The position numbers were made by a program, and so were the translations under genes. A stretch of DNA of 51,682 nucleotides. Source: a virus (lineage: Duplodnaviria > Heunggongvirae > Uroviricota > Caudoviricetes). Each line of letters opens with the position of its first letter. Within the stretch, counting starts at the first letter, position 1. Shown here piece by piece: positions 1 through 51,682 of this stretch. The notes below the pieces were generated by a model. It was not told where the DNA came from and searched no databases. It worked only from the letters and a program-made list of their open reading frames with translations. Where the stretch lies: IMG/VR virus record IMGVR_UViG_2651869781_000017, positions 1 to 51,682 of that record. The stretch is one strand, 5' to 3'.

Positions 1-1254
1 ATGCTGGAACAAATGGGCATTGCCGCGAAGCAAGCCTCGTATAAATTAGCGCAACTCTCCAGCCGCGAAAAAAATCGTGTGCTGGAAAAAATCGCCGATG
101 AACTGGAAGCACAAAGCGAAAGCATCCTCAACGCTAACGCACAGGATGTTGCAGACGCGCGTGCCAATGGCCTTAGCGAAGCGATGCTTGACCGTCTGGC
201 ACTGACGCCCGCACGGCTGAAAGGCATTGCCGACGATGTGCGCCAGGTGTGCAATCTCGCCGATCCGGTGGGGCAGGTAATCGATGGCGGCGTACTGGAC
301 AGTGGCCTGCGTCTGGAGCGCCGTCGCGTGCCGCTGGGGGTGATTGGCGTGATTTATGAAGCGCGCCCGAACGTGACGGTAGATGTTGCTTCCCTGTGCC
401 TGAAAACCGGTAACGCGGTGATCCTGCGCGGCGGCAAAGAAACCTGTCGCACTAACGCTGCAACGGTAGCGGTGATTCAGGACGCCCTGAAATCCTGCGG
501 CTTACCGGCGGGTGCCGTGCAGGCAATTGATAATCCTGACCGTGCGCTGGTCAGTGAAATGCTGCGTATGGATAAATACATCGACATGCTGATCCCGCGC
601 GGTGGGGCTGGTTTGCATAAACTGTGCCGCGAGCAGTCGACAATTCCGGTGATCACAGGCGGTATAGGCGTATGCCATATTTACGTTGATGAAAGCGCAG
701 AGATCGCTGAAGCCCTGAAAGTAATTGTCAACGCGAAAACTCAGCGTCCGAGCACGTGTAATACGGTAGAAACGTTGCTGGTGAATAAAAACATCGCCGA
801 TAGCTTCCTGCCCGCATTAAGCAAGCAAATGGCGGAAAGCAGCGTGACATTACACGCAGATGTAGCTGCGCTGGCGCAGTTGCAGGCAGGCCCCGCGAAG
901 GTGGTGGCTGTTAAAGCCGAAGAGTATGACGATGAGTTTCTGTCATTAGATTTGAACGTTAAAATCGTCAGCGATCTTGACGATGCCATCGCCCATATTC
1001 GTGAACACGGCACACAACACTCCGATGCGATCCTGACCCGCGATATGCGCAACGCCCAGCGTTTTGTTAACGAAGTGGATTCGTCCGCTGTTTACGTTAA
1101 CGCCTCTACGCGTTTTACCGATGGCGGCCAGTTTGGTCTGGGAGCGGAAGTGGCGGTAAGCACACAAAAACTTCACGCGCGTGGCCCGATGGGGCTGGAA
1201 GCACTGACCACTTACAAGTGGATCGGCATTGGTGATTACACCATTCGTGCGTAA
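1..1254 (+). CDS. proA: gamma-glutamyl phosphate reductase (complete, 417 aa)
   Basis: Full-length ORF; translation matches E. coli ProA end to end as remembered (ends ...[15 protein letters not shown]); followed by thrW as in the E. coli chromosome. Confidence 0.93.
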
Positions 1255-1368
1255 ATAAAACCGGGTGATGCAAAAGTAGCCATTTGATTCACAAGGCCAT
1301 TGACGCATCGCCCGGTTAGTTTTAACCTTGTCCACCGTGATTCACGTTCGTGAACATGTCCTTTCAGG

Positions 1369-1444
1369 GCCGATATAGCTCAGTTGGTAGAGCAGCGCAT
1401 TCGTAATGCGAAGGTCGGAGGTTCGACTCCTCTTATCGGCACCA
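1369..1444 (+). tRNA. thrW: tRNA-Thr (anticodon CGT)
   Basis: 76-nt sequence GCCGATATAGCTCAGTTGGTAGAGCAGCGCATTCGTAATGCG...GGCACCA with cloverleaf-compatible arms and CGT anticodon; immediately 3' of proA. Confidence 0.9.
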
Positions 1445-1445
1445 T
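1399..1445 (+). repeat. attL core: 47-bp direct repeat (3' half of thrW) duplicated at 41393-41439
   Basis: Exact 47-bp match ATTCGTAATGCGAAGGTCGGAGGTTCGACTCCTCTTATCGGCACCAT at both positions; flanking bases differ. Confidence 0.85.
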
Positions 1446-1458
1446 TTAAATCAATGAG

Positions 1459-2619
1459 TTACCTAGTATTTAAGTAAATCACGTTCTCCTCTTGTGCCGT
1501 ATTTGTGCCATTGCGACTTATAATCGCATCGATTTTGCTCGCGTGCTCGGTGAGATGCCCGGCTGAAAGGTGGGCGTATCTTTGAACCATTTCGAGAGTT
1601 TCCCATCCTCCCATCTCTTTAAGTGCAAGAAGAGAGACACCGGACTGAACCAGCCAGCTTGCCCAAGTATGCCTCAGGTCATGGAAGCGGAAGTTGCTAA
1701 TGCCTGCCCGCTTTAACGCTCCCTTCCATGCCTTGTTGCTGTCGGTTCTCATCTTCCTTACCGCTGCTGTTTTTGTTCCGTCGCTTCGGTAGGCAGGTTT
1801 GGTGTGGACAAACACCCATCTCTTATGGAGACCCTGCTGTTTTCTTAATATCTGGCATGCGGTTTCGTTAAGAGGAACTCCGATCGCATTGCCAGCTTTT
1901 GTTTCATCAGGGTGCATCCATGCCATTTTCTTATCCAGATCGACCTGTGACCACTCAAGGTCTGTAACGTTGGAACGGCGAAGGCCTGTCGTGATTGCAA
2001 ACATGACCACAGGGAAGAAATGAGGAGCAATTTCTGCAAACAGGCGCTTCGATTCCTCCTCTGTAAGCCATCTGATTCGTCCATTCTTAACGCGTGGTGT
2101 TGATATTTTTGGCGCCCTGTCAAGCCATCCCCATTCAACAGCCATATTGAGAATAGCGCGAAGTATTGCCAGATGCCGCGTCTTCGTTCCTTTGCTTGCC
2201 AGCTTTGGTTTATACTCCGGCACTGGCTTGCCAAGCCGCAAACACCTGTCCCGGCTCATCTCCCAGTTCAGGCGATGGCGGCGGTTTTCCATCCCGTCTA
2301 CCGCCTCCATTATTTTTTCTGTTGTTATGTCAGAGAGAATGGCTTCTCTGAAGTGCAACATCCAGAACGATATAATGCTCTTGTCATCATCAATGGACTT
2401 CTTATCCGATTTCTCACGCAGCCACCGTATGCAGGCTTCCTTGAATAGCTTTTTCGGTGATTCCCCGAGATTTTTTACTCTCCACGCTTCTGCTTTCAGA
2501 CGATCGTGAAGTTCTTGCGCTTGCCTTTTGTCCGATGTTTCAAGAGAGCGTCTAACTCTTGATCCATCTGGCGCGACGAAATCGCAGTGCCACGTGCCAC
2601 CGCGTAGTTTGATTGACAT
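1459..2619 (-). CDS. int: tyrosine integrase (P22/lambda Int family)
   Basis: 386 aa; N-terminus and C-terminal HDLRHTWAS...RYAHL motifs typical of lambdoid integrases; GGAGG RBS before ATG; adjacent to tRNA att site. Confidence 0.9.
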   Translation of the reverse strand: MSIKLRGGTWHCDFVAPDGSRVRRSLETSDKRQAQELHDRLKAEAWRVKNLGESPKKLFKEACIRWLREKSDKKSIDDDKSIISFWMLHFREAILSDITTEKIMEAVDGMENRRHRLNWEMSRDRCLRLGKPVPEYKPKLASKGTKTRHLAILRAILNMAVEWGWLDRAPKISTPRVKNGRIRWLTEEESKRLFAEIAPHFFPVVMFAITTGLRRSNVTDLEWSQVDLDKKMAWMHPDETKAGNAIGVPLNETACQILRKQQGLHKRWVFVHTKPAYRSDGTKTAAVRKMRTDSNKAWKGALKRAGISNFRFHDLRHTWASWLVQSGVSLLALKEMGGWETLEMVQRYAHLSAGHLTEHASKIDAIISRNGTNTAQEENVIYLNTR

Positions 2620-2843
2620 GCTTTAACCTCCTGCACATCAACCGCATTCACCGCGCTATTGTGTCTCACAGACTTAAGCGCCGCAATGCAGTCTGACTTG
2701 CAAATGCGATATGGGCTTTTAGGTTTATCTGGATTTATCTTTGCTGCCTGAAGTCGTCCACTTCGTATCCACTGCGTGATAGTGCCTTTGTCTACCTTCA
2801 GATACGACGCTGCCTCTTCACGAGTGAAGATTTCTTCTTCCAC
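2496..2843 (-). CDS. xis: excisionase-like HTH protein (GTG start, overlaps int 5' end)
   Basis: 115 aa with excisionase/MerR-type HTH (ASYLKVDKGTITQWIRSGRL); position directly upstream of int. Confidence 0.55.
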   Translation of the reverse strand: MEEEIFTREEAASYLKVDKGTITQWIRSGRLQAAKINPDKPKSPYRICKSDCIAALKSVRHNSAVNAVDVQEVKACQSNYAVARGTAISSRQMDQELDALLKHRTKGKRKNFTIV

Positions 2844-2930
2844 CTGGAATCTCCATTTATTGGATTGGTATTATTGCGGTAGGTCTGGATATCTTGATAA
2901 ATGAAAATGCCTCATCGAGTGTGAGGCGGG

Positions 2931-3275
2931 TTAGTCCTTGCGTAGCTCGCTGATTCTTCTGTAAGTCTCTGGTGCTTTGTTCCCGTACGTCTTCATTTCA
3001 GACTTCAACAGAGCAACGAGTGAATCCCATTCGTTGAGGATTCCTTTGAATGCCGGAACGCGCTTTGCAACCTTGTCGAATGAATCTCTGATTTCTGGAA
3101 TCTGCTCAACAAGTGCAACGCATCGCCGGAAATCGGCTGCGTCATGTGGAGCACCGAAGCTATGACCATAGATATTCTTTTTCAGTCCACATGCGATTGA
3201 GGCAAGAGTTGCGCTACTGATACCGACATCGCTAGTCGATTGCCATTTCAAAACCTTCATAGCCAAATCTGACAT
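2931..3275 (-). CDS. hypothetical protein (ea-region accessory)
   Basis: ORF with GGAGA RBS before the internal ATG (MSDLAMKVLK...); longer ORF reaches 3302. Confidence 0.4.
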   Translation of the reverse strand: MSDLAMKVLKWQSTSDVGISSATLASIACGLKKNIYGHSFGAPHDAADFRRCVALVEQIPEIRDSFDKVAKRVPAFKGILNEWDSLVALLKSEMKTYGNKAPETYRRISELRKD

Positions 3276-3301
3276 TTCTTGTCTCCAATAAAAAACCGCC
3301 A

Positions 3302-3469
3302 TCAGGCGGCTTGGTGTTCTTTCAGTTCTTCAATTCGAATATTGGTTATGTCTGCATGTGCTATCTGCGCCCATATTATCCAGTGGTCATAGCAGTCGTT
3401 GATGTTCTCTGTTTCGATAACCCTGTTGAATGGCTCTCCATTCCATTCTCCTGTGACTCGGAAGTGCAT
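3302..3469 (-). CDS. hypothetical small protein (55 aa)
   Basis: ORF MHFRVTGEWNGEPF... with GGAGA RBS; abuts the neighbouring ORF. Confidence 0.3.
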   Translation of the reverse strand: MHFRVTGEWNGEPFNRVIETENINDCYDHWIIWAQIAHADITNIRIEELKEHQAA

Positions 3470-3549
3470 TTATCATCTCCATAAAACAAAACTCGCCGTA
3501 GCGAGTTCAGATAAAAGAAATCCATCAATTGGTTAGGGTTTTTGTAATT

Positions 3550-3741
3550 CTACGAATTATGTTGTTTTTTAGCTTCAGCTTTCCATTCATCAAAGGCAGT
3601 GTCTTTGTTCATGGTGCTGATATTGATCTTACGGTCAATATCATATACACGCCACTCACCGTTAGGCCTCTCTTCGCATCTAACTAAGTATGAATTGCCA
3701 TTAATATCTATGCGTCTGTCTATTTGCATGAACATTTTCAA
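3550..3741 (-). CDS. hypothetical small protein (63 aa)
   Basis: ORF in co-oriented early-left operon; AT-rich. Confidence 0.3.
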   Translation of the reverse strand: MKMFMQIDRRIDINGNSYLVRCEERPNGEWRVYDIDRKINISTMNKDTAFDEWKAEAKKQHNS

Positions 3742-3852
3742 TTTTCGAATCCTCTTTAATATGCATTTTTTGCTATTTCAGTAGTTTACTATTGATGAGT
3801 CGTTATTATACACACTTCATTAATGCAAGCATCTTTATGCTATGCTACTAAT

Positions 3853-4134
3853 TTAGCAATTGATATTCACCTTTATCGCGTATACCTTTACCGGTTTATC
3901 ACCGAAGTGGGGGTGTGTGATTGTTTTCACTTCATATCCTCCATACGGAACGTTAATTCTGCGGCTGGAATCGTCGCGCTTCGGATATCCCTTTGTGATA
4001 ATCAGGCGGTCATACTTACGATTAACGAGGCGTTTATTCCAGTAGTCATTGCACAGGCGATACTCTTCCGTTTTCTCTCCACGAATTATGGCATCGAAGT
4101 ATTCACCTTTAACGGCTAGTTGCAGGTTAGCCAC
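3853..4134 (-). CDS. ASCH/DUF3850-like small protein
   Basis: 93 aa; N-terminal LQLAVKGEYFDAIIRGEKTEEYR pattern resembles ASCH-fold proteins. Confidence 0.4.
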   Translation of the reverse strand: MANLQLAVKGEYFDAIIRGEKTEEYRLCNDYWNKRLVNRKYDRLIITKGYPKRDDSSRRINVPYGGYEVKTITHPHFGDKPVKVYAIKVNINC

Positions 4135-4996
4135 GGTTAACCTCCTGCGGAGGTTCCGGTAGCGGCATCCAATTGATTACATCGCATTCAGGGATGCTGA
4201 TATCATCACCAAGCCACCCTTGACCTTCAGACCAGCATTGCACGTAATACCCGTATTTTGTGTTCACTACGCACCACTGCGCGTCGTTCGGCGTCCGCTC
4301 ACTACAGCTTATCCAACCATCCGGAGTTACCGGAACTTGCGGAATGGCTGTCTGCTCTCGAACGTCATTAGGCGCTATAGGTTCTGCTGCCAACTGACTG
4401 GCATATTTGTTAATGGTAACGATAAGCTCTTGCTCAGCCTCATCCAGACAATCACCGATACCTCGCCTGTCACCGTCAAAATCATCGAAATCGGCACGAA
4501 TCTTGGCAACCTTCTGGATTGCGGACAACACCTCACTAGGAATTACCGGATAGTTGGTTGACGTTTCCGCGATTTCCCGAAAATTATTGGTTGACGAATT
4601 CTTGTTTTCCCGAAAGTTTCCGGACTGAAGCATGGCGGCGCGGCAGGCGTTCCAGCCTCTCACCTCTGCAATAGCGGCAACAGCATCAACCGCGTACATG
4701 CTAAGAGGATTAGGCATTGGTTTTTCTTCCGGTACTACTGGAACGGGTGGAGCGGCGTAGACCTCAATAATTCCATTATCAATAGGCCATTCTCCATCCT
4801 TGAGGTAGTCACTTGTGCCGTCAACTTGCTGTTCTGCAATGTGGAATGCACCTATTGGTTTTGCTTCCAGCGATGCCAGAGCAATTCGTGCCAGTTCTTC
4901 CGCTTCTTCTGCTGGCAGTACAACGTTGCTACCAGGTCCGTATGTTTCGCGCCACTGTTTGATTGTCAGCAGTCGCTCTTTGGTAATAGTGGTCAT
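4127..4996 (-). CDS. hypothetical protein with C-terminal DUF551-like domain
   Basis: 289 aa; C-terminal DGWISCSERTPND...WMPLPEPP resembles the DUF551 domain common in enterobacterial prophage ea regions. Confidence 0.45.
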   Translation of the reverse strand: MTTITKERLLTIKQWRETYGPGSNVVLPAEEAEELARIALASLEAKPIGAFHIAEQQVDGTSDYLKDGEWPIDNGIIEVYAAPPVPVVPEEKPMPNPLSMYAVDAVAAIAEVRGWNACRAAMLQSGNFRENKNSSTNNFREIAETSTNYPVIPSEVLSAIQKVAKIRADFDDFDGDRRGIGDCLDEAEQELIVTINKYASQLAAEPIAPNDVREQTAIPQVPVTPDGWISCSERTPNDAQWCVVNTKYGYYVQCWSEGQGWLGDDISIPECDVINWMPLPEPPQEVNRG

Positions 4997-4999
4997 GTG

Positions 5000-5149
5000 T
5001 TAGTCCTCTGTAGCAGGTGATACGCCGTAGTTGCATTCTTCATAGAATATGTCTCTGCCTATTTCTTCGGCATCCTCTGGCGTGTCTGCTTCAAACTCAA
5101 CAACCTTGCAATCATTAAATCCTTCGATAGTCACGATGTACTTAGCCAT
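5000..5149 (-). CDS. hypothetical small protein (49 aa)
   Basis: Short ORF tightly packed between flanking genes (4-bp and 2-bp gaps). Confidence 0.25.
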   Translation of the reverse strand: MAKYIVTIEGFNDCKVVEFEADTPEDAEEIGRDIFYEECNYGVSPATED

Positions 5150-5150
5150 A

Positions 5151-5885
5151 TCACTCTCCTTTGATGCGAATGTCAGCGTCAGACATCATATGCAGATACT
5201 CAACTGCATCCTGAACCCATTGACCGCCAATCCCGTAATAGCGATGCGTAATGATGTCGATAGTTACTAACGGGTCTTGTTCGATTAACTTCCGCAGAAA
5301 CTCTTCCAGGTCACCAGTGCAGTGCTTGATGACAGGAGTTTTCCCAGGATGGCGAACAACAAGAAACTGATTTCCGACTTCACGGACTTCGTTGCTTTCC
5401 AGTTCTGCAATGCGCTTCTCTGCGGATTCCAACGCCGCAACCAATTCGTCTACAGTTCCGGCAGCTTGCAGTGCGTAATCGGTAATAGCCATCTCATGAT
5501 CAATTTCAGTACCGTTCTCATTCGTTGAGGTGATAGCAAAATAATCAGAGTCGATTTCGTTATCAGCTAAGTGGCGTAGCGTATCGGCAACAAGCCGGCC
5601 GTTTTCGATTAGCAGCTCCCCTACCGTAAGCGCAATATCCTCGTTCTCCTGGTCGCGGAGTTTTATGTATTGCTGGTTTCTTTCCCGTTCATCCAGCAGC
5701 GCCAGCACGGTTTCTGGTCCGGTCAGAAATTTGAAGGCGTTGAGCGCATCAATATCCACACCGTAATCTTTAAGTTCCTGTTCAGTTAACAAATCATCAT
5801 CAGCTGACAACATTAACAGGCGTTCCATTGCTGGAATTGCACGTTCCGCCGCCTCACGCAGTGCCTGGTAATTAATTTCGCTCAC
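5151..5885 (-). CDS. hypothetical acidic protein (244 aa)
   Basis: ORF in early-left operon; start overlaps upstream gene stop. Confidence 0.45.
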   Translation of the reverse strand: MSEINYQALREAAERAIPAMERLLMLSADDDLLTEQELKDYGVDIDALNAFKFLTGPETVLALLDERERNQQYIKLRDQENEDIALTVGELLIENGRLVADTLRHLADNEIDSDYFAITSTNENGTEIDHEMAITDYALQAAGTVDELVAALESAEKRIAELESNEVREVGNQFLVVRHPGKTPVIKHCTGDLEEFLRKLIEQDPLVTIDIITHRYYGIGGQWVQDAVEYLHMMSDADIRIKGE

Positions 5886-6313
5886 TGGTTGCCTCCTTTG
5901 CGAAGCTGGGCAGCAAAGTCACGGATAGTGTCATCAAGGTCTGGGCACAACAGATGGTCAGCAAACATCTCCACGCCCTGCGCACGTACTTCAGCCAGGA
6001 AAGCATCGGTGGCTGGGGTGTTAAGTGAAAAGTCCTGTCGGCCTGATTTCAGATACGCAATGGCGATCTTTGTTGCTGCACATTCGACAGCGAATTTCTC
6101 TTTTTCAGCAGCCAGCGCCGCGCACTTTGCTTCAAGGTTATCAATCGTGATTCCAGCAGAACGGCACTCCCGCAACGCCGTTTCCAGTTTTGATTCAAGT
6201 TCACCGAACTTACGGACAAGATATTCAGCGTTTGTTTCGTTAACCTTTAAATCTCGTGGGATGCATTTACCTTTCAGAAATCCATCCATCTCAATTAGTG
6301 AGATTTGTTTCAT
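5882..6313 (-). CDS. hypothetical coiled-coil protein (143 aa)
   Basis: ORF with ATGA overlap to the upstream small ORF. Confidence 0.4.
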
Positions 6314-6474
6314 TTCTTCCCACTCCGCAACATCGCATTCAGATATTTGTTTTGATTAACTGATGGAAAAGAATTTCTCTTAAGCAATTCCTCTCTCGAT
6401 GGCATTGGCTTTACGCGTTGGCGAATAATCATTTCTGCCGGAAGAATGCCGGGATTGTATGCAAGTCCTCTCAT
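6310..6474 (-). CDS. hypothetical small protein (54 aa)
   Basis: Short ORF with ATGA-type overlap to downstream gene. Confidence 0.25.
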
Positions 6475-6490
6475 GATTAATTCCTCTTTG

Positions 6491-6805
6491 TTAATTTATT
6501 CGTATGCCTGCTCTTTCTTCATCGAGTTTTTTTAGCTTGTATCTCATAGCCCTTACTGAATAAATTGAGCGGCAGGTTGCAATTGCTATTTCTTCTGCGG
6601 AGAACTTACCGAAAAGTGATACTTCGGCTCTTGTCCAGCGTCTTCCGCGAAGTCGGCTAACAATGTCAGCGCCAATCCTTGTTGCTTTCGCCATTACTGC
6701 TTTTTCAGTCCTTTCCAGTTTTTCAGCGATAACTTCAACTGGCATTGTCGCCGCTACTTCGCGCAAGAAATCGACTTCCCATTTCTCCCATGGAGTCTTT
6801 TTCAT
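6491..6805 (-). CDS. hypothetical protein (104 aa)
   Basis: ORF in recombination-module neighbourhood. Confidence 0.4.
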
Positions 6806-6816
6806 AGGCGATACCG

Positions 6817-7299
6817 TTATTTGATAAGAAGTGAAGGTTTCCCAACCTTGAGTTGAGCGCCGGGGATATTTATTCCTGCTTTTAGTTGGTGCTTGATTGC
6901 CAACTTGTCGGCTTTAATTGTCGTTTCAAACTCAACGTATTCAGGAGGAATGGCGCTTGAGTCGATGATTTCTACAGTTTCTAACGGTTTGCGGATTGTT
7001 ACCTGGTGAATACCTGCTCGAATCTTTTTCTTGCCAACCATTTCAAGCGATGACGCTATATATGATTTGATGCTGTCAATTTTATTTTGAATTACTGCTG
7101 CTCGTTCATTCAGTGACTTTGCCTCTTCCTTGAGGCGTTCAGCATAACCAGATTCATTTTTAATGACGGAAAGAAGTTGCTCTATTTTATCGGTAAATTC
7201 TCCTTCCATGCCTTCTATTGTGTCAGCAATCATCTCTGGTTCTAAATCTGAATCCATCAATTTTGCGTATTCATTGGCAATTTCATACAGTTTGCTCAC
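6817..7299 (-). CDS. Gp157-like protein (recombination-module accessory); probable GTG start
   Basis: About 160 aa helical protein immediately downstream of RecT; GGAGG RBS before GTG at 7299. Confidence 0.4.
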   Translation of the reverse strand: MSKLYEIANEYAKLMDSDLEPEMIADTIEGMEGEFTDKIEQLLSVIKNESGYAERLKEEAKSLNERAAVIQNKIDSIKSYIASSLEMVGKKKIRAGIHQVTIRKPLETVEIIDSSAIPPEYVEFETTIKADKLAIKHQLKAGINIPGAQLKVGKPSLLIK

Positions 7300-8194
7300 T
7301 GGCAACCTCCAGTTTCGCTTTGCATTCTGCATAAATGGCTTGTACGTTCTGCTGCAATTTCATCCCAGATGTCAGGCGATATGCTTCTGCAAAATATCGC
7401 TTCAAATCATCCATGTTTTCAGCCTGAGCCATTTCATCACAAAGAAGTTGTGCTTTATCCGTTATTTCCTGCTGGCGTTTCCGTTCATCTTCGCGGATAT
7501 CTTCCTCTGATTTGTGCGGCATAACTGGTTCAGTCCACACACCTTCTTCTTCGTTTAGTACGTGAATAGCACTATCAAGACGTGATGCCTTAGGCCAATA
7601 CTTGCTTGCACGCTTTACGACCGTCTTTCGCGCCATCTCATTCCAGTGATTTACCCATGGTCCTTTATCGCTGAATGCCGCCTTGCTTGTTTTCCTTACA
7701 GCCTCAATTTCAGCCAGACTCATCTCTTCCGTTAGATAATCACCTGCTGGCGTCTTAACTGTGCAGTAAACGCCAACGATATCACCACGATCACCGAAGG
7801 CGTTGTATTTATGGGTTGGTGCTTTATCAAGCCCGTTTGACTCATAGGTATCGTTAGCATGAACAAGTTTTGCCTGACCCCATGAGATAACACCAGACTC
7901 CATTGCAATATGGAGCAATCCCATATAGCTGATATCAAGGCAAACCATGCCGTCGCGAGGAACCAGATAAGCCAGTTTGCTGGCAGGGTTTAAGGTGATG
8001 CCGATCGCCGCAACATTGATGATGGCGTTCTGTGCGCTGGTTGGATTTGCCAGTGCCGTTTTAGCCAGGTAATCATTTTTCTGGAAATACTGAATTGCAA
8101 ACTGGCTTTCCTTAGCCCATGTCACCGTCTGTTCAGTCAATGCTCCGCAGAATAACTGCTCTTGCTGTTTAACGAATTCAACGATATTGCTCAT
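7283..8194 (-). CDS. recT: RecT-family single-strand annealing recombinase
   Basis: 303 aa; conserved RecT core (AIINVAAIGITLNPASKLAYLVPRDG...) and acidic C-terminus. Confidence 0.8.
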   Translation of the reverse strand: MSNIVEFVKQQEQLFCGALTEQTVTWAKESQFAIQYFQKNDYLAKTALANPTSAQNAIINVAAIGITLNPASKLAYLVPRDGMVCLDISYMGLLHIAMESGVISWGQAKLVHANDTYESNGLDKAPTHKYNAFGDRGDIVGVYCTVKTPAGDYLTEEMSLAEIEAVRKTSKAAFSDKGPWVNHWNEMARKTVVKRASKYWPKASRLDSAIHVLNEEEGVWTEPVMPHKSEEDIREDERKRQQEITDKAQLLCDEMAQAENMDDLKRYFAEAYRLTSGMKLQQNVQAIYAECKAKLEVASEQTV

Positions 8195-8502
8195 GCAGCT
8201 TCTCCATAAATATGTCTGCGTTTGAATATTGCGAAGGCATATTCAGCCTTAACTCTTTCGGTTATTGCATCCCAGAACCATTCAGCGGCTTTTTCCTGAT
8301 AGTTACAGTCATCATCTTCCAGCCAGTCGATAGCGTCCTTAGTGTGTTCATCTGGTTTATATGAGCGAAGCATTTCGCTTATTGGGTCGCAACGTTTGCA
8401 GAGGCGATCAACTTCACTGTTGATTCGTTCGTAATCTTCATCAGTAAAGCTTGCGATTATTTGCGATATTTCACGCTTATCATTCAGAGTCAGAATCATC
8501 AT
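8191..8502 (-). CDS. hypothetical protein (103 aa) in lambda gam-equivalent position
   Basis: ORF directly upstream of recT; function not recognisable from sequence. Confidence 0.4.
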   Translation of the reverse strand: MMILTLNDKREISQIIASFTDEDYERINSEVDRLCKRCDPISEMLRSYKPDEHTKDAIDWLEDDDCNYQEKAAEWFWDAITERVKAEYAFAIFKRRHIYGEAA

Positions 8503-8583
8503 CTTTCTCCTGTTCTTTGTGCTGATTGAGCATTTTGTTCATCTGACGAATGAATTCTTCGTCTGACCAGTTATCTGTAAAAC

Positions 8584-8736
8584 TCATTTCCTGCGATACC
8601 ACGGAAGGTTGATAGCTGATTTCATCGCTTTATTTGCTTCAAGCCACATTTTGGAATCACCAATAAATCTGGCTATTACTGCTTTGTTCTGTGCAGCACG
8701 AAGCATCTGGTGATTGATGGCTATTTCATTGCGCAT
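8584..8736 (-). CDS. small protein in kil-equivalent position (50 aa)
   Basis: Short ORF overlapping cIII 3' end; assignment by position only. Confidence 0.3.
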   Translation of the reverse strand: MRNEIAINHQMLRAAQNKAVIARFIGDSKMWLEANKAMKSAINLPWYRRK

Positions 8737-8852
8737 AATAAGACCTCAACTCTTTTCCATCCGTCACGTAATTTACGGGTGATTCGTTCAAGTAAAGATT
8801 CATTTAATTGGAAGGCACCCATGCGAGCGCCTCCCGCGATTGCGTAAATCAT
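8721..8852 (-). CDS. cIII: CIII-like protease inhibitor (43 aa)
   Basis: Translation MIYAIAGGARMGAFQLNESLLERITRKLRDGWKR... closely matches lambda CIII core (ESLLERITRKLRDGWKRL). Confidence 0.7.
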   Translation of the reverse strand: MIYAIAGGARMGAFQLNESLLERITRKLRDGWKRVEVLLCAMK

Positions 8853-8876
8853 GGGTGGTTCCTTATGTTGGTTTTA

Positions 8877-9845
8877 TTAGTAGGTTATTTTTGTTGCGAA
8901 TACTTCGCCTTTTACGATGGCTGTTATGATATTTTTAGCAACATCTTCTGATGCGCCAACCTTGATAAGGTCAGCAAGTATTTTGTTATTTACTTCTTTC
9001 CGGTGAGCTTTATCCTTTGCTCTACGCTCTTCTTCTTCCTTGATTCTTTTTTCTTCTGCTATTCTGGCTTGCTCTTTTGCTTCAGCCTCGCGCAGGATTC
9101 GTTCTGCCTCCTCCTGTGCTTTACGGCGTTCTGCTTCAATTGCCGCATGCTTTTCTCTTTCAGCTCGTTCTGCTGCCTCTTTTGCTTCGCGCTGTGCTCG
9201 TTGCTCGGCTTCAATGCGTTCACGCTCTGCACGTTCCGCTGCGGCCTTAGCTTCTGCTTCTCGCCTTGCTGCTGCTTCAATTTCGGCTTTTGCCTTTGCT
9301 TCGGCTTCAGCTCTGGCTTTCTCTTCAGCTTCTCTTTTTAAGCGTTCTTCATGCTCTCGCTTTTCCTGCTCAGCTTTGAGTCTTGCCTCTTCTCTTTGGC
9401 GGTCAAATTCGCGATCCATCAAAATCGCTATTTCATGGTCAGACTCAATTTGCTTTGCGAGAGCTTCAGCTGCTGCCTTAGCTTCTTCTTCGGCTTTAAT
9501 CCGCGCCTGTTCTTCCTCATAATCAGTAAGAGGCTGGCGCGCCTTGGCTTTCAGTTCATCAAGGCGATCACGCACTGTCTTGCGGTTGGCATCAATTAGC
9601 TTTGGAATTTCCTTAAGTTCAGCAACAAGGTCTTTGCCAAGACCATCGAGATATGTTTTCGTCTGCGCAACTTTATACGCCAGAGAAGCGATCTCCTTTC
9701 TGCCCTTTGCCGTTGTGATATCAGGCACAAAGGACATAACTTCACGTTCAACCTTTTGGAGAATTTCTTCAATCTGGTCGGCAGACTGAAATACAGTCAT
9801 TGCATTTGCTTTTTCAATAACAACTAAATCTGTTACTTCACTCAT
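8877..9845 (-). CDS. hypothetical protein with long EA/R/K-rich low-complexity coiled-coil region
   Basis: 322 aa; about 110 residues of AEAKAKAEIEAAARREAEAKAAAERAERER-type repeats; GGAGGA RBS. Confidence 0.5.
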   Translation of the reverse strand: MSEVTDLVVIEKANAMTVFQSADQIEEILQKVEREVMSFVPDITTAKGRKEIASLAYKVAQTKTYLDGLGKDLVAELKEIPKLIDANRKTVRDRLDELKAKARQPLTDYEEEQARIKAEEEAKAAAEALAKQIESDHEIAILMDREFDRQREEARLKAEQEKREHEERLKREAEEKARAEAEAKAKAEIEAAARREAEAKAAAERAERERIEAEQRAQREAKEAAERAEREKHAAIEAERRKAQEEAERILREAEAKEQARIAEEKRIKEEEERRAKDKAHRKEVNNKILADLIKVGASEDVAKNIITAIVKGEVFATKITY

Positions 9846-9857
9846 ATATCCTCCGTC

Positions 9858-9885
9858 AAAAAATTGCCCTCACATTGGAGGGCAA
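9858..9885 (-). terminator. intrinsic terminator within early-left operon
   Basis: Perfect 8-bp stem (TTGCCCTC/GAGGGCAA) with 6-nt loop followed by T6 on the minus strand, immediately upstream of the 8877-9845 RBS. Confidence 0.5.
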
Positions 9886-9976
9886 AGAAGATTTCCAATA
9901 ATCAGAACAAGTCGGCTCCTGTTTAGTTACGAGCGACATTGCTCACATAGCAGACTCGCAAATCTGCTATAGGCGC

Positions 9977-10138
9977 TTATTCGCATCGCATGACAACATC
10001 AAATTTTTCGAGATTACTTTGTCGCAACAATCCTTCTTCGACGCGGTCAGCTTTTCTATAATTATCAAATTCGAAATGTTTAATTACTTCTTTCGTTTCT
10101 CGCTCTATAACTTCAACGATGTATTTCTTATTCATCAT
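9977..10138 (-). CDS. hypothetical small protein (53 aa)
   Basis: ORF with ATGA overlap to the upstream gene stop. Confidence 0.3.
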   Translation of the reverse strand: MMNKKYIVEVIERETKEVIKHFEFDNYRKADRVEEGLLRQSNLEKFDVVMRCE

Positions 10139-10425
10139 TCTTCCCAAAGAGCTTTGCTGATTGCTGACTGTGCTTTCGATACTTCATCAGGATAATGGTC
10201 ATTCCAGTTTTGCTTGTATGCCTTGTTTAGCATCGCTTGCAGGGCATTTAAAAGGTCAGGTGCTGCCGCTATTAGATTGGCATCTTCAATGCATTGAACT
10301 TCCTCACAGATTGCAATATACGAACGCCAGCCTGCGCCATTTTCAAGTGAGTCTGCCTGGATGATTTTAATCTCATCGCCATCCATCATTATTTCCCACT
10401 TACCTTCGGTACCTTTAAATTCCAT
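10135..10425 (-). CDS. hypothetical protein (96 aa)
   Basis: ORF in pL operon. Confidence 0.4.
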   Translation of the reverse strand: MEFKGTEGKWEIMMDGDEIKIIQADSLENGAGWRSYIAICEEVQCIEDANLIAAAPDLLNALQAMLNKAYKQNWNDHYPDEVSKAQSAISKALWEE

Positions 10426-10464
10426 GTTAGCCTCTGTTGTTTATGCCAAAAATAAAGGCCACCA

Positions 10465-10716
10465 TCAGGCAGCCTTGTTGTAAATGTTGCAGGTATCAAG
10501 TAAGTAATTAGATGGAGCGCCATAAATTATGAATTCATCGTTTGTCGGGTCCATCTCCATCTCTTGGCCTATTGCCATTCTTGCGTCAGTGTCATCAGCG
10601 GCGAAGCATAAAACAGCCCACGCACCCATTGTTTTAAAAAGAACTGCAATTGGCTGTGGTTTTACTGAATTTGCGTTAGCGCGAAAATCACAAATCGCAC
10701 TTTCATGAAATTCCAT
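10465..10716 (-). CDS. hypothetical protein (83 aa)
   Basis: ORF in pL operon. Confidence 0.4.
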   Translation of the reverse strand: MEFHESAICDFRANANSVKPQPIAVLFKTMGAWAVLCFAADDTDARMAIGQEMEMDPTNDEFIIYGAPSNYLLDTCNIYNKAA

Positions 10717-10724
10717 ATCTCACC

Positions 10725-10889
10725 TCAAATAAGTGGTTTGCCGCGAAAATAAATACGTTCCCACCAAGTTCCGTATCTATCTATCCAGTTACACCAATCA
10801 TCGACACTCCATTTTGTTGTGTCGCATTTTGGCAATTGGCATGAATATCTACCTTCTTTGTAAAGTCGGCGTTTGACTTTCTTGAGCAT
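10725..10889 (-). CDS. hypothetical Cys-rich small protein (54 aa)
   Basis: ORF MLKKVKRRLYKEGRYSCQLPKCDTTKWSVDDWCNW... immediately downstream of N. Confidence 0.3.
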   Translation of the reverse strand: MLKKVKRRLYKEGRYSCQLPKCDTTKWSVDDWCNWIDRYGTWWERIYFRGKPLI

Positions 10890-10897
10890 GGCTCACC

Positions 10898-11203
10898 TCA
10901 ATCGTAATAAGCTGGAATTGATTTTCCGCGTCGCTTCTGGCGGCCTGAGCAGGTCACACCCATTTCACTGCGTGGCTTGCGGTAGTAAATACGGTTCTGT
11001 TTACGCTCAACTTCTTCTGCCTTCTTGCAGCGAAGGCTTCCTAGTGATGCTGCTTTGTCTGCTCTGACGCAACCAGAGAGCTTTAGCGCAATTTTTCGCG
11101 CCAGTCGCTGTTCTTGCATTGCCTGCTCACGTTGAGCCTGTCTGCGTGCTCTGCGGCGATTTCTGGCGTTATCGTCAGCCAGATATGTAATGACTACTGC
11201 CAT
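10898..11203 (-). CDS. N: antitermination protein N (P22 gene 24 equivalent)
   Basis: 101 aa; N-terminal arginine-rich motif; C-terminus ...GVTCSGRQKRRGKSIP matches lambda N ...GITCSGRQKIKGKSIP; GGAGG RBS. Confidence 0.85.
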   Translation of the reverse strand: MAVVITYLADDNARNRRRARRQAQREQAMQEQRLARKIALKLSGCVRADKAASLGSLRCKKAEEVERKQNRIYYRKPRSEMGVTCSGRQKRRGKSIPAYYD

Positions 11204-11310
11204 GTTGACCTCCGATGATTGACTTTGGCGGTGACGCGCCGGGTGCTTATCTTCCGGTTGCCGTCGTGCAGCTGCACTTCACGTCACCCCAAAGCCAACT
11301 ACTCTTTGGT

Positions 11311-11352
11311 TCCCGCATTTCGGCGGGACAATCCCATCAATGTTAAAGAGCC
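11311..11352 (-). promoter_or_regulatory. nutL (boxA GGCTCTTTAA plus boxB hairpin)
   Basis: On minus strand boxA-like GCTCTTTAA followed 14 nt later by hairpin TCCCGC-CGAAAT-GCGGGA, identical to the hairpin at nutR. Confidence 0.7.
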
Positions 11353-11399
11353 TGCCAATCTGTTCCGTTTGGCTTCCAGCGTCCTGCTGATGGCTAAAG

Positions 11400-11484
11400 A
11401 ATACTGTAGGTATTTTATTGTGTAAATACCAAAGGTATTTATTTTTGATGAAATAATGATAAACAAATGAATACAAAGGATATT
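11400..11484. promoter_or_regulatory. OL operator cluster (three AATAC-N5-GTATT sites) with pL
   Basis: Palindromes at 11400-11414, 11425-11439 and 11470-11484 (third has one mismatch); same motif as at OR. Confidence 0.65.
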
Positions 11485-11570
11485 TATTTTTTTGCTGTCT
11501 GCTTGTTCAGTGATTTTTATGCGGGATATGTGAAGTGGATCCCGATAGCTATTGCTGCCGGGATTATGGG

Positions 11571-11939
11571 TTAGTCAGCGAAGGTTAAGACGAGAATTAC
11601 CTTAATGATGTCTGCTACAACAGACACGGCCATAGATAAACCAAAGACGATCCAAGCCACAGTGATGTCTTCACTACCATCGTATAGAGTTCCGTAATCA
11701 CTGGTGTAAGGCGTAAATGTCGCGCCTTGATACAATAGGTATAAGCTTGATCCATAGAGGATAAATGCAGATATCCCTTGTATTGCTATGATCACAAGAA
11801 TCATGAAACGAGCTGATCTATGCGCCCAAGCCTGGCTTATTTTTTCTGATAGAGATTTCGCAATAAAAGCATGCGCTAAGCCGTAAATTGTCGAGATTGC
11901 CAACATCCCAAAAAAGCTTGCTATAGCGGTTCCAACCAT
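11571..11939 (-). CDS. small multi-pass membrane protein co-transcribed with cI (rexB-position cargo)
   Basis: About 122 aa from ATG 11939 (129 aa if the TTG at 11960 overlapping the cI stop is used); four hydrophobic segments; AAGGGG RBS. Confidence 0.6.
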   Translation of the reverse strand: MVGTAIASFFGMLAISTIYGLAHAFIAKSLSEKISQAWAHRSARFMILVIIAIQGISAFILYGSSLYLLYQGATFTPYTSDYGTLYDGSEDITVAWIVFGLSMAVSVVADIIKVILVLTFAD

Positions 11940-11956
11940 AAGCGCCCCTTGCGTGA

Positions 11957-12673
11957 TCAAACCAGCCTTAGTTTTGTCTCAATTGCAACGCCTATAATCT
12001 TGCAGTTTCCATTGATTGGCACGAGAGGCCATGCAGGGTTAAGTCCCTTGAGGTATTTATTTCCGCCGTCGATTATCAGCTTCTTGAATGTTGCTTCGTT
12101 AGAGTCAGAAAGTTTTGCTATGACCAAGCTGCCGTTGATCGCCTCCCTTCCGGTATCGAAAAGAACGAATGTTCCCTCTGGAATGCTTAACCCAACCGGT
12201 GCCGTCATTGAATCACCTTCCACTTTAAGCCAGAACGCATTACCTTGAATATGCGCGTCAGACTCAAGCCAAACATCTATGTCTTTAATGGTGTATGGTT
12301 CGCATGCTTCACACCACGAGCCAGCCTGGATACTGCTTAACACCGGATACCTCTTTCCTGCTCTGTATTCCCCTGCATACCTTACGTTGGCATCGCTCTT
12401 AAGGCTTTCTGCCTGTTCTGCAACCTTGGCAGCAATTGACTGGCTAAAATCAGCAATTGAGACTTGCAACAGTCGTGCAAAACCAGATGCAACCTCAACG
12501 TTTAGCGCGTTTCTGCCATTAAGATAATGCCCTACCGCTCCTTGGGTGATACCCAGTTCATCAGCGATTGAGTATTGGGTTATTCCCAATTCTTTCTTTT
12601 TTGACTCATACAAAGCCTTAAGCCGCTTAGCGTCTTCGAGCTGTTCTGTCGTCAGTGATTTTTTATTTTCCAT
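11957..12673 (-). CDS. cI: CI-type prophage repressor (HTH_XRE plus S24 LexA-like peptidase domain)
   Basis: 238 aa; N-terminal HTH (QYSIADELGITQGAVGHYLNG) and C-terminal S24 self-cleavage domain; divergent from cro across operator region. Confidence 0.88.
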   Translation of the reverse strand: MENKKSLTTEQLEDAKRLKALYESKKKELGITQYSIADELGITQGAVGHYLNGRNALNVEVASGFARLLQVSIADFSQSIAAKVAEQAESLKSDANVRYAGEYRAGKRYPVLSSIQAGSWCEACEPYTIKDIDVWLESDAHIQGNAFWLKVEGDSMTAPVGLSIPEGTFVLFDTGREAINGSLVIAKLSDSNEATFKKLIIDGGNKYLKGLNPAWPLVPINGNCKIIGVAIETKLRLV

Positions 12674-12708
12674 AGCTTAATTCTAATAGCTAAGGTACTT
12701 AAACTAAA

Positions 12709-12748
12709 AATACCCTGAGTATTGATTGCTTTGAATACCTGTAGTATT
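12709..12748. promoter_or_regulatory. OR operators (AATAC-N5-GTATT palindromes) with divergent pRM/pR
   Basis: Sites at 12709-12723 and 12734-12748, 25 bp centre to centre, between the cI and cro starts. Confidence 0.7.
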
Positions 12749-12779
12749 CTTTGTTCATGGTTAATAACGGAGAGTGCAT

Positions 12780-12974
12780 ATGATTCGAATGACACTTGCC
12801 GATTACGCCAAAATCCATGGACAGGCTAAAGCAGCCAGTGACTTTGGTGTAATCCAGTGCGCTATCAGCAAGGCCATTCTGGCAGGCCGTAACATCATGG
12901 TTACGGTAAAGCCTGATGGCAGTGTGATTGGAGAGGAAGTTCGTCCTTTCCCAAGCAACAAGAAAAACAAATAG
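12780..12974 (+). CDS. cro: Cro repressor (lambda Cro fold)
   Basis: 64 aa [33 protein letters not shown]...FPSNKK closely parallels lambda Cro; GGAGAG RBS. Confidence 0.85.
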
Positions 12975-12980
12975 TAACAC

Positions 12981-13024
12981 CGCTCTTTAACAGTCATGGT
13001 CCTCATTCCCGCCGAAATGCGGGA
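12981..13024 (+). promoter_or_regulatory. nutR (boxA CGCTCTTTAA plus boxB hairpin)
   Basis: boxA consensus-like CGCTCTTTA followed 16 nt later by TCCCGC-CGAAAT-GCGGGA hairpin; located between cro and cII. Confidence 0.7.
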
Positions 13025-13082
13025 ATACAACGCGCATAAGTTGATGCGCATAACTTCTTATTTGTTAAGGAAATACTTACAT

Positions 13083-13361
13083 ATGCAACTTACAAGTACT
13101 CGCAAGAAAGCGAATGCAATTACAAGCAACATCCTAAATCGAATTGCTGTACGTGGTCAGCGAAAGGTTGCCGACGCGTTAGGGATTAATGAATCGCAAA
13201 TTTCGCGATGGAAAGACAGCTTTATCCCAAAGATGGCCATGCTTCTGGCTGTACTGGAGTGGGGTGTTGAAGACGAGGAGTTGGCGGAACTGGCTAAGAA
13301 AGTAGCCAGAATGCTGACAAAAGAAAAAGCCCCGAAGAACGGCGAATTCTTCGAGGCCTGA
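13083..13361 (+). CDS. cII: CII transcriptional activator
   Basis: 92 aa; ...SQISRWKDSFIPKMAMLLAVLEWGVEDEE... matches lambda CII (SQISRWKRDWIPKFSMLLAVLEWGV); AAGGAA RBS. Confidence 0.85.
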   Translation: MQLTSTRKKANAITSNILNRIAVRGQRKVADALGINESQISRWKDSFIPKMAMLLAVLEWGVEDEELAELAKKVARMLTKEKAPKNGEFFEA

Positions 13362-13395
13362 TGTAGAAAGACTGGATCAATCCACAGGAGTAATT

Positions 13396-14040
13396 ATGAC
13401 ATACGAAAATGACAAATTCCAGGTTCTGAAGAGCATGAAGGTGCCAGATGATTTTAAATCAAATGGCTTTGTTTATGTGCTTTCGAATGAGTGCATGCCA
13501 GGAATTTATAAGATTGGGATGACTAAGCATTCACCAGAAGTTAGGGCTAAAGAAATTTCAGCCTCTACTGGCGTTCCTAAGCCATTTAAGGTGATAGCAG
13601 CCTTTCATTCAAATAATCCCGCATCAGATGAAAAACTCATTCATAAAGCCTTTGCAAAAGAGAGGCTTAGTGATAATCGAGAGTTTTTCAAGCTTGAAGA
13701 TAATGATCTTTCTGAATCTCTAAATGAAATAAGGGCGCTGGTTGGCCCTGAAAGAAATGGCGAGACGGCAGAATACGCAATTTACGACTCATTCATTTCT
13801 TTTCGCCATGAAAATGAGCTTGATCTTAATGAGGAGCTTATAGAGCAAGGTCTGGGTAGTGTAGTTGGTCATCTTCCTGCGGTGAAAAATTTCCTTATTC
13901 GCGCCGGAATTGCTTACGCGAAGCAACTGATAAGCAAATATAACTCATCGATAGTTATTAATACAGATGGCAGTGTGGTGATGGTTAAGTCTCTTGAAGC
14001 CCAATGCTTTGATGCGGAGGTTGGAAATGAGCCTGGCTGA
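13396..14040 (+). CDS. T5orf172-domain (GIY-YIG-like) protein; moron between cII and O
   Basis: 214 aa; N-terminal GFVYVLSNECMPGIYKIGMTKHSPEVRAKEI...REFFKLE matches the T5orf172/GIY-YIG-like signature; AT-rich compared with flanking genes. Confidence 0.6.
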   Translation: MTYENDKFQVLKSMKVPDDFKSNGFVYVLSNECMPGIYKIGMTKHSPEVRAKEISASTGVPKPFKVIAAFHSNNPASDEKLIHKAFAKERLSDNREFFKLEDNDLSESLNEIRALVGPERNGETAEYAIYDSFISFRHENELDLNEELIEQGLGSVVGHLPAVKNFLIRAGIAYAKQLISKYNSSIVINTDGSVVMVKSLEAQCFDAEVGNEPG

Positions 14041-14893
14041 AGTATTTTACCTGCCGAAGAGTGAACCTGTTGAACAGGAGCGAAGAGTGGCTGATATCGA
14101 TGATGGTTACACCAGATTCGCTAACGAGCTGCTGGAAGCTATCGCAAGTGCCGATTTAACCGCTCGCCAGTTGAAAGTTATGCTGGCCTACGTCCGGAAA
14201 ACATATGGATTCAATAAGAAAACAGATCGAATAGCCGATGAGCAAATTGCTCAGTTAACAGGACTGTCAAGGCAGAATGTTAACAAGGCTAAAAAAGAAC
14301 TGATTTCAATGAATTGCCTGTTTATGGATGGAAATCAAATCGGTGTAAACAGTGAGGTATCTGCGTGGCAATTCAGCAAGTGTCTCCAAGTTAGCAACTT
14401 TGTCTCGAAGTTAGAGACAAAAAATGTCTCCAAATTAGAGACACTCAATGTCTCGAAGTTAGAGACACTCAATGTCTCGAAGTTAGAGACACACAAAAGA
14501 CATTCTTTAAAGACAAAAGAAAATATTAATAAACCCCCTATATCCCCCAAAAAAGTTTCTCAGAAGTTCGACCCGCTAGAAACAGAGTTGCCTGATTGGT
14601 TATCAGCAGAAACATGGTTCTCGTGGGTTACCTATCGCAAGGAGATAGGTAAGTCGATCAAGTCTAAGCAAAGTGTCACTCAGGCTATCAACGTTCTAAG
14701 CAGAAGTCTGGAGAAGGGATATACACCTGAAGAAATTATAAACCAGAGCATCGCCAGTGGTTGGCAGGGGATTTTTGAGCCCAAGACTCCAAAGGGGAAA
14801 TCTCAACCGAGGCCGCAGCATCGAGCTATGCAGGAAAACTTTGCCACTAAAGATTACGGACAAACTGAAATGCCTTCATGGGCGCAGGAGTGA
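14027..14893 (+). CDS. O: replication initiator O (lambda O-like)
   Basis: N-terminal domain resembles lambda O (ADIDDGYTRFANELLEA...RQLKVMLAYVRKTYG); ori iterons lie inside the gene, as in lambda. Confidence 0.8.
   Translation: MSLAEVFYLPKSEPVEQERRVADIDDGYTRFANELLEAIASADLTARQLKVMLAYVRKTYGFNKKTDRIADEQIAQLTGLSRQNVNKAKKELISMNCLFMDGNQIGVNSEVSAWQFSKCLQVSNFVSKLETKNVSKLETLNVSKLETLNVSKLETHKRHSLKTKENINKPPISPKKVSQKFDPLETELPDWLSAETWFSWVTYRKEIGKSIKSKQSVTQAINVLSRSLEKGYTPEEIINQSIASGWQGIFEPKTPKGKSQPRPQHRAMQENFATKDYGQTEMPSWAQE
14381..14560 (+). repeat. phage replication origin: five 22-24 bp iterons (TGTCTCGAAGTTAGAGACA...) plus A/T-rich tract inside O
   Basis: Five tandem iterons, each with internal GTCTC..GAGAC dyad, at 14381-14496, followed by an A-rich segment. 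Confidence 0.75.
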
Positions 14894-14895
14894 AC

Positions 14896-15741
14896 ATGAC
14901 GCTGGATGAAAAGATCTCCCAACTGGAGAAAAAACTTGCAGAATTGAGTTCTCCGCCAATTGCTATCGAGCATACATCTGTAGAAATTGGCACTGGCATC
15001 TGTGAAAAACATGGTGAGTTTGAGCAGCGTAACCGTTACTCGACTGGGCCAATTAAGTTTGCCTCAAGACCTAGCGAATGCCCGGAATGCATGAGAGATG
15101 AGCTTATTCGGCTACAGGCAGAGAAGATTAAAATCGACGAGGAATCACGTAAGCGCAATGTCGAGTTTCTGTTGAATAATCTTGATATTCCTGAACGATT
15201 CAAGGGTTGCACACTACAGAACTACGAGCCAGTCAACGACGATGCAAAGAGAGTGCTCAGGGTGTGTCAGGCATACGCCAGCAAATGGCCTGAGAGGTTA
15301 CAGAAAGGCGGTGGGCTGGTTATGTGTGGAAAGCCTGGTACTGGAAAGAATCATCTTGCACTGGCTATCGCCCGGCACGCAATTACGGAACATCAAAGCT
15401 CAGCTATTTTCACAACGGCGCTGAAAATTGCCAGAGAATATAAATCAACATGGTCGAAAAACTCCACCCGCACAGAGGATGAAGTGATCCGACAGTTCAC
15501 TAAACCTGACCTGCTAATTATCGATGAGGTTGGTGTGCAGTTTGGAAGCGAGGCGGAAAAGATGATCATGTTCGAAATCATCAACACCCGCTACGAGCGC
15601 ATGAAGCCAACAATCCTGATTAGCAACCAGAGCAAAGATGAACTGTCTGCATTCATTGGTGAGCGTGTTATTGACAGGATGAATGATGGCGGCGGGTGCA
15701 CTCTTGCGTTTACATGGGATAGTTACAGGAGCAGATCGTGA
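14896..15741 (+). CDS. DnaC/IstB-like AAA+ helicase loader
   Basis: Walker A GKPGTGKNHLA and Walker B LLIIDEVG; position downstream of O. Confidence 0.75.
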   Translation: MTLDEKISQLEKKLAELSSPPIAIEHTSVEIGTGICEKHGEFEQRNRYSTGPIKFASRPSECPECMRDELIRLQAEKIKIDEESRKRNVEFLLNNLDIPERFKGCTLQNYEPVNDDAKRVLRVCQAYASKWPERLQKGGGLVMCGKPGTGKNHLALAIARHAITEHQSSAIFTTALKIAREYKSTWSKNSTRTEDEVIRQFTKPDLLIIDEVGVQFGSEAEKMIMFEIINTRYERMKPTILISNQSKDELSAFIGERVIDRMNDGGGCTLAFTWDSYRSRS

Positions 15742-16028
15742 CTGGAAAAGAAATCATCCTGGAATATCTGAAAACTCATGAACAATTCTCCCCACATGAA
15801 TTAGCACTGATCACCGGAATACCAAATAACAGAATCGCTCAAGCAGCAAGGCATATGGTGAAACAAGGACATTTGAGTGTTGTTGAGCGTAAGTGGAAGA
15901 CGGTTATTTATGCAAAACGCAAAGTGAAGAAGGAGCCAATTAAAAGAAATCCAGATGGTACGGGGTGGGGATGTGCAAATCCAATGACGGCGTTTATTAA
16001 TAGGGCGCTTATGGAGGTAAGGCAATGA
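15738..16028 (+). CDS. hypothetical protein (96 aa, possible winged-helix)
   Basis: ORF overlapping the upstream gene stop (ATGA-type coupling). Confidence 0.4.
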   Translation: MTGKEIILEYLKTHEQFSPHELALITGIPNNRIAQAARHMVKQGHLSVVERKWKTVIYAKRKVKKEPIKRNPDGTGWGCANPMTAFINRALMEVRQ

Positions 16029-16101
16029 CCATCTACATCACTGAGCTAATAACAGGCCTGCTGGTAATCGCAGGCCTTTTTATTTGGGGGAGAGGGAAGT
16101 C

Positions 16102-16542
16102 ATGAAAAAACTAACCTTTGAAATTCGATCTCCAGCACATCAGCAAAACGCTATTCACGCAGTACAGCAAATCCTTCCAGACCCAACCAAACCAATCGTA
16201 GTAACCATTCAGGAACGCAACCGCAGCTTAGACCAAAACAGGAAGCTATGGGCCTGCTTAGGTGACGTCTCCCGTCAGGTTGAATGGCATGGTCGCTGGC
16301 TGGATGCAGAAAGCTGGAAGTGTGTGTTTACCGCAGCATTAAAGCAGCAGGATGTTGTTCCTAACCTTGCCGGGAATGGCTTTGTGGTAATAGGCCAGTC
16401 AACCAGCAGGATGCGTGTAAGCGAATTTGCGGAGCTATTAGAGCTTATACAGGCATTCGGTACAGAACGTGGCGTTAAGTGGTCAGACGAAGCGCGACTG
16501 GCTCTCGAATGGAAAGCGCGATGGGGAGATCGGGCTGCATGA
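16102..16542 (+). CDS. ninB: NinB (Orf-family recombination mediator)
   Basis: MKKLTFEIRSPAHQQNAIHAVQQILPDPTKP... is essentially lambda NinB as remembered. Confidence 0.85.
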   Translation: MKKLTFEIRSPAHQQNAIHAVQQILPDPTKPIVVTIQERNRSLDQNRKLWACLGDVSRQVEWHGRWLDAESWKCVFTAALKQQDVVPNLAGNGFVVIGQSTSRMRVSEFAELLELIQAFGTERGVKWSDEARLALEWKARWGDRAA

Positions 16543-17066
16543 CTATCAAATCAAATACGCCAGCACACGACAAGGACTGCTGGCAAACGCCGCTTTGGCT
16601 TTTTGATGCACTGGATATTGAGTTTGGATTCTGGCTGGATTCGGCAGCGAGCGACAAAAATGCTCTGTGCGCTCACTGGTTAACTGAGGCCGACGACGCG
16701 CTCAATTCTGAGTGGGTAAGCCACGGTGCAATCTGGAATAACCCACCGTACAGCAATATCAGGCCGTGGGTAGAAAAAGCCGCTGAGCAGTGCATACAAC
16801 AGCGACAGACGGTAGTGATGCTTGTGCCAGAGGATATGTCAGTCGGATGGTTCAGCAAGGCTCTGGAGAGCGTTGACGAAGTTCGCATCATCACTGATGG
16901 ACGGATTAATTTTATCGAACCATCGACGGGGCTGGAGAAGAAGGGAAACAGCAAAGGCTCAATGCTGCTGATTTGGCGACCGTTCATCAGTCCTCGACGG
17001 ATGTTTACTACCGTATCCAAAGCGGCATTGATGGCGATCGGGCAGGGCGTCAGGAGGGCGGCATGA
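16539..17066 (+). CDS. phage DNA N6-adenine methyltransferase
   Basis: NPPY catalytic motif (IWNNPPYSN) and DCWQTP N-terminus typical of phage N6A methylases; ATGA overlap with ninB. Confidence 0.7.
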
Positions 17067-17239
17067 GACGACAGCGACGAAGTATCACCGACATAATCTG
17101 CGAAAACTGCAAATACCTTCCAACGAAACGCTCCAGAAATAAACGCAAGCCAATCCCAAAAGAATCTGACGTAAAAACCTTCAACTACACGGCTCACCTG
17201 TGGGATATCCGGTGGCTAAGACATCGTGCGAGGAAATAA
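17063..17239 (+). CDS. ninE: NinE
   Basis: [23 protein letters not shown]... matches lambda NinE. Confidence 0.75.
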
Positions 17240-17241
17240 CA

Positions 17242-17643
17242 ATGCTTTTAATTCAACCTGGATTTGGCCTTAGCATCAAAAAAGGGCACATGTTTGGCGA
17301 GAAAGAGTCTCAACGAAAAATGGTGTCGATACAGTTGCCATTTATCAGTATTTATTGGCTAAACAGGGAGGCAACAAATTATTGGTATACATGCGCCAGA
17401 GCAGCATTTAACGACCCTGACTGGTTTGTGAAAAACCACCACGCAGTTCGTCAGGCAAAGAGAAAGGCCAATACGACATACATGAAGGCGTATCGAAAAG
17501 CATGGAAAGAACACCGCGATCGATACCAACAAGACATGGAAAAGCTTGAATCAGAAAACATGGAATTAAGACGAAAGCTTGGTGAAGCAAAACGAGACAT
17601 TGATGCTTACAAGCGACTTTTTAATGGTGAAAGCCATGCTTAG
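17242..17643 (+). CDS. hypothetical nin-region protein (133 aa)
   Basis: ORF with GAGGAA RBS 6 nt before the ATG; C-terminal coiled-coil; no recognisable family. Confidence 0.4.
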   Translation: MLLIQPGFGLSIKKGHMFGEKESQRKMVSIQLPFISIYWLNREATNYWYTCARAAFNDPDWFVKNHHAVRQAKRKANTTYMKAYRKAWKEHRDRYQQDMEKLESENMELRRKLGEAKRDIDAYKRLFNGESHA

Positions 17644-17812
17644 TCCATCCCAATCCCTTCAATACCAGAAAGAAAGCGTCGAGCGGGCTTTAACGTGCGC
17701 TAACTGCGGTCAGAAGCTGCATGTGCTGGAAGTTCACGTGTGTGAGCACTGCTGCGCAGAACTGATGAGCGATCCGAATAGCTCAATGTACGAGGAAGAA
17801 GACGATGAATGA
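17636..17812 (+). CDS. ninF: NinF
   Basis: MLSPSQSLQYQKESVERALTCANCGQKLHVLEVHVCEHCCAELMSDPNSSM... matches lambda NinF. Confidence 0.8.
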   Translation: MLSPSQSLQYQKESVERALTCANCGQKLHVLEVHVCEHCCAELMSDPNSSMYEEEDDE

Positions 17813-18527
17813 GTTAATAAATGGCAATGCCATCAAAATGACAAGCATTGAAATCGCTGAGTTGGTTGGTAAGCGTCATGACAATGTGAAACGTACCATC
17901 GAAACGCTGGCTAAAAATGGTGTTATCCGGCTTCCTCAAATTGAGGATTGTGGAAGAATCAATGGGTTAGGCTTAAATCAAAGTTTTTGTGTGTATGTAT
18001 TCGAAGGCGAACAAGGAAAGCGAGACAGTATTGTCGTTGTAGCCCAGTTGTCGCCGGAATTCACCGCTCGTCTTGTTGACCGTTGGCGAGAGCTTGAAGA
18101 AACTGCGGTTAATATCCCAAAAACGCTACCAGAAGCGTTGCGCCTTGCTGCTGACCTTGCTGAGCAGAAAATGCAACTGGAAAACCAGCTCGCAATTGCC
18201 GCACCTAAAGTTGAGTTTGCCGATCGCGTTGGCGAGGCCAGCGGAATTTTGATTGGAAACTTTGCAAAGGTTGTTGGAATTGGTCCAAACAAACCGTTTG
18301 CGTGGATGCGCGATCACAAAATCCTTATTGCTTCAGGTTCCCGGCGCAATGTGCCAATGCAGGAATATATGGATCGCGGCTATTTCACAGTGAAAGAAAC
18401 AGCGTTCAACACAAATCACGGAATACAGATATCGTTCACCACAAAAATCACCGGGCGTGGTCAACAGTGGCTGACCAGAAGGCTGCTCTATAGCGGAATG
18501 CTGAAAGTAACAGGGGAGGCTGCTTAA
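17805..18527 (+). CDS. Rha-family phage regulatory protein / antirepressor-like
   Basis: N-terminal Rha-type motif (MTSIEIAELVGKRHDNVKRTIETL) and antirepressor-type C-terminal region. Confidence 0.6.
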   Translation: MNELINGNAIKMTSIEIAELVGKRHDNVKRTIETLAKNGVIRLPQIEDCGRINGLGLNQSFCVYVFEGEQGKRDSIVVVAQLSPEFTARLVDRWRELEETAVNIPKTLPEALRLAADLAEQKMQLENQLAIAAPKVEFADRVGEASGILIGNFAKVVGIGPNKPFAWMRDHKILIASGSRRNVPMQEYMDRGYFTVKETAFNTNHGIQISFTTKITGRGQQWLTRRLLYSGMLKVTGEAA

Positions 18528-18817
18528 TGGCTAACCTACGCAAAGAAGCACGCGGCAGAGAATGCCAGGTACGTATTTACGGCGTATGCAATGGCAACCC
18601 TGAAACTACAGTTCTGGCACATTACCGGATGGCTGGAATTTGCGGAACGGGAATGAAGCCTGACGACCTGATCGGTGCATGGGCTTGTAGTGCGTGTCAC
18701 GATGAAATCGACCGACGCACCCATAACCTCGACAACAAAGACGCAAGACTTTACCACCTCGAAGGCGTGATCAGAACGCAGGCGATACTGCTGAGGGAGG
18801 GGAAGATTAAGTCATGA
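18527..18817 (+). CDS. DUF1364-like Cys-rich nin-region protein
   Basis: 96 aa with conserved Cys/His positions (CQVRIYGVC, CSACHDEID). Confidence 0.45.
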   Translation: MANLRKEARGRECQVRIYGVCNGNPETTVLAHYRMAGICGTGMKPDDLIGAWACSACHDEIDRRTHNLDNKDARLYHLEGVIRTQAILLREGKIKS

Positions 18818-19176
18818 ACGAATATCAGTTTGTGCTTCCATACCCGCCGTCGGTGAATACCTACTGGCGAAGACGGGGAAGCCAATATTACATAAGCGAT
18901 AAAGGCCAGAAATACCGAAAAGACGTTCAGCAAATCATCCGCCAACTTAAGTTAGACATTTTCACCAAATCACGACTCCGCATCAAAGTCATCGCAGACG
19001 TTCCAGACTCCCGCCGCCGCGACCTCGACAACATCCTGAAAGGTTTACTCGACTCCCTTATCCACGCCGGATTTGCGGAAGACGACGAGCAATTCGATGA
19101 CATTCGCGTAATTCGTGGCGTGAAAGTACCAGGCGGAAGGCTTGGAATAAAAATCACCGAACTGGAGAACGTATGA
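18814..19176 (+). CDS. rusA: RusA Holliday-junction resolvase
   Basis: 120 aa; MNEYQFVLPYPPSVNTYW...DLDNILKGLLDSL is the characteristic RusA signature. Confidence 0.85.
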   Translation: MNEYQFVLPYPPSVNTYWRRRGSQYYISDKGQKYRKDVQQIIRQLKLDIFTKSRLRIKVIADVPDSRRRDLDNILKGLLDSLIHAGFAEDDEQFDDIRVIRGVKVPGGRLGIKITELENV

Positions 19177-19361
19177 ACGCCACAATTCAAACGATACCAG
19201 AGCTTCTTATCCAGACACGAGGCAATCAGACCGAAGTGGCGAGGATTCTTTCCTGCGCAAGAGGAACAGTGCTCAAGTACAACCGAGACAGCAAAGGCGA
19301 GCGTCACGTAATAGTTAACGGCGTCCTGATGGTCACGCCAGGCAAAAAGGGAAGACGATGA
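19173..19361 (+). CDS. ninH: NinH
   Basis: ...GNQTEVARILSCARGTVLKY... matches lambda NinH (GNQTEVARRLKCSRGTVRKY). Confidence 0.75.
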   Translation: MNATIQTIPELLIQTRGNQTEVARILSCARGTVLKYNRDSKGERHVIVNGVLMVTPGKKGRR

Positions 19362-19981
19362 GACTCGAAAGCGTAGCTAAATTTCATTCGCCAAAAAGCC
19401 CGATGATGAGTGACTCACCACGGGCCACGGCTTCTGACTCTCTTTCCGGTACTGATGTGATGGCTGCTATGGGGATGGCGCAATCACAAGCCGGATTCGG
19501 CATGGCTGCATTCTGTGGTAAGCACGAACTCAGCCAGAACGACAAACAAAAGGCTATCAACTATCTGATGCAATTTGCACACAAGGTATCGGGGAAATAC
19601 CGTGGTGTGGCAAAGCTTGAAGGAAATACTAAGGCAAAGGTACTGCAAGTGCTCGCAACATTCGCTTATGCGGATTATTGCCGTAGTGCCGCGACGCCGG
19701 GCGCAAGATGCAGAGATTGCCACGGTACAGGTCGGGCGGTTGATATAGCCAAAACGGAGCAGTGGGGGAGAGTTGTTGAGAAAGAGTGCGGAAGATGCAA
19801 AGGTGTCGGCTATTCAAGAATGCCAGCAAGCGCCGCATATCGCGCTGTAACGATGCTAATCCCAAACCTTACTCAACCCACCTGGTCACGCACTGTTAAG
19901 CCGCTGTATGACGCTCTGGTGGTGCAATGCCACAAAGAAGAGTCAATCGCAGACAACATTTTGAACGCGGTCACACGTTAG
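19358..19981 (+). CDS. Q: late-gene antiterminator Q (lambda type)
   Basis: 207 aa; translation near-identical to lambda Q as remembered. Confidence 0.9.
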   Translation: MRLESVAKFHSPKSPMMSDSPRATASDSLSGTDVMAAMGMAQSQAGFGMAAFCGKHELSQNDKQKAINYLMQFAHKVSGKYRGVAKLEGNTKAKVLQVLATFAYADYCRSAATPGARCRDCHGTGRAVDIAKTEQWGRVVEKECGRCKGVGYSRMPASAAYRAVTMLIPNLTQPTWSRTVKPLYDALVVQCHKEESIADNILNAVTR

Positions 19982-20023
19982 CAGCATGATTGCCACGGAT
20001 GGCAACATATTAACGGCATAATA

Positions 20024-20052
20024 TTGACTTTTTGAATAAAGTTGGGTAAATT
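20024..20052 (+). promoter_or_regulatory. late promoter pR' (-35 TTGACT, 17-bp spacer, -10 TAAATT)
   Basis: Motifs and spacing match lambda pR' directly downstream of Q. Confidence 0.7.
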
Positions 20053-20088
20053 TGACTCAACGATGGATAAATGCACTCGTTAAATAAA

Positions 20089-20116
20089 GCCCTGAGTTAA
20101 TAGCTCGGGGCTTTTT
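20089..20116 (+). terminator. tR'-like intrinsic terminator
   Basis: GCCCTGAG / CTCGGGGC stem (one G-U pair) with 7-nt loop followed by TTTTT. Confidence 0.6.
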
Positions 20117-20414
20117 GCGTTTTAAGCACGACCTTTCTGAAAGCGCATCAAACCAAATACCAGACAGACCAAAATAATCACCTTATCCGCTGTGGCTACG
20201 GTGCGGTGTGCTTTGCATAAAAGAAAACCAGCGCAATGGCTGGCTTCGTGAAAGCGGGTGGCAAGAGGCTGCGCTAACAACCTCCTGCCGTTTTGCCCGT
20301 GCATATCGGTCACGAACAAATCTGATTACTAAACACAGTAGCCTGGATTTGTTCTATCAGTAATCGACCTTATTCCTAATTAAATAGAGCAAATCCCCTT
20401 ATTGGGGGTAAGAC

Positions 20415-20738
20415 ATGAAGATGCCAGAAAAACATGACCTGTTAGCCGCCATTCTCGCGGCAAAGGAACAAGGCATCGGGGCAATCCTTGCGTTTGCAAT
20501 GGCGTACCTTCGCGGCAGATATAATGGCGGTGCGTTTACAAAAACAGTAATCGACGCAACGATGTGCGCCATTATCGCCTGGTTCATTCGTGACCTTCTC
20601 GACTTCGCCGGACTAAGTAGCAATCTCGCTTATATAACGAGCGTGTTTATCGGCTACATCGGTACTGACTCGATTGGTTCGCTTATCAAACGCTTCGCTG
20701 CTAAAAAAGCCGGAGTAGAAGATGGTGGAAATCAATAA
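20415..20738 (+). CDS. S: holin S (class I; dual start S107/S105)
   Basis: [31 protein letters not shown]... is lambda S; upstream DNA also lambda-like. Confidence 0.92.
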
Positions 20739-21198
20739 TCAACGTAAGGCGTTCCTCGATATGCTGGCGTGGTCAGAGGGGACAGATAACGGACGTCAGA
20801 AAACCAGAAATCATGGTTATGACGTCATTGTTGGCGGAGAGCTATTTACTGATTACTCCGATCACCCTCGCAAACTTGTCACGCTAAACCCCAAACTCAA
20901 ATCAACAGCAGCCGGACGTTACCAGCTTCTTTCCCGTTGGTGGGATGCCTATCGTAAGCAGCTTGGCCTGAAAGACTTCTCTCCCAAAAGCCAGGACGCT
21001 GTGGCATTGCAGCAGATTAAAGAGCGTGGCGCTTTACCGATGATTGATCGCGGTGATATCCGTCAGGCTATCGATCGTTGCAGTAATATCTGGGCTTCAC
21101 TGCCGGGCGCTGGTTATGGTCAGTTCGAGCATAAGGCTGACAGCCTGATTGCAAAATTCAAAGAAGCAGGCGGAACGGTCAGAGAGATTGAGGTATGA
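20722..21198 (+). CDS. R: endolysin R (lytic transglycosylase)
   Basis: 158 aa; matches lambda R ([24 protein letters not shown]...). Confidence 0.92.
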
Positions 21199-21662
21199 GC
21201 AGAGTCACCGCGATTATCTCCGCTCTGGTTATCTGCATCATCGTCTGTCTGTCATGGGCTGTTAATCATTACCGTGATAACGCCATCGCCTACAAAGAGC
21301 AGCGAGATAAAAAAGTCAGTGAGCTGAAGCAGGCGACCGCCACCATTACTGACATGCAGCAACGCCAGCGTGCTGCTGATGTACTCGATGCTAAATACAC
21401 GAAGGAGTTAGCTGATGCGAAAGCTGAAAATGATGCTCTTCGTCGCAAGCTTGATAATGGTGGCAGGGTGCTCGTCAAAGGAAAATGCCCTGTGCCATCC
21501 TCAGCCGAAACCTCCGGCGCCTCCGGCATGGGCAATGATGCCACCGTCGAACTCTCTCCAGTTGCTGGACGAAACGTTCTCGGTGTCCGGGACGGAATTA
21601 TCCGCGACCAAACAGCACTGAGAACGCTTCAGGAATACATCAGGACGCAATGCCTTCGATGA
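21195..21662 (+). CDS. Rz: i-spanin Rz
   Basis: 155 aa; N-terminal TM plus coiled-coil; matches lambda Rz. Confidence 0.88.
21415..21621 (+). CDS. Rz1: o-spanin Rz1 (lipoprotein embedded in +1 frame of Rz)
   Basis: Lipobox (VAGC) and proline-rich segment PPAPPAW; embedded within Rz as in lambda. Confidence 0.8.
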
Positions 21663-22109
21663 TAGCGATAATTTTACTCATCATCCTTCACATCTGGCTC
21701 TGTAGACAGGGTGGTGATCACTTCTGGAGTGAATCCAGATTAAACATCTCATTGCTGATGCTTGAAGTTGAGCATCTGGCGCGCGGTAAGGGGCTGCGTT
21801 GAGATAAGAGCCAGTTCATTACAAAGCCTATCTACGGGTGGGCTTGATAATGAAACCGGAATTTATTCTGGGCAACCAGTTACGGCAGTACAGCGAAACA
21901 ACCCAAGCCAGTAAGTGGGGAAATAACACTGGCAGCCACTGAAAGATGAACCTCCTGCCTTATGGCAAAAAAGATTCTTTGTGGTGGCGGACTGATGGAA
22001 AGACATCGGTTATTGCAGAGACCATTCAATGAGTGGTCTCGACAATGGCTTATACCCTACACGGGATAACCTAACTGATATCCCTTTTAACGGATAAACG
22101 GAGCCAACA

Positions 22110-22352
22110 ATGGCAGAGATTATTCCCATGACTGAAGAACAGAAATTCCAGTTAGAGATTTACAAGCTGGTAATGAACCAGAACGCAGCCGCAGAAGAAG
22201 CATTTCAGTTCATTGGCACTGACGAACTGAAGCTTGAGCTATTCAAAATTCACTTCCAGTCAGGCGGAGCTAATTCGGATATCACGATCCGCACATTCGA
22301 AGCGGTGCGTAAATCTAAGGAAGCGTTAGACCTGTTCACTACCGGAGCATGA
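22110..22352 (+). CDS. hypothetical protein (80 aa)
   Basis: ORF between lysis and packaging modules. Confidence 0.4.
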   Translation: MAEIIPMTEEQKFQLEIYKLVMNQNAAAEEAFQFIGTDELKLELFKIHFQSGGANSDITIRTFEAVRKSKEALDLFTTGA

Positions 22353-22353
22353 T

Positions 22354-22533
22354 GTGAGCCGCGTAATCAATTTGGGTAAGGAGAAGAAATTCCCAATTAC
22401 TCAAGAGCTATACGAGCGACTGGAAAGCGTCATTCATGATTACGATGGTGAAATCAGTTTATGCGAGGCGATTGGCACACTCGAATTGCTGAAGCAGTCA
22501 CTGATTGAAAGCGCGAAAGAGTCATCAGCCTGA
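22354..22533 (+). CDS. hypothetical small protein (59 aa, GTG start)
   Basis: ORF abutting the upstream stop; below the ORF-track length cutoff. Confidence 0.3.
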   Translation: MSRVINLGKEKKFPITQELYERLESVIHDYDGEISLCEAIGTLELLKQSLIESAKESSA

Positions 22534-22550
22534 AATAACAAATAAGTGAG

Positions 22551-23045
22551 ATGAATATGGCAGCACCAAAGGGCAACCGATTTTGGGAGGCCCGCAGTAG
22601 TCATGGGCGAAATCCTAAATTCGAATCGCCTGAGGCGCTGTGGGCTGCTTGTTGTGAATACTTCGAGTGGGTGGAAGCTAACCCGCTATGGGAGATGAAG
22701 GCGTTCTCGTATCAGGGGGAAGTGATACAAGAGCCTATCGCCAAGATGCGAGCGATGACCATTACCGGTCTCACTCTGTTCATTGATGTGACGCTTGAAA
22801 CATGGCGCACATATCGCCTGAGAGAAGATTTATCTGAAGTCGTTACGCGAGCAGAGCAGGTCATCTACGATCAGAAATTCTCTGGCGCAGCCGCTGACCT
22901 TCTCAACGCTAACATCATCGCCCGTGATTTGGGCCTCAAAGAGCAGTCGCAAGTTGAAGACGTGACACCTGATAAGGGAGATCGCGATAAGCGACGCTCT
23001 CGTATCAAGGAGCTATTCAACCGTGGAACTGGACGCGATTCTTGA
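22551..23045 (+). CDS. terminase small subunit (P22 gp3-like)
   Basis: Translation from second ATG (22557) reads [29 protein letters not shown]..., as remembered for P22 gp3. Confidence 0.85.
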
Positions 23046-24519
23046 TAACCTGAGCGACGAAGAGCAAATCGAGTTGCTCGAGCTACTCGAAGAAGAAGAG
23101 AACTACCGGAACACACACCTGCTATATGAATTTACGCCATACAGCAAACAGCGTGAGTTCATCGACGCCGGGCATGACTATCCAGAGCGCTGTTTTATGG
23201 CTGGTAACCAGCTTGGTAAGTCATTTACTGGTGCTGCTGAAGTCGCGTTTCACCTTACCGGGCGTTATCCGGGAACAAAAGGCTATCCTGCAGATGGTAA
23301 ATATGGTGGGGAGTGGAAAGGTAAGCGTTTCTATGAGCCTGTTGTCTTCTGGATTGGCGGCGAGACAAACGAGACTGTAACCAAAACGACTCAACGCATC
23401 CTGTGCGGTCGTATCGAAGAGAATGATGAGCCTGGCTACGGTTCCATACCGAAAGAGGACATTATTAGCTGGAAGAAGTCTCCTTTCTTTCCGAACCTTG
23501 TTGATCACCTTCTGGTTAAGCATCACACGGCTGATGGCGTTGAAGATGGCATTTCAATCTGCTACTTCAAGCCATACTCGCAAGGCCGCGCTCGCTGGCA
23601 GGGTGACACAATCCACGGCGTGTGGTTTGACGAAGAGCCACCATACAGCATTTATGGCGAAGGGCTTACCCGTACCAACAAATACGGTCAATTCTCAATT
23701 CTGACGTTTACCCCGCTGATGGGGATGTCTGACGTTGTTACCAAGTTCCTGAAGAATCCAAGCAAGTCGCAGAAAGTGGTCAACATGACCATCTACGACG
23801 CTGAGCACTACACCGACGAGCAGAAAGAGCAAATCATCGCATCCTATCCCGAGCATGAAAGAGAGGCGCGTGCTCGCGGTATTCCTACGATGGGTAGCGG
23901 TCGAATCTTCCAGATACCGGAAGAGACGATTAAGTGTCAGCCGTTCGAGTGTCCTGATCACTTCTACGTCATCAATGCAATGGACTTCGGATGGGATCAC
24001 CCACAGGCACATATCCAGCTTTGGTGGGATAAAGACGAGGACGTGATTTATCTTTCTCGCGTCTGGAAGGCCAAACAGAAGAAGGCGACAGAGGCATGGA
24101 GTGCTGTTAAAGCATGGAGCAAAAACACCCCTACGGCTTGGCCTCATGACGGGCATCAGCACGAAAAGGGAGGCGGCGCTCAGCTCAAGGAACAATACGC
24201 CGAAGCTGGGTTCGACATGTTGCCAGATCATGCAACATGGCCTGATGGAGGTAATGCGGTCGAACCCGGGATAGCAGAGATACGCGACATGATGCTCGAC
24301 GGTCGTTTCAAGGTATTTAACACCTGCGAGCCATTCTTTGAAGAGTTTCGTCTGTATCACCGCGATGAGAACGGGAAGATCGTCAAGCTAAATGACGACA
24401 TCCTTTCTGCTGTTCGCTATGGCTACATGATGAGGCGTTTTGCAATACAGATGCGAGACATCAAAGATCCTAAAGAGATTGATTACTCAAGCTACAACAT
24501 ACCTTGCGGAGTTGGATGA
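23023..24519 (+). CDS. terminase large subunit (P22 gp2-like)
   Basis: 498 aa; size and synteny; overlaps terS 3' end. Confidence 0.88.
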
Positions 24520-26720
24520 TGGCTGATGATAGAAAGATGACTGACTGGCATCGCAAGGTGCTGTGCAACTTTGATAATGCCTGGTCAGCAACGAAGGATA
24601 TGCGTGAGCAGATTATTGAGGCTCAACGTTTCGTCCGGGTGTCCGGCGCACAGTGGGAAGGCAGCACAAACGCTGGTTACTCATTTGATGAAGGCAGGTT
24701 TGAGCATTACCCGCGCTTTGAACTGAATAAGATTGCCCGTGAATGTGATCGCATCATTGGCGAGTATCGACAGAATCGCATCAGCGTTAAATTCAGGCCT
24801 AAGGACGATAAGGCATCGGAAGCGTTAGCCGAAAAGATGAACGGCAAATTCCGCGCTGACTATCAGGAAACATCCGGTGGCGAAGCGTGTGATAACGCAT
24901 TTGATGATGCTGTAACGGGCGGATTCGGTTGTTTCCGCATGTGTGCCGATTACGAAGATGAAATGGATCCGAGTAACGAGCAGCGACGCATCAGCCTTCT
25001 TCCTGTTTACGACCCAGCGACATGCGTCTTCTTCGATCAGGACAGCAAGCAATATGACCGTTCTGATGCTATGTGGGCTATGGAAATGTTCTCCATGACG
25101 CCTAAAGCGTTCGAGGCTGAATACCCTGATTCCATCGCGGCAAGCCTTTCTCGTGATGACACTGGCACTCAATATGACTGGTCAACGCCAGATGCCATCT
25201 ATGTTGGACGCTACTACGAAGTCCGCATAGAGAAGGTGAAGCTCACAGCATGGCGTAACCCTGTCAGCGGAGAAACGGCAATCTATGATGAAGAGCAAAT
25301 CAAAGATATTGTCGACGAGCTGACCGATGGTGCATTCGAACTGATTGGCGAGCGAACGGTGAAGAAACGCCGAGTTTATTGCGGTCTTCTGTCTGGCGCT
25401 GAATGGCTGGAAGAACCGAAGCGTATTCCGGGCGAACATATTCCTCTCATCCCGGTATATGGGCGTCGTTCATTTGTTGATAATCAGGAGCGAATCGAAG
25501 GCCACGCAGCAAAAGCGATGGATGCACAGCGTCTTGAGAACCTGATGGTTTCCATGATTGCAGATAATGCTACTCAGGCTGGCGGTGATGGCATTCCTAT
25601 CGTGGATGTTGATTTCATTCCCGGTCCATTAATGAATCACTGGGCAGAGAGGAATAAGAAAAGACCTGCAGTTCTTCCCATGACCAGCAAGAAGGACAAA
25701 AACGGAACGGTCATTTCAGAGGCTCAGGTTGCTGGCTGGACACCTCCGACACAAATGCCTCCTGCTCTTGCCGGGCTATTGCAGTACACCGGAACGGCTA
25801 TTCAGCAAATTACAGGTGCGTCGCAGCTTGAGAACATGCCGAGCAACGTCGCTACCGATACCGTTGATAGCATCTTTAACCGGATGGACACGCAGTCCTA
25901 TATCTACATGGACAACATGGCTAAATCCATGCGCCGTGCTGGCGTCGTGTGGCTTTCTATGGCTCGTGAAGTCTATGGCAGCGATACGCCAATGCGCATC
26001 GTTAATGAGGATGGCAGCGATGACGTGGCGCTGATGACTGGTGAAGTGGTTGACCGTCAGACAGGGAAGGTTATCGCGCTTAACGACCTTTCGCAGGGTA
26101 ACTATGAAGTGACTGTCGATGTCGGTCAGTCGTTCGCTACTCGCCGTGATGCAACGGTTAAGTCGTTGCTTTCCATGCTGGCACTTATCCCGCCAGGAAC
26201 GCCGAAGCATGACCTTGTATCGTCGATGATTCTCGACAATATGGACGGCGAAGGGATGGACGACCTTAAAGAATACAACCGCAATCAGTTGCTTCTGTCT
26301 GGCGTTATTAAGCCGAGAACACCAGAAGAACAGCAGATGGTTGAGCAGGCGAAACAACAACAGGCCAGTCAGCCGGATCCGGCTATGGTTGCTGCGCAAG
26401 GTCAGCTTCTTGCTGGTCAGGCTGAATTGCAGAAAGCGCAGAACGAACAGGCAGCCATTCAGGTTAAAGCATTCCAGGCACAGACTGATGCTCAGGTTGC
26501 AGCGGCAAATGTTGTGAAAATCCTCGCATCTGCCGATAGCCAGCAGAAATCTGATATCCGCGAGGCTCTGAAACTGCTCGGACAGTTCCAGCAACAGCAA
26601 GGAGACAATGCCCGTGCTGATGCGGAGCTTGTCCTGAAAAGTCAGGCACAGGGCCATGCGCAGCGCATGGACATCAGCAGCATCCTGCAAAAATCAACTC
26701 AGCAACAACCACAGCAGTAA
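24504..26720 (+). CDS. portal protein (P22 gp1-like)
   Basis: 738 aa; C-terminal QQ-rich barrel segment (...PDPAMVAAQGQLLAGQAELQKAQNEQ...) parallels P22 portal. Confidence 0.88.
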   Translation: MRSWMMADDRKMTDWHRKVLCNFDNAWSATKDMREQIIEAQRFVRVSGAQWEGSTNAGYSFDEGRFEHYPRFELNKIARECDRIIGEYRQNRISVKFRPKDDKASEALAEKMNGKFRADYQETSGGEACDNAFDDAVTGGFGCFRMCADYEDEMDPSNEQRRISLLPVYDPATCVFFDQDSKQYDRSDAMWAMEMFSMTPKAFEAEYPDSIAASLSRDDTGTQYDWSTPDAIYVGRYYEVRIEKVKLTAWRNPVSGETAIYDEEQIKDIVDELTDGAFELIGERTVKKRRVYCGLLSGAEWLEEPKRIPGEHIPLIPVYGRRSFVDNQERIEGHAAKAMDAQRLENLMVSMIADNATQAGGDGIPIVDVDFIPGPLMNHWAERNKKRPAVLPMTSKKDKNGTVISEAQVAGWTPPTQMPPALAGLLQYTGTAIQQITGASQLENMPSNVATDTVDSIFNRMDTQSYIYMDNMAKSMRRAGVVWLSMAREVYGSDTPMRIVNEDGSDDVALMTGEVVDRQTGKVIALNDLSQGNYEVTVDVGQSFATRRDATVKSLLSMLALIPPGTPKHDLVSSMILDNMDGEGMDDLKEYNRNQLLLSGVIKPRTPEEQQMVEQAKQQQASQPDPAMVAAQGQLLAGQAELQKAQNEQAAIQVKAFQAQTDAQVAAANVVKILASADSQQKSDIREALKLLGQFQQQQGDNARADAELVLKSQAQGHAQRMDISSILQKSTQQQPQQ

Positions 26721-26810
26721 TTAACCCATAACGTGCAATGGCTGTCTTTATGAGGCCTGGCACCCTATTGCCTTCCGATGGGCTGAACATCGAGTAAACA
26801 GGGGTAACAA

Positions 26811-27704
26811 ATGGACCAGATGGCAGAAAACACACCAGAAGTTGAAATCGAAACCGACGCGTCAGAGCAGATTCCTGATGATGTCGAACTGGCTGAAGAA
26901 GTCGAAACAGAAGATGGCAGTGAGTCCTCCGGCAATGATGCAGAGGAAGCTACTGAAACTGATGACGACGAATCAGAACAGGAATTCTACTTTGGTGACG
27001 AAAAGCTGGATTCGCCAACCAGCGAAGATGGCGCAGAGCATGGACTGGTAAAACACCTGCGCAAGACGATTAAAGAGAAAGACCGTGAGCTGAAAGAGCT
27101 GATGCGTCAGTCTCAGAAACCCGTCGAGCAGCAGCCGGTAATCACTCAACCACCGCGAATGCCAAAACTGGATGATGAGGACATCGGTTTCGATGAAGAA
27201 ATCTACCAGCAACGCATGGCTAAGTGGGCAGAGGATAACGGCAAGTACCAGCAACAGGAGATGGCTCGCAAGCAGAAGGAGCAGGAGCTTCAGGCTGCCT
27301 ATCAAGAGCGATTATCCAAATATCAGCAACGTGTTAAGGCTCTCAAAGTTCCTGGCTATCAGGAAGCTGAGCAGGCCGTACTCGAGGAAATCCCCATCGA
27401 GACACAAAACGCGATCCTGTTTGAGTCAGAGAAGCCGGAAATCGTTGTTCTGGCACTCGGTCGCAACGATGAACTGCGCAAGCAACTGGCAGAAGCTACC
27501 AACCCCGTAGCAATTGGTCGTCTGCTGGAACGTATCGAATCGAAGGCCAGAATCATGCCAAAAGCAAAAACCACGGCAGCCACAACCCCGACAGTTAAGG
27601 GGAGCAACGGCGCAGTAATCAACAACCTCGTCAAATTGAAAGCCAAGGCGCTGGAAACTGGTGACTGGACGCCGTATTTCGCCGCTAAAAAGGCAAAAAA
27701 ATAA
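26811..27704 (+). CDS. scaffolding protein (P22 gp8-like)
   Basis: 297 aa, highly charged helical protein between portal and coat. Confidence 0.8.
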   Translation: MDQMAENTPEVEIETDASEQIPDDVELAEEVETEDGSESSGNDAEEATETDDDESEQEFYFGDEKLDSPTSEDGAEHGLVKHLRKTIKEKDRELKELMRQSQKPVEQQPVITQPPRMPKLDDEDIGFDEEIYQQRMAKWAEDNGKYQQQEMARKQKEQELQAAYQERLSKYQQRVKALKVPGYQEAEQAVLEEIPIETQNAILFESEKPEIVVLALGRNDELRKQLAEATNPVAIGRLLERIESKARIMPKAKTTAATTPTVKGSNGAVINNLVKLKAKALETGDWTPYFAAKKAKK

Positions 27705-27722
27705 CCTATCGGAGCATTAAGC

Positions 27723-28976
27723 ATGGCTAACCAATTAGCAAAAGACCTTGAAATCATGTTCGAAAACTACGTTGAAGGCTTTGAGGCCGCCTGCGTAGTT
27801 TCCCGTAACGCTAAAAAATTCCGTCCCGGTGATACAGCAATGCAGCGAGCAGGTGATGTTCTGTATCGTCCGCAGCATTACCACATGAACATTGAGGAAG
27901 GCCTAGACCTCAGCGGCAAAACGCCAACAGCACTGGTTCAGCGCCTTGTTCCTTCTGTGTTCAAGGGGCCGAAAAACATTCTGTACACTCTGGATGCGCG
28001 TGAAATGCGTGACCCGGAACATAAAACTGAAGCTGGTCGCGCCGCAGGTATGCGCCTTGCTGCACAGATTGACTCTGACCTGATTTCCATGGTTACGCAG
28101 CGTGCTACTAACGTGATCACGATGGCTGACTCAACCACAGGTTCACAGGGCCGTGATTTGTGGAACTGTGCGGCAGGTATTGATGCCACCATGACGGCGA
28201 TTGGTGTACCTCAGGGTATCAACCGTCGCTCTTTCTGGAACCCCTTCAACTACAAAGACCTTGCTGGCGAGCTTGGTCACCGTGCCTATGCTCAGGGCGC
28301 AACCCTGACAGCATACGAAAAAGCGCAAATCCCTCCGGTTGCGTCCTTCGATAGCTACAAGACCGATATTTCTGGTCGTGTTCCGAAGGGTACAGCAACT
28401 TCCATTACGCTGGCAGCAGCACCTGCGCACAAGGTTGAAGCCAAAGATGCTAACGATATGCCAGTGGATAACCGACAGGGGACCATTACGGTATCTGCTG
28501 AAGGTTTGCAGGTTGGCGATGCGTTTACCATCGCAGGGGTGAATTCTGTACACCAGATCACCAAAGATACCACCGGGCAGCCGCAGGTATTCCGCGTTCT
28601 GGCAGTAAGCGGAACGACAGTAACTATCTCCCCGAAAATTCTGCCGCCTGACAACGCGGATGTCGCCAGCCGACCATATGCAAACGTTGATGCTAATGCG
28701 GCAAGTAGCGCAGCAATCACCATTCTCAACAAAAATGCCGCACCGGCTAACCTGTTCTGGGCTGATGGTTCTGTTGAACTGATGTACGGCAAGCTGGCGT
28801 TCCCAACTGGTCAGGGTCCACAGGTAATGACAGCAACCACCGAGCAGGGCGCTACGCTGATCATGTCTTACGCCTTCGACCACATCAAAGGTGTAACCAC
28901 TGCGCGTTTCACCACCCTGTACGGTTGCTCTGTACTTGTTCCTGAATATACGGGCATCGTTATTGCCGGGCAGTAA
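27723..28976 (+). CDS. major coat protein (P22 gp5-like)
   Basis: 417 aa; position and conserved blocks (e.g. NLFWADGS versus P22 NVFWADD). Confidence 0.85.
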   Translation: MANQLAKDLEIMFENYVEGFEAACVVSRNAKKFRPGDTAMQRAGDVLYRPQHYHMNIEEGLDLSGKTPTALVQRLVPSVFKGPKNILYTLDAREMRDPEHKTEAGRAAGMRLAAQIDSDLISMVTQRATNVITMADSTTGSQGRDLWNCAAGIDATMTAIGVPQGINRRSFWNPFNYKDLAGELGHRAYAQGATLTAYEKAQIPPVASFDSYKTDISGRVPKGTATSITLAAAPAHKVEAKDANDMPVDNRQGTITVSAEGLQVGDAFTIAGVNSVHQITKDTTGQPQVFRVLAVSGTTVTISPKILPPDNADVASRPYANVDANAASSAAITILNKNAAPANLFWADGSVELMYGKLAFPTGQGPQVMTATTEQGATLIMSYAFDHIKGVTTARFTTLYGCSVLVPEYTGIVIAGQ

Positions 28977-29017
28977 TTTTGGTGGGGCTTCGGCCCCATT
29001 TTTATTGGGAGAAGACA

Positions 29018-29206
29018 ATGGCACGAACAATGCTCTATAAGCCTGGCAACATGATCACCTGTGGTCAGTTTGCTGTCGATTACATCATTGTTGATGACGA
29101 AGAAGTTAAATCTCACCTGAAAAAAGGCTGGGTAAAAACTCCTGAAGAAACCGCAACGAAGCATAAAGTGGCTAAGGCGGAAGAAGATGGCGAAAACGAA
29201 GGGTGA
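29018..29206 (+). CDS. hypothetical small protein (62 aa) after coat gene
   Basis: ORF with GGGAGAAG RBS before ATG at 29018. Confidence 0.35.
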   Translation: MARTMLYKPGNMITCGQFAVDYIIVDDEEVKSHLKKGWVKTPEETATKHKVAKAEEDGENEG

Positions 29207-29648
29207 TCTCGTTCTTAAGGCTTTACGAAAAGCCGGGCTGTATTCCAATGCCACGTTGACAGATGCCGACCCTCAGGCAATTGAAGATGCCATTAATGAC
29301 CTCGAAGACATGATGGCAGCATGGCAGGCTAAAGGTATCGAGCTTGGATATCAGTTTGCTGATACAGGTAACGGCATCATGCCGTTACCTGACGATGATT
29401 CAGGTATCCCTGCATGGGCAAATGATGGCGTCGCTTTGAAGCTCGCTGTGCAAGTGTGCATGGATAACGTCATTCAGCCGTCAGACGCTCTCCTTACCGC
29501 TGCTGACAGTGCATATCAAACAATCTGTATCGCTTTAACCAAAATACCACCACTTGAGCGGCGAAATGACATGCCTCGCGGTAGTGGTAACAAAAGCGCG
29601 TTTACGTGGAATCGGTTTTACATCGAGAAAGATGATCCGAGTACGTGA
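29187..29648 (+). CDS. head-to-tail adaptor / tail accessory factor (gp4-like)
   Basis: 153 aa; position immediately before gp10-like gene. Confidence 0.65.
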   Translation: MAKTKGDLVLKALRKAGLYSNATLTDADPQAIEDAINDLEDMMAAWQAKGIELGYQFADTGNGIMPLPDDDSGIPAWANDGVALKLAVQVCMDNVIQPSDALLTAADSAYQTICIALTKIPPLERRNDMPRGSGNKSAFTWNRFYIEKDDPST

Positions 29649-29657
29649 GGTGAATAA

Positions 29658-31076
29658 ATGCCGATTCAGCAACTTCCGCTTATGAAAGGTGTCGGCAAAG
29701 ACTTCCGAAACGCCGACTATATCGACTATCTGCCAGTGAATATGCTGGCTACACCCAAAGAAATTCTCAACAGCAGCGGATATCTTCGCTCATTCCCGGG
29801 CATTGCCAAACGCTCTGATGTGAACGGTGTATCGCGCGGCGTCGAGTACAACATGGCGCAGAGTGCTGTTTATCGCGTGTGTGGTGGCAAACTGTACAAA
29901 GGAGAAAGCGAGGTTGGTGATGTCGCCGGAAGTGGTCGTGTATCAATGGCGCATGGTCGGACATCACAGGCGGTAGGCGTTAATGGTCAACTGGTCGAGT
30001 ATCGCTATGATGGTACGGTTAAAGCCGTCTCAAACTGGCCTACAGACAGTGGATTCACTCAGTATGAGTTAGGTTCAGTTCGCGACATTACGCGCTTACG
30101 TGGGCGTTATGCGTGGTCAAAAGACGGAACTGATTCATGGTTTATCACTGACCTTGAAGACGAATCGCATCCTGACCGTTACAGTGCACAATATCGCGCA
30201 GAATCGCAGCCGGACGGCATCATCGGCATCGGAACATGGCGAGATTTCATCGTCTGCTTTGGTTCATCGACGATTGAATATTTCTCCCTGACTGGTGCAA
30301 CCACTGTTGGTGCCGCGTTGTATGTCGCACAGCCATCGCTGATGGTGCAAAAAGGCATCGCCGGAACTTACTGCAAAACGCCGTTTGCTGATTCTTATGC
30401 ATTCATCAGCAATCCGGCAACAGGTGCGCCGTCTGTATACATCATCGGTTCCGGTCAGGTATCACCAATCGCCAGCGCGAGCATTGAGAAAATACTACGC
30501 TCCTACACTGCTGATGAACTGGCTGATGGTGTGATGGAATCGTTGCGGTTTGATGCGCATGAGCTGCTGATTATTCACCTGCCGCGCCACGTCCTCGTAT
30601 ACGACGCATCTTCAAGATCCAATGGTCCGCAATGGTGTGTGCTGAAAACAGGCCTGTATGACGATGTGTACCGCGCTATCGACTTCATTTACGAAGGCAA
30701 TCAGATAACGTGCGGAGATAAGCTGGAGTCCGTGACCGGGAAATTGCAGTTCGATATCAGCAGCCAGTACGACAAGCAGCAGGAACACCTGCTGTTTACT
30801 CCGTTGTTCAAAGCGGATAACGCCAGAGTATTTGACTTTGAGGTTGAATCGTCAACTGGCGTTGCGCAGTATGCTGACCGCCTTTTTCTCTCTGCAACCA
30901 CTGACGGCATCAATTACGGGCGTGAGCAGATGATTGAGCAGAATGAACCGTTCGTTTACGACAAACGCGTTTTGTGGAAGCGTGTCGGGCGCATCAGGAA
31001 AAATGTCGGTTTCAAATTGCGCGTTATCACGAAGTCACCTGTCACTCTGTCAGGTTGCCAGATAAGGATTGAGTAA
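29658..31076 (+). CDS. tail hub protein (gp10-like)
   Basis: 472 aa, same length as P22 gp10; synteny. Confidence 0.75.
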
Positions 31077-31777
31077 TGGCTGATTCGAATCTCAATACAC
31101 CTGTTATTGTGCAGGCGACGCGGCTCGATACATCAATCCTTCCACGCAATATATTCAGCCAGTCTTACCTGCTGTATGTCATTAATCAGGGGGCTGATGT
31201 CGGCGCAATTGCCGGGAAGGCAAATCAGGCTGGTCAGGGCGCTTACGATGCTCAGGTGAAAAACGATGAACAGGACGTCGAACTGGCAGATCACGATTCA
31301 AGAATCACCGCAAACACAAAAGCGATAAATCTCCTTGAGGTCAGGTTAACAACCGCCGAAGGGAAGATAGTCGTACTGCGTAGCGATGTTGATTACTTGC
31401 TGGATGAGGTTATCGATATTCAGGCGCATCTGGTCACTGTTGACCAAAGACTGGATGACGTAGAAAACGATGTCTCTGGCATTAAGAGTGATTACGTATC
31501 GAAAACCGTAACCGAATTGCAGTCTCTTGCGTCACCGCTGGATGTAAAAACATCATATTCAGTTGATGGAATTCAGGTTGTTGGAGCAAGAAATACCGGA
31601 TGGACTGCAGCCACAGGTACACCTCTTCTTGGCTCATTCAACGCTAACCAGTCATACACGGTCGGCACTACGTACACACAATCCGAAGTCGCAGCTATCG
31701 CTACAGGTTTGGAGCAGGCGCGGCAGCGTATTCTGGCGCTTGAAACAGCACTTAGATTACATGGGCTGATTGACTGA
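31076..31777 (+). CDS. tail needle (gp26-like)
   Basis: 233 aa; N-terminus [36 protein letters not shown]... matches P22 gp26. Confidence 0.85.
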
Positions 31778-32232
31778 TGATTACATTCAAACCAACACGA
31801 AACATCGACCTGATAGAAGCCGTGGGAAATCACCCCGACATTATCGCTGGTAGCAACAACGGTGATGGATACGACTACAAGCCTGAATGCCGTTACTTTG
31901 AGGTTAACGTGCACGGTCAGTTTGGCGGCATTGTTTACTATCAGGAGATTCAGCCGCTTACATTCGATTGCCACGCCATGTACCTGCCAGAGGTTCGTGG
32001 ATTCAGCAAGGAAATCGGGCTGGCGTTCTGGCGATACATTCTGACTAACACCACCGTTCAGTGCGTCACATCGTTCGCTGCACGCAAATTCCGCCACGGT
32101 CAGATGTATTGCGCAATGATTGGCCTTAATCGTGTAGGAACCATCAAGAAATACTTCAAAGGCGTGGATGACGTGACGTTTTACAGCGCCACACGCGAAG
32201 AACTAATCGACTTCCTGAATCACGGGAGATAG
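31777..32232 (+). CDS. gp14-like virion protein
   Basis: 151 aa; synteny between needle and ejection proteins. Confidence 0.55.
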   Translation: MITFKPTRNIDLIEAVGNHPDIIAGSNNGDGYDYKPECRYFEVNVHGQFGGIVYYQEIQPLTFDCHAMYLPEVRGFSKEIGLAFWRYILTNTTVQCVTSFAARKFRHGQMYCAMIGLNRVGTIKKYFKGVDDVTFYSATREELIDFLNHGR

Positions 32233-32234
32233 CC

Positions 32235-32930
32235 ATGTTATATGCATTTAAGCTGGGCAGAAAACTGCGCGGCGAGGAACCTTATTGCCCTGAAAAAGGC
32301 GGGAAAGGTGGCAGCTCTGATAAAAGCGCAAAGTATGCCGCAGAAGCTCAGAAGTATGCAGCAGACCTGCAAAATCAGCAGTTCAACACCATCATGAATA
32401 ACCTAAAGCCGTTTACTCCTCTGGCTGATAAGTATGTCGGCAGCCTCGAGAACTTATCGTCTCTGGAAGGGCAAGGTCAGGCACTTAACCAGTATTACAA
32501 CTCTCAGCAGTACAAAGATCTTGCTGGTCAGGCTCGCTATCAGAGTCTGGCGGCAGCGGAAGCAACAGGTGGATTGGGTTCCACCGCAACCGGTAATCAG
32601 TTAGCAACAATCGCACCAACGCTTGGTCAGCAGTGGCTGTCTGGTCAGATGAACAACTACCAGAATCTGGCAAACATTGGTCTTGGCGCACTGCAAGGTC
32701 AGGCAAACGCCGGGCAGACATATGCCAACAACATGAGTCAGATTTCGCAGCAAAGTGCGGCTCTTGCAGCGGCAAATGCCAACAGACCATCAGCAATGCA
32801 ATCTGCTATTGGCGGAGGTGCGTCTGGTGCTATTGCTGGGGCTGGACTTGCGAAATTAATTGGTTCATCAACTCCGTGGGGTGCTGGTATCGGTGCTGGT
32901 ATCGGTCTGCTTGGTTCACTGCTTTATTAA
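32235..32930 (+). CDS. ejection protein (gp7-like)
   Basis: 231 aa; Q/A/G-rich; synteny. Confidence 0.7.
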   Translation: MLYAFKLGRKLRGEEPYCPEKGGKGGSSDKSAKYAAEAQKYAADLQNQQFNTIMNNLKPFTPLADKYVGSLENLSSLEGQGQALNQYYNSQQYKDLAGQARYQSLAAAEATGGLGSTATGNQLATIAPTLGQQWLSGQMNNYQNLANIGLGALQGQANAGQTYANNMSQISQQSAALAAANANRPSAMQSAIGGGASGAIAGAGLAKLIGSSTPWGAGIGAGIGLLGSLLY

Positions 32931-32939
32931 GGGGTAATC

Positions 32940-34271
32940 ATGGCTACGTGGCAACAGGGTATTAATTCTGGTGGTTTTCTTGCTGGCATCGGTACGCAAA
33001 ATGAGAATGCGCCAAAGGCAAGCGACATTAACGCAACGCTTGGCCTGATCCGCGAAAACAATGAACTGGCTCGCTCAGGTGCAAATAACGTTGGTCTGAC
33101 CGCGTTACGTGGTCTGGCTGGAGTTGCTGATATTTACAATCAGGAACAGCAACAGAAAGCTATTAGTGCGTTCAATAAGGTTCACGCTGATGCATGGGCT
33201 TCTGGTGATCCATCTGGACTATTTAAGTTTGCCCAGGAAAATCCAGCGTTTGTTGCACAGGCACAACAGGCGTTTTCCGGTCTTAATGAGCAGCAACGCA
33301 ACGATATGGGCGAGTTAGCCATGAGGGCTAACGTCGCTCTTTCTCAGGGACCGGAAGCCTACAGTAAATTCATTACTGACAACAAGGACGGGTTAAATCG
33401 TGTGGGTGCGAATGCTGACTGGATGATTCAGACAGGTATTCAGAATCCAGAGCAGCTATCACACATGCTGACTACTATGACGCTAGGGGCTGTTGGTCCG
33501 GATAAAATGCTGGATTATCAGGATAAGATGGTTGGTCGCCAACTAGAGAAAGGGAGATTGGATGAAAGCATCCGTCAGGCTGATATGGAGAATGCGAGAG
33601 GATGGGCAAATATCCAGAACGCTCAACTAGACAGGGCTCAGCGGGCACAAATGCATAATGATAACGTAGCCCTGAAGTTGCAGGAATTAGGGATGAAACA
33701 ACAGGAAAGCGGAAAGATTGACCCAAAACTTGTTCGAGATCTGAATAGTGATATTAATGGGTTCTCAAAGAATTATTCTGCAATGCGCAGTGCTTCTGAC
33801 AACCTACAAGCCCTTGGGAAGCGCAACACTCCAGCCGCGCAGTTGGGAATGATTTTCAACTATATGAAATCGCTGGATCCGCAATCTGTGGTACGCGAAG
33901 GTGAGCAAGTGCAGGTAAAACGCACTGATGGAATATTCGGCACACTTGGTAACTATGTTAGCCAATTATCTAACGGCAAGATGCTGAATAATGAGCAAGT
34001 CCAGGACTTAATCAACACCTCAAAACTGATGGCAAATACTGAAGGCCAAAAGTTTAATCAGCAAATGGATGATTATCTTTCAACTTATGGAGATTCTCTC
34101 CCCAGCGGACTAACTAAGCAATTGCAATCCAGAAAAGCCAAGCTGTATGAAGATATTCAGCAGCCTGCACAACAACAGAGCAATAACCAACAACCGACAA
34201 ATACCCAACAGCAGCAGAGTCAATCCGGATCATATACCTCAAAATCAGGCATTCAATTTACGGTGGAATGA
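32940..34271 (+). CDS. ejection protein (gp20-like)
   Basis: 443 aa; synteny. Confidence 0.7.
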
Positions 34272-36394
34272 TGAAAGTAACTGCAAACGGTAAGACATTT
34301 ACCTTCCCTGACGGTACGAGCACGGAAGATATTGGCTCCGCCATTGATGAGTATTTTGCTGGTCAGGCTGTTCAGCAACAAACAGTTAATCAGGCCAATA
34401 ATGAACAAGCACGTGAAGAACCATCATTGATGCAACAAGCTGGCGATTGGCTCACTGGTGGTCAAAGTGCAGGGCAAATTGCAGAACAGGCTGGTCGTGG
34501 TCTGGTAAACATACCATTTGACGTATTGCAGGGTGGCGCAAGTCTGATTAATGCAATCAGTCAGGGGCTTGGTGGGCCAAAAGTATTGGATGATGTCTAT
34601 CGTCCAGTCGATCGACCGACAGACCCTTACGCGCAAGCCGGTGAAACAATTGGTGGGTATCTCCTGCCAATTGGCACAGCGGCAAAAGCTGCTGGAGCGC
34701 CAGCAAAGCTCGCTGGAGATATCGGTTCCGCAGGAAACATGATTGCAGGTTCTCTTGCTGATGCTGCAAATCAGGAGGGCGACTTTGCACAAAATGCTGC
34801 CATTAACGGTGGTATCAATATTGGTGCTCAAGGCGTTCTTTCAGGTGTCGGGCGCGTTATTGCGCCAAGGGTTTCACAGGCTCTTGGTGGTGCAGCACTG
34901 AATTCTGCTAATGATGTTTCCAGGATGGCAAAGTCAGGTGCTGGGCGTCGGTCAATTGCCAGTCAGGCCGCTAATGTGTCCGAAGATGTAGCAAAAGCGG
35001 CTGAGTCTGCTGGAATTGATATAAACGCATTAACACCAGGAATGCGATCTGGAAGTCGTGGAATTGCACAAGCTGAAGGCGCATTGGCATCAACACCAGG
35101 AATTGTTCAGGACGCCCATCAGGCAGCATTTAACGAAATATCATCAAAGTTAAGTCGAAACCTTGATGAATTTGGGGCCGCATCTGGAACGGCATCAGAA
35201 AAAAGTGCGGCTATAAAACAAAGGATTCTTCAAAATCTTGATCAGATGAAGGATGCCGAGCGCGCGGCATGGGATGACGTGCGGTCAACAATGCCAAATC
35301 AAAAAGCAAGAATGCTAAATGGTAATGCCGTTATTCAGGCAGAGCGATCTGCTGGCATACCACTTACTCCTGAAATGAAACAGTTTGTTCAGGCAAACAA
35401 TCAAGGTGGAGTAACATTTGATGGCATGAAAGCATGGAGAGCGAAATTTGCTGATGCGGAGCAAAAATATAAGCGTAGCGGAGAGGCAAATGCGGCAAGG
35501 AGAGCAGGGGAAATACGCCGGGCAATTACTGATGATATGCGCACAATGGCGGAAAACGGCGGATTTCTTGATGACTGGCAGAAAGCTAATGATCTGTCTA
35601 AAGCGAGGTTATCAGCACAAGAGAGTGCAGAGTCTGTTTTCGGGCGTGATTTGGCAACAGATGCACTGATTACGAATGGAGTAAAATCCCTTCAATCATC
35701 GTCAGCTAAAGGTCTTAATGGTCCTGCTGGGTTCCATTCTATGATCCGCGCGCTGCCAGAATCAGAGCGTGTTCCTGCTATATCATCAATGTTGCAAGAT
35801 GCTATCTCGCATGGTGTACGTGGTGGCAAAGCTGATGCAGCAGGAATTAACCATATCGCAGGGATACTTACCCCACAAAATGTAAAAGCCATTAGCAGAT
35901 ATTCCTCAGATCTCGGAAGAATTGCTGATGCATATGGCACTCTTGCAAGAGCGGCAGTGAAACCTCAGCAGTATATTGAAAGAACAGGGAGAACTGCCAA
36001 TGTACTACGCGATCTGGATGCTGGTTTATCCAACGTCACATCAACAGTGTTAAATGCAATTGCCAACTCAACATCAGGTGCCATTGTTGGTGGCGCTGGA
36101 GGGGGTATTGCAGGCGCTGCCGCGGGTGCTTTAGTTGGCGCCGGGTTAAAAGGTGCTGTATCTAAAATTGCCACCACGCGTAGCGGTCGATATGCGATAG
36201 AGAAAGCAGTTCAGGAAGCCACGAAAGCAGTAAGAGCTGGCGGAAGTAAAGAAGCATTAGCGGCGGCGGAACGCAGATTTATGGCAAATAAAGCCGCCGT
36301 AAAAGCAATACGTGATGCAGTTGGAAACGAAGAGTTCAATCGCTTAGCGAGGGCTGGCATTGTAGCGTCGCTAAGCGGAATAGCACAGGAGTAA
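34268..36394 (+). CDS. ejection protein (gp16-like), enlarged (708 aa)
   Basis: Synteny; Ala/Gly-rich; about 100 aa longer than P22 gp16 as remembered. Confidence 0.7.
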
Positions 36395-36718
36395 TTAATC
36401 ATCCATGGATGGATTGAGCTTATCTCGTGTTGATGTGGCGATTTGTCCTACATTCCTAAGCCAAGATTTCAAATCCTTGATATTGTCATTGATTTCATGA
36501 ATATCTTCTTTTTTTAGTCTGTTAATATTATTCTCAATAATTTCAATGGATTGCTCAATATCAGATATAGTGAATGATAGTTTGTTCTTCTCATCTTTTA
36601 TTGAGTTTTTAAGTGCTTCGTTCTCAGTCTTGAGGTCAGATATCTTTTGTTTTAAAGATGCCAGTTGGTACTGAACCACAATGAGTGCGATAGCTATCAC
36701 GATAACTGTTGTATACAC
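36395..36718 (-). CDS. N-terminally anchored membrane coiled-coil protein (107 aa), AT-rich cargo gene
   Basis: N-terminal TM (YTTVIVIAIALIVVQY) followed by K/E/N-rich coiled coil; GC far below prophage average. Confidence 0.55.
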   Translation of the reverse strand: MYTTVIVIAIALIVVQYQLASLKQKISDLKTENEALKNSIKDEKNKLSFTISDIEQSIEIIENNINRLKKEDIHEINDNIKDLKSWLRNVGQIATSTRDKLNPSMDD

Positions 36719-36739
36719 ACAAATCTCCTTAGTTAGTAG

Positions 36740-37075
36740 CTATTTGGTAACCAAGGCAATAAACAGCGGAGCAAGGATTGCAGATATCATGAGGGCGATA
36801 AGCCACTTCTGATTCTCGTCCATCTTATCTGCTAGGCGACGCTCCATTCCGTGCATGTCGCCACGGATGCCAATCAACTCTTTTCTAGTTTCTGATATTA
36901 GCTTTTCTTGGTTGGCGGCAATCGTTTCAATGCGGGTCATTCTACTGTTCATATCTGATCCTCCTCCATTGCCACCTCCATGTGCTGGCTCTTCTGAGTC
37001 TTCAATTCCGATGGGGGCAAATTCGCTATTCGGAAAAGGATTGTCAGCATCGTAAGCCAACTTCAACTTAGACAT
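36740..37075 (-). CDS. tail-anchored membrane protein (111 aa) with Gly-rich N-terminal region
   Basis: C-terminal TM (WLIALMISAILAPLFIALV); start overlaps the stop of the upstream Zn-ribbon gene. Confidence 0.55.
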   Translation of the reverse strand: MSKLKLAYDADNPFPNSEFAPIGIEDSEEPAHGGGNGGGSDMNSRMTRIETIAANQEKLISETRKELIGIRGDMHGMERRLADKMDENQKWLIALMISAILAPLFIALVTK

Positions 37076-37433
37076 TGCTGTTTTTCTCCCTTAGATACCA
37101 GCTTAACACAACACCTGTGTTGTACTGCATAATGTATCCGCAATGCTTGCAAATTACATGATAAGAGTAATTTATTGGGTTGAATGATTCATCTTCGTTT
37201 TTTATATATTCACCATAATGGGCATGCCTACCCATGATGTCTTTTCCATTATCCTGATTTACAAATTGAACTTGAGGGACAACCATTTCAGACTGCCCGC
37301 ACATTGGGCATTCGTCTGGAACACCTTTAGCTCTCAAGAAAGAGTCGAGAACCTTTGTAGTTATAGACGATAGCGCCTTGCGATATTCAGCCTCTCGCAG
37401 TTGATCGTCTGAGTATCCTGAATTGTCACTCAT
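37068..37433 (-). CDS. zinc-ribbon protein (121 aa; CPMC...CKHC)
   Basis: Two CxxC pairs; ATGA overlap with mnt stop implies translational coupling. Confidence 0.55.
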   Translation of the reverse strand: MSDNSGYSDDQLREAEYRKALSSITTKVLDSFLRAKGVPDECPMCGQSEMVVPQVQFVNQDNGKDIMGRHAHYGEYIKNEDESFNPINYSYHVICKHCGYIMQYNTGVVLSWYLREKNSNV

Positions 37434-37681
37434 TTTTCATCCTTACCATACATGGTCTTTAGCGTCTCAACATCGCGTTCAAGATCTATCAATCGTGATG
37501 CTATAGTTGCAAGGTCTAGTGCTTGAATGTGTTTATTTTTTTCGGTCCACGCTTCAAGTGCCGCGACCATCTCAGCATTTAATGAACGAGAATTAGCCTC
37601 AGCCAGTTCAATAAGACGTTCCTTTATCTCTACAGGAAGCCTCAGATTCACTTGAGGGTTTTTGTACTTACGATCAGACAT
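37430..37681 (-). CDS. mnt: Mnt-like ribbon-helix-helix repressor
   Basis: 83 aa; N-terminal RHH (VNLRLPVEIKERLIELAEANSRSLNAEM) parallels P22 Mnt; divergent from arc-ant. Confidence 0.75.
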   Translation of the reverse strand: MSDRKYKNPQVNLRLPVEIKERLIELAEANSRSLNAEMVAALEAWTEKNKHIQALDLATIASRLIDLERDVETLKTMYGKDEK

Positions 37682-37786
37682 CGGCGCATCCTGAATAATT
37701 TTTTACCACAGGATATGTAGGTATCTATTGACTATCAATGCGTACCTAAATACTATGTATGCGTACCACACACAACGGAGGATGCA

Positions 37787-37927
37787 ATGAAGGTAAAAAC
37801 ACTGCGTATGCCAGAGAAGCTAGAAAAAATTCTTGAAGAAAAAGCAAAGGAAGAGTGCCGCTCATTCAGCGCAGAAGTAATTAAACGGGTGCTGGACAGC
37901 CTGAGGAGAGAGGGGATAACGGTGTGA
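37787..37927 (+). CDS. arc: Arc-like ribbon-helix-helix repressor (46 aa)
   Basis: MKVKTLRMPEKLEKILEEKAKEECRSFSAEVIKRVL...; small RHH directly upstream of ant. Confidence 0.7.
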   Translation: MKVKTLRMPEKLEKILEEKAKEECRSFSAEVIKRVLDSLRREGITV

Positions 37928-38025
37928 TTCGCTTGGATGCGGCAAAGAAATCAAAACAGTGAAGCCCCAACTGCGGGAACAGTCAGGGCTTCGGTATCGT
38001 AAAACCACGCATAGGAATTAACGAC

Positions 38026-38949
38026 ATGAAAAGTATAGCAACAGCAGTATCTACTATCAATGTACCATTCCACGGCGCAGAGCTTTATGTTGTCAATCAC
38101 AACGGCGAACCGTATACCCCAATGAAACCTATCGTTGAGGGAATGGGGCTAGACTGGAAATCTCAACATAAGAAGATTTCTCAACGCTTCTCGAAGGGTA
38201 TGGTGGAAATCACCATACCTTCTGCCGGTGGGGTGCAAGCCATGATTTGTATGGCTTTACGAAAATTGGCAGCTTGGTTGAACAGCATCAGTCCTAACAA
38301 AGTCCGCCCTGAAATCCGCGACAAGGTAATCCAGTATCAGGAAGAGTGTGACGATGTGCTCTACGACTACTGGACTAAAGGCCATGTAGTTAACCCACGC
38401 AAAGCTAAAAAGGCGTTGCCGGGTAAAATCACCACTGAACAGCAGGAAGCCATTAAACAACTCGTCATGAGTCGCGGTCAGTCTCTGCCAAAAGAAAAAC
38501 AGGCTAAGGCGATGATCACCATGTGGTCGTCACTGAAATCCCATTTTGGATGTTCGTACAAAGAAATCAGTGAGGAGCAGTTTACCGAAGCACTATCACT
38601 TGCAGCTAGAGTTCCACTTGAAGGTGAGTTCATTGGCAAACAAGAGAAGAAAACCAACGAGCTTTCTGCAAAAGAAGCAAACAGCCTTGTATGGTTATGG
38701 GATTATGCCAACCGTTCGCAGGCATTATTCCGCGAACTGTATCCGGCGCTAAAACAAATTCAATCGAACTATTCCGGCAGATGTCATGACTGCGGTTATG
38801 AGTTCTCCCGTATTATCGATATGGCGAGAGATGTTTTAATCAACCATACACGAGATGTTGATATTAATGAGCCAGACGGACCAACGAATCTTTCCGCATG
38901 GATGAGACTTAAGAATAAAGAATTACCTCCTTCAGTACATAACTACTGA
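38026..38949 (+). CDS. ant: antirepressor Ant
   Basis: 307 aa; AntA-type N-terminal domain; immI position downstream of arc. Confidence 0.7.
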   Translation: MKSIATAVSTINVPFHGAELYVVNHNGEPYTPMKPIVEGMGLDWKSQHKKISQRFSKGMVEITIPSAGGVQAMICMALRKLAAWLNSISPNKVRPEIRDKVIQYQEECDDVLYDYWTKGHVVNPRKAKKALPGKITTEQQEAIKQLVMSRGQSLPKEKQAKAMITMWSSLKSHFGCSYKEISEEQFTEALSLAARVPLEGEFIGKQEKKTNELSAKEANSLVWLWDYANRSQALFRELYPALKQIQSNYSGRCHDCGYEFSRIIDMARDVLINHTRDVDINEPDGPTNLSAWMRLKNKELPPSVHNY

Positions 38950-39049
38950 CAGATAACCAACGCAACGACCCAGCTTCGGCTGGGTTTTTTTATGCCCAAA
39001 ATTCACCGTAGCCATGCTGCGGCGATTCCTTGTATCTGGAGCAAATTAA

Positions 39050-41179
39050 ATGACAGATATCACCGCAAATGTTGTGGTAAGCATGCCTTCGCAACTCTTC
39101 ACTATGGCTCGTTCTTTTAAAGCCGTAGCTAATGGCAAAATTTATATCGGAAAAATTGACACTGACCCGGTAAATCCAGGAAACCAGATCCAGGTTTATG
39201 TGGAGAACGAAGATGGCTCTCATGTTCCTGTTTCGCAACCAATCATCATTAACGCTGCCGGATATCCGGTATATAACGGACAGATTGCCAAATTCGTTAC
39301 CGTGCAAGGCCATTCTATGGCTGTTTATGATGCATATGGTGCGCAGCAGTTTTATTTTCCTAATGTGTTGAAGTATGATCCTGATCAGTTTAGTTTGAAG
39401 CTATCCATGCCTGATGGGGCAGGTGAAATTGGATATCAATATAGAAATAATGTTACATCTTCTTACCGAAGAGTAAACGACAAGCTTGATGAGCATGTCA
39501 GTATTCTGGATTTTCATAGAAATGTTGATGGTGGGTTAATCCTTCCTGCACAGAATGTTGATAGTAGACCATTCTTTGAGCGAGCACTTGTATACATTGA
39601 ATCAATAGGCGGTGGCACTATTTATGTACCGGCTGGAAAATACTATTTAAATTCATACAGTGAAATAGGGATCATAGGCACTGTCTTTAATGCAATATTG
39701 CCACTTTGCGATAATGTTAAAATTTTATTGGATACAGCGGCAGAAATAGTTGTCGGTACTTTTTTTGATGACAAGCCTTTCCAGTTGTTTTTTGGTTCTT
39801 CGCCTTTGAAACCAAATCTTGTAGACGCTGTAAATAATGTTGTCATAGAAGGTGGTACAATTAGCTTTAGTGGTTATAGCAGTATGATGAGAACAGCACC
39901 ACTAAACAGAATTGCATTGCAGACAGGAAATATAGATAATCTTCGCATATCAAATGTTACCTTTCGTGATGGTGACTTAACAAACGCTTTAGCGATAGGA
40001 TACAAAAATCTAGGCAAATATGCAGTTGTTGAGAATTGCAACTTTATTGACCTTATTCAGAACGGAATGAATAACGATCATAGTAGTATCTACCTTAATG
40101 CGTCACACTCTACAATTAATAATTGCAACTTTATTTCCACGATAGATAAAGGAAGGAAGATCGCTTGTGCTGTTGAGTTGCATAAATCTTTCAATAGTTG
40201 GATTGGTGGTAATGTTGATGGCTATACACGTGGTGCTTTTATAAACGCTATTGATACTGAATCATCTCTTGTAGAAAACACCAGAATTGAATCAGTTACC
40301 GCTAGAATACTACACCAGTTTGTAGCGTACTCGTTCGGTTCTAATGGGGTTATAAGAAATAGTCTTGTTTCAGGAAATAATGTAACAACTCTTGCGAGAA
40401 GTTCATCCGATACAGATCCTTCAGAATTTGGACCTTGCAGTCTCTGCGGTTGGGTGTCATATGGTAGTTTTGCAAATGCAGAAGGCCTAAATATCGTAGT
40501 TGAAAATAATACATACATTGTTGATGAATCAGTACAAGATTCATATAGTTGCGTATTTTATGCAATCGCAAATGTTTCAGGTGTTACTGTTCGTAGAAAC
40601 AGTGTTGGAGCGAGAACTTTTTTCTACAACCCAACCCCATCACTAAATCTTTACAATTGCCATTTTTATGAAAACAGGTTTGAGGAATCGTATGTACAGA
40701 GCGGTTCAGAAAGATTTTTATATGATCTTAACTGTAATCGTATTTCTCAAAGCACTTTCGAAGCATTTGTTCCAATAAAAACAACTGCACTGACAGGAGT
40801 TATGAGGATTGACCCATCTACGCTCGGTCCGCAGAATCGTTTTGTTGTCGATACTCAGAATACAGATAATATTGAACACCCATTTATTACAAATTTGCCA
40901 GGTTTGCTCGGGCAGGATGGTACAACTTACTCATATCCGCAAAAATGCGATGTCAACATCGGAGTTGGTTCTACACCTGTCCTATCTGTGATAAGTCCGG
41001 AAATAAGCACTGTAGACAGAGGACAGATTCTTAACAACGCGAACCTTCCATCTGGTTATGTCGCTCCGTCGTCGTTAATGAAGTACGATTCTACGCTTAC
41101 AGGAGCTGGTGTCACAGTATCAGGGACGCCATCCGGTAATTATCATGACGTGAGGATTCTACTGATAAGAGAACGTTAG
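39050..41179 (+). CDS. tailspike protein (P22-type N-terminal head-binding domain plus distinct receptor-binding domain)
   Basis: N-terminal 110 aa [34 protein letters not shown]...VLKYDPDQ matches P22 gp9 head-binding domain; rest diverges. Confidence 0.88.
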
Positions 41180-41392
41180 ATAGGTCTTGCGCAGGGACGC
41201 GCAAATCATTCGGGATTGCAAGGCTTTGTGCTCTTCTGTTGATGTGTGTCTACATGTTTGAAGATCGTTGTGCCGTATTTGTGACATACACATGACAACA
41301 TCATGCATCAACTTTCTGTTTGTGCCATCAACTATAGCTTAGTGAATGCGGTTAATGCTTGCTAAAACAGATAGTTATGATTGGTGCTACAT

Positions 41393-41439
41393 ATTCGTAA
41401 TGCGAAGGTCGGAGGTTCGACTCCTCTTATCGGCACCAT
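41393..41439 (+). repeat. attR: duplicated 3' 47 bp of thrW
   Basis: Exact copy of 1399-1445; lacks the tRNA 5' half so it is not a functional tRNA. Confidence 0.85.
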
Positions 41440-42263
41440 CAAGAAAATCAATAACTTAGCTTAACTTCTCTAAGAAATTGTATCTTCTGTTATCACTTAC
41501 AAACGCCTATACGTTGTTATGGGCTTTTGGTAGTTTAACACGTATGGGCGAGTAGTTCCCAGGCTCAACCTCGTAACAAGTTCCTTTGAAGCTGGAAGAC
41601 GTGCCACCGTCTCTAAACCTTCTACCAAAACTCTTAGCAAGATGTTCCACACCTGGCGCGGTGTCCAATGATGCTACACGTCGTGAGACGTTGCAGAGGA
41701 TAAACAGGCTAAATGATGGGAAGAGTTTTAAGTGCAATAGTGGATTAAAGCCCACCTCTTCAAAACCTAACTTGATCGGGAAAGAATCAAGCTCTAGCAC
41801 GGTTTCGTCCACCGGAGTACAACGGGTGCCTGATAAGAGAAGAACTGCTAAGACTTCATAGCTTTTGTGAAAAAGCCCTTTTTAGTGGATACGCCTACGG
41901 CGCTTATTTTTTGGTATAACCATCAAAGGCGCTTTATGGCTCCTATTGTCTTGAAAATGTATCTTTACTTGTATTGTGTTTTATGCGTAGTCTCCCTGTG
42001 TAGTATGTAACTTGTTAATTTTCATATGAATACAGAGGCACACGATGAAAAACATTGCAGCTATCAAACGTAATAACCGCAAGATTCACGCTCGTAAGTT
42101 CCTGTCTACGCCAGAGGGAAAAGCCTGGCTAGAGCGTAAACAGCGAGAGAACGAAGAAAGAAAACTCCTTAGTGAGTTGAAATGGCTTAAGGATTGAATC
42201 ACCAGTAGGCGCATAACACATCCAGCGATCAAAGATGTGTTTATGCGCCTGATAGTGAAATTA

Positions 42264-42422
42264 TTAAAGTTTTTTAGTTAATGTAGCCATTGCATGAACG
42301 ATGATCGCTAGTGAATCGATTTTATCTCGAGGGGTAAAATAGATGAGGTATATGATGGTAACAATTACAGCTAAAGTAATTGTGGTTCTGCAGGTTTTTA
42401 AAATGGATGAGATAAAGCGCAT
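42264..42422 (-). CDS. small hydrophobic protein (52 aa)
   Basis: ORF with G-rich RBS; single hydrophobic helix (TITLAVIVTIIYLIYF). Confidence 0.3.
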   Translation of the reverse strand: MRFISSILKTCRTTITLAVIVTIIYLIYFTPRDKIDSLAIIVHAMATLTKKL

Positions 42423-42748
42423 AGATACCCCCTATTGATTTAACAATAGCAAAGTATCATTTATTTTTTATTGCACGCAACATGCAAATTTTCACATATA
42501 ATAGTTTACTATTCACTTTGTATGGTGTCAACAAGATGATGTGTTGTTTTGTTTGATTTGTTCAAGATAATGTTTCATTTTCTCATCTATATAACTTGTG
42601 TTTTAGATAATTTCACTAATTGTAAAAGTTACGTATTGCTTAATAGCTACCTTTTTATCTGAAATCGGCGCAGACGTGATCAATGTTTAACGCGAAGATC
42701 AGCGGCGTCAGGTCCACGCAGCGACAATTCTCAAATATCAAGGAGGCA

Positions 42749-43288
42749 TTACGCCTCCTCTTCTTCCTTCTTGATACGTTGCACCGTTGAAGGAGCAACA
42801 TTAAAGCTCTCGGCGGTTTTACGCACTGACAGGCCATCAGAAAGGGCTTTCTTTATACCTTCTCGATCCACTGCTTTTCCATTACCACGTTTTGTAGGAT
42901 TGACGGCTTGCGCTTCTCGTTTACGTTCTAACATCAGTTCACGTTCACACGTTGCAACTGCCGACAACATCGTAAGCATCATCTTTCCCATCGCGCTTGT
43001 AATGTCTGCAATGATTCCTTCTTTGTGAAATCGAACAATTACACCTCGATTATTAAGTTGTTCAACTAAAGCAAGGATGTCTAAGGTGTTACGTCCTAAA
43101 CGGTCGAGAGAGTGCACGTGTAAGGTGTCGCCTTCTCTCAGATAGGCTAAACACGCTTGTAAGCCTGGGCGGTTAGTGTCTTTACCAGACAGCTTATCTT
43201 CAAAGACTTTATCGAGAGTTACTCCTGCAAGCTGGCGATCAGTGTTCTGATCTACAGTGCTCACACGCTTATAACCGATATTGCTCAT
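42749..43288 (-). CDS. small serine recombinase (resolvase/invertase family)
   Basis: 179 aa; catalytic N-terminus GYKRVSTVDQNTDRQ, LDRLGRN motif, C-terminal HTH. Confidence 0.85.
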   Translation of the reverse strand: MSNIGYKRVSTVDQNTDRQLAGVTLDKVFEDKLSGKDTNRPGLQACLAYLREGDTLHVHSLDRLGRNTLDILALVEQLNNRGVIVRFHKEGIIADITSAMGKMMLTMLSAVATCERELMLERKREAQAVNPTKRGNGKAVDREGIKKALSDGLSVRKTAESFNVAPSTVQRIKKEEEEA

Positions 43289-43940
43289 AAAATCCTCTTA
43301 ATGTGTCGATTTGGCACTACTTCAATGCAAATGAGTATACCGTATTCATTTGGTCTGTTTCAAGCCTTATGGGTACGGAATATTACACGATTTAGCTGTA
43401 TTCATTTGGTATGCCTAATGGATACACAGGGGGATAGATTAAATGTTGTTCTGTTTATACAGGTTTATTTGTTAGATCAACAATTTGGCATTTCTAAACA
43501 GATGTTTGAACGTTGCCAAATGTCTTGACAACACAAGAAAAGGGCTTGCTATGCCACGCATTACACGAAATAAGGCTATAAAAACAAAATAAATTTTAAA
43601 ATTTGCACAAACGAGAGAACTCATTCGACAAATAATAGATTAATTTTTAGCCAACAATTTATGATGGTGCTCTGTAAGCCGCACTACACAAGGATTTGCG
43701 AAAGTGATGTAAAAGTGAAGAAAGTGAGAATTGCCCTTTTAAGCTACTTTTTCATTGAATTTTTAGTATGGAATTACACAGGGAATAGAGAGCATTATTC
43801 TATGATTTACACAGGGAATATAGGGGGATTATGGCACACACATAGAAAGGCATTACACAGAGTGCTATGTGACAAATGGATGTAACGAGAGGTTACATTC
43901 AGCTATCTGAAATGCTCTCTGTAAGAAAGTTGGTAGTAAC

Positions 43941-44052
43941 GGTAGGTCACTGTGAACTAGGGGGGGTAGTTCACTATGAGCTAGGGGGGTAGTTCACTAT
44001 GAGCTAGGGGGTAGGTCACTGTGAACTAGGGGGTAGGTCACTGTGAACTACA
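43941..44052 (+). repeat. five tandem 22-24 bp iterons (GGTAGGTCACTGTGAACTAGGG family)
   Basis: Five direct repeats in two sequence variants, followed by an A/T-rich tract with a (TA)n run near 44100-44127. Confidence 0.8.
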
Positions 44053-45152
44053 ATAAGACTATTAATAAAACTATATTAGATTATTAATTAGATCATAATA
44101 ATAATATTCTTTATATCTATATATATATATATGATCTTTTGCCTTTCGGCGTTAGCTCCACTCTCTGGCAAGCAGCCTTACTCCGCTACCTTTCGGGCTA
44201 CGTTGGCTGGCCTCGTTCCGCTCACACCGAAAGCAAAGCGTTACTTTCTTCGTGTAACTATCGTTGGCGATAACGCCCACGAAGAAATACTATTGCGCTG
44301 TGCGCAGTAAGAGTAATCACCTAACCAATCATACTGATTGCTTACGTGTTAACTCTATCTCTCTACCTCGTAATTACCCTCCTACACTTAATAACTCTCG
44401 TTATTCTCTGTAGTTGTGTAATTACTCGAAGAGAGAGCGGCTAAAGCTCAATTACACTCTGCTTTCCTCGTGTAATTTCACTAAGCCTCAATACAATTCC
44501 ACTTCCTACATTCTGTAGTCGTGTAATTGTTTTCGGTGGAAAAGCCAGAGGCGACACCGAAAGAGAATTCTGATCTTATTAATCTTATCTATCTTAGTTA
44601 ATCTTCTTACTTACTTTATCTACTTTATTATTAATAATAGCTTTATAAGCTCTCTGTAGCTCTCTGACGCAAGAAACAGCATTCAGGAAGGGAATCACCT
44701 TAGAAAAGTGTTCTTTGCGTCATAATGTGTTTTATGAAGGATTCAGAGGTGTTTCATAACAGGAGTGTATAGAGGATACTTTAATTAATTAAAAATAAGG
44801 GGTCTAAATGCTTCTCTAACAGCATTAAGCAGGGTAGGGAATGGAAACGCATTGCCTACATATATAAGCTCACTACAGGGCTTTACAGAGCGTTTTATAA
44901 AGTGACTCTCTATCTTATATCTACCATTACCTTTTCATATACCTAACAAATACAAAATAAGCCCCTTAAATAAGCCTCTGGCGAGCTAAACAGCCATTAG
45001 ATAAGGGAATGTATTGCTTTTATCAAAATCTCGTTAGAACGCGTTTTAGAGCGTTTTAGCGGATAATGAAGAATAGCACTACACAGAAGAGCACGAATTG
45101 CTAAGAAAAAATGTAAGTGCATGAAAAAGATCAGATTTTTTGTGAAAAGGTA

Positions 45153-45181
45153 TTGACAAATGTTTCTTTATATGTAATAAT
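45153..45181 (+). promoter_or_regulatory. sigma70-like promoter (TTGACA, 17 bp, AATAAT) upstream of 45292 operon
   Basis: Consensus -35 with 17-bp spacer to an A/T -10 hexamer. Confidence 0.45.
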
Positions 45182-45291
45182 AGGTATTAGAGGGACAGAA
45201 AAACATTCTTCTCTAAATAATCAAAATCAATGCACTTTGAAGCCGTCAGGCTTGCAAGGTGTTTTTCTTTTAACTGAATAAGGAGTTTTTT

Positions 45292-45480
45292 ATGAAATGG
45301 TTTACACCGGAACACGTCGTCGCGGCATTTAAAAAAGGTGAGCTAACACGCCACCAAGTAGTAATGAATCGTAATATGGCAAGGAGTCGAGGTTATCCAG
45401 AGCGTGAAAAATGTTTCGATGCAGCACTAAAAATTATTGATGAACTAAGAAAAAATGAAAAAGAATCTGAAACAGAGTAA
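45292..45480 (+). CDS. hypothetical small protein (62 aa)
   Basis: ORF with AGGAG RBS. Confidence 0.4.
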   Translation: MKWFTPEHVVAAFKKGELTRHQVVMNRNMARSRGYPEREKCFDAALKIIDELRKNEKESETE

Positions 45481-45499
45481 AGAATAGAAGGAGAAAACT

Positions 45500-45667
45500 A
45501 TGAGCGAAACTAAGAAACCAATTCCGCGCACTTACCTACACGTTGACCCTGAAATCTTCAAGGTTTTATTTGCTGAAGCCAAGAAAAGGCAAATTATGGT
45601 CAGTGATTTGATGTTAGAAATCATTACTGAAGCAGCAGAGAACATCAAACAAAAAAAGGGTAAGTGA
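45500..45667 (+). CDS. putative ribbon-helix-helix DNA-binding protein (55 aa)
   Basis: Beta-strand then two helices pattern (RTYLHVDPEIFKVLFAEAKKRQIMVSDLMLEII); GGAG RBS. Confidence 0.4.
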   Translation: MSETKKPIPRTYLHVDPEIFKVLFAEAKKRQIMVSDLMLEIITEAAENIKQKKGK

Positions 45668-45718
45668 TCCTCATTCACTTTAGTAGCGCATTAAGCGTGA
45701 TTTATAAGGAGATTTTTA

Positions 45719-46411
45719 ATGATTAATCAACTAACTTTTACAAAACACTATGACACGTTTGATAATGTATCAAAGATTTATTCTGATAAATTCCCTCAAG
45801 GAAAAGATTTAGATCTATTACATATTGTGCTTTATTTTCGATTCCTTAGTTATCAGGAAAACAACCTTAATTGTTATGAAAGTCACGAAACATTAGCTAA
45901 GATTTTTAAGTCTTCAGCGTCAACAATTAAACGTAAGATAAACGATCTTAAAGAGATGGGATTATTAGAAACATCCCCACATCCTGATCCGTATATTTCA
46001 TCTTTGATTTACAATGCTCTCCCTCTCACAGATGCACATATTACTCCCCCAGGAGAATCATCACTCTCTGATCTTTCTGAGGCAGAAGAAGCACAGGAAC
46101 AACCTAAAGGCCATAAACAGCCTTCTTTTGATGTTCTTGATGATGATTGGGATACGCCTTTACCCTGGGAGACGGAAGAAACACCTGTTTCATCAAGTGA
46201 AAAGGTAGCTAATGATAATGAGGAGGATGTGTTAGAGAATTTTGCCTCTCTTATCATCCAGGAGAAGACTACAAGAACAGGAGGGGCATCATTTATTGAG
46301 TTTGCAAATTCACTAGCTTATAGACACGGGCTAAAACGACCAAATGGTATTGAGGCATATTTTTCTAAGCATTACCCAAATGTGTATGAAGACTTTGATA
46401 TTCCATTTTAA
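45719..46411 (+). CDS. hypothetical protein with N-terminal HTH and acidic linker (possible replication or regulatory protein)
   Basis: 230 aa; HTH-like segment (HETLAKIFKSSASTIKRKINDLKEMGLL); AGGAG RBS. Confidence 0.4.
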   Translation: MINQLTFTKHYDTFDNVSKIYSDKFPQGKDLDLLHIVLYFRFLSYQENNLNCYESHETLAKIFKSSASTIKRKINDLKEMGLLETSPHPDPYISSLIYNALPLTDAHITPPGESSLSDLSEAEEAQEQPKGHKQPSFDVLDDDWDTPLPWETEETPVSSSEKVANDNEEDVLENFASLIIQEKTTRTGGASFIEFANSLAYRHGLKRPNGIEAYFSKHYPNVYEDFDIPF

Positions 46412-46422
46412 TAAGGAGGGTT

Positions 46423-46701
46423 ATGATTCAATATTTAGTAAAAAATCAAGTAGACAGAATTCAGTGTAATGACACAGGAAAACGCATCTACGAAACACTT
46501 GCTTACCTCTATAAAGGAAAGCCAACACCGCTAAAATATAGCGATGTGTTACACCGAGCAGGGTGCTCTGAAGATGGTTTAAAATTCTGGCTGAAACAGC
46601 TATCAAATTTCGGTGTTATAGAGATTAAAGAATTATCTTTCTCTACATTCAATCTCAAAAGACTGGATAAAGAAATAGTATTCATCTATTCCACTCTCTA
46701 A
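46423..46701 (+). CDS. hypothetical protein (92 aa), possible winged-helix
   Basis: ORF with GGAGGG RBS. Confidence 0.35.
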   Translation: MIQYLVKNQVDRIQCNDTGKRIYETLAYLYKGKPTPLKYSDVLHRAGCSEDGLKFWLKQLSNFGVIEIKELSFSTFNLKRLDKEIVFIYSTL

Positions 46702-46833
46702 AATCTCTCTATGTAATTAAAATATAAAAGGAAAACATTATTATGATAGTAGCTATGTATTGGTTATTGTTCTTTCTCACGTTAGAAACATATTTCGGGG
46801 TGTTTTCCTTTAAAAGAAAAGGAAAAGTAAATA

Positions 46834-47241
46834 ATGGCAAAAAGAAAAAACAACGTTGTTAAGAAAATCGGTGATTCAGCTTCTCTTCTAAGTAAACCTA
46901 AATCTATTCTAAGACGTAAAGACTTTAAAGAGCTAGTTACGCTCTCCAAGCAAAATAGCGCCCCTGGCGAATGGAAAACAGAGATCATAGAACATTCTCC
47001 CTCTGTGCCTTGTGGAGATGAATTTAACGCCTTACAAGAAATCTTATCTTCAACACCTGGCGTATTCTGGAAACCTAGAAAAAGAAAAGAGTATATTGTT
47101 GATAGCTCTGATTTACGCAAATACCAGATTTTAGGATTTGAAGACTATAACCACTACGTTGGTTATCTCGCCACCAATGGCCTAAATAATTTAGTTCCTG
47201 AATTCCATTTAGATAATGATGATCACTATGGAGACTTTTAA
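46834..47241 (+). CDS. hypothetical basic protein (135 aa)
   Basis: ORF with AAGGAAAAG RBS. Confidence 0.35.
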   Translation: MAKRKNNVVKKIGDSASLLSKPKSILRRKDFKELVTLSKQNSAPGEWKTEIIEHSPSVPCGDEFNALQEILSSTPGVFWKPRKRKEYIVDSSDLRKYQILGFEDYNHYVGYLATNGLNNLVPEFHLDNDDHYGDF

Positions 47242-47242
47242 T

Positions 47243-47578
47243 ATGAACAAAAACACGTATGACACAATTTATTCACTAATTAATTATTATGAGGATGATT
47301 ACCTCCTGCCTTTAAACCGTGCTGAACTTGAAGCACACAAAAACTCCACGCCAGCGGCACTAAATGAGGCGTTTAAACACTGGGATTTAGCTGTGAATGC
47401 CTTTGAGATGCTCTGTAAGCGTGTAGAGATGCTCTGTAAGCGTGAAAACGCATACCTGACAGCCGATCAGATATGGGAGCTATCAAACTGGATAGAAGAT
47501 ATTGAATCTGATGTTCGCTATGTGGGAGATGGCCTTATCGAACTCGCTCAACGCTTAGCTGTTATCACAGAAGAATAA
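47243..47578 (+). CDS. hypothetical protein (111 aa) containing a 21-bp tandem duplication
   Basis: ORF contains in-frame direct repeat GAGATGCTCTGTAAGCGTG x2 (EMLCKRVEMLCKRE). Confidence 0.35.
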   Translation: MNKNTYDTIYSLINYYEDDYLLPLNRAELEAHKNSTPAALNEAFKHWDLAVNAFEMLCKRVEMLCKRENAYLTADQIWELSNWIEDIESDVRYVGDGLIELAQRLAVITEE

Positions 47579-47607
47579 AAAAAGCAACAAAAAAGTTGTA
47601 AAATATC

Positions 47608-47636
47608 TTGACATTTCATCTATTGTATGTTAATAT
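47608..47636 (+). promoter_or_regulatory. near-consensus sigma70 promoter (TTGACA, 17 bp, TAATAT)
   Basis: Exact -35 consensus, 17-bp spacer, strong -10; upstream of 47922-49540 gene block. Confidence 0.55.
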
Positions 47637-47921
47637 AATTATATAGGGTGATTATTTTTCCTTTATTGGTTCGATATTAAAAATTCTTCTTGTCGTTAAA
47701 GGGGAGTAAAATCTCCGCTCCCCGCTTCTCCTCCTCCTTAAGTGTCATTATTACCTCTTTTTTCCTTTGTTATGCATACATCTTGGAGTATGCATAACAT
47801 AGGGTAATTACATAGGTACAAGTTAATAAAAGGCGGCTCTAAATGCTGCCTTTTATTTTGCCCGTTATACAACTTAAAAGTTGTATTTCTTACTTTAAAC
47901 AAGGTAACAAGGTTTATATAA

Positions 47922-48134
47922 ATGTTGTTCTTAAATGATAAAGAGCAAATCATCAAGTATCGCGATGAAATGCTAAAGATCAATCCACAAATTACCGAAA
48001 TGGTAGCTAAATACGCTGGGTGTTCTGTCGAGGAAGTAGAAAGATGTGTTGAAAAATATTTTTCTCCTTCTTCTCCGTCTACACCTTCCCTTAATGAATT
48101 AATCAAATTAAAAGCTAAGGAGATTACTAAATGA
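47922..48134 (+). CDS. hypothetical protein (70 aa)
   Basis: ORF; stop overlaps next gene start. Confidence 0.35.
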   Translation: MLFLNDKEQIIKYRDEMLKINPQITEMVAKYAGCSVEEVERCVEKYFSPSSPSTPSLNELIKLKAKEITK

Positions 48135-48493
48135 TTATTGATTTAGACACTCTGTTTCCAGTTCGAAAGACTTTCACAGATATTGTAAGTTATTGTACTG
48201 ATCCGTTTGCCTCTGTAGAAAACAAGGTTTTTGCTTCTCTTCCTGCTGATGTTGAATGCGGAGACTTGATCACCAGCACTGGCGCTAAATATGTATCAGG
48301 AGATGATATCTATGTTGTTATGAGTGAATTTGTAACGGCTGGAGACAACAAGCCTGTAGATGTGCTACGTAGCAATGCTGGTCTTGTCTGCATCAAAGCT
48401 GATGCGCTGAATGCTGTAAGTGAAGCAGCAAAAACAGCATTAATTAAAAAAGGCTTCCAGCTTGAAGGCTTCCACTCTGTTTTCACTTCTTAA
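48131..48493 (+). CDS. hypothetical protein (120 aa), possible virion accessory or decoration protein
   Basis: ORF immediately upstream of capsid-like gene. Confidence 0.3.
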   Translation: MIIDLDTLFPVRKTFTDIVSYCTDPFASVENKVFASLPADVECGDLITSTGAKYVSGDDIYVVMSEFVTAGDNKPVDVLRSNAGLVCIKADALNAVSEAAKTALIKKGFQLEGFHSVFTS

Positions 48494-48511
48494 TAAAAGG
48501 AATAATAATAA

Positions 48512-49540
48512 ATGATTCTAGGTAATGATTACGTTGATTTAGCTCCTTTGTTCTCTGCGCATAGCACTAGAAACTATCTGCTTTCTACTCTCGACTTCAC
48601 TGATCCGGTGGGCGTTAGTTCTCATAAAGTAGCTGTTTCCCAGCTTGTCGAAAGCAACGAATCTCTCTTTAACAAAGAGACAAGCCGTTTTAGTTCTGAA
48701 CACAATGTTACTAAGCGAGAACAAGGTAAAGAATGGCTGATTGAAATCCCTTACTTCCTGCGTGAAGATGTGATCCGTCCTTCTGATGTTCAAGGCAAAC
48801 GTAAACCTGGCACTGATTTTCAGGAAACACTCACTGATATTTATGCTGACTATGTTGCTAAACACCACGTAGCGTATCAGCGCACTAAAGAAAGCGTATT
48901 GGCTGCATCTCTGTTTAGCGGTAAAACTTACACGCCTAAAACTGATGATGTGTTAATTGAGTGGGGCAAGCTGTTTAACGTATCAGCTATGAAAGCCACT
49001 GTGAACGCTTCCAGCACTGACACCACGAAGATTTTTAAAGAATTTGATCAGATTGCTACTGACATTATCGAGAAAGCACAAAGCCAGGCGGCTGCTGTAG
49101 AGCGTATTGTTGTTTTCTGTAAGCCGGAAGCCTTCTCTGCAATTCGATTCTCTGCGGGTATGGCAAACGCATTCCAGTATGTAAGCCCACTGGAAGAAGG
49201 GAACGTTGTGTATCAGCGTCGTGACCTGCTACCAGGAGTGACAGCGTTCACTATTCCAGGAACTAACATTGATGTTATTAAACTGGTAGATCCGCTACAC
49301 CTTGCACATATGACCGCTGACGCTGTAGCCGTGCCTAAATTCGCTAAAGGCTCTAACGTCTACCAGGCCATCTATGGGGCGGCTTCCAGCACCTTTGAAC
49401 TGATCAATGCCGCTCCTGCTGAGGTTTACAGCTACAGCTATGAATCTTCTCGTGGTGATGCTGTTAACGTTGTTACAGAGAATAGCCAGATGGTTGTAAA
49501 CCACGGTGTAGGCTTCTCCGTTCAAATCACTGTTAAATAA
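48512..49540 (+). CDS. putative major capsid protein (possible T7 gp10-like, HK97 fold)
   Basis: 342 aa; local resemblance to T7 gp10A (ours RIVVFCKPEAFSAI versus T7 RVFYCDPDSYSAI) and similar length; from memory only. Confidence 0.4.
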   Translation: MILGNDYVDLAPLFSAHSTRNYLLSTLDFTDPVGVSSHKVAVSQLVESNESLFNKETSRFSSEHNVTKREQGKEWLIEIPYFLREDVIRPSDVQGKRKPGTDFQETLTDIYADYVAKHHVAYQRTKESVLAASLFSGKTYTPKTDDVLIEWGKLFNVSAMKATVNASSTDTTKIFKEFDQIATDIIEKAQSQAAAVERIVVFCKPEAFSAIRFSAGMANAFQYVSPLEEGNVVYQRRDLLPGVTAFTIPGTNIDVIKLVDPLHLAHMTADAVAVPKFAKGSNVYQAIYGAASSTFELINAAPAEVYSYSYESSRGDAVNVVTENSQMVVNHGVGFSVQITVK

Positions 49541-49625
49541 TATTTAACGTGTAATAGAGGCGTGGCGTGTATTCACGCTTCGCCTTTTTTTTATTTATTT
49601 TTAAATTTTGAGAGGTGATTAAAAT

Positions 49626-49829
49626 ATGGAAGTGATTCTGAAATCAAAAAATGGTGTCCACGTACATTTAGATGCTAATGATTCTAGAGGCTTGTTAAAT
49701 CTGAAATATCTATGTTCTCTCTTAGATGTTCCATATGAAGGAGTAAAAGCCCGTATGTTCAGACTAAACGAGAGTATTGATCAGGCTCTACACCATTTCT
49801 TAAGTAAAGAAGGTGGTAAAAATGATTAA
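49626..49829 (+). CDS. hypothetical small protein (67 aa)
   Basis: ORF between capsid-like gene and large downstream ORF. Confidence 0.3.
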   Translation: MEVILKSKNGVHVHLDANDSRGLLNLKYLCSLLDVPYEGVKARMFRLNESIDQALHHFLSKEGGKND

Positions 49830-49843
49830 TAAGGGGATTTTAA

Positions 49844-51682
49844 ATGTTAGAAATTAACACTTCTAAAATTAAGAACACAGTTACATTTAGTGTAGATAAA
49901 GACAGCTTGAAAAAAGCGAAAGACTCTATTACAGGCTTAAAGGAATTCGCAGAAAATATCAAGCCTGCTAAATTAAGATTTGATACTGTCACTAAAGGCT
50001 ATAAGAAAGCACAAAGTGAAGTAGATAAGATTGCTCAACAGAAAGCGAAAAACGAAAAACAGAATCAAAGAGCACAAGCTGCCGCAGCAAGAGCACAGGC
50101 AAGGCAACAGCAACAAATAGCAGCACGTAAGGAGAAAGCTGAACTAAAGCTTTTAGACGTTGGATCAAGCATTAGTGCAATGCACCGTCTTTCTGTAGCT
50201 GAACAATACAAAGCTATTGCACAGGCTAGAGAGATAGCAAAACAATATGAGCAAGGGGCTATCTCGCTTGCACGTATGAATAGCCAGATGAAACGCTTAC
50301 AACAGCAACAACGTAAGATTAATGGCAACAGAAAAGCTCAATTAGCCCCCGTTAAGGGAGGATCAGGGAATTCCGCCACTATGGGCGCTCTGTTATTTGG
50401 AGGCGCTACGGCGGCTGCTGGCGTGATGGCTGTAAGTAAAACCGCCGAGTTTGTTAGTAAAAGTTTCGCTAACGCAGAGACACAAGGAGAATTAATCCAA
50501 CGTGCAAGGCTTGGCGGTGTAGACGTTAACCAGATGTATAACATTACAGAATGGGCGTATAAAAACGGCGTTGACTCTATGATGGGTGATCAAGGGGCTA
50601 GAAAATACCTGGATCAGATGAAAGATGTTAGGGAACGTGCTACCAAATCTTATGACGAGGCTGAATATGTAGTTGATAAGAAAACAGGGAAAGGCATATG
50701 GAAAGGCGGTGATAACGGTATTAATGAACTTCTAAACATCGGTGTTATTAACAAAAGCGACCTTAAAAAATTTGCTGATAATCCAGCCGGATTAATTTCT
50801 AAGGCTGTTAATGGAATGATGAAAAAAGGGTTTTCAGATTCTCAAATTGGACAACGTTTAGAAGACCTGGGCGATGATTTGATGCTTACGTCAAAATATT
50901 GGCAACGTTCCGTTAAAGATGTACAAGAAAGTATTAATCAGCAAAAAGCCTCTGGAAAATGGCTAACAGAAACACAGCAAGACTCTATCGTTAAATTCAG
51001 AGAACTAAACAGACAGCTTTCGCAGCTTTCTGATGCAAGACAAGTAGCATTTGTAGACGGGTTTATGAAATCTCTCGATCCAAAAGTAACGGAAGAGTTT
51101 TTGAAAAACCTTTCTAATCTCACTCCGTATTTTACGAAGCTGGGAGAAGCTACAGGAAGTCTCTTTGAAGCTATTATGAAGATTGTAAACTGGTTTAATC
51201 GTAATGATGATAAGACAGAGGCTATTCAGAAAAATTTAGGTGATGCACCGCCATTAAGCAATGAAGGAATGAAACAGAATCTTTCTAATCTCGTTCCTGA
51301 CCAATATAAAGGCGCTGGCACTGCAACAACTACACCTGATAATAGTCATTCTCTCTTTAACACGATTAAGGGATTGCTTTTCGATGATAAATCTTCTGTG
51401 TCAGATGTAAAAATGTCAGTCAGCGAAGCACCGATAACCAATCTCAAACAGGGTGCTTTAAATAATCTTGCAATGACAACTCCGGCTTATAATTTATCTC
51501 CTGTATTCAATCTGAATCCGACATTTGAAGTGGTAACGGAGGTTCCGCTTACTATTAATTCTGACACGTCCAGATTAAGCGATTATGTGGATTTTACAGC
51601 GAGAGCAAGTCGGGATAGCTTCTTGAAATCATTAACATTAACCAGCTTATCAGGACAATCTAACGGCGGGGAATTCCCGCCA
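49844..51682 (+). CDS. large coiled-coil protein, 3'-truncated by window end (at least 613 aa)
   Basis: Open frame from ATG 49844 to window end with no stop (absent from ORF track because no stop); Q/A/R-rich coiled coil then Gly/Ala hydrophobic segment. Confidence 0.5.
   Translation, partial: MLEINTSKIKNTVTFSVDKDSLKKAKDSITGLKEFAENIKPAKLRFDTVTKGYKKAQSEVDKIAQQKAKNEKQNQRAQAAAARAQARQQQQIAARKEKAELKLLDVGSSISAMHRLSVAEQYKAIAQAREIAKQYEQGAISLARMNSQMKRLQQQQRKINGNRKAQLAPVKGGSGNSATMGALLFGGATAAAGVMAVSKTAEFVSKSFANAETQGELIQRARLGGVDVNQMYNITEWAYKNGVDSMMGDQGARKYLDQMKDVRERATKSYDEAEYVVDKKTGKGIWKGGDNGINELLNIGVINKSDLKKFADNPAGLISKAVNGMMKKGFSDSQIGQRLEDLGDDLMLTSKYWQRSVKDVQESINQQKASGKWLTETQQDSIVKFRELNRQLSQLSDARQVAFVDGFMKSLDPKVTEEFLKNLSNLTPYFTKLGEATGSLFEAIMKIVNWFNRNDDKTEAIQKNLGDAPPLSNEGMKQNLSNLVPDQYKGAGTATTTPDNSHSLFNTIKGLLFDDKSSVSDVKMSVSEAPITNLKQGALNNLAMTTPAYNLSPVFNLNPTFEVVTEVPLTINSDTSRLSDYVDFTARASRDSFLKSLTLTSLSGQSNGGEFPP

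Follow-up and report, generated by a model that had tools for sequence, protein, structure and literature searches.

In textbooks, lambdoid phages serve as the model for how genomes evolve as mosaics. How the sharp joints between their modules originate and are maintained is largely inferred, and in the prophage described here a gene with a nuclease-type domain sits exactly at one of these joints, between cII and the replication module. What is this gene, how does it come to occupy the joint, and what might it do there? The window referred to below is the whole stretch of viral DNA that was analysed, 51,682 nucleotides in length.

A nuclease-family gene between cII and O

The window is occupied by a P22/lambda-like prophage whose immunity and replication genes run in the order cI-like repressor, cro, cII, nuclease-type ORF, O and DnaC/IstB-like helicase loader, followed by ren-like and nin-region genes (Table 1). 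At the left end, the tRNA-Thr gene and the adjoining 386-aa ORF probably mark the attachment site and the prophage border; judged by its position, this minus-strand ORF is probably the integrase gene. Directly downstream of the repressor gene, a 129-aa hydrophobic ORF on the minus strand (11571-11960) occupies the position of immunity-region accessory genes such as HK620 hkaS and lambda rex. The number of origin iterons in O differs among near-identical prophages (variation noted across L084, L088 and L092): the window and L092 have four, visible in the protein as VSKLET repeated four times, most relatives have three copies, and L088 has fewer.

Table 1. Features of the prophage and of comparable loci in other phages. 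Positions refer to the window unless another locus is named.
Feature	Position	Strand	Details
tRNA-Thr (CGT) gene	1369-1444		prophage left end; adjoins 386-aa ORF
386-aa ORF	1459-2619	minus	adjoins tRNA-Thr
cI-like repressor	11957-12673	minus	
cro	12774-12974		
cII gene	13083..13361	+	92 aa from ATG 13083; Pfam Phage_CII 3.8e-42; left neighbour of the slot
Terminator-like hairpin and T run	13327..13359	minus	terminator scan, 14-pair stem; overlaps cII 3' end
Linker conserved in filled and empty genomes	13362..13401	+	ACTGGATCAATCCACAGGAGTAATT plus ATGACA; ribosome site AGGAG 13386-13390, start codon
T5orf172/GIY-YIG-family gene	13396..14040	+	214 aa, ATG start
670-bp cassette	13402..14071	+	takes the place of 42 nt at the 5' end of lambda-type O; comparison with N7 and four E. 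coli prophages
Nuclease-fold domain, aa 24-112	13465..13731	+	motifs GFVYVL, GIYKIGMT, Arg50, Glu79/His83, REFF (Glu96)
Acidic family-specific C-terminal domain, aa 116-214	13741..14037	+	predicted a1-b1-a2-long a3-b2-b3-a4
Cassette-borne O start	14016..14071	+	GGAGG 14016-14020, ATG 14027, alternative 15-codon O N-terminus (MSLAEVFYLPKSEPV)
Replication initiator O	14027..14893	+	ATG 14027; Pfam Phage_rep_O 3.5e-36
Origin iterons within O	14401..14496		four TGTCTC-N6-GAGACA copies, 24-bp spacing (repeat search)
DnaC/IstB-like helicase loader	14878..15741	+	next replication-module gene; Pfam IstB_IS21 1.8e-18, Bac_DnaA 2.6e-08
HK639 gene 53	L168 2098-2502		134-aa unrelated ORF; no Pfam match
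HK620 hkaW	L169 3197-3343		short ORF, starts at ATGACA
mEpX2 gp47	L170 3197-3358		short ORF, starts at ATGACA

The initial annotation, made by reading the sequence, described an AT-rich 214-aa ORF with a T5orf172-type N-terminal domain between cII and O, and these points hold. The ORF is present exactly as described, with Pfam matches to Phage_CII upstream and to Phage_rep_O downstream, and its N-terminal part scores far above the Pfam gathering thresholds for both T5orf172 (PF10544; aa 24-112, 2.3e-15, 57.4 bits against a cut-off of 20) and MUG113 (PF13455; aa 38-111, 4.3e-16, 59.7 bits against a cut-off of 22.3). The reported overlap with O is likewise real: the stop codon (14038-14040) falls 14 nt inside O, an overlap that is annotated in the same way in RefSeq and in the record of phage Bas106. 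The GC content of the ORF is 40.6% (35.3% at third codon positions, GC3), against a GC content of 45.3% for the window; cII, O and the helicase loader lie at 43.5-47.3% GC and 46-50% GC3.

The product is identical or near-identical to RefSeq WP_000220586.1 and to Bas106_0049, and such copies occur in 19 complete E. coli genomes, in phage Bas106 (a culturable phage of the BASEL collection, whose copy is 99% identical) and on 13 IMG/VR contigs, alongside diverged homologues. Given these copies and homologues, the ORF is, on sequence grounds, a real gene, and a dN/dS of about 0.09 indicates strong purifying selection. The product is labelled 'GIY-YIG nuclease family protein' in RefSeq and 'hypothetical' in the Bas106 record; an NCBIfam search gave no informative match, and the matching PHROG families carry no functional assignment. 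A search of the literature on a lambdoid cII-adjacent GIY-YIG gene, on PDC-S57 and on Bas106 found no paper specific to the nuclease gene.

The nuclease domain has the GIY-YIG fold; in structure it comes closest to SLX1 and HIGLE, both structure-selective nucleases, and no sequence similarity to solved GIY-YIG proteins was detectable. Tyr27, Tyr38/Lys39/Gly41, Arg50 and Glu96 (in REFF) are invariant across 22 homologues of 34-100% identity, and catalytic roles are assigned to these residues by motif position and not from an inspected structural alignment.

The C-terminal domain, which the initial annotation had singled out for identification, could be assigned to no known family; it is an orphan confined to this gene family, in every member of which it is acidic. 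Searches against Pfam, PDB and BFVD returned no match, no known DNA-binding fold was matched, and a cysteine-rich motif is absent from the protein. The predicted topology resembles a winged helix and the long helix is basic, a resemblance that is only suggestive. An Odn-like design, with a targeting domain taken over as a copy from the initiator, was considered and rejected, the profile of the C-terminal domain matching that of O with an hhalign probability of 0.4%. In one metagenomic ORF (P0034), the last ~65 residues of the C-terminal domain are fused in frame to O (…DAEVGNRQLEVFYLPKSEPV…), apparently by a frameshift in the 14-nt overlap; the fusion may be natural or may stem from misassembly.

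A cassette that replaces the start of O

Junction alignments of 16 loci that carry the nuclease gene (filled) and five that do not (empty) define the element. Filled and empty genomes share a linker downstream of cII, which reads ACTGGATCAATCCACAGGAGT(A/C)ATT and runs into ATGACA. ATGACA is where O begins in empty genomes (MTNTAKILNF..., the same as in lambda) and where the nuclease gene begins in the window (MTYEND...); the latter gene uses the ribosome site and start codon that belong to O where the slot is empty. The two kinds of genome become homologous again from 14072 (GAACAGGAGC), the equivalent of codon 17 in lambda-type O. From the shared left linker and this right-hand border it follows that the element is a 670-bp cassette replacing 42 nt of O up to and including codon 16, which amounts to its first 15-16 codons. 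The final codons of the nuclease gene hold the replacement ribosome site and start of O, and the same arrangement of the O 5' end is found beside a 70%-identical homologue (L095).

Phage N7 shares its cII and its O (96.7% identical) with the window and has no insert between the two, and mEpX1 also matches the window O only from 14072. As in N7, cII immediately precedes this O in 28 E. coli prophages, and the gene is extra at this position relative to lambda-type genomes, as had been proposed. The proposal of an insertion stands as far as extra DNA is concerned; it was not a plain insertion, since the cassette has removed 42 nt of O. Nor was it a one-off event, the slot being recurrently variable and the nuclease family adjoining initiators across the Enterobacterales. 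Copies of the nuclease gene that are 98-100% identical adjoin two cII sequence types, a lambda-like one and a second one, and at least seven cII-like types are found beside the gene once more diverged relatives are included. That near-identical cassettes abut two cII types identifies the conserved linker as a recombination joint.

The O type of the window is present in 47 complete E. coli genomes, 19 of which carry the nuclease gene together with the alternative O 5' end, while the other 28 have neither. The alternative 5' end is found in all 19 carriers and in none of the 28 non-carriers, which match only from 14072 onward, so that gene and alternative O 5' end are perfectly linked. The cassette is thus an optional element heading the replication module. 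Downstream of 14072, O is 98.6-99% identical between filled and empty genomes, and a search for a co-conversion signature in this part of O found no fixed differences between filled and empty alleles. What would have overturned the initial annotation did not turn up: the domain is confirmed, the gene is optional (19 of 47), and it is not known to act in replication. A related prophage in E. coli C 236-04A (L003; NZ_CP109924.1 1503768-1544412) has a frameshifted O pseudogene and an IS2 element near the repressor gene, yet an undamaged nuclease gene; this gene can survive after the replication function beside it is lost.

The designation of the gene as a moron fared less well. Of the features by which Hendrix and colleagues define morons, extra DNA of deviant composition is present, and a promoter and terminator of its own are not: no promoter-like or terminator-like sites flank the nuclease gene on the plus strand, the former ribosome site of O is used, and the gene is coupled to O in the early rightward (pR) operon. 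In the absence of flanking plus-strand sites, the element is better described as an in-operon, translationally coupled cassette than as a classical moron. For the same reason, expression is expected only when the pR operon is active, and, judged from its position, the nuclease should be made only upon infection or induction, alongside and coupled to O.

The left joint also touches an antisense site. The terminator-like hairpin on the minus strand occupies what is presumably, judged by position, the place of the terminator of the lambda oop antisense RNA; an Rfam search over 10000-18000 found no oop-like RNA and gave one sub-threshold chance match inside the iterons. The sequence ATTATG (13393-13398) reads CATAAT on the minus strand, the -10 hexamer of an oop-type promoter. 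The cassette keeps this -10 hexamer and the hairpin, and the -35 region changes from TTGAGT in N7 to TGGAAT with the 17-nt spacing kept (13393-13421, minus strand). With the -35 region replaced, the amount of anti-cII RNA may differ in cassette carriers.

A family confined to one slot

The nuclease gene belongs to a family of coherent two-domain proteins of ~200-250 aa in prophages of the Enterobacterales, with hosts that include Escherichia, Klebsiella, Enterobacter, Cronobacter, Pantoea, Pectobacterium, Cedecea, Providencia and Morganella. The ~75 loci examined (36-100% identity) all have the gene immediately 5' of the initiator gene and on the same strand, with a gap of -74 to +12 nt and one exception at +116. 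The initiators fall into at least six N-terminal sequence types, several of which share no Pfam domain, and comprise two Phage_rep_O subtypes, an HTH_36/DnaT type, the MARSRNIKPGFF type and others; upstream, the regulator is either a YdaT-like protein or a cII of one of several types. A gp53-like ORF lies between cII and the nuclease gene in Salmonella phage S107, where the latter still abuts the initiator. In the MARSRNIKPGFF-type lineage, the cassette border falls exactly at the initiator ATG, and a replaced target segment is therefore not seen there. Among the ~75 loci, the family was never seen at another genomic position, and this confinement gives no sign of transposition to new sites.

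In a neighbour-joining tree, agreement between the nuclease clades and initiator type is loose, and cII type is freely reassorted. A strict co-variation of initiator type with the nuclease or the C-terminal domain, a pattern that would point to a specific partnership, was considered and is unsupported: the agreement in the tree is loose, and C-terminal domains that go with different initiator types can share 76% identity. Conserved gene order is expected in lambdoid genomes and by itself is no proof that the gene is functionally bound to replication. Within the initiator genes, C-terminal tails are shuffled independently of the N-terminal DNA-binding type (L099-L130; …KDYGQTEMPSWAQE, …HWNSREGWEDFL, …DLDFNNTDWAYGVIR), and presumably match the type of the downstream helicase loader; this is another sharp mosaic joint, this one inside a gene.

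The cII-initiator slot also varies in known phages, being occupied by hkaW in HK620, gp47 in mEpX2 and an unrelated ORF in HK639. The HK620 and mEpX2 products are 48-53 aa in length and annotated as similar to gp53 of HK022/HK97, and all three slot ORFs overlap or abut the initiator start.

What the cassette might do

The function that we favour, with a probability of roughly 0.45, is that of an early-lytic DNA endonuclease serving in conflict between related phages in a manner akin to homing endonucleases. The protein would be an active DNA endonuclease, produced early in the pR operon together with O. Its target would be a related lambdoid genome that lacks the cassette and shares the same cell, and the DNA of this rival would be cut. 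The simplest site for the cut would be in or close to the conserved sequence of the lambda-type O 5' end and the oop promoter, which the cassette has replaced in the genome of the carrier. If the break were then repaired from the cassette-bearing copy, or if the rival were lost, the cassette would gain, and with it the linked replication module. The C-terminal domain would set the choice of target and, being acidic overall, may do so through a protein partner instead of acting as a classical basic DNA-binding domain. The conserved motifs, the exact presence/absence pattern, the replacement of native sequence, the left recombination joint and the essential-gene neighbour all point in this direction. 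Several observations pull the other way: the acidic C-terminal domain has no known DNA-binding fold, while 87% of surveyed T5orf172 homing-endonuclease genes carry zinc-finger DNA-binding domains (CapR, DUF723 or DUF4397; PMC10448857), the MARSRNIKPGFF-type lineage shows no replaced target segment, the flanking part of O lacks a co-conversion signature, and the fixed genomic position could reflect a role tied to replication.

Such a role is the subject of one of the alternatives, in which the nuclease would act on the phage's own DNA with the initiator or replisome, nicking or processing the origin or replication intermediates (a switch from theta to rolling-circle replication, or forks and junctions) after recruitment through the acidic C-terminal domain. 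The invariable location directly upstream of the initiator in ~75 loci, even with an ORF between cII and the gene in S107, the restriction of the C-terminal domain to initiator-adjacent contexts and the structural resemblance to SLX1 and HIGLE are consistent with it, and we consider it unlikely. Slightly less probable still is a broader version, in which the family would be a dedicated partner of lambdoid replication modules whose C-terminal domain docks the nuclease on a replisome- or initiator-associated protein, either nicking the phage's own DNA as the trigger of the theta to rolling-circle transition or destroying rival replicons as they assemble replisomes. To our knowledge, this transition has long been without an explanation. 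Also in favour of the accessory role, SLX1, one of the structural matches, depends on a protein partner, SLX4 (PMC9071465). Alternatively, the nuclease could help the phage against satellites, nucleic acids of host defence or host DNA, benefiting the phage and not spreading selfishly; ICP1 Odn employs a T5orf172 domain in this way (PMC8263062), and purifying selection, wide retention of the gene and an acidic targeting domain suited to protein recognition would agree with such a function. That we nevertheless think it rather unlikely reflects the fact that no Odn-type chimera was found when the C-terminal domain was compared with O (hhalign probability 0.4%) that broad cleavage of host DNA would clash with a lysogenic outcome, which is decided while the operon is expressed, and that no candidate target emerged.

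Two further explanations dispense with early-lytic cleavage. The gene could act mainly as a translated leader that sets the translation of O and changes the oop promoter, or its product could be a CapR-like DNA- or protein-binding regulator, and it is true that unrelated ORFs of 48-134 aa in the same slot overlap or abut the initiator start, that the oop-type promoter has a different -35 region in the presence of the cassette, and that CapR of PLE, a domesticated T5orf172 protein, provides a precedent. A coupling leader, however, needs neither 214 codons at a dN/dS of 0.09 nor catalytic-motif residues that are invariant across homologues of 34-100% identity, and we give a non-enzymatic role little credence. 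Least plausible is a defence moron that protects the lysogen, expressed from the prophage and destroying superinfecting DNA in the manner of PD-lambda-1/SNIPE or the PADLOC candidate PDC-S57. The AT-rich composition and PADLOC matches to PDC-S57 (6.4e-29) and PD-Lambda-1 (8.6e-12) could be taken in its favour; however, PADLOC matches the nuclease domain only (model positions 3-93 of 212 for PDC-S57 and 355-449 of 496 for PD-Lambda-1), so that a defence-system assignment by this route was rejected, and the gene, devoid of a promoter of its own, lies in the cI-repressed pR operon, both of which weaken the case. The protein also has no transmembrane segment and no DUF4041, both required by SNIPE.

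The cassette, present in ~40% of otherwise identical replication modules and equipped with its own replacement O start, could actively drive exchange at the joint it occupies. If it does, the idea that nucleases mark exchange boundaries would extend from lytic Vibrio phages to temperate coliphages. The orphan C-terminal domain may reveal a new mode of targeting for a GIY-YIG nuclease. These proposals are directly testable, Bas106 being culturable with the gene and N7-type phages providing natural partners that lack the cassette.

T5orf172 homing-endonuclease genes have been described as free-standing genes beside essential genes and at exchange boundaries in ICP1, T5-like and other phages (Barth, Dunham & Seed 2023, PMC10448857). 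The gene in the window resembles them in its T5orf172 catalytic domain, its small free-standing form beside an essential gene (a class that includes replisome genes), its sporadic occurrence and its location at an exchange boundary; it differs in lacking a cysteine-rich motif, in its orphan acidic domain, and in residing as a single copy in one slot of temperate lambdoid phages. As expected of a homing gene, presence is sporadic between near-identical alleles, with 19 filled against 28 empty genomes and an exact border at 14072. On a second mark of such genes, an altered native sequence at the insertion point that would give self-immunity, the lineages diverge: the alteration is seen in the O lineage of the window and is not seen in the MARSRNIKPGFF-type lineage. 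A recognisable sequence-tolerant DNA-binding module was not found in the acidic C-terminal domain. Accessory DNA-binding modules of the GIY-YIG homing endonucleases T4 Seg and I-TevI are basic, and the accessory domain of the window protein, unlike those of these proteins, is unrelated and acidic.

Another comparable protein is Odn (Gp88) of ICP1, an origin-directed nuclease whose T5orf172 domain is aimed at a satellite (PMC8263062). Both are T5orf172 nucleases tied to a replication module and have a second domain proposed to act in targeting, and they part ways in the origin of that domain, which in Odn copies the DNA-binding domain of the satellite initiator and in the window protein is unrelated to O. 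SNIPE (PD-lambda-1), the product of a host defence gene, is a membrane-anchored protein of ~500 aa with DUF4041 (PMC13190303); it has a homologous nuclease domain and illustrates how a non-specific GIY-YIG nuclease is made specific by an accessory domain or by cellular location, whereas the window protein is much smaller and has neither a membrane anchor nor DUF4041, and its gene is no host defence gene. The other occupants of the slot (hkaW, gp53 of HK97/HK022, mEpX2 gp47 and HK639 gp53) share its position and its contact with the initiator gene, and hkaW and gp47 also share the left joint at ATGACA; they are unrelated, shorter proteins with no recognisable domain. The gene is thus best filed with the known phage T5orf172 nuclease genes, what is new being its orphan C-terminal domain, its single fixed locus in temperate lambdoid phages and its built-in replacement start for O.

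Follow-up and report, generated by a model that had tools for sequence, protein, structure and literature searches.

An orphan phage Dam-family methyltransferase identical to M.EcoVT2Dam in the nin region of a P22-like lambdoid prophage

An intact orphan methyltransferase gene was found among the nin genes of a P22-like lambdoid prophage; its product is identical to M.EcoVT2Dam of prophage VT2-Sakai. The gene lies within the stretch of DNA analysed here, 51,682 nucleotides in full and referred to below as the window. We consider it very likely that this gene encodes a GATC-modifying Dam enzyme, carried as a nin cassette and made as an N-dependent delayed-early product, which would top up the methylation of phage DNA. 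Integrity, family, identity and genomic context of the gene were computed; the GATC target was taken from the literature, and the timing of expression and the benefit to the phage are what we infer. The annotation of the window was assembled from Pfam, PHROGs and PADLOC profiles, and the features on which the argument turns are collected in Table 1.

Table 1. Positions of the methyltransferase gene, its motifs and the associated features in the window
Feature	Position	Strand	Basis
Orphan phage N6-adenine DNA methyltransferase gene	16539..17066	+	Intact ORF, 175 aa plus stop
ninB (orf-family recombination mediator), upstream	16102..16542	+	PF05772, 1.1e-54; ATGA overlap with the methyltransferase gene
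ninE, downstream, start overlapping the methyltransferase stop	17063..17239	+	PF05322, 7e-44
Motif IV NPPY, catalytic, adenine-binding, residues 68-71	16740..16751	+	Read in the sequence
Motif I-like F-W-L-D-S-A-A-S, residues 31-38, end of the first beta strand	16629..16652	+	Conservation
Terminator-like hairpin and T tract upstream of ninB (tR2-like)	16054..16087	+	Hairpin scan
N-like antiterminator gene	10898..11203	-	phrog_271 'anti-termination protein N-like', 1.5e-35
Lambda-type Q	19358-19981		Family match

The gene and its slot between ninB and ninE

An ORF search with translation placed the gene on the plus strand, from the ATG at 16539 to the TGA at 17064-17066. An earlier note on this DNA, made from its sequence, had set the limits at 16539-17066, and these are exact. 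The longest possible reading frame starts at a GTG at 16479. This start was rejected, because the matches to the two family HMMs set in within residues 2-4 of the product that starts at ATG 16539, and RefSeq and GenBank both annotate the ATG. We took ATG 16539 as the start because the TIGR01712 match covers the whole model from residue 2. The gene is real, intact and correctly placed, and most of the earlier interpretation holds. Its start codon overlaps the stop codon of ninB (gcATGAct, 16539-16542) and its stop codon overlaps the start codon of ninE (gcATGAga, 17063-17066), and such tight ATGA packing is typical of nin genes (PMC8022706).

Comparison with lambda by blastn revealed that window positions 16010-16542 are 97.2% identical to the segment comprising the end of ren and ninB, and that positions 17070-17236 are 98.2% identical to ninE. 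The methyltransferase gene between these two blocks gave no blastn alignment with lambda. The gene order in lambda is NinB-NinC-NinD-NinE, where ninC and ninD together take up approximately 1012 bp, against 527 bp here. Since the flanks align and the middle does not, the methyltransferase gene occupies the slot of ninC and ninD, with mosaic junctions at the ATGA gene boundaries. A replacement of the ninC/ninD segment had been proposed before, and the near-identical flanks on either side of the methyltransferase gene confirm it. Lambda ninC (PAPS-reductase-like) and ninD resemble this gene in their place within the PR operon, flanked by ninB and ninE, and in the same ATGA packing, but they are unrelated to it; the relationship is one of cassette replacement and not of homology. 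This swap is a textbook lambdoid cassette exchange.

The same cassette recurs in other mosaics. The block from dam to ninE was 98.4% identical to VT2-Sakai DNA, while the ninB of VT2-Sakai did not align with the window (both by blastn). E. coli WS4437A-1 has a 100%-identical gene in a further mosaic, whose replication genes differ. Beyond ninE, the window continues downstream with a gene of no known function, ninF, an antirepressor gene, YbcO, RusA, ninH and Q. A 133-aa ORF between ninE and ninF (17242-17640, + strand) matches phrog_1511 and no Pfam family above cut-off; related prophages carry NinX at this position.

The neighbours of the methyltransferase gene are thus NinB and NinE, both with overlapping codons, and no restriction-enzyme gene is adjacent. 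Its best PADLOC match was to the orphan methyltransferase (oMTase) models, at 3.6e-19. Profile scans of the Pfam, PADLOC and PHROG type detected no restriction-enzyme family among the window ORFs that were scanned, which make up a part of all ORFs. The gene encodes a solitary methyltransferase, as had been proposed, and has no restriction enzyme encoded beside it as in a Type II arrangement. One might still regard it as the modification half of a prophage restriction-modification or other defence system, given that PADLOC also returned weak matches (4.3e-07) to models of Type II methyltransferases and that prophages do carry restriction-modification systems, such as EcoGIII of a Stx phage (PMC6602927). 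We consider this very improbable: the orphan models score better in the same search, a partner gene does not fit between the methyltransferase gene and NinB or NinE, whose stop and start codons overlap with it, and the identical cassette is found between ninB and ninE in unrelated mosaics.

Family, motifs and predicted fold

Profile searches placed the protein in the Dam family of phages T1, HP1 and VT2. PF05869 (Dam; Pfam) matched with 218.4 bits against a cut-off of 28.1 (E 6.4e-65) over model positions 1-167 of 169. The equivalog TIGR01712 (phage N-6-adenine-methyltransferase; NCBIfam) matched with 265.9 bits against a cut-off of 97.05 (E 9.7e-80), and its alignment spans model positions 1-165 of 165. 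The PHROG search returned phrog_111, 'DNA methyltransferase', at E 8.6e-88. The protein is a member of PF05869/TIGR01712, and these matches, together with the motif read directly in the sequence, bear out the proposal of a phage N6-adenine methyltransferase with NPPY.

Among all ORFs of 100 aa or more in the 51.7-kb window, no [DNS]PP[YFW] motif occurs besides this NPPY. In an alignment of 43 homologues with 59-86% identity, N68, P69, P70 and Y71 are invariant, and so are F31, L33, D34 and A36 of the motif I-like segment, where the AlphaFold model has a strand at residues 31-36. In enzymes of the (D/N)PPY type, the first strands bind AdoMet at their carboxyl ends and the flipped adenine is held by NPPY. 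D34 would be the AdoMet-binding acidic residue. Other positions invariant in these 43 sequences include T17, P18, F29, P97, D99, W104, D113 and E114, as well as R116, G121, K139, G140 and W146-R147-P148.

A search of a large protein collection yielded 265 homologues, all with PF05869, from Escherichia, Pectobacterium, Edwardsiella, Serratia, Yersinia, Providencia, Photorhabdus and other hosts. Members of PF05869/TIGR01712 were present in 2134 phage records, among them those of virulent T1-like phages. The founder of the family, T1 Dam (ST20, YP_003925.1, NC_005833), shares 33% identity with the window protein across 158 aa, along with the W.TP, LD.AAS, NPPYS and GN.KGS motifs, so that both the motif I-like segment and the NPPY are conserved between the two. 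T1 Dam is longer (237 aa): its N terminus is extended by approximately 45 residues, and an insertion precedes the C-terminal hairpin. It is encoded by a virulent siphovirus outside any nin region.

A phmmer search of the PDB gave nothing at E<=1 apart from two chance matches, and thus no relative detectable by sequence; the family has no solved structure. Because this search found nothing significant, the structure was predicted and searched by fold. The AlphaFold2 model (mean pLDDT 81.7, pTM 0.82) shows a compact domain in which beta and alpha elements alternate; confidence is low for a loop at residues 45-51, and a beta-hairpin region extends over approximately residues 121-146. Its best PDB neighbour in Foldseek was PCIF1/CAPAM (probability 1.0, TM 0.57, weak E of 6e-3, 12-17% identity), and further weak neighbours were METTL4, METTL3-14, the EcoR124I M subunit, BrxX, CamA and E. 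coli Dam. The top PDB fold neighbours were all N6-adenine methyltransferases, with modest scores. At this level of similarity, the predicted fold is that of a class I (Rossmann-like) AdoMet-dependent methyltransferase, and the model suggests an amino-methyltransferase catalytic core without a separate target-recognition domain. The conserved hairpin G121-G140 may be the element that reads GATC.

With PCIF1/CAPAM first among the Foldseek matches, followed by METTL4 and METTL3-14, methylation of RNA adenines instead of DNA has to be weighed. We give this reading hardly any credence. The fold match is confined to the shared N6-adenine methyltransferase core, with 6e-3 as the best E value, and the Foldseek matches also include DNA enzymes (the EcoR124I M subunit, BrxX, E. 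coli Dam and CamA). The family members T1 Dam and VT2 Dam act on GATC in DNA according to PMC6602927 and PMC4996451.

The classical Dam enzymes of E. coli and T4 (alpha class, MethyltransfD12) have the same reported GATC target, N6-adenine chemistry, a (D/N)PPY motif and orphan status in common with the window protein, but homology to them was not detected. The protein had no Pfam match besides PF05869 at E<=0.01, and the PDB search, which included the E. coli Dam structures 2ore and 4rtl, did not match E. coli Dam at E<=1. Structural overlap with E. coli Dam was confined to the core (TM 0.31-0.32), and E. coli Dam has a separate DNA-recognition domain, whereas the 175-aa window protein is without one. 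The window protein is a functional analogue of classical Dam from a different family.

Identity to M.EcoVT2Dam and the reported GATC target

BLASTP revealed that the protein is identical, at 175 of 175 residues, to the product of dam (H0105, BAA94133.1) of the Shiga-toxin phage VT2-Sakai, a gene which occupies the same slot between ninB and ninE. The two genes differ at 8 nucleotides (1.5% synonymous DNA divergence), and all 8 differences are synonymous, which indicates purifying selection. In the first 50 kb of the 65.5-kb VT2-Sakai record (AP000422), dam at 16989-17513 was the single significant tblastn match and the only gene annotated as dam or methyltransferase. A second methyltransferase that could be the real M.EcoVT2Dam was sought and found neither in the window nor in this part of the record. 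The same gene is carried by 933W (L0094) and many Stx1 and Stx2 phages. The host mosaics of VT2-Sakai and of the present gene differ; here it resides in a P22-like non-Stx prophage at thrW, with a ninB of the lambda type (97%).

PMC6602927 terms M.EcoVT2Dam an orphan methyltransferase of prophage VT2-Sa and states, citing Radlinska & Bujnicki 2001 (pmid 11720311), that it 'is known to target 5'-GATC-3''. The earlier note had called the target specificity unknown; with full identity to an enzyme reported in that account to be GATC-specific, this claim has to be dropped. By the same identity, the window protein would be a stand-alone, AdoMet-dependent Dam that methylates the adenine of GATC, the reported mark of its counterpart and the same site as that of the unrelated host Dam. 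Its presumed biochemistry rests on identity to a tested enzyme, and its biological role is deduced. The relative M.EcoT1Dam modifies G(m6A)TC. Another relative, M.Btr190III, methylates GATC and, when cloned, other sites as well; its gene is probably silent in its own prophage (PMC4996451). VT-2, HP1 and P1 are listed among phages with Dam-like genes, and GATC-specific methylases can be typed by DpnI/MboI digests of DNA from a dam- host, as described for another phage enzyme (PMC7556043).

The small size of the protein and the absence of a separate target-recognition domain from its model, in a family where no solved structure defines how GATC is read, would also suit an enzyme of relaxed specificity. 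Such an enzyme would methylate GATC and near-cognate sites, or adenines broadly, in vivo, and would act as a broad anti-restriction device. We regard this as quite unlikely. The identical M.EcoVT2Dam is reported as GATC-specific in the account cited above, and the methylomes of strains with two copies showed only GATC, CTGCAG and CRARCAG, although the prophage gene may be silent there (PMC6602927). In lysogens, the contribution of a prophage Dam is inseparable from that of host Dam (PMC6602927). The truly non-specific Hia5 group, moreover, differs in its motifs, with DPPY plus FxGxG (PMC3299994).

Hia5/M.HindVII and M.EcoGII resemble the window enzyme in being prophage-encoded orphan m6A enzymes thought to protect phage DNA. 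Hia5 belongs to another family, with DPPY, a canonical FxGxG motif I and a region resembling a target-recognition domain (PMC3299994), and it modifies nearly all adenines (PMC4996451), in contrast to the GATC specificity reported for the enzyme studied here. A link to this group was rejected on the grounds that the motif arrangement differs, and PMC3299994 makes no mention of VT2, T1 or HP1 Dam.

Prophage context, expression and role

The window starts in proA and contains the tRNA-Thr(CGT) gene (thrW) at 1369-1444. A 47-bp exact direct repeat at 1399-1445 and 41393-41439 corresponds to the 3' part of this tRNA gene. These repeats mark attL and attR of a P22-like lambdoid prophage of approximately 40 kb at thrW, next to proA. 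The prophage combines a lambda-like early region (integrase, RecT, N, CI, CII, O, a DnaC-type loader, nin genes and Q) with a P22-like virion module (gp3, portal, coat and tailspike head-binding domain). Every segment of window positions 1-25000 has matches at >=95% identity among complete E. coli RefSeq genomes, and none of these genomes covers more than 60% of that region in one place. The prophage is therefore a new mosaic combination with respect to these genomes.

Several other features of the window were recorded. A sar antisense RNA (37958-38024, - strand; Rfam RF00262, 76.6 bits) lies directly upstream of a P22-type antirepressor gene (P22_AR_N/C; 38026-38949, + strand), and the prophage thus keeps a secondary immunity region like immI of P22. 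Between cII (12996-13361) and O, a gene at 13396-14040 (+ strand) encodes a 214-aa protein with a T5orf172/MUG113 (GIY-YIG-like) N-terminal domain and PADLOC matches to PDC-S57, a candidate defence family (6.4e-29), and PD-Lambda-1 (8.6e-12). It may be an anti-phage moron of the prophage, unusually placed within the PR operon. The O gene (13994-14893, + strand) encodes a protein with four tandem copies of NVSKLET (DNA at approximately 14395-14510), and the hairpin scan detected hairpin-like repeats at 14422-14446 inside it; by analogy with lambda, these repeats are probably origin iterons.

Past attR, positions 41440-51682 hold a second, small phage-like island in tandem with the prophage. Its genes include a serine recombinase (42749-43288, - strand), a replication-initiator-like HTH protein (45719-46411), a major capsid protein (48512-49540) and many small ORFs lacking a family match. 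In E. coli DSM 103263 the same island of approximately 12 kb adjoins thrW directly, the P22-like prophage being absent, and has genes for a 'baseplate protein' and a tyrosine integrase at its end. We found at least 80% of the island in 255 complete genomes; a satellite or a capsid-encoding chromosomal island is a possible identity for it.

Within the prophage, the arrangement around the methyltransferase gene suggests how it is expressed. The hairpin upstream of ninB (16054-16077) has an 8-bp stem with 6 GC pairs and is followed by TTTTATTTGG. It sits in the 97% lambda-identical block, in the homologue of the lambda ren-ninB intergenic region, and it would be the counterpart of lambda tR2. A consensus scan of 8 kb found 4 promoter-like sites, against 11 expected by chance from shuffled sequence, and none between the hairpin and the methyltransferase gene. 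An own promoter for the gene was rejected for these two reasons. By analogy with lambda, PR transcripts would require the N-like protein to extend into the nin region. The ATGA coupling, the tR2-like terminator upstream and the lack of a convincing own promoter together argue for delayed-early timing. The methyltransferase gene is translationally coupled to ninB and ninE. Most likely its product appears only once N antitermination has taken effect, in lytic growth or upon induction, among the delayed-early proteins of the PR operon. In the repressed prophage the gene is expected to be silent or nearly so, as the comparison with lambda suggests.

Dam methylation is incomplete in virion DNA of both P22 and lambda, 'possibly because replication outstrips modification' (PMC8022706), and for this reason a top-up of methylation is the most economical role for the enzyme. 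Dam made at this stage would complete the GATC methylation of fast-replicating phage DNA where host Dam has left it unfinished. With full methylation, progeny genomes would be safe from GATC-cutting, methylation-sensitive restriction enzymes, and would depend less on the Dam status of the host. The prophage contains 137 GATC sites, against 251 expected from a second-order Markov model and 198 from base composition, in agreement with the GATC avoidance known in enterobacterial prophages (PMC6602927). This depletion leaves fewer sites to protect and counts against the top-up role. Other 4-bp palindromes in the window also fall below Markov expectation (CTAG 0.43, GGCC 0.51 and GTAC 0.65, with GATC at 0.55), and the left arm (1459-12700) has 20 GATC sites where 41-52 are expected.

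Other benefits can be envisaged besides the top-up of methylation. The enzyme might bring about off-target or hyper-methylation during lytic growth, as in the case of M.Btr190III, or it might serve in counter-defence against DpnII-type systems or systems whose sites overlap GATC, such as GATCAG enzymes, or in the control of lysogeny stability. Taken together, we judge these roles unlikely. A study by Murphy et al. in 2008, cited in PMC3342100, is said to have dealt with host Dam and 933W lysogeny.

The gene might also be a redundant passenger, active on GATC but of no measurable benefit in Dam+ enterobacterial hosts and kept by its linkage within the nin mosaic. The host already methylates approximately 99.9% of chromosomal GATC sites (PMC6602927), the nin genes of lambda are non-essential (PMC8022706), and many lambdoid phages, including lambda and P22, have other genes in this slot. 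We consider this rather unlikely. The protein is perfectly conserved despite the synonymous divergence from VT2-Sakai. At >=95% identity, megablast detected the gene in 244 phage records, mostly of Stx1- and Stx2-converting phages, with mEp213 and Sf101 among the rest; 1566 of 5426 complete E. coli genomes also carry it. The whole family extends over the 2134 phage records mentioned above, virulent T1-like phages included. Perfect conservation and wide spread argue for selection, and we retain the top-up of GATC methylation as the preferred reading.

In the phage records the gene is nearly always annotated as DNA N-6-adenine methyltransferase and located between NinB and NinE; in the E. coli genomes its PGAP name is 'phage N-6-adenine-methyltransferase' (RefSeq WP_000153280.1). 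It encodes an already known, characterised enzyme and is a very common prophage gene. The questions that it raises belong to the family and not to this locus: why so many enterobacterial phages carry a Dam mimic when the host has its own Dam, and how GATC is recognised by a small enzyme without a recognisable target-recognition domain or a solved structure. For annotation, the gain is that the target can be stated as GATC instead of 'unknown', and new methylome motifs in a lysogen should not be attributed to this methyltransferase gene.

What the first reader, a model, noticed from the sequence alone, without database searches (positions are those of the whole stretch)
36395..37681. AT-rich three-gene membrane and zinc-ribbon module co-transcribed with mnt in the sieA slot: candidate novel exclusion or defence system
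Between ejection gene 16 and mnt, where P22 carries sieA, this prophage has three translationally coupled genes on the mnt strand: a CxxC...CxxC zinc-ribbon protein (37068-37433, ATGA overlap with mnt), a tail-anchored membrane protein (36740-37075), and an N-terminally anchored membrane coiled-coil protein (36395-36718). GC content is far below the prophage average, so this is horizontally acquired cargo. Co-orientation with the lysogenically expressed mnt repressor implies expression in the lysogen. None of the three resembles SieA or any defence protein I can recognise.
Basis: partly seen in the sequence, partly recalled or inferred. Interest (0 to 1): 0.75.

Follow-up and report, generated by a model that had tools for sequence, protein, structure and literature searches.

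The report
Uncharacterised two-gene prophage membrane cassette
Behind the mnt repressor gene of this P22-like E. coli prophage sits a conserved, mobile and so far unstudied gene pair (a soluble zinc-ribbon protein plus a membrane-anchored partner) that different phages always wire into genes active in the dormant prophage, making it a good but untested candidate for a new phage-exclusion or abortive-infection module; the third gene (hkcB) is a separate passenger.

Summary
The four minus-strand genes (mnt, ORF3, ORF2, hkcB) exist as described. They are tightly packed with no terminator between them and are under purifying selection.

The "three-gene module" is really two units. hkcB, the only strongly AT-rich gene, is an old unnamed P22-like gene that travels with one gene-16 type. 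ORF3+ORF2 is a mobile two-gene cassette found in about 100 other phage loci.

ORF3 is a soluble protein with four invariant cysteines and no curated family or structural neighbour. ORF2 has a disordered N-terminal peptide, an invariant glycine run, a coiled coil and a C-terminal membrane anchor (XhlA-like, below threshold). The recombination joint is the glycine run: the N-peptide stays with ORF3, and the membrane module is swapped.

The cassette is always placed for lysogenic expression: fused behind mnt, behind three different CI repressors (the rexAB position), behind a P2-type repressor-integrase unit, or as a moron with its own conserved terminator and extended -10 promoter.

It is not SieA and matches no PADLOC model. 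Sister phages carry HicA and YafO toxins in the same slot. A defence or exclusion role is plausible (about 0.45) but untested.

The parts
37710..37738 (-). Pmnt-like promoter (TTGATA-17-TATCCT), overlapping the divergent Pant-like promoter at 37728-37756 (+)
   Evidence: Consensus scan. The layout matches the annotated Pmnt/Pant region of epsilon34. It is a consensus match only.
37430..37681 (-). mnt, an Arc/Mnt-family ribbon-helix-helix repressor and first gene of the operon
   Evidence: PF03869 E=3e-10. RefSeq calls it 'Arc family DNA-binding protein', WP_021533962.1.
37068..37433 (-). ORF3: soluble 121-aa zinc-ribbon protein. Cys42, Cys45, Cys95 and Cys98 are encoded at 37308-37310, 37299-37301, 37149-37151 and 37140-37142. 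It is the first gene of the mobile cassette.
   Evidence: ATGA overlap with mnt. Four invariant Cys. phrog_4293 E=4e-31, function unknown. AF2 pLDDT 80.5. No fold or family match. dN/dS 0.05. WP_021533961.1.
36740..37075 (-). ORF2: 111-aa tail-anchored partner. It has an N-terminal peptide (residues 1-32), a Gly run (residues 33-39, 36959-36979), a coiled coil (about residues 42-90) and a TM anchor (residues 93-109, 36749-36799).
   Evidence: 8-nt overlap with ORF3. phrog_6324 E=6e-30. XhlA PF10779 at 20.7 bits, below the 34.7 cut-off; homologues about 70% identical are labelled XhlA family. AF2: residues 1-40 disordered, one helix 41-110. TM analysis. dN/dS 0.08-0.10. WP_021533960.1.
36725..36730 (-). 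AAGGAG Shine-Dalgarno for hkcB, in the 21-nt ORF2-hkcB spacer
   Evidence: Read directly from the sequence. Homology with epsilon34 ends about 16 nt upstream of the GTG, so hkcB has no promoter region of its own here.
36395..36718 (-). hkcB: 107-aa protein with an N-terminal TM (residues 4-20) and a coiled coil. It is an independent P22-like gene that directly abuts the stop codon of gene 16 on the opposite strand.
   Evidence: 100% identical to epsilon34 gp14, 98% to CUS-3 hkcB, 50% to HK620 hkcB. phrog_5962 E=1e-58, function unknown. Function stated as unknown in PMC2629481. Linked to the gp16 type. GC 0.333. WP_000288816.1.
34268..36394 (+). Gene 16 (ejection / DNA-transfer protein), left boundary of the slot. 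hkcB is co-inherited with this gp16 type.
   Evidence: 98.6% identical to epsilon34 gp13, 98.5% to CUS-3, 75% to HK620; 24% to the gp16 of the hkcB-less E200086 prophage.
37787..38949 (+). arc (37787-37927) and ant (38026-38949), the divergent half of immI. The sar antisense RNA lies at 37958-38024 on the minus strand.
   Evidence: Pfam Arc, P22_AR_N and P22_AR_C. Rfam RF00262 at 76.6 bits. Psar and its terminator.

Best explanation
The region is a four-gene leftward operon, Pmnt-mnt-ORF3-ORF2-hkcB, assembled from two independent accessory units.

(1) ORF3+ORF2 is a mobile, evolutionarily conserved two-gene cassette of temperate phages of Enterobacterales. ORF3 is a soluble cytoplasmic zinc-ribbon protein. 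ORF2 is a tail-anchored inner-membrane protein built as a short N-terminal peptide, a glycine tether, a coiled-coil stalk and a C-terminal TM anchor (XhlA/CCDC90-like architecture).

Shown:
- The pair is almost always adjacent and usually overlapping.
- The N-peptide is inherited with ORF3, while the stalk/anchor is exchanged at the glycine run.
- The cassette is always placed for expression outside the late operon: fused to mnt, to cI, or to a repressor-integrase unit, or carrying its own promoter behind a terminator.

Inferred:
- The N-peptide docks ORF3, holding it on a flexible tether at the cytoplasmic face of the inner membrane of the lysogen.
- There the pair acts against superinfecting phage. 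Either it is a RexAB-like sensor plus membrane-permeabilising (holin-like) effector that aborts infection, or it is a SieA-like block of genome entry where the ejection conduit emerges.

(2) hkcB is a separate small inner-membrane coiled-coil gene that travels with the HK620/epsilon34-type gene 16. In this window it is merely read through from Pmnt. Its function is unknown; an exclusion role tied to that ejection protein is possible.

Confidence by layer: mosaic two-unit structure 0.9; lysogenic-type expression 0.8; anti-phage function of the cassette about 0.45.
For: Operon:
- ATGA and 8-nt overlaps, an AAGGAG SD, and no minus-strand terminator between mnt and hkcB.

Cassette unity:
- About 74 of 77 IMG/VR loci with an ORF3 relative have the Gly-run/TM partner directly downstream, mostly overlapping.
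- The same holds in a subfamily only about 20-25% identical.

Modularity:
- The XhlA-type anchor occurs with 2 Zn clusters and 6 N-peptide types.
- One Zn/N-peptide type occurs with 3 anchor types.
- An unrelated 136-aa soluble protein replaces ORF3 in the same operon frame in L125 and L127.

Lysogenic placement:
- Behind mnt with overlapping codons (window, L008, L009-L013).
- Behind three different HTH+S24 CI repressors, with no intervening terminator and a strong terminator after the pair.
- Behind the HTH repressor and integrase at the prophage edge next to btuC.
- As a moron with a conserved terminator, a TGnTA(A/G)ATT extended -10 and a GGTGA SD, whatever the upstream gene.

Slot character:
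- Sister phages carry a YafO toxin (CUS-3) and HicA plus a HicB-like protein (SEN22) in the same slot. P22 carries sieA there (PMC10883804).

Reality of the genes:
- dN/dS 0.05-0.10.
- Invariant Cys.
- ORF3 model pLDDT 80.5.
- ORF2 has a disordered N-terminus plus a single long helix.

XhlA-family proteins are single-TM holin components that are lethal only with a partner (PMC6316719).

hkcB independence.
Against: - No experiment of any kind exists for this family.
- No similarity to any PADLOC model, Pfam or NCBIfam family or solved or predicted structure. The function is therefore inferred from context alone.
- In most siphophage loci the cassette is co-oriented with the tail genes, so late read-through expression cannot be excluded. 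The conserved promoter is a consensus inference, not a mapped start site.
- The XhlA resemblance is below threshold (20.7 against 34.7 bits), and characterised XhlA proteins serve the phage's own lysis.
- Docking of the N-peptide on ORF3 is inferred only from co-inheritance of adjacent DNA, which physical linkage alone would also produce.
- The exact module is rare: 9 of 5426 complete E. coli genomes.
Confidence: 0.45

Rival explanations
1. A toxin-antitoxin-like addiction or stress module. ORF2 would be a small membrane-damaging toxin and ORF3 its zinc-binding antitoxin, encoded upstream and translationally coupled. Its main role would be stabilising the prophage, not excluding phage. This overlaps with the abortive-infection version of the best explanation.
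For: - Gene order and overlap are those of type II TA pairs.
- The same slot holds YafO and HicA toxins in CUS-3 and SEN22.
- XhlA-type proteins take part in lethal membrane lesions.
- A weak, non-significant structural echo of the MqsA zinc-binding antitoxin (Foldseek E=0.16).
Against: - XhlA-type proteins are not toxic on their own in Bacillus (PMC6316719).
- There is no homology to any known TA family.
- The membrane module is freely exchanged among unrelated types. That is unusual for a toxin that must stay matched to its antitoxin, unless the N-peptide is the only contact.
Confidence: 0.2
2. An accessory lysis-timing device for the phage's own lytic cycle: a holin component (ORF2) and its regulator (ORF3), acting late in infection or after induction.
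For: - PF10779/XhlA-like hits and the holin family phrog_689 (E=1e-5).
- In siphophages the pair is co-oriented with late tail genes.
- hkcB gives weak Rz-like spanin PHROG hits at E of about 1e-3.
Against: - It is never next to a holin, endolysin or spanin cassette.
- There is no XhlB-type two-TM partner.
- In P22-like, ENT1-like and P2-like phages it lies in repressor or integrase transcription units, antisense to or far from late genes.
- In siphophages it is insulated by a terminator and has its own promoter-like element.
- The spanin-like hits are generic coiled-coil matches.
Confidence: 0.1
3. A regulator of the lysis-lysogeny decision that belongs to the immunity circuitry, for example a membrane-tethered factor that sequesters or senses antirepressor or repressor.
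For: Repeated adjacency to Mnt/Arc/Ant, to Ant/Rha/KilA-like genes, and to CI repressors.
Against: - The cassette also occurs with no Ant or immI nearby: at integrase-edge loci and after lipoprotein or tail genes.
- It carries an autonomous promoter.
- These regions are general moron hotspots, so adjacency is expected for any lysogenic cargo.
Confidence: 0.1
4. One reading: mnt-linked ORF3, ORF2 and hkcB form one three-component exclusion system whose parts need each other.
For: - They are co-transcribed here, in nine identical E. coli prophages, and in L117, L120 and L126.
- L125 and L127 keep a partner-type gene next to hkcB.
- Both membrane proteins probably face the cytoplasm.
Against: - hkcB occurs without the pair in epsilon34, CUS-3, HK620, SEN22 and most IMG/VR P22-like loci.
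- The pair occurs without hkcB in about 100 loci, including a P22-like prophage with a different gene 16.
- hkcB tracks the gene-16 type.
Confidence: 0.08

Closest known systems
Lambda RexA/RexB (prophage abortive-infection pair encoded downstream of cI; own knowledge)
   Same: Two genes, a soluble cytoplasmic protein plus an inner-membrane protein. In ENT1-type phages the cassette occupies exactly the rexAB position: cI, then the pair, then a terminator, divergent from cro. In the window it is analogously fused to the other lysogenic repressor gene, mnt.
   Different: No sequence or fold similarity. RexB is a polytopic membrane protein, whereas ORF2 is a single-pass tail-anchored coiled coil with a glycine tether. 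ORF3 is a 121-aa zinc ribbon, much smaller than RexA. No phenotype is known.
P22 SieA superinfection exclusion protein (PMC10883804)
   Same: Same genomic slot between gene 16 and the tailspike. Inner-membrane location. Prophage-expressed. SieA targets the gp16/gp20 ejection conduit encoded immediately upstream.
   Different: SieA is a single multi-pass protein with the motif FxRYPxEAxxFNK. The motif is absent from the whole window. All three ORFs here have at most one TM, and there is no similarity.
XhlA of Bacillus PBSX / gp24.1 of SPP1 (PF10779; PMC6316719, PMC5589764)
   Same: The ORF2 C-terminal 70 aa has the same architecture: a coiled coil followed by one C-terminal TM. Hits are sub-threshold for ORF2 and clearer for relatives about 70% identical.
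   Different: Those proteins sit in lysis cassettes with a two-TM holin (XhlB/gp26) and an endolysin, and act in host lysis. ORF2 has an extra N-peptide and Gly run, is paired with a zinc-ribbon protein, lies in a repressor operon of a Gram-negative prophage, and its anchor module is interchangeable with non-XhlA types.
HK97 gp15 exclusion moron located ahead of the tape-measure gene (own knowledge: Cumby et al. 2012), and morons in general (Juhala et al. 2000)
   Same: In about 55 siphophage loci the cassette lies in the tail-gene region just ahead of the tape-measure gene. It is preceded by a terminator and a promoter-like element and is inserted between otherwise unrelated neighbours.
   Different: Unrelated proteins and two genes where HK97 has one. 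In the window the autonomous promoter has been replaced by a fusion to mnt.
DUF1640 / CCDC90 (MCUR1-type) stalk-anchor proteins
   Same: The long partner variant in P2-like E. coli prophages is annotated DUF1640/CCDC90 in RefSeq. It shares the coiled-coil stalk plus C-terminal anchor design.
   Different: Only sub-threshold Pfam scores (23-24 against 33.5 bits). The window's ORF2 does not hit this family. The eukaryotic members are mitochondrial scaffolds.

Membership tests
SieA (P22-type superinfection exclusion) | Conserved cytoplasmic motif FxRYPxEAxxFNK (PMC10883804) | tested here: not met
   A six-frame regex scan of the whole window, including degenerate versions, found no match.
SieA (P22-type superinfection exclusion) | Multi-pass inner-membrane protein of about 160-200 aa | tested here: not met
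   ORF1 and ORF2 each have a single hydrophobic segment and ORF3 has none. Lengths are 107, 111 and 121 aa.
SieA (P22-type superinfection exclusion) | Encoded between the homologues of genes 16 and 9 of a P22-like prophage | tested here: met
   Gene 16 is at 34268-36394 and the tailspike at 39050-41179. The position is as described.
XhlA family (PF10779) | Score at or above the Pfam gathering threshold (34.7 bits) | tested here: not met
   Window ORF2 scores 20.7 bits, E=5e-4. 13 of 16 family members hit at E<=0.01, best 9e-7. Relatives about 70% identical carry a precomputed PF10779 hit and the NCBI name 'hemolysin XhlA family protein'. No NCBIfam hit.
XhlA family (PF10779) | Small protein with a coiled coil followed by a single C-terminal TM | tested here: met
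   TM at residues 93-109 of 111. One helix 41-110 in the AF2 model.
XhlA family (PF10779) | Encoded in a lysis cassette with a two-TM holin (XhlB type) and an endolysin (PMC6316719) | tested here: not met
   The neighbours are mnt, ORF3, hkcB and gene 16. None of about 100 related loci shows a lysis cassette next to the pair.
RexAB-type prophage abortive-infection pair | Sequence homology to RexA or RexB | tested here: not met
   No PADLOC, Pfam or PHROG hit of that kind. I did not verify whether PADLOC 2.0.0 contains Rex models.
RexAB-type prophage abortive-infection pair | Two genes co-transcribed with the maintenance repressor in the lysogen | tested here: inconclusive
   The layout is met by sequence: mnt fusion in the window, and cI fusion with a terminator only after the pair in ENT1-type loci. 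Transcription itself was not measured.
RexAB-type prophage abortive-infection pair | Membrane depolarisation and abortive infection on superinfection | not testable with these tools
   Needs infection experiments.
Moron (autonomous transcription unit inserted in a phage genome) | Own promoter and flanking terminator(s); inserted between genes that are adjacent in relatives | tested here: met
   For the siphophage copies: a conserved terminator AACCCGCTTAACTGCGGGTTTT and an extended -10 TGnTA(A/G)ATT upstream, with at least 10 different upstream gene families. A terminator-like hairpin follows the pair in 19 of 57 distinct loci. In the window the promoter is replaced by the mnt fusion. Promoter activity is inferred from consensus only.
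Zinc ribbon (four-Cys knuckle pair) | Two CxxC knuckles conserved across the family and brought together on a beta-sheet | tested here: met
   C42, C45, C95 and C98 are invariant in alignments of 8, 48 and 79 sequences. The AF2 model has a beta-sheet core at pLDDT about 90 around both knuckles. Weak TFIIS/Rpb9 matches. Metal binding was not tested.
Type II toxin-antitoxin pair | Small upstream antitoxin gene overlapping a downstream toxin gene; toxin toxic when expressed alone | tested here: inconclusive
   Gene order and overlap are met. There is no homology to known TA families. Toxicity is not testable here.

The most novel reading that the evidence does not exclude
ORF3+ORF2 would be the founding example of an unrecognised, modular class of prophage immunity devices. 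Tail-anchored coiled-coil 'stalk-anchor' proteins (XhlA-like, CCDC90-like and other types) would use a short N-terminal peptide on a glycine tether to hold interchangeable soluble sensor proteins at the cytoplasmic face of the inner membrane. The sensors seen so far are the four-Cys zinc-ribbon family, or the unrelated 136-aa protein of L125 and L127. On arrival of a superinfecting genome or its ejection proteins, the complex would either block entry or oligomerise into a holin-like lesion that aborts infection.
Probability: 0.3. Interest if true: 0.8.

Novelty: new variant of a known kind. Interest (0 to 1): 0.6.

Why it matters
If the pair protects lysogens, it adds a new, very small two-protein anti-phage module with no homology to any catalogued system. 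It is found in E. coli (including ST131 and EHEC O26/O103/O145 prophages), Salmonella, Klebsiella, Enterobacter and other Enterobacterales, all hosts relevant to phage therapy.

Its architecture is a swappable membrane anchor joined at a glycine tether to a peptide that travels with the soluble partner. That would be a clear example of modular sensor/effector exchange, and it suggests a direct experiment: swap the anchors and swap the sensors.

It also refines the map of the 'sieA slot' of P22-like phages as a hotspot holding SieA, HicAB, YafO, lipoproteins and this cassette. Finally, it separates hkcB, a 25-year-old orphan gene, as a gene-16-linked unit that deserves its own test.

Tried and rejected
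- **SieA types A, B and C:** rejected on motif, size and TM number.
- **Known defence systems:** PADLOC gave only coiled-coil noise for hkcB and nothing for ORF2, ORF3 or the slot neighbours.
- **'Hemolysin':** rejected as an annotation label inherited from the Pfam name. The characterised XhlA proteins are phage lysis proteins.
- **hkcB as an Rz-like spanin or DivIC/FtsL-like protein:** only E of about 1e-3 to 1e-4 coiled-coil matches, and no o-spanin or lysis context.
- **ORF3 as Lar, TFIIS, rubredoxin, MqsA or NrdR:** all sub-threshold generic zinc-ribbon hits.
- **Locus search with the very diverse alignment A5:** failed for lack of a conserved stretch and was replaced by a sub-alignment.
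- **Literature:** a search for 'hkcB' returned only unrelated acronyms. No paper or DefensePredictor supplement mentions the three accessions. The validated DefensePredictor systems I read about do not resemble this pair. The Brenes & Laub 2025 prophage-defence paper is not in the library and could not be checked.
- **SPN3UB-type locus:** the generic scan found no convincing sigma-70 promoter. The conserved extended -10 emerged only from the multi-locus alignment.
Full report

Yes, for the genes. The minus strand carries mnt (37430-37681), ORF3 (37068-37433), ORF2 (36740-37075) and ORF1 (36395-36718), lying between gene 16 (34268-36394, +) and arc/ant/tailspike.
ORF3/ORF2 overlap by 8 nt with GGGAGA upstream. 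ORF2 and ORF1 are 21 nt apart, with a perfect AAGGAG six nt before a GTG start.
- The consensus scan finds overlapping divergent Pmnt/Pant-like promoters at 37710-37756, a Psar-like promoter with its terminator, and tant. It finds no convincing minus-strand terminator between mnt and the end of ORF1.
- Rfam finds an intact sar RNA (76.6 bits, 37958-38024, minus strand). mnt, arc and ant have the expected Pfam domains.
- The prophage sits at tRNA-Thr(CGT), next to an integrase-sized ORF.
- All three ORFs are under purifying selection: dN/dS is 0.05 for ORF3, 0.08-0.10 for ORF2 and 0.27 for ORF1.

Two points of the observation fail.
- GC is far below average only for ORF1 (0.333 against 0.453 for the window). 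ORF3 is 0.402, mnt 0.413 and ORF2 0.464.
- The three genes are not one inherited unit (section 2).

**2. The module is a mosaic.**

ORF1 is hkcB, an unnamed ORF known since the HK620 genome.
- It is 100% identical to epsilon34 gp14, 98% to CUS-3 hkcB and 50% to HK620 hkcB. In each phage it directly abuts the stop codon of gene 16 on the opposite strand.
- The epsilon34 genome paper lists it as of unknown function (PMC2629481).
- Epsilon34, HK620, SEN22 and most IMG/VR P22-like loci have hkcB without ORF2/3.
- All hkcB-bearing phages share one gp16 type (98-99% identity, 75% for HK620). A P22-like prophage with an unrelated gp16 (24% identity; E. coli E200086) has mnt-ORF3-ORF2 but a different small membrane gene in place of hkcB.

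So hkcB travels with gene 16. In this window it has no upstream region of its own, because homology to epsilon34 ends about 16 nt before its start. It must therefore be read through from ORF2.

**3. ORF3+ORF2 is a conserved, mobile two-gene cassette.**

- tblastn finds both proteins adjacent and in the same order in unrelated siphophages: Klebsiella ST101-KPC2phi6.1, Salmonella SPN3UB and S107, and Enterobacter ENT1.
- A scan of IMG/VR gave 77 loci with an ORF3 relative. About 74 have, directly downstream and mostly overlapping by 4, 8 or 29 nt, a gene for a protein with a glycine run followed by a coiled coil and a C-terminal TM. The exceptions are L021, L026 and a truncated gene in L059.
- An exhaustive profile search of 1.84 billion representatives found only 157 relatives with E <= 1e-3. 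Nearly all are small stand-alone proteins of roughly 100-180 aa, and the four cysteines are invariant in an alignment of 78 of them with ORF3.
- A subfamily only about 20-25% identical to ORF3 (161-166 aa) is again followed by an overlapping Gly-run/coiled-coil/TM partner. It occurs in 39 of 5426 complete E. coli genomes, including EHEC O26, O103 and O145.

**4. What the proteins are.**

ORF3 has no hydrophobic segment.
- Its AlphaFold2 model (pLDDT 80.5, pTM 0.73) has two N-terminal helices, a beta-sheet that brings the two CxxC knuckles together, and a C-terminal helix.
- No Pfam, NCBIfam or PDB-sequence match reaches threshold, even for 79 members or a profile.
- PHROGs knows it as phrog_4293, function unknown.

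ORF2 is a tail-anchored protein: the TM is residues 93-109 of 111, with only 'TK' beyond it.
- The model shows residues 1-40 disordered and one continuous helix 41-110.
- The family alignment shows a variable N-terminal peptide (often [DN][FY]P[KRQ][HF]), an invariant glycine run ending in (D/E)M, a coiled coil of about 45 residues, and the anchor.
- The C-terminal 70 residues resemble XhlA (PF10779). The window protein scores 20.7 bits, below the 34.7-bit cut-off. 13 of 16 relatives hit at E <= 0.01. Relatives about 70% identical carry the precomputed Pfam hit and NCBI's name 'hemolysin XhlA family protein'.
- Other partner types give only sub-threshold XhlA or CCDC90-like/DUF1640 hits. RefSeq calls the long type DUF1640/CCDC90.
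- In Bacillus, XhlA and SPP1 gp24.1 are the single-TM component of a two-part holin. It is harmless alone and lethal with the two-TM partner (PMC6316719; PMC5589764).

**5. Modularity.**

- SPN3UB and S107 have 99% identical ORF3 homologues. Their partners are alike only through the glycine run and then diverge completely.
- Across 73 pairs, the XhlA-type anchor occurs with two ORF3 clusters and six N-peptide types. One ORF3/N-peptide type occurs with three different anchors.
- In two P22-like loci (L125, L127) the same operon frame is kept: mnt, ATGA overlap, gene X, 8-nt overlap, Gly-run partner, hkcB. There, gene X is an unrelated 136-aa protein without cysteines, and the partner's N-peptide is different too.

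The glycine run is thus the recombination joint. I infer that the N-peptide is the docking site for the upstream soluble protein and that the stalk/anchor is a generic membrane module. Physical linkage alone could also explain the co-inheritance, so this step is inference.

**6. Where the cassette sits.**

Four independent arrangements all imply expression outside the late operon.
- (a) Fused behind mnt with overlapping codons. This is seen in the window, in nine identical complete E. coli genomes, in E200086 and in L009-L013.
- (b) 30-80 nt behind three different HTH + peptidase-S24 CI-type repressors. There is a divergent Cro-like gene, no intervening terminator, and a strong terminator 8 nt after the partner's stop codon. 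This is the position of rexAB in lambda (own knowledge).
- (c) In P2-like prophages: a Cox-like gene on the opposite strand, then HTH repressor, integrase, Zn-ribbon gene and partner, then host btuC. This extends the repressor-integrase unit at the prophage edge.
- (d) In about 55 siphophage loci, ahead of the tape-measure gene and behind at least ten different gene families. The 150 nt upstream are conserved regardless of the neighbour. They contain a terminator (AACCCGCTTAACTGCGGGTTTT), a conserved block TGGATAnAnGAnCAGTT, an extended -10 (TGnTA(A/G)ATT) and a GGTGA SD before a GTG start. That is the moron signature. HK97's exclusion moron gp15 occupies the analogous place (own knowledge). 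A terminator-like hairpin follows the pair in 19 of 57 distinct loci.

**7. What else lives in this slot.**

- P22 has sieA here. [quoted passage not shown]
- SieA proteins are multi-pass and carry FxRYPxEAxxFNK. That motif is absent from the whole window, and the three ORFs have at most one TM each.
- In hkcB-bearing relatives the slot holds:
  - an epsilon34-type lipoprotein (12 loci);
  - this cassette (3 loci);
  - the 136-aa variant (2 loci);
  - a P63C protein;
  - a ClpP-like protein;
  - HicA plus a DUF1902 (HicB-like) protein in SEN22;
  - a YafO-family toxin in CUS-3.

It is therefore a hotspot for toxin-type and envelope cargo. None of these proteins hits PADLOC.

**8. Mechanism, with the status of each step.**

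Shown:
- a four-gene operon layout;
- a conserved soluble-plus-tail-anchored pair;
- anchor exchange at the glycine run;
- placement in lysogenic transcription units or behind its own promoter-like element.

Inferred:
- ORF3 is tethered by the ORF2 N-peptide at the cytoplasmic face of the inner membrane of the lysogen.
- The pair acts on superinfecting phage. Either it is a RexAB-like sensor with a holin-like effector (abortive infection), or it blocks genome entry where the gp16 or tape-measure conduit emerges (SieA- or HK97 gp15-like).
- By the positive-inside rule, HkcB probably has its coiled coil in the cytoplasm too. Its function remains unknown.

My probabilities are about 0.45 for an anti-phage role, 0.2 for a TA-like addiction module, 0.1 for a lysis-timing accessory, 0.1 for an immunity-circuit regulator, and under 0.1 for the three-gene system.

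**9. Novelty.**

No paper in the library, and no DefensePredictor supplement, mentions the accessions WP_021533961, WP_021533960 or WP_000288816. All database names are 'hypothetical protein' or the XhlA label. The validated DefensePredictor systems I read about do not resemble this pair. One relevant paper, Brenes & Laub 2025, could not be checked.

The kind of thing is known: a prophage-encoded, lysogenically expressed membrane module. The proteins and the tethered, swappable architecture are not. I rate it a new variant of a known kind, with interest 0.6. It is a solid, experimentally tractable candidate, but the function is unproven and the original three-gene framing needs correcting.

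Noticed in passing
L125 3985-5324 and L127 (IMG/VR P22-like prophages): The same operon frame as in the window, with the same ATGA and 8-nt overlaps, but ORF3 is replaced by an unrelated 136-aa protein with no cysteine motif and no Pfam hit. The Gly-run partner has a different N-peptide and an ENT1-type anchor. hkcB follows.
   Followed up: partly
L002 4442-5445 (CUS-3) and L124 4005-4859 (SEN22): The slot between hkcB and mnt holds toxin-antitoxin-type cargo in sister phages. CUS-3 has a YafO-family toxin (PF13957, E=3e-11) behind a 199-aa unknown. SEN22 has a HicA toxin (E=4e-9) next to a 217-aa protein with a DUF1902 (HicB-like) domain.
   Followed up: partly
window 36300-36718; L008 3627-3977: hkcB is co-inherited with one gp16 type, and its 3' end plus the 3' end of gene 16 are the best-conserved DNA (83% even to HK620). 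A prophage with an unrelated gp16 has instead a different small membrane-protein gene overlapping the gene-16 stop. This may point to a functional tie between these small membrane proteins and the ejection protein that SieA targets.
   Followed up: partly
L005 about 4830-4955 and equivalent positions in about 30 distinct loci (alignment): Between the conserved terminator and the extended -10 of the moron copies lies a conserved block, TGGATAnAnGAnCAGTT, containing a GATC in most sequences. It could be an operator or a Dam-sensitive site controlling the cassette.
   Followed up: no
L129 3160-5539 (E. coli O103:H2 12009) and 38 other complete E. coli genomes: A P2-like prophage inserted next to btuC carries the long version of the cassette (166-aa Zn-ribbon protein plus a DUF1640/CCDC90-annotated partner) directly after its integrase. 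It is present in EHEC O26, O103 and O145 strains.
   Followed up: partly
window 36740-37075; L008 3911-4264; L004 5446-5658; L129 5102-5539: Public annotations often start the partner gene at an internal Met (70-73 aa instead of 111-117, or 145 instead of 184). That cuts off the N-terminal peptide and glycine run, which are the most diagnostic part and overlap the upstream gene.
   Followed up: yes
window 37958-38024 (-): An intact sar antisense RNA (Rfam RF00262, 76.6 bits) with its promoter-like site (38060-38032) and terminator (37992-37961). The immI region is complete even though its mnt operator sequences differ from those of epsilon34.
   Followed up: yes
L117 3592-3795: In one otherwise near-identical prophage, a 67-aa cysteine-rich ORF (MSKECCFCG...CSDC...) lies between arc and ant. 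It is absent from the window, where the arc-ant gap is only 98 nt.
   Followed up: no
window 1369-2619: tRNA-Thr(CGT) at 1369-1444 is followed by a 386-aa minus-strand ORF at 1459-2619, presumably the integrase. This marks the left prophage end at the thrW-type site used by P22-like phages.
   Followed up: no
window 39050-41179; L106 6156-8287: The tailspike gene is AT-rich (GC 0.389) beyond its conserved head-binding N-terminus. In E. coli ISHS7, which carries an identical cassette, the tailspike is truncated and an IS3 element lies about 1.1 kb downstream, so that prophage is probably defective while the mnt operon is intact.
   Followed up: no

Follow-up and report, generated by a model that had tools for sequence, protein, structure and literature searches.

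A thrW-integrated P22-like prophage carries a tailspike with a diverged HK620-family receptor-binding body on a P22-type head-binding anchor

Introduction

The receptor-binding domains of tailspikes set phage host range, and they find use in serotyping, in the engineering of phages and tailocins (as grafts) and as enzymes that cleave glycans. In bacteriophage P22 the tailspike is gp9, an endorhamnosidase, and by annotation gtrCBA occupies the stretch between gene 9 and attP. In bacteriophage HK620, whose gp9 is 710 aa long, gene 9 is followed by hkcF, which is annotated as similar to a Shigella flexneri O-antigen polymerase. The HK620 tailspike is specific for the O18A1/O18A O-antigen of E. 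coli (PMC6024685). The modular nature of these proteins is well described; Pas et al. 2023 reported the exchange of anchors and receptor-binding domains (RBDs) among Lederberg-, Uetake- and Kutterviruses, noted that the receptor-binding proteins of Lederberg- and Uetakevirus prophages generally track the O-serogroup of the host, and delimited receptor-binding protein subtypes by a threshold of at least 30% identity over at least 60% coverage (PMC10408124).

Here we analyze a tailspike gene in a 51,682-nt stretch of DNA (IMG/VR record IMGVR_UViG_2651869781_000017), referred to below as the window. An original prediction made from the sequence had described the product as a tailspike with a P22-type head-binding domain and a distinct receptor-binding body. 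We find that the body is a diverged homologue within the HK620 tailspike endoglycosidase family, and not an orphan, and that it behaves as an exchangeable cassette.

Results

A P22-like prophage at thrW

The window opens with proA and the tRNA-Thr(CGU) gene thrW, from which we take the host to be E. coli, and its segment 29050-51179 is 100% identical to contig JHRR01000036.1 of GCA_001265575.1. The attL core (1399..1445, + strand) lies inside thrW (1369-1444), and the attR core (41393..41439, +) exactly repeats 47 nt from the thrW 3' end; this 47-nt repeat shares 95.7% identity with the P22 attP core. A tyrosine integrase gene (1459..2619, - strand; Pfam Phage_integrase, E 1.1e-34) adjoins attL and has about 68% DNA identity with P22 int. 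The virion genes comprise homologues of genes 4, 10, 26, 14, 7, 20 and 16 (gp4, gp10, gp26, gp14, gp7, gp20 and gp16), and are followed by mnt, arc, ant and the tailspike gene, which is thus the last gene of the late operon, placed after gene 16 and immI in the same order as in the P22 and HK620 annotations. The gene for the antirepressor Ant (38026..38949, +; Pfam P22_AR_N and P22_AR_C, PHROG 245) lies directly 5' of the tailspike gene as it does in P22, and is followed by a terminator-like hairpin with a T-run (38967..38995, +), within a block of 92.9% identity to HK620 where HK620 annotates tANT. The element is apparently a complete P22-like (Lederbergvirus-type) prophage of about 40 kb, integrated in thrW.

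The tailspike gene and its head-binding anchor

The tailspike gene, the equivalent of gene 9, is an ATG..TAG open reading frame at 39050..41179 (+) that encodes 709 aa, with a GGAG ribosome-binding site 8-11 nt 5' of the ATG. The protein is the same, with zero differences, as RefSeq WP_052931856.1 (P0015 in our set), which is annotated simply as a 'phage head-binding domain-containing protein'; it is therefore already present in RefSeq without characterization, and is a recognizable member of the HK620 family. The head-binding, or particle-anchor, domain (39050..39388, +) spans residues 1-113 and matches Pfam Head_binding (PF09008) over the full length of the model (E 7.6e-67); no other family was matched in a Pfam search with the whole protein.

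In a BLASTP comparison with P22 gp9 (from NC_002371), residues 1-117 are 75% identical (E 7e-54), and nothing past residue 117 is significantly similar. The original prediction, that the likeness to P22 gp9 is confined to about the first 110 residues and that the remaining 600 or so are unlike P22, is thus borne out, with the limit falling at residues 113-117 according to Pfam and BLASTP. Its suggestion that the N-terminus closely resembles the HK620 tailspike also holds, since the first 113 aa are 97.3% identical to those of HK620 gp9. At the DNA level, 38933-39393 is 92.9% identical to HK620. The anchor is common among E. coli genomes, with its DNA (approximately the first 340 nt) found at 80-95% identity in 1,130 of 5,426 complete genomes.

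Two open reading frames run antisense to the tailspike gene, one of 107 aa over its start (38990-39313, -) and one of 50 aa over its end (41159-41311, -); both are without support and most likely spurious.

A receptor-binding body of the HK620 family

The resemblance to HK620 spans the whole protein and not the N-terminus alone. A phmmer search of PDB sequences aligns residues 110-607 with HK620 TSPdeltaN (E 3e-62), and PHROG 20900 matches the tailspike over nearly its full length (E 3e-98). By BLASTP, the closest characterized relative of the body is HK620 gp9, with only 35% identity over 422 aa (E 2e-63); global identity of the two bodies is 31%. Identity declines along the protein, from 49% (residues 114-160) through 36-40% (161-420) and 28% (421-530) to 16-20% (531-709). 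The description of the body as distinct therefore stands relative to P22, and does not stand relative to HK620, with which it shares family, fold and the catalytic Asp/Glu pair; at the same time, the receptor-binding domain is far from identical to its nearest characterized counterpart, the HK620 body being just 35% identical.

An AlphaFold2 model of the monomer, built on a 41-sequence family alignment, has pLDDT mostly above 90 for residues 150-709 and below 50 in the N-terminal domain; the anchor is poorly modelled because the alignment contains few head-binding sequences. Among the Foldseek matches listed for the PDB, the top ones are 26 HK620 tailspike entries (E about 1e-35 to 4e-35), and the model superimposes on HK620 TSP 2vji with a target-normalized TM of 0.87 and an rmsd of 3.7 A over 623 aligned columns. 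The next match listed is the capsule depolymerase gp49 of Acinetobacter phage APK14 (PDB 8oq1; TM 0.66). The P22 and Sf6 tailspikes are weak matches to the model; for P22 gp9 there is a generic beta-helix likeness with TM of about 0.2-0.25. As the HK620 match extends over 623 columns, the C-terminal domain, divergent as it is in sequence, is predicted to share the HK620 fold as well. The model thus depicts the body as a right-handed parallel beta-helix followed by a C-terminal domain, superimposing on HK620.

Conservation of the catalytic residues

Barbirz et al. 2008 and Broeker et al. 2013 reportedly identified D339 and E372 as the catalytic residues of HK620 tailspike, an endo-N-acetylglucosaminidase. 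The titles of PDB entries name D339 and E372 as mutated HK620 residues; a search of the open-access literature found no text naming HK620 E372Q or D339N. Published HK620 numbering omits Met1, such that D339 and E372 are residues 340 and 373 of the translated gene. Pairwise alignments place D343 (codon 40076..40078, +) at the position of Asp339, and E376 (codon 40175..40177, +) aligns with Glu372, with H378 completing an ELH motif. The motifs are NNDHS around D343 and CAVELHK around E376, the latter corresponding to CSVELHQ around E372 in HK620, and the E372Q variants in the PDB depart from wild type at exactly the position that aligns with E376. Among 41 relatives with 20-90% identity, D343, E376 and H378 are three of only six invariant columns.

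Conservation does not extend to the loop D470-S472 of HK620, which is named in PDB deletion mutants and aligns with V-S-Y in the window protein. Since this loop is not conserved and identity in the C-terminal region falls to 16-20%, the HK620 substrate is not transferred to this protein.

The body as an exchangeable cassette

The receptor-binding cassette (39394..41210, +) consists of the neck, beta-helix and C-terminal domain (residues ~115-709) together with about 30 nt of 3' flank. DNA homology with HK620 ends at 39393, that is at codon 115, right after a YDPDQF hinge. GC content at third codon positions (GC3) is 0.39 for the anchor and drops to 0.28 for the body, whereas it is 0.42 in the HK620 body and 0.38 in the P22 body; this drop suggests that the body may have been imported from a lower-GC lineage. 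The ends of the cassette are defined by the limits of the DNA that it shares with two relatives: a Uetakevirus-type E. coli copy (L004) has 39411-41210 in common with the window at 83.8% identity, and a Citrobacter copy has 39265-41218 in common at 92% identity.

Related bodies occur on several unrelated anchors. Two (P0002 and P0003), 86% and 80% identical to the window body, sit on a Uetakevirus-type anchor with about 80% identity to the phiV10/SPN1S anchor (P0002 to phiV10), and a third (P0004), 72% identical, on a Tail_spike_N (PF18668) anchor of Kuttervirus/TSP1 type, such that these Uetake- and Kuttervirus-type tailspikes resemble the window tailspike in their bodies, and in shared DNA at 39411-41210, and differ from it in their anchors. 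Bodies that are 89-90% identical occur in Citrobacter amalonaticus, and one that is 49% identical occurs on a head-binding anchor in Morganella morganii. The HK620-like bodies themselves form a separate lineage, represented by P0010, that is 32% identical to the query. The copy in C. amalonaticus P55 (L006, 4911-7906) is split into two open reading frames, in a prophage remnant beside cusS/cusR.

The same tailspike is also found on different prophage backgrounds. Four assemblies encode an intact, identical protein, and at least three distinct mosaic backbones, integrated at thrW or at argW, carry it. Two thrW prophages (L009, L010) carry the same tailspike allele together with a gp16, a tail needle gp26 (with a Phage_tail_NK knob) and an immI other than those of the window prophage, and two argW prophages (L003, L007) have a different integrase, whose gene directly adjoins the 3' end of the tailspike gene and runs towards it; there are 0-4 amino acid differences across L003, L007, L009 and L010. 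An intact protein that recurs in several backbones fits a selected, working module. Swapping of this kind is textbook anchor/RBD modularity and challenges no current idea.

Just after the tailspike stop codon is a GC-rich hairpin without a T-run (41187-41206; TTGCGC-AGGGAC-GCGCAA). It falls within the 3' flank that is common to other copies of the cassette, where homology stops at 41210-41236, and may be a 3' recombination boundary or a weak terminator.

The cassette is rare. An exhaustive phmmer search of 1.84 billion cluster representatives recovered just 88 clusters at E<=1e-3; 28 of these reached E<=1e-30, and only two exceed 50% identity. The >=90% cluster has 38 members, in assemblies that include GCA_001265575.1 and GCA_026306485.1. 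Neither megablast nor sensitive blastn found the body DNA in any of the 5,426 complete E. coli genomes, in which the anchor alone was matched, and none of the isolated phages in the phage collection carries the cassette, HK620 being the best match. A literature search by accession of the protein, its relatives and the carrier assemblies returned nothing relevant.

Conversion genes beside the tailspike

From the tailspike stop codon to the attR core there are 213 nt, in which we find no plausible open reading frame and no gtr-, oac- or wzy-type gene, and a hydropathy scan of the window reading frames of at least 90 aa identified none with five or more transmembrane segments. The claim that no gtr operon lies between the tailspike gene and attR is thereby confirmed and, as judged from the sequence, extends to the absence of any gtr/oac/wzy-type gene from the prophage. 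The locus differs in this respect both from P22, with gtrABC between gene 9 and attP, and from HK620, where hkcF follows gene 9. We also considered whether the spacer holds a remnant of a deleted conversion gene, and rejected this, as it contains only the hairpin common to the cassettes and then sequence of the att flank.

In two relatives with the same cassette the tailspike gene is followed by an Acyl_transf_3 gene. The one in C. amalonaticus (L006) is Oac-like, aligning along its entire length with the Sf6 O-antigen acetylase at 32% identity, and the one in the Uetakevirus-type E. coli prophage (L004, 4972-6072), where it adjoins the tailspike gene, is a different Acyl_transf_3 gene. The two are only 20% identical to each other, which rules out that the acyltransferases travel with the cassette and suggests that they are independent acquisitions of a receptor-masking function. 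An Oac-family acyltransferase gene beside the tailspike gene is the classical O-antigen seroconversion arrangement, as in Sf6 and phiV10.

Discussion

Function of the tailspike

We are confident, with some room for doubt, that this protein is a functional glycan-hydrolysing tailspike, in which an HK620-family body is carried by a P22-type anchor and for which O-antigen is the most likely substrate. Its domain architecture, fold, catalytic conservation, cassette boundaries and position in the genome are computed, and it is from these that we infer the trimeric state, the activity, the glycan and the linkage. The anchor (residues 1-113), being 97% identical to that of HK620, would attach the spike, presumably a trimer, to the tail hub; by analogy with HK620 the groove of the beta-helix would bind a host surface polysaccharide, and the D343/E376 pair would hydrolyse the bound polysaccharide, with cleavage letting the virion descend to the outer membrane. 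The substrate would be an O-antigen repeat other than the O18A1 of HK620.

It has been suggested above that the gene belongs to a working module, and the contrary view, that a decaying prophage has left behind a gene without function or that the spike binds its glycan and does not cleave it, we regard as scarcely credible. Decay of the cassette does occur, as the split C. amalonaticus copy demonstrates. In the window, however, the reading frame is intact, the ribosome-binding site is present and the catalytic residues are kept; both att cores, an integrase gene and the full set of P22-type virion genes are present in the prophage, and prophages of different mosaic make-up encode an identical protein.

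The nature of the glycan admits more than one reading, and the relationship to HK620 bears on each of them. That the substrate is most likely an O-antigen is argued by analogy: the closest characterized relative is O-antigen specific (PMC6024685), the receptor-binding proteins of Lederberg- and Uetakevirus prophages follow host O-serogroup (PMC10408124), HK620 gene 9 precedes an O-antigen polymerase-like gene, and two relatives with the cassette carry acyltransferase genes after the tailspike gene, one of them similar to Sf6 Oac and the two evidently acquired separately. The target of the cassette might instead be capsule (a K antigen, group 4 capsule or the like) or some other exopolysaccharide, which would make the protein a capsule depolymerase. 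Members of the wider family in Acinetobacter phages are indeed capsule depolymerases, among them TaPaz tailspike II (28% identity, residues 171-663) and APK14 gp49; P22-like coliphages can use capsule, and the endosialidase tailspike of CUS-3 has the same anchor. These Acinetobacter proteins share with the window tailspike a broad fold and sequence family (23-28% identity across some 500 residues; TM 0.66), and differ from it in their hosts, their capsular polysaccharide substrates and their anchors. The O-antigen specificity of HK620, the association of Oac-family acyltransferases with the cassette in a classical seroconversion arrangement and the serogroup tracking of related prophage proteins all weigh against a capsular substrate, and we consider it unlikely.

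A further reading is that the body is a distant allele that has kept the HK620 specificity, namely O18A/O18A1 as an endo-N-acetylglucosaminidase. The two proteins have much in common, with nearly identical anchors, 709 and 710 aa, the same gene position in a P22-like genome, the same body fold (TM 0.87) and a conserved catalytic Asp/Glu pair and ELH motif, and their 35% identity over ~71% of the body passes the subtype threshold of Pas et al. (PMC10408124). Global identity of the bodies is nevertheless only 31%, with 35% over the first ~420 residues giving way to 16-20% in the last ~180, such that sequence alignment fails in the C-terminal third, and the stretch corresponding to the D470-S472 loop differs. 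Moreover, the much lower GC3 (0.28 against 0.42) indicates another evolutionary source, HK620-like bodies form a lineage of their own (P0010, 32% to the query), and the cassette is present in 0 of 5,426 complete E. coli genomes. Retention of the HK620 specificity is thus very improbable. Low identity, the unalignable C-terminal third and the V-S-Y replacing D470-S472 instead indicate that the specificity probably differs from O18A1.

Returning to an O-antigen other than O18A1, we lean towards the view, with distinctly less assurance than for the assignment as a glycan-hydrolysing spike, that the glycan specificity is new among characterized tailspikes. The glycan in question would be an O-antigen, or an O-antigen-like polysaccharide, common to a rare E. 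coli serogroup and C. amalonaticus, recognized by a cassette that is distributed among three unrelated anchors (Lederberg-, Uetake- and Kuttervirus), and the window prophage would leave its own receptor unmodified, unlike those that carry O-acetylase genes.

The likeness to P22 lies in the anchor (75% identity over residues 1-117), the role of the protein, the position of its gene and the thrW att core, and not in the sequence of the body. The tailspike therefore adds an uncharacterized branch to the small HK620 family, and the clean boundaries of the cassette, together with its natural copies on three anchors, make it simple to clone and test.

Other open reading frames and a tandem element

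Three small leftward reading frames (107, 111 and 121 aa; 36395-37433, -) lie between gene 16 and mnt, at the immI site occupied in P22 by sieA/orf59a. They have predicted transmembrane or coiled-coil segments and a CxxC...CxxC motif, and match PHROGs 5962, 6324 and 4293, which are families with no assigned function; other prophages with the same tailspike have different reading frames at this spot. As a known defence system they were rejected, PADLOC returning only sub-threshold coiled-coil noise, and they are candidate superinfection-exclusion or moron genes. A 129-aa reading frame with three predicted transmembrane segments (11571-11960, -), for which PADLOC gave no match, is located directly downstream of the open reading frame 11957..12673, which is taken to be a putative repressor from its position alone.

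Directly to the right of attR there is a second mobile element in tandem (41440-51682), which continues past the end of the window. Phage-like and low in GC (0.34-0.40), it includes genes for a serine recombinase (42749..43288, -) and for an HTH regulator (45719..46411), as well as a capsid-protein-E-like gene (48512..49540). The island recurs in strain DSM 103263, where it is about 11 kb long, directly abuts thrW and terminates, next to paoD, in genes for a 'phage baseplate protein' and a tyrosine integrase. At least 80% of the tandem island is covered in 214 complete E. coli genomes, and the element is possibly satellite-like or cryptic.

Follow-up and report, generated by a model that had tools for sequence, protein, structure and literature searches.

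The question raised by this locus is what kind of DNA lies immediately beyond the right end of a prophage. The window, which is the whole 51,682-nucleotide stretch of DNA that was analysed, carries a P22-like prophage followed by an AT-rich block, for which a sequence-only reading had offered three options: a phage satellite, an integrated phage-plasmid or a degraded prophage. We find that this block is one copy of a ~12.5-kb integrative element located at the 3′ end of the thrW tRNA-Thr gene, and that the P22-like prophage is inserted between the tRNA and the element. The element family is not new, as it was predicted by computer in 2023. Judging from sequence comparisons, the region is most likely a satellite whose helpers are large virulent Stephanstirmvirinae myoviruses (the phi92-like genus Justusliebigvirus and the phAPEC8-like genus Phapecoctavirus).

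Boundaries and integration site

The proposed prophage attR is confirmed, because the 46-bp copy of the thrW 3′ end at 1399-1444 (within tRNA-Thr, 1369-1444) is found again at 41393-41438. The 20-bp att core within this repeat is present on both sides of the element in the syntenic locus L001 (at 19481 and 31988) and again in 15 other loci, and a tyrosine integrase is located in L001 and these 15 loci as well. From 41420 to its end, the window holds the left ~10.2 kb of the element. The right end of this copy lies beyond the window, and its layout is read from a syntenic E. coli genome. In that locus (DSM 103263), the rightward extension that had been suggested reveals the integrase ~0.9-2.2 kb past the window stop, a tail-tube-initiator gene and, ~2.3 kb past the stop, attR; it was correct that the window itself holds no tyrosine integrase. 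The low GC content noticed earlier is also evident, with values of 0.34-0.43 from 41 kb to the end versus 0.45-0.55 in the prophage.

The family consists of ~11-14-kb integrative elements of Enterobacterales, for which 35 loci were compared. Its gene order is common to Klebsiella, Serratia, Buttiauxella, Kluyvera, Citrobacter and Scandinavium, at differing integration sites. The left-end non-coding segment is kept even where the capsid gene of a copy is only 73% identical. The element region is present at ≥80% coverage in 255 of 5426 complete E. coli genomes, and thus the arrangement is not there by chance.

Table 1. Features of the element and its left boundary in the window
Feature	Position	Strand	Evidence
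Prophage attR, 46-bp thrW 3′ repeat	41393..41439	+	Exact repeat at 1399 and 41393
Element attL core	41420-41439	+	Last 20 bp of prophage attR repeat, ACTCCTCTTATCGGCACCAT
Left-end non-coding segment	41442..42044	.	~98% conserved among E. coli copies
s50, 50-aa ORF	42045..42197	+	CDS annotated in L001; 25/35 family loci; dN/dS 0-0.16
Small serine recombinase (resolvase/invertase type), 179 aa	42749..43288	-	Pfam Resolvase 7.5e-34; PHROG DNA invertase 1e-54
Putative replication origin	43941..44135	.	Five iterons 43941-44055, AT-rich stretch, (TA)10 at 44112-44132
Promoter before s62-s55-initiator operon	45153..45181	+	Near-consensus extended -10, sigma-70-like; TTGACA-17-AATAAT with TG
s62, 62-aa ORF, core gene	45292..45480	+	32/35 loci; dN/dS 0.24-0.31
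s55, 55-aa ORF, RHH-like by eye	45500..45667	+	Near-identical to phage muut/inny genes
Replication-initiator-like DNA-binding protein, 230 aa, allele 'type A'	45719..46411	+	HTH_36 24.3 bits; PHROG replication initiation 2e-9
s92, 92-aa ORF, core gene, possibly winged HTH	46423..46701	+	31/35 loci; dN/dS 0.17-0.30
s135, 135-aa ORF, core gene	46834..47241	+	35/35 loci
s120a, 120-aa ORF	47216..47578	+	29/35 loci; dN/dS 0.25-1.05
Promoter (47608-47636) and candidate non-coding RNA/structured leader (~47643-47862)	47608..47862	+	Upstream of capsid operon
s70, 70-aa ORF, core gene	47922..48134	+	33/35 loci; dN/dS 0.10-0.19
s120b, 120-aa ORF	48131..48493	+	35/35 loci, directly upstream of capsid gene
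Major capsid protein, 342 aa (lambda gpE/phi92 gp124 type)	48512..49540	+	Phage_cap_E 4.7e-14; dN/dS 0.08-0.12
Intrinsic-terminator-like hairpin after capsid gene	49557..49590	+	Nine-pair stem, then T run
s67, 67-aa ORF	49626..49829	+	35/35 loci; dN/dS ~0
Tape measure protein homologue	49844..51682	+	613 codons to window end, where gene is cut; PHROG tape measure 1e-54; dN/dS 0.12-0.21

Putative replication module and candidate structured RNA

The small serine recombinase was identified correctly from the sequence, and its resolvase domain is accompanied by a C-terminal HTH. It occupies a variable cargo slot, and many copies lack it; a 183-aa secreted protein or an IS3 takes its place in other copies, and a small tyrosine recombinase does so in those of Klebsiella and Serratia. 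A 'Resolvase' column is included in Table S6 of PMC10448857. The ORF-poor stretch that follows is real, but it extends over ~2 kb (43289-45291) and not 1 kb. There are no PGAP genes at this place in a syntenic genome, and no similarity of this non-coding region to any phage was found.

The iteron array and (TA)n tract lie within this region as had been claimed, with five copies of 22-24 bp (TRF score 155). Among E. coli copies, the iteron sequence changes jointly with the N-terminal DNA-binding domain of the initiator-like protein, such that three initiator alleles correspond one-to-one to three iteron sequences in elements that are otherwise 90-96% identical. The promoter of the operon encoding this protein matches the consensus at 11 of 12 positions and is the best site of the region.

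Several small HTH or RHH proteins had also been proposed. This is borne out in part: the 230-aa protein, which is named RepA in PMC10448857, matches initiator PHROGs, and its HTH_36 score lies just below the 25-bit cut-off. The assignments of s55 and s92 were made by eye alone, and neither ORF has a family match. The s55 product is identical to muut gene 153 (55/55 amino acids) and, over the aligned stretch, to inny gene 185 (53/53), and the phage DNA is 99.6% identical over 239 nt. Relatives of s135 form 387 clusters at 90% identity, with Klebsiella predominating; its AlphaFold model (pLDDT 53) is too poor to use.

An ORF-free gap is found in 35 of 35 loci at the position of the candidate RNA, which terminates in an intrinsic-terminator hairpin and whose promoter is kept across genera. 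The E. coli form has a folding z of -5.4. A long form present in other genera exhibits compensatory changes in 27 of 67 pairs, and 91.6% of cells are paired compared with ~45% when the partners are slid. There is no Rfam match for this RNA. This strongly promoted, terminated and structured RNA, with the capsid operon downstream of it, probably gates expression of the late genes.

Virion-type genes, phage nucleases and rival readings

There are only three recognisable virion genes in the element, and they encode the capsid protein, the tape measure and the tube initiator. Their closest relatives among phages and solved structures are gp124, gp134 and gp135 of phi92, respectively, which belong to virulent Stephanstirmvirinae myoviruses, and the best PDB matches are the phi92 virion chains gp135 (2e-78), gp134 (6e-39) and gp124 (1.9e-18). 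The family profiles also match the PaulScherrer capsid protein (1.6e-14) and tape measure (7e-112). The capsid-like protein of the sequence-only reading is upheld, and the large coiled-coil protein, which is indeed present and cut by the window end, proves to be a tape-measure homologue. The latter is 28% identical over its full length to a Phapecoctavirus tape measure (E = 2e-56), and the best-ranked tblastn phage matches listed are all ~145-150-kb phages of the Stephanstirmvirinae group. The tube initiator (dN/dS 0.03-0.12) is 53-60% identical to the Stephanstirmvirinae protein encoded right after the phage tape measure; it is present in the subtype of the window and missing from 13 of 35 loci.

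The product of s120b is probably a head decoration protein. Its gene immediately precedes that of the capsid protein, an order also seen in phi92-like phages and lambda, and a 'Dec' gene is labelled in these elements in PMC10448857; the similarity scores are weak (hhalign probability 2%, model pLDDT 52, top Foldseek match lambda gpD with E = 0.3). By position only, s67 may encode a tail assembly chaperone, with no detectable similarity to phage chaperones. The hairpin between the capsid gene and s67 is the top terminator-like site of the region. The element has no genes for terminase, portal, protease, tube, sheath, baseplate wedge, fibre or lysis, nor could a packaging signal, a small terminase or a regulator that senses the helper be recognised. 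Since terminase, portal, tube, sheath and lysis genes are lacking, the element cannot make particles alone.

Three Stephanstirmvirinae phages encode fusions of a nuclease with DNA-binding domains taken from the initiators of these elements. Specifically, inny gene 184, muut gene 154 and Mt1B1_P17 QNJ49226 join satellite initiator DNA-binding domains, which are 65-99% identical to different initiator alleles, to a T5orf172/MUG113 nuclease domain. The second DNA-binding domain of these nucleases, stated in PMC10448857 to be without a satellite cognate, is 83-91% identical to the initiator allele in loci L023 and L030. The ICP1 nuclease Odn is built in this way too, and it cuts the PLE origin (PMC8263062). 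Because the Stephanstirmvirinae nucleases carry initiator-derived domains just as Odn does against PLE, a phage satellite is the best explanation. This option is well supported by the combination of att sites, initiator-iteron pairing, phi92-like virion genes and phage nucleases. The link to an arms race holds for the family and not for this copy, because the type A allele of the window has no nuclease counterpart in the phage collection.

Infection by a phi92-like phage would cause the element to excise and to replicate from the iteron origin. Its capsid protein, the probable decoration protein and small partners may form a shell suited to a 12.5-kb genome, built on the portal and packaging machinery of the helper. 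Such co-assembly with the helper portal and scaffold is uncertain, because the capsid protein is only ~22% identical to that of the candidate helper. The tape measure and tube initiator would substitute for those of the helper in otherwise helper-made contractile tails, and a slightly shorter tail is expected because the element tape measure is ~40-48 residues shorter. Transduction of the element by these particles would burden the helper, which would respond with origin-directed nucleases that the element escapes through swapped initiator and iteron modules. An exact search of IMG/VR and metagenome contigs for the expected circular junction found nothing; the IMG/VR matches stem from prophage regions called in isolate genomes and not from virome particles.

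That null result also fits another possibility, which we regard as unlikely, namely that the element is a resident anti-phage island that does not move in virions. Perhaps the capsid, tape-measure and tube-initiator homologues are dominant-negative decoys against phi92-like phages, and the integrase and origin serve for maintenance only. The few structural homologues are precisely those that nucleate assembly, disruption of tail assembly is among the defences known from satellites and prophages (PMC11364771; Rta in PMC12987554), and the element presumably harms phages because they carry counter-measures against its origin. However, a pure decoy would have no need of the conserved integrase, of att sites that stay intact at different genomic positions in different genera, or of a swappable initiator-iteron module. 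Near-identical copies in unrelated E. coli lineages and hosts furthermore imply horizontal transfer. Among the ten left-hand and middle proteins scanned (s50 to s120b), none has a convincing match to a known defence family; the only matches are weak ones, which involve s120a in one case and otherwise the HTH regions of the initiator-like protein. Defence is also compatible with satellite transfer, and PLE does both.

Decay of an ordinary prophage once integrated at thrW is a very improbable origin of the element, even though its head and tail genes are isolated, IS elements interrupt some copies and the tRNA hotspot also houses cryptic prophages, among them CP4-6 of K-12. At least eight genera share this minimal set of genes in the same order, and capsid identity falls to 37%. 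All 35 loci encode the capsid protein, s120b, s67 and s135, and 34 encode the tape measure. Most genes have dN/dS values of 0.0-0.3, with one comparison giving 1.05 for s120a, and there are no premature stop codons in element genes. The gene set is maintained by purifying selection acting on most genes and is not decaying. In addition, the structural genes resemble those of virulent 150-kb myoviruses, which have no integrated state.

An integrated phage-plasmid or self-sufficient miniature virus is hardly credible, for although the iteron origin, initiator-like protein and resolvase-type recombinase recall many plasmids, the recombinase is cargo, partition, toxin-antitoxin, conjugation and mobilisation genes are all absent, a full virion module is lacking, and only one of 950 matching places is plasmid-borne.

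Relationship to described elements

The satellite reading agrees with that of Barth, Dunham and Seed 2023 (PMC10448857), who described 224 such putative satellites and reached the same conclusion. Window positions 41442-41696 are identical (255/255) to the start of the E. coli FHI85 putative satellite in their Table S6. Their elements lie next to tRNA genes and between att sites. They encode a tyrosine integrase, in some cases a resolvase, the capsid, decoration, tape-measure and baseplate-hub proteins, and a RepA-like initiator of modular build; the window copy is distinguished by its type A allele. The region therefore does match a described family, although that description is in silico only. 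The combination of resolvase, iteron origin and capsid gene without terminase or portal had been called unusual, which is fair relative to PICI, cfPICI and P4, but exactly this combination was reported in 2023. What is added here is the conserved structured RNA, the initiator-iteron co-variation, the wider host range and the satellite match for the second DNA-binding domain of the nucleases. The RNA, the relatives in Klebsiella, Serratia and other genera, and the relationship to the three phi92 proteins are unreported in PMC10448857.

By gene content and published descriptions, the element appears similar to PLE of Vibrio cholerae, which likewise has a virulent myovirus helper (ICP1), an iteron origin with modular initiator alleles and a helper counter-nuclease that joins an initiator DNA-binding domain to T5orf172 (PMC8263062). 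Comparable to the chaperone-position gene, tape measure and tube initiator of the element, PLEs encode a chaperone, tape measure and baseplate hub, with which they build chimeric tails, as shown experimentally with ICP1 (PMC12987554). In contrast to PLE, the window-type element has a tyrosine integrase at a tRNA and its own major capsid protein; PLE is reported to take the ICP1 coat and to remodel it with TcaP. The element is 12.5 kb in length, whereas PLE is ~18 kb.

CP4-6 shares the thrW attachment site and a distal integrase, and its DNA and protein similarity to the element is limited to the 59-bp att region. The P4-like satellites are also enterobacterial elements of ~11-12 kb at tRNAs, with their own replication functions and a variable cargo slot. 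However, the element has no psu-delta-sid genes, alpha primase-helicase or alpA-type match, and P4 has temperate P2-like helpers and no capsid or tail protein. The cfPICIs are integrative satellites with their own major capsid protein, and a tape measure gene is predicted in some of them (Extended Data Fig. 10, PMC12987554). Unlike these, the element has no alpA, Pri-Rep, portal, protease, head-tail adaptor/connector, terminase or HNH genes, and its capsid protein belongs to Pfam Phage_cap_E. SatelliteFinder would reject the element because tail genes are forbidden components there.

Setting and boundaries of the element

The window is a piece of the E. coli chromosome in which a P22-like prophage lies 3' of thrW, the gene for tRNA-Thr(CGU). 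An exact 46-bp copy of the 3' end of the tRNA stands on either side of the prophage, and the GC content drops to 0.34-0.43 past approximately 41.4 kb. These observations bear out the sequence-only reading, which had placed an AT-rich block immediately outside the prophage attR. The features that it named in this block, among them the small serine recombinase, the iteron array and the capsid-like protein, are all present. That reading had also found no tyrosine integrase within the window, and rightly so; of the att sites of the element the window holds only attL. The integrase and the second att site are expected some 0.9-2.3 kb past the window end, judging by the syntenic, 95%-identical locus of E. 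coli DSM 103263 (L001), where both are present.

In L001 the repeat ACTCCTATTATCGGCACCAT of 20 bp is found on both sides of a block of 12,527 bp. The right-end junction, CGAGTGTTTTACTCCTATTATCGGCACCAT, is invariant in L001 and 15 further loci, and it equals the att string in Table S6 of Barth, Dunham and Seed (PMC10448857). In L001, thrW is followed by a 50-aa ORF and the recombinase. Beyond a gap of 2 kb come small ORFs, a 'transcriptional regulator' and further small ORFs, and then the major capsid protein, a 66-aa ORF, a protein of 611 aa, a 'baseplate protein' of 237 aa and the tyrosine integrase, with the host genes yagP and paoD at the far side. The L001 sequence, 94.7% identical to that of the window, stands directly 3' of thrW with no prophage between them. 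The P22-like phage of the window is integrated into the tRNA-proximal att of the element.

Tandem arrays at thrW are not confined to the window. Another prophage is located between the tRNA and the element in L020, L021, L023, L028 and L032 as well, and the element is always distal to the incoming prophage. Unrelated extra sequence lies beyond the element attR in L020, L023, L025 and L026. The thrW acceptor/T-arm differs from that of DSM 103263 by a compensatory pair, with GGTCGGAGG...CCTCTT in the window and GGTCGTAGG...CCTATT in the latter strain, and both window copies of the thrW repeat are of the GGTCGGAGG...CCTCTT version.

Coordinates of the features discussed (window positions unless a locus is named)
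Feature	Window	Other loci
thrW, tRNA-Thr(CGU)	1369-1444	
thrW acceptor/T-arm compared	1405-1440	L001:19460-19495
46-bp repeat bounding the prophage	1399-1444, 41393-41438	
Prophage sar RNA	37958-38024	
Prophage tailspike gene	39050-41179	
Element attL	41420-41439	
20-bp repeats, left and right (attR)		L001:19481, L001:31988
Integrase		L001:30567-31844
Segment shared with FHI85 element	41442-41696	
Variable cargo slot	42198-43416	L018:3106-4923, L021:2791-4922, L005:2484-5083
Hydrophobic 52-aa ORF	42264-42422 (-)	
ORF-poor stretch	43289-45291	
TTACAC(A/G) motifs, left of iterons	43380-43860	
(C/T)GTGTAA motifs, right of iterons	44250-44530	
s55 in element, inny (L003) and muut (L046)	45488-45726	L003:4013-4195, L046:2513-2680
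MIKNIKT initiators		L023:7179-7910, L030:6641-7309
inny gene 184		L003:4233-5336
muut gene 154		L046:2732-3730
Mt1B1_P17 nuclease, QNJ49226		L047:2414-3400
s135	46834-47241	
21-nt tandem duplication in s120a	47405-47444	
Extended -10 promoter of the structured RNA	47608-47636	
Structured RNA, E. coli form	~47643-47862	
Terminator hairpin of the structured RNA	~47826-47856	
Structured RNA, long form (one of 14 aligned)		L010:8727-9370
Tape measure gene, running past the window end	49844 (start)	

Gene content, conservation and relation to described elements

Searches of Pfam and PHROGs recognise the integrase (Phage_integrase), the capsid protein, the 237-aa protein (Dit_like, 3.5e-29) and the 611-aa protein, which is a tape measure. 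The large coiled-coil protein of the sequence-only reading is therefore present, but its identity is that of a tape-measure homologue. The 230-aa initiator-like protein matches HTH_36 slightly under the cut-off and several replication-initiator PHROGs at 2e-9. The small ORFs, named here by their length in amino acids, match nothing in either collection; those read as small HTH or RHH proteins do exist, but the call has no profile support for the 55-aa and 92-aa ORFs. Neither the scanned element proteins (Pfam, PHROGs) nor the PGAP annotation include a terminase, portal, protease, tube, sheath, lysis gene, alpA, primase, partition gene, adaptor or Pri-Rep. A PADLOC scan of the ten proteins from s50 to s120b yields weak HTH noise and no convincing defence family among these ten.

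AlphaFold models of s120b and s135 from family alignments both have a pLDDT of approximately 52, too low for use, and a Foldseek search with the s120b model gives nothing significant, the best match being lambda gpD at E = 0.3. The s120b profile has no match in a PDB sequence search, and family profiles of s120b, s67, s70, s135 and s120a reach hhalign probabilities of at most 6% against 30 structural proteins of phage PaulScherrer.

By megablast, at least 80% of the 10.2-kb region is present in 255 of 5426 complete E. coli genomes (about 5%), and at least part of it in 766 (14%). Homologues of the capsid protein are found in E. coli, E. albertii, Citrobacter, Klebsiella, Enterobacter, Cronobacter, Kluyvera, Buttiauxella, Scandinavium, Leclercia, Dryocola, Sodalis and Serratia. 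The Klebsiella and Serratia loci occupy different chromosomal sites and have the same gene order. A small recombinase and an ORF-poor stretch of at least 1 kb come first, followed by small ORFs on both sides of the initiator, then by the capsid gene with a gene of ~120 aa before it and one of ~65 aa after it, and last by a tape measure (~615-630 aa) and the integrase.

Presence of element genes among 35 loci, pairwise dN/dS among E. coli copies and matches in Phapecoctavirus phiWec188
Gene	Loci (of 35)	dN/dS	Match in phiWec188
Capsid protein	35	0.08-0.12	22% identity, full length, E 6e-9
s120b	35	0.02-0.20	
s67	35	~0, single comparison 0.26	
s135	35		
Tape measure	34	0.12-0.21	28% identity, full length, E 2e-56
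s70	33	0.10-0.19	
s62	32		
s92	31		
s120a	29	up to 1.05	
s50	25		
Tube initiator	22	0.03-0.12	53% identity, E 5e-71
s55	20		
Integrase		0.03-0.06	
Recombinase		0.03-0.10	

Three interpretations of this block had been offered from the sequence, and they are supported in part, a phage satellite being the most likely of the three. A degraded prophage would not be expected to retain the same gene order in other genera, low dN/dS values and reading frames free of premature stops; the element is a member of a family, not a remnant. An integrated phage-plasmid is contradicted by the lack of partition genes, the incomplete virion set and the chromosomal location of 949 of the 950 matching places.

Among the core genes, s120a is the least constrained, and it contains a perfect 21-nt tandem duplication that encodes VEMLCKR-VEMLCKR. 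The s135 family comprises 387 clusters at 90% identity, with Klebsiella in the majority, which suggests that it is very abundant and fast-diversifying in that genus. A variable cargo slot is located between s50 and the origin. The window has the serine recombinase there, L021 an IS3 element, and L018 and L030 a protein of 183 aa with a signal peptide; the slot of Klebsiella and Serratia is occupied by a small tyrosine recombinase, joined in Klebsiella by a Dam methylase. Between s50 and the recombinase of the window lies an unannotated, strongly hydrophobic 52-aa ORF, perhaps a toxin or small membrane peptide, perhaps simply noise. A segment flipped by an invertase-type recombinase was considered and rejected because all alignments among 17 E. 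coli copies are co-linear. Kinship with the CP4-6 element of K-12 was likewise rejected.

The element belongs to a family that has already been described, purely in silico. Barth et al. (PMC10448857) list 224 putative satellites in E. coli and close relatives, a set defined by BLASTn. These are att-flanked and tRNA-adjacent and have modular RepA N-termini. Besides a tyrosine integrase and, in some of them, a serine recombinase, they have genes for capsid, decoration, tape measure and baseplate hub, but not the signature genes of cfPICIs. The shared att string and the 255/255 identity of a window segment to the first 255 nt of the E. coli FHI85 element (LM996975.1, Table S6) place our element among them. 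The gene set agrees, with the capsid protein and tape measure in the window, the tube initiator in L001 and s120b as a candidate for the decoration role. Beyond that description we find phi92-group proteins as the nearest relatives of all three structural genes, a host range far past E. coli with several integration sites and initiator types, co-variation of initiator and iterons, the dN/dS values, a satellite cognate for the second domain of the phage nucleases and a conserved RNA.

Other satellite classes fit less well. The cfPICI core consists of int, alpA, pri-rep, capsid, protease, portal, head-tail adaptor and connector, and terminase or HNH (PMC10085698), of which the element has only an integrase and a capsid protein, in addition to the tail genes for the tape measure and tube initiator. 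SatelliteFinder forbids tail genes (PMC10085698), and the element therefore falls outside the detection of this tool. A P4-like satellite is not indicated either, because no element protein has a Pfam or PHROG match to psu, delta, sid, the alpha primase-helicase or alpA. The likeness to the PLEs of Vibrio cholerae appears to be functional, and the host genus differs; SatelliteFinder reports PLEs in V. cholerae only (PMC10085698). Experiments have established that the tails made by PLEs are chimeric and include a chaperone, tape measure and hub of the PLE itself, and tape measure genes are also present in other putative satellites (PMC12987554). The PLE precedent makes the tail genes of the element less odd than at first look.

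Replication module and phage nucleases

Alignments among the E. coli copies are interrupted only twice, once at the iteron array and once in the initiator-like gene, over its N-terminal half. When the loci are sorted by initiator allele, the iteron sequences sort with them. Alleles beginning MINQLTF (type A, as in the window) go with the iteron GGTAGGTCACTGTGAACTAGGGG, those beginning MINEEQF with ACAGAATTCTGTTAGACACCCCC and those beginning MIKNIKT with ACCTAGGAAATGAGTTCCTACCT. There are at least four initiator alleles among the E. coli copies, each with its own iterons where these are detected, and other genera have unrelated initiators that include P-loop proteins of 482-497 aa. Of the evidence at hand, it is the co-variation that best supports the predicted role of the iteron array as a working origin read by the adjoining initiator-like protein.

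The array lies within the ORF-poor, repeat-rich stretch that had been taken for one kilobase; the stretch is there, but it is approximately 2 kb long. Distant BLASTN searches of this non-coding region against phages return nothing meaningful. The origin is flanked by inverted motifs, with several copies of TTACAC(A/G) to the left of the iterons and (C/T)GTGTAA to the right, and these may be binding sites for a regulator or recombinase.

A megablast search of the region against phages gives one match, 239 nt at 99.6% identity in Justusliebigvirus inny and muut. The match spans s55, the RHH-like ORF upstream of the initiator, and the s55 protein is identical in the element and both phages. Such DNA identity indicates a very recent exchange. 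The product of the next phage gene, inny gene 184, has a pair of HTH_36 domains and ends in a MUG113/T5orf172 domain of the GIY-YIG type, and this C-terminal part resembles homing endonucleases from T5-like phages. Barth et al. (PMC10448857) noted the Odn-like proteins of these two phages and of Mt1B1_P17, found the source of their DNA-binding domains in bacterial loci and reported no detectable satellite cognate for the second domain of each nuclease.

We find this cognate in the MIKNIKT allele, whose N-terminus is 83-91% identical to the second DNA-binding domain of all three nucleases. In inny gene 184, domain 1 (residues 1-140) matches one satellite allele at 88% and domain 2 (residues 160-251) matches the MIKNIKT allele at 91%. 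Muut gene 154 joins a domain 1 of the Citrobacter type (65-69%) to a domain 2 that again matches MIKNIKT at 91%, and in the Mt1B1_P17 protein domain 1 is 99% identical over 105 aa to the MINEEQF allele and domain 2 is 85% identical to MIKNIKT. Each nuclease may therefore target two origin types.

The three proteins have the same design as Odn, the anti-PLE nuclease of phage ICP1, in which a domain 42% identical to the PLE RepA_N domain is joined to T5orf172 and which cuts the PLE origin at its iterons (PMC8263062). The swappable initiator N-terminus of the Barth satellites is present here, and initiator alleles B, C, D and G are mirrored in phage T5orf172 nucleases. The type A domain of the window has no carrier in the phage collection, where its best match is 34% identical.

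Structural genes, the likely helper and a structured RNA

By tblastn, the tape measure matches 134 of 50,697 phage genomes, mainly Escherichia phages. The best-ranked matches listed are all Stephanstirmvirinae myoviruses of ~145-150 kb (Phapecoctavirus, Justusliebigvirus) and close Klebsiella relatives, and full-length capsid matches occur only in the same group of phages. In Phapecoctavirus phiWec188 the matches fall on the capsid protein and tape measure that this phage itself encodes, and on the gene directly 3' of the tape measure. In PaulScherrer (Bas60) the counterparts are annotated as 'major capsid protein', 'tail tape measure protein' and 'tail tube initiator protein', the last with 60% identity. 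Family profiles score 1.6e-14 for the capsid protein, 7e-112 for the tape measure and 8e-100 for the tube initiator, and the best PDB matches of these proteins are the phi92 virion chains gp124, gp134 and gp135, respectively. The nearest relatives of all three structural genes are therefore phi92-group proteins, a pointer to the helper that does not depend on the nucleases.

The model with the best support is a life cycle like that of PLEs, with phi92/phAPEC8-like phages as helpers, in which virions would combine the element's own capsid with chimeric tails. Homology, synteny, selection, the pairing of origin and initiator and the phage counter-measure are shown by the data. From the model we infer the induction, replication, packaging and transfer of the element, as well as capsid size and tail chimerism. 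Against this model, a packaging determinant is absent, and the satellite and helper capsid proteins are of low identity. In addition, the predicted circular junction, CGAGTGTTTT-ACTCCTMTTATCGGCACCAT-CAAGAAAATC, has no match in IMG/VR or metagenome contigs; the search used an exact 46-nt pattern with 45 bases specified, so that a single mismatch would hide a junction.

The element is of interest less as a discovery than as a promising and testable parallel in E. coli to PLE/ICP1. Should the prediction be borne out, virulent phi92/phAPEC8-like phages have a common satellite in E. coli and its relatives, and this would provide a tractable E. coli counterpart of the V. cholerae PLE-ICP1 pair. Phages of the phi92/phAPEC8 type are popular for phage therapy and biocontrol. 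An element that hijacks or blocks them, and nucleases that defeat the element, would bear on host-range prediction and cocktail design.

An ORF-free gap separates s120a and s70 in all 35 loci. It measures 330-350 nt in elements of the thrW type and 550-750 nt in the others. Its 5' end carries a near-consensus extended -10 promoter that is kept across genera, and its 3' end forms a terminator hairpin. A phage-specific promoter motif is not diagnostic, as phage and element both have ordinary extended -10 sigma-70 promoters. For 14 long-form sequences from this gap, RNAalifold predicts a structure of 70 pairs, and compensatory double changes occur in 27 of these. Over the 67 pairs counted, 91.6% of cells are paired, compared with 42-48% when the partners are slid, and none of 500 shuffles reaches the observed value. 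The E. coli form is nearly invariant among copies and has a folding z of -5.4.

No Rfam match at E of 1 or better is found for the window region or a Buttiauxella locus, and the section of PMC10448857 that describes these elements does not mention the RNA. An nhmmer profile of the long form aligns to the window only over the promoter and 5' end (E = 3.4), so this comparison gives no evidence that the short E. coli RNA is homologous to the long form beyond that part.

A tentative and rather doubtful proposal is that these are the first known satellites to supply a capsid shell and tail core (tape measure and tube initiator) while borrowing the rest from a virulent 150-kb helper, with the capsid operon gated by an undescribed structured RNA that runs from the near-consensus promoter to the terminator (~220 nt in the E. 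coli form and 550-600 nt in that of other genera). This RNA could be an antitermination leader, or perhaps a trans-acting regulator that senses helper infection.

What the first reader, a model, noticed from the sequence alone, without database searches (positions are those of the whole stretch)
42264..43460. Serine recombinase with upstream repeats and a neighbouring small hydrophobic ORF
The 179-aa resolvase/invertase-type recombinase (42749-43288) is followed 5' by short direct repeats (TATTCATTTGGT at about 43340 and 43390; TTATGGGTAC and CTAATGGATAC) that could be its res or crossover site. Downstream on the same strand is a 52-aa single-helix hydrophobic ORF that could be a toxin-like or membrane peptide. 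Together with the iterons this looks like a plasmid-type maintenance cassette.
Basis: partly seen in the sequence, partly recalled or inferred. Interest (0 to 1): 0.35.

Follow-up and report, generated by a model that had tools for sequence, protein, structure and literature searches.

The report
Resolvase gene with its res site
This is an ordinary, intact resolvase-type DNA recombinase sitting next to its own three-part target site (res) inside a small phage-satellite-like island integrated at the E. coli thrW tRNA gene, and the neighbouring 52-codon membrane-peptide gene is a separate, freely exchangeable module of unknown function.

Summary
A 179-aa small serine recombinase gene (42749-43288, minus strand) is preceded by short repeats and followed by a 52-codon hydrophobic ORF.

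The repeats are the six 12-bp half-sites of a Tn3/gamma-delta-style res site (43303-43425, 123 bp). They form three inverted pairs:
- Site I: 28 bp, spacer 4, central AT.
- Site II: 35 bp. It lies 21 bp from site I.
- Site III: 36 bp. It lies 3 bp from site II.

The recombinase promoter lies inside sites II and III. A matrix built only from relatives picks out exactly these six sites. The layout is conserved, without indels, in relatives with 60-83% protein identity. One of these relatives is a ~4.3-kb circular replicon.

The setting is not a plasmid. It is a ~12.5-kb island at thrW, in tandem with a P22-like prophage. The island carries iterons, a Rep-like protein, a capsid protein, a tape-measure-like protein, a Dit-like protein and a tyrosine integrase.

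The most likely role is autoregulated resolution of multimers of the excised, replicating island. This role is inferred.

The recombinase slot has three states in E. coli: type 1 in 155 genomes, type 2 in 294 and none in 332. ORF52 has three alleles that reassort independently of the recombinase. It is an orphan, and toxicity is untested.

Verdict: an ordinary new member of a known kind.

The parts
42749..43288 (-). Small serine recombinase (resolvase type), 179 aa. It has a catalytic domain with the Ser10 nucleophile, the YxRVS motif and the DRLGR motif, plus a C-terminal HTH (…STVQRIKKE).
   Evidence: ORF. Pfam PF00239 at 7.5e-34, plus weak HTH_7/HTH_38 matches below Pfam's cut-offs. Aligns end to end with gamma-delta/Tn3 resolvase at E=4e-29, and with Gin/Hin at 4e-26. 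PHROG_125.
43398..43425 (-). res site I, the predicted crossover site. On the + strand it reads GTATTCATTTGG-TATG-CCTAATGGATAC: 28 bp with a 4-bp spacer. The central dinucleotide AT is at 43411-43412.
   Evidence: Half-sites score 16.5 and 15.3 bits with a matrix trained on relatives. It is the only inverted pair with a 4-bp spacer in the window or in the whole island. It occupies the same position relative to the ATG in L097, L098 and L099. Its length and spacer equal those of Tn3/gamma-delta site I (PMC9943657).
43342..43376 (-). res site II (accessory). It reads GTATTCATTTGG-TCTGTTTCAAG-CCTTATGGGTAC: 35 bp with an 11-bp spacer. The spacer contains the -35 hexamer of the recombinase promoter.
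   Evidence: The -35 hexamer TTGAAA lies at 43363-43358.
43303..43338 (-). res site III (accessory, next to the gene). It reads GTGTCGATTTGG-CACTACTTCAAT-GCAAATGAGTAT: 36 bp with a 12-bp spacer. The arm nearer site II overlaps the -10 hexamer.
   Evidence: The -10 hexamer TATACT lies at 43339-43334.
43334..43363 (-). Sigma-70-type promoter of the recombinase gene, TTGAAA-18-TATACT, embedded in res sites II and III. The SD sequence AAGAGG follows at about 43292-43297.
   Evidence: Promoter scan, 10 of 12 matches. The GGCTTG (-35) and TATACT/TAAACT (-10) blocks are conserved in the relatives.
42264..42422 (-). ORF52, a 52-aa protein with one hydrophobic helix and its own expression signals. It is an independent module.
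   Evidence: ORF. A 36%-identical allele B keeps exactly 52 codons, an ATG and a strong SD although the DNA is too diverged to align by blastn. It is an orphan in protein libraries of 5.8 billion and 1.84 billion sequences.
42503..42531 (-). Promoter of ORF52, TTGACA-17-TAAACT. The predicted 5'UTR is about 73 nt, and its hairpin pairs with the SD.
   Evidence: Promoter scan. The core GTGAATAGTARACTATTA is conserved between alleles A and B. The SD is sequestered in the minimum-energy folds of both alleles through different sequences.
42199..42258 (.). Long hairpin between the convergent ORF50 and ORF52 genes, probably a bidirectional terminator.
   Evidence: Inverted repeat I18. Invariant between alleles A and B. 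Forms the 3' stem in the fold.
42045..42197 (+). ORF50, a conserved 50-aa basic protein at the left end of the island. Its function is unknown.
   Evidence: 96-100% identical in all island variants examined. Annotated as WP_000788776.1. No family hit.
43941..44140 (.). Iterons (5 copies of 22-24 bp, 43941-44055) followed by an A+T-rich stretch with a (TA)10 run. This is the probable replication origin of the island and is not part of the recombinase module.
   Evidence: A Rep-like HTH_36 protein lies at 45719-46411. The iteron side is retained in variants without a recombinase.

Best explanation
The gene encodes a catalytically intact small serine recombinase of the resolvase type. The 123 bp just upstream (43303-43425) are its cognate res site.

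The site has three dimer-binding subsites, each an inverted pair of 12-bp half-sites with consensus CYWWATSNNYAC. Site I (28 bp, 4-bp spacer, central AT) is the crossover site and lies farthest from the gene. Sites II and III are accessory sites. They overlap the -35 and -10 of the recombinase promoter, so the protein should repress its own synthesis.

The module sits in a ~12.5-kb island integrated at thrW, which has its own iteron origin and Rep-like protein. In the chromosome there is one res copy, so nothing happens there. When the island is excised and replicates as a circle, dimers carry two res copies in direct repeat. The resolvase would then synapse them, cut and exchange strands at the centre of site I, and return monomers, as in plasmid or cointegrate resolution.

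Shown here:
- The protein family and conservation of the catalytic motifs.
- The six half-sites, their clustering, their pairing geometry and their conservation in relatives.
- The promoter overlap.
- That there is a single res in the island.

Inferred:
- Binding, autoregulation and resolution activity.
- That the island replicates as a circle.

ORF52 is a separate small gene. It has its own promoter, SD and terminator, is probably translated, and encodes a membrane peptide of unknown role.
For: Protein:
- PF00239 at 7.5e-34 plus weak HTH matches below Pfam's cut-offs.
- Full-length alignment to gamma-delta/Tn3 resolvase at 4e-29, with the Y6-R8-S10 and DRLGR motifs aligned.

Site:
- A matrix trained only on relatives gives six hits of 13.2-16.5 bits at 43303-43425. 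Only two other hits of at least 12.9 bits occur in the 51.7-kb window.
- The cluster has 6 hits, against a maximum of 2 in 200 shuffles.
- The six hits pair as three (-)(+) inverted repeats with spacers of 4, 11 and 12 bp. These are the only such pairs in the window and in the complete island of strain E3.

Comparison with relatives:
- The same half-site positions relative to the ATG (-137/-121, -88/-65, -50/-26) occur in relatives at 82-83% identity (L097, L098) and 68-69% identity (L099-L101). Each element has its own half-site variants.
- The res region aligns without indels.
- L099-L101 are circularly permuted ~4.3-kb contigs with terminal overlaps, that is, a small circular replicon.
- The I(28)-20/21-II(35-37) layout also holds for the 60-62% identical recombinases in L104, L106, L001 and L103 (the L104 site I was read by eye).

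Agreement with the known system:
- Tn3/gamma-delta res has 12-bp DBD sites with spacers of 4 (site I), 10 (site II) and 1 (site III) (PMC9943657).
- Here the site I length is identical. The I-II centre distance is 52.5 bp, against 53 bp in gamma-delta; the gamma-delta gap lengths are from my own knowledge.

Promoter and replicon context:
- The promoter TTGAAA-18-TATACT lies inside sites II and III.
- The island has iterons, an A+T-rich region and a Rep-like protein.
- Plasmid-borne small serine recombinases with 106-119-bp res sites (ParA-MRS, CinH-RS2) are established multimer-resolution or deletion systems (PMC5698047).
Against: - No experiment was done, and there is no direct evidence that the island exists as a replicating circle.
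- About 42% of islands of this family carry no recombinase at this position: 332 genomes, against 155 with type 1 and 294 with type 2. The function is therefore dispensable for the island.
- A packaged satellite would normally use concatemers, for which resolution is not obviously useful.
- Site III differs from Tn3: its spacer is 12 bp instead of 1 bp. In the type-2 relatives the two gene-proximal half-sites are direct repeats. The synapse geometry therefore cannot simply be copied from Tn3.
- Arg2 of the Tn3 regulatory interface is Ser here (the role of R2 is described in PMC9943657).
Confidence: 0.6

Rival explanations
1. Passenger module. This is a functional or recently functional res/resolvase cassette picked up from a plasmid or transposon. 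It now does nothing for the island beyond repressing itself, because a chromosomal island never presents two res copies.
For: - The slot has three states, and 332 island-bearing genomes lack any recombinase there.
- The left arm of the island is a mosaic of exchangeable segments.
- The closest non-E. coli relatives sit on small contigs, including a ~4.3-kb circle.
Against: - The ORF and all six half-sites are intact and 93-99% conserved in 155 genomes.
- A second, 62%-identical recombinase with its own matching sites occupies the same slot in 294 genomes.
- Related Dit/TMP islands from other samples also carry a 60%-identical recombinase in the same divergent position.
- This recurrence argues for selection.
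Confidence: 0.2
2. Cassette or element shuffling. The resolvase recombines site I with a matching site on another element, such as a helper phage, a sister island or a plasmid. This would form and resolve cointegrates, or swap the left arm of the island.
For: - In the 200 or so genomes without the type-1 module, homology to the window begins at 43416-43423. That point is inside site I, 4-11 bp from its central AT.
- A copy of a related island lies in an IncF plasmid next to sopAB.
- Resolvase-mediated exchange at res is known for mer transposons (my own knowledge; Kholodii 2001 is cited in PMC5698047).
Against: - The breakpoint is not exactly at the crossover dinucleotide.
- The sequence on the other side in the recombinase-less variant is not a recognisable half-site.
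- For the type-2 module, homology resumes about 230-260 bp upstream of the ATG, not at its site I.
- The breakpoint coincides with the start of another conserved repeat motif (TACACAGGG), which could explain it.
- No second res or site-I-like pair exists in the window or in the island.
Confidence: 0.1
3. DNA invertase. The recombinase flips a DNA segment, acting as a phase or host-range switch as Hin, Gin, Cin and Pin do.
For: - PHROG_125 is labelled 'DNA invertase'.
- Gin and Hin are almost as similar to this protein as the resolvases are, at 4e-26 against 4e-29.
- A tailspike gene lies 1.6 kb away.
Against: - Only one cluster of binding sites exists. There is no second crossover site in inverted orientation anywhere in the window or the island.
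- A three-subsite res next to the gene is the resolvase arrangement.
- The tailspike belongs to a different element, the P22-like prophage, which ends at the att repeat 41393-41439.
- All 155 genomes that carry the module align across site I in one colinear piece, so no inverted variant exists.
Confidence: 0.03
4. For ORF52 only: it is the toxin of a type I toxin-antitoxin pair that stabilises the island or its episomal form.
For: - It is 52 aa with a single hydrophobic helix and a net charge of +5.
- It has its own promoter and terminator.
- The SD is sequestered by a 5'UTR hairpin in both diverged alleles, through different sequences.
- A weak divergent promoter at 42440-42467 (+) could give an RNA overlapping about 20 nt of the 5'UTR.
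Against: - It matches no toxin family in Pfam, NCBIfam or PADLOC.
- No Rfam RNA matches in 41200-45400 at E up to 1.
- It is an orphan.
- It is replaced in many genomes by an unrelated segment with a 49-aa ORF on the other strand.
- The antisense promoter is weak (9 of 12 matches), and promoter-like sites in the region are no more frequent than in shuffles.
Confidence: 0.25

Closest known systems
Tn3 / gamma-delta resolvase (TnpR) with its res site
   Same: - The protein architecture and catalytic motifs match. The alignment is full length at E=4e-29; I estimate identity at roughly one third.
- res lies directly upstream of the gene, with site I farthest from the gene and the promoter inside res.
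- There are three inverted-repeat dimer sites built from 12-bp half-sites.
- Site I is 28 bp with a 4-bp spacer and a central AT.
- The I-II centre distance is about 53 bp.
- The half-site outer end GT(R)YY(S)AT resembles the TGTCYGAT of Tn3 (from my own knowledge).
   Different: - There is no Tn3-family transposase and there are no terminal inverted repeats. The host element is an integrase-bearing island.
- The site II spacer is 11 bp, not 10 bp. The site III spacer is 12 bp, not 1 bp, so site III is 36 bp, not 25 bp.
- The linker between helix E and the HTH is about 6-10 residues shorter than in the type-2 relatives and in Tn3.
- Residue 2 is Ser, not Arg.
Plasmid multimer-resolution systems with small serine recombinases (ParA-MRS of RK2/RP4; CinH-RS2 of Acinetobacter pKLH2)
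   Same: - A small serine recombinase (189-222 aa in those systems) acts on a res-like site of 106-119 bp next to its gene. It serves replicon maintenance and gives deletion only (PMC5698047).
- Here the recombinase is 179 aa and res is 123 bp.
- Relatives at 68-69% identity sit on a ~4.3-kb circle.
- Homologues at about 55% identity are found in Acinetobacter.
   Different: - The host is a chromosomally integrated island, not a plasmid.
- No partition genes accompany the recombinase.
Sin / beta-type resolvases
   Same: In the type-2 relatives of this recombinase (L001, L103, L106) the gene-proximal accessory half-sites are direct repeats. Sin site II is arranged the same way (PMC9943657).
   Different: - The window's own res has three inverted-repeat sites and no obvious gap for HU or IHF.
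- Similarity to Sin is weaker, at 4e-17.
Hok/Sok and other type I toxin-antitoxin loci (for ORF52)
   Same: - The peptide is about 50 aa with one transmembrane helix.
- The transcription unit is compact.
- The SD is occluded by mRNA structure.
   Different: - It matches no family.
- No antisense RNA was found.
- It lacks the conserved Hok features.
- Toxicity is unknown.

Membership tests
Small serine recombinases (resolvase/invertase family) | N-terminal catalytic domain with the serine nucleophile and conserved Arg residues | tested here: met
   PF00239 at 7.5e-34 over residues 4-128. The YKRVS(10)T and DRLGR motifs align with gamma-delta Y6/R8/S10 and D67/R68/R71.
Small serine recombinases (resolvase/invertase family) | C-terminal helix-turn-helix DNA-binding domain, with a total length of about 180-200 aa | tested here: met
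   The protein is 179 aa. HTH_38, HTH_23 and HTH_7 match residues 141-175, but all score below Pfam's own cut-offs. The alignment to the gamma-delta DBD runs through residue 175.
Tn3/gamma-delta-type res-resolvase system | res next to the gene with three dimer sites made of inverted 12-bp half-sites. Site I is 28 bp (spacer 4), site II is 34 bp (spacer 10) and site III is 25 bp (spacer 1). | tested here: inconclusive
   Three inverted pairs were found. Site I matches exactly (28 bp, spacer 4). Site II is 35 bp (spacer 11). Site III is 36 bp (spacer 12), which is clearly different (reference geometry from PMC9943657).
Tn3/gamma-delta-type res-resolvase system | The recombinase promoter lies inside res, allowing autoregulation | tested here: met
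   The -35 hexamer lies in the site II spacer and the -10 hexamer at the edge of site III. Repression itself was not tested.
Tn3-family transposon | A DDE transposase of about 1000 aa and terminal inverted repeats of about 38 bp flanking the unit | tested here: not met
   No ORF longer than 342 aa exists between 41440 and the end of the window. No transposase is annotated in the island apart from unrelated IS elements in some strains. Terminal inverted repeats were not specifically searched for.
Plasmid multimer-resolution system (ParA-MRS, CinH-RS2 type) | A resolvase plus a res of about 100-130 bp on an autonomously replicating circular replicon, active only on direct repeats in cis | tested here: inconclusive
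   A 123-bp res and a resolvase are present. The island has iterons and a Rep-like gene, and relatives sit on a ~4.3-kb circle. The island itself is only seen integrated. Activity and topology are not testable here.
Fis-dependent DNA invertases (Hin/Gin/Cin/Pin) | Two 26-bp crossover sites in inverted orientation flanking an invertible segment | tested here: not met
   There is a single cluster of sites. No other inverted half-site pair exists in the window or the island. No orientation variants exist among the 155 genomes that carry the module.
Fis-dependent DNA invertases (Hin/Gin/Cin/Pin) | A recombinational enhancer with Fis sites, usually inside the recombinase gene | not tested
   No Fis-site scan was run.
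Type I toxin-antitoxin (ORF52) | A small hydrophobic toxin belonging to a described family (Hok, Ldr, TisB, Ibs, DinQ and others) | tested here: not met
   No hit in Pfam, NCBIfam, PHROGs or PADLOC. Only its own cluster was found in the two protein libraries.
Type I toxin-antitoxin (ORF52) | A cis- or divergently encoded antisense RNA that controls toxin translation | tested here: inconclusive
   No Rfam match in 41200-45400 at E up to 1. Only a weak candidate promoter lies on the opposite strand. RNA data would be needed.
Type I toxin-antitoxin (ORF52) | Toxicity on overexpression | not testable with these tools
   This needs an expression experiment.

The most novel reading that the evidence does not exclude
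The recombinase/res unit would be one of three interchangeable states of an accessory slot in a so far undescribed family of ~12.5-kb thrW-integrated phage satellites. These carry an iteron-Rep origin, a lambda-E-type capsid protein, a tape-measure-like protein, a Dit-like protein and a tyrosine integrase, and occur in about 13% of complete E. coli genomes. On this reading, satellites with a resolvase can persist as plasmids, as P4 can. The resolvase crossover site would also serve as a junction for swapping the left arm of the satellite, including small membrane peptides such as ORF52, between satellites.
Probability: 0.2. Interest if true: 0.5.

Novelty: new member of a known kind. Interest (0 to 1): 0.25.

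Why it matters
It matters only modestly. The result gives a precise, testable map of a natural res site, with its half-sites, spacers, crossover dinucleotide and promoter overlap. The resolvase lineage it belongs to is common in Enterobacterales but has not, as far as I could find, been characterised.

Site I and the I-II spacing are Tn3-like, but site III is different. In sister types the site III half-sites are direct repeats. This makes the family a natural series for studying how accessory-site geometry evolves.

The result also flags the host island as a widespread satellite-like element with an exchangeable left arm. The recombinase itself is ordinary.

Tried and rejected
- Plasmid origin. 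Only one true plasmid in PLSDB, an IncF plasmid, carries the region, and there it is an inserted copy of a related island. The other two 'plasmid' hits are 4.8-4.9-Mb records, which are chromosome-sized.
- Phage records. There is no meaningful match.
- Invertase acting on the neighbouring tailspike. The tailspike belongs to the P22-like prophage, which is bounded by the 46-47-bp att repeats at 1399-1445 and 41393-41439. No second site exists.
- Known antisense or regulatory RNA. Rfam finds nothing in 41200-45400 at either the gathering or the E-value threshold.
- Defence-system membership. PADLOC gave no hit for the recombinase, ORF52 or ORF50; its only hit among the island proteins tested was a weak CasR-type HTH match on the Rep-like protein.
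- Relatives of ORF52. It is an orphan in both large protein searches.
- Comparative loci. The one-genome-per-species scan gave few close relatives of the recombinase. The informative intermediates came from Logan and ENA contigs. The look-up of P0008 failed.
- My first hand count of the repeat coordinates was off by 10 bp. It was corrected by script.
- A first pattern for the TTACACAGGGAATA repeat was mistyped and found nothing. It was redone.
- Literature searches for a described satellite family matching this island found nothing specific.
- The breakpoint-at-site-I idea was tested on the type-2 module and did not generalise.
Full report
**Where the finding sits**

The window is E. coli chromosome. 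proA (1-1254) and thrW tRNA-Thr(CGT) (1369-1444) are followed by a P22-like prophage. The prophage has an integrase at 1459-2619, sar RNA at 37958-38024 and a tailspike with a P22 head-binding domain at 39050-41179. It is bounded by a 46-47-bp repeat of the tRNA 3' end at 1399-1445 and 41393-41439.

The finding lies in a second element, which starts at 41440 and runs off the end of the window. In strain E3 the same element sits directly next to thrW. There it spans about 13.8 kb, including an IS2.

The island carries, in order:
- ORF50, ORF52 and the serine recombinase.
- About 1.9 kb without genes, which contains the iterons.
- Two small ORFs and a Rep-like HTH_36 protein.
- Several ORFs with no family match.
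- A Phage_cap_E capsid protein, a 611-aa tape-measure-like protein and a Dit-like protein.
- A tyrosine integrase next to yagP/paoD.

Parts of 41800-44200 occur in 727 of 5426 complete E. coli genomes. Of the 880 matching places, 879 are chromosomal. The single plasmid copy is a related island inserted in an IncF plasmid beside sopAB.

**Observation check**

- GTATTCATTTGGT occurs exactly at 43342-43354 and 43398-43410.
- TTATGGGTAC and CTAATGGATAC are at 43367-43376 and 43415-43425.
- ORF52 is at 42264-42422 (-), and the iterons are at 43941-44055.

**The recombinase**

It matches PF00239 at 7.5e-34, with weak C-terminal HTH matches below Pfam's cut-offs. It aligns over its full length with gamma-delta and Tn3 resolvases (4e-29) and slightly less well with Gin and Hin (4e-26). 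The Y6-R8-S10 and DRLGR motifs are aligned. Sequence alone does not separate a resolvase from an invertase. The site architecture does.

**The upstream repeats are a res site**

I read the upstream regions of relatives obtained from public assemblies: L097 and L098 (82-83% protein identity) and L099-L101 (68-69%). I then built a 12-bp matrix from the half-sites of L097 and L099 only.

Scanning the whole window on both strands gives six hits of 13.2-16.5 bits, all in 43303-43425. Only two other hits of at least 12.9 bits occur in the 51.7 kb. In 200 dinucleotide-preserving shuffles no 130-bp interval held more than 2 hits.

The six half-sites pair as three inverted repeats with GT-outer ends:

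| Site | Coordinates | Length | Spacer |
|---|---|---|---|
| III | 43303-43338 | 36 bp | 12 bp |
| II | 43342-43376 | 35 bp | 11 bp |
| I | 43398-43425 | 28 bp | 4 bp (TATG; central AT at 43411-12) |

Sites III and II are 3 bp apart, and sites II and I are 21 bp apart. These are the only such pairs in the window and in the complete island of strain E3.

The half-site positions relative to the ATG are the same in L097, L098 and L099, allowing a uniform 2-bp offset in L097. Within each element the half-sites resemble one another more than they resemble those of other elements. For example, L099 uses CCTTTTGAACAC twice. The res regions align without indels.

More distant recombinases at 60-62% identity (L104, L106, and the type 2 of L001 and L103) keep site I (28-29 bp), a 20-21-bp gap and a 35-37-bp site II. 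In type 2 and L106 the two gene-proximal half-sites are direct repeats.

For comparison, Tn3/gamma-delta res uses 12-bp DBD sites with spacers of 4, 10 and 1 bp (PMC9943657). Site I and the I-II distance are therefore Tn3-like, while site III is not.

The promoter scan places TTGAAA-18-TATACT at 43363-43334 (-). The -35 hexamer lies in the site II spacer and the -10 hexamer at the edge of site III. This is the arrangement that gives autoregulation in Tn3-type systems (established knowledge).

**Function**

There is a single res per island and no partner site. No colinearity break appears across site I in the 155 genomes carrying this module. Inversion or deletion in the chromosome is therefore not supported.

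The island has a plausible origin: five iterons, an A+T-rich stretch with a (TA)10 run, and a Rep-like protein. A close relative of the module sits on a ~4.3-kb circular replicon, seen as circularly permuted contigs with terminal overlaps.

Small serine recombinases with 106-119-bp res sites are known plasmid multimer-resolution systems (PMC5698047). I therefore take autoregulated resolution of multimers of the excised, replicating island as the most likely role. Binding, repression, resolution and episomal replication are all inferred.

**The module is optional and exchangeable**

Among complete E. coli genomes the slot has three states:
- Type 1 (this one) in 155 genomes.
- Type 2, at 62% protein identity and with its own half-site consensus AATCAMCAC, in 294 genomes.
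- An unrelated 384-bp filler with no recombinase in 332 genomes.

In the filler variants, homology to the window starts at 43416-43423. This point is inside site I, a few bp from its centre. That hints at exchange at res. However, the junction is not at the crossover dinucleotide, and the type-2 module does not show the same pattern. I keep this only as a minor rival.

**ORF52**

ORF52 has its own promoter (TTGACA-17-TAAACT, 42531-42503), an SD (GGGGG) and a strong downstream hairpin at 42199-42258.

A second allele (L001, L004) is only 36% identical. Its DNA is not alignable by blastn over most of the ORF. Even so, it keeps the promoter core, an ATG, a strong GGAGG and exactly 52 codons. This argues that ORF52 is translated.

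In both alleles the minimum-energy mRNA fold pairs the SD with an upstream segment of different sequence.

A third allele (L003, L083-L085, L107) lacks ORF52. It has a 49-aa hydrophobic ORF on the other strand instead.

The ORF52 alleles combine freely with the recombinase states:
- A with type 1 (the window).
- A with type 2 (L103).
- B with type 1 (L004).
- B with type 2 (L001).
- C with type 1 (L003).
- C with no recombinase (L107).

The two modules are therefore independent.

ORF52 has no family match, no relatives and no Rfam neighbour. A type I toxin remains possible but untested.

**Verdict**

The 'plasmid-type maintenance cassette' reading is only partly right. The pieces are plasmid-like functions, but they are independent modules of a chromosomal, satellite-like island, and the toxin idea has no support beyond size and hydrophobicity. 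This is a new member of a known kind and of low to moderate interest.

Noticed in passing
window 41440-51682 (continues beyond the window); L002 19642-~33483: The host element is a ~12.5-kb island at thrW. It carries an iteron origin, a Rep-like HTH_36 protein, a lambda-E-type major capsid protein, a 611-aa tape-measure-like protein, a Dit-like protein and a distal tyrosine integrase. It has no portal, terminase or tail tube. Parts of it occur in 727 of 5426 complete E. coli genomes. It looks like a phage satellite, and three literature searches found no description of it.
   Followed up: partly
window 1399-1445 and 41393-41439: A 46-47-bp repeat of the thrW 3' end bounds a complete-looking P22-like prophage (integrase, sar RNA, tailspike). 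The prophage is integrated in tandem with the island, so thrW carries two elements.
   Followed up: partly
window 43426-45291: About 1.9 kb without convincing ORFs lies between res and the rightward operon, whose strong promoter TTGACA-17-AATAAT is at 45153-45181. This stretch holds the five iterons, an A+T-rich stretch with a (TA)10 run, and several other short repeats. A gene-free gap of similar size separates the recombinase from the structural genes in the related islands L104 and L105.
   Followed up: partly
window 43774-43787 and 43807-43820 (also 43421-43434 and 43852-43861, imperfect): TTACACAGGGAATA is repeated exactly, 33 bp apart, with weaker copies. One weaker copy abuts res site I. 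Homology with the recombinase-less island variants begins at that copy. It is possibly the binding site of another regulator.
   Followed up: partly
window 42196-42725; L003, L004, L084, L107: The segment between ORF50 and the recombinase exists in three unrelated alleles in E. coli: ORF52-A, ORF52-B, and a segment with a 49-aa hydrophobic ORF on the other strand plus ATAAATAGC-type tandem repeats. The segment is a small hypervariable accessory slot.
   Followed up: partly
window 42045-42197 (+): ORF50 is a very basic 50-aa protein. It is 96-100% identical in every island variant seen and has no family match. It is the most conserved gene of the island's left end.
   Followed up: no
window 41440-42040: About 600 bp next to the attachment site are conserved at 94-98% across the islands examined, and most of the stretch has a higher G+C content (0.42-0.50) than the rest of the island's left arm. 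The stretch has no annotated gene and no Rfam match.
   Followed up: no
L099, L100, L101 (ENA and Logan contigs): A ~4.3-kb circular replicon is seen in many samples. It encodes a 391-aa protein with an HNH-like N-terminus, an HTH_23 protein, two unknown proteins, the related resolvase with its res, and a 49-aa convergent ORF. Its nature (plasmid or small phage-like element) is unknown.
   Followed up: partly
L001 (NZ_CP126938.1, IncF plasmid pEND_Eco 19019-1) 7616-17571: A copy of a related island (ORF50, ORF52-B, type-2 recombinase, capsid gene), interrupted by an IS3 element, lies immediately downstream of sopAB. This is the only plasmid-borne copy found.
   Followed up: partly
window 42741-42759: A 7-bp-stem hairpin (AGGAGGC-GTAAT-GCCTCCT on the minus strand) encloses the recombinase stop codon. 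It is conserved next to both recombinase types and may act as the gene's terminator.
   Followed up: no
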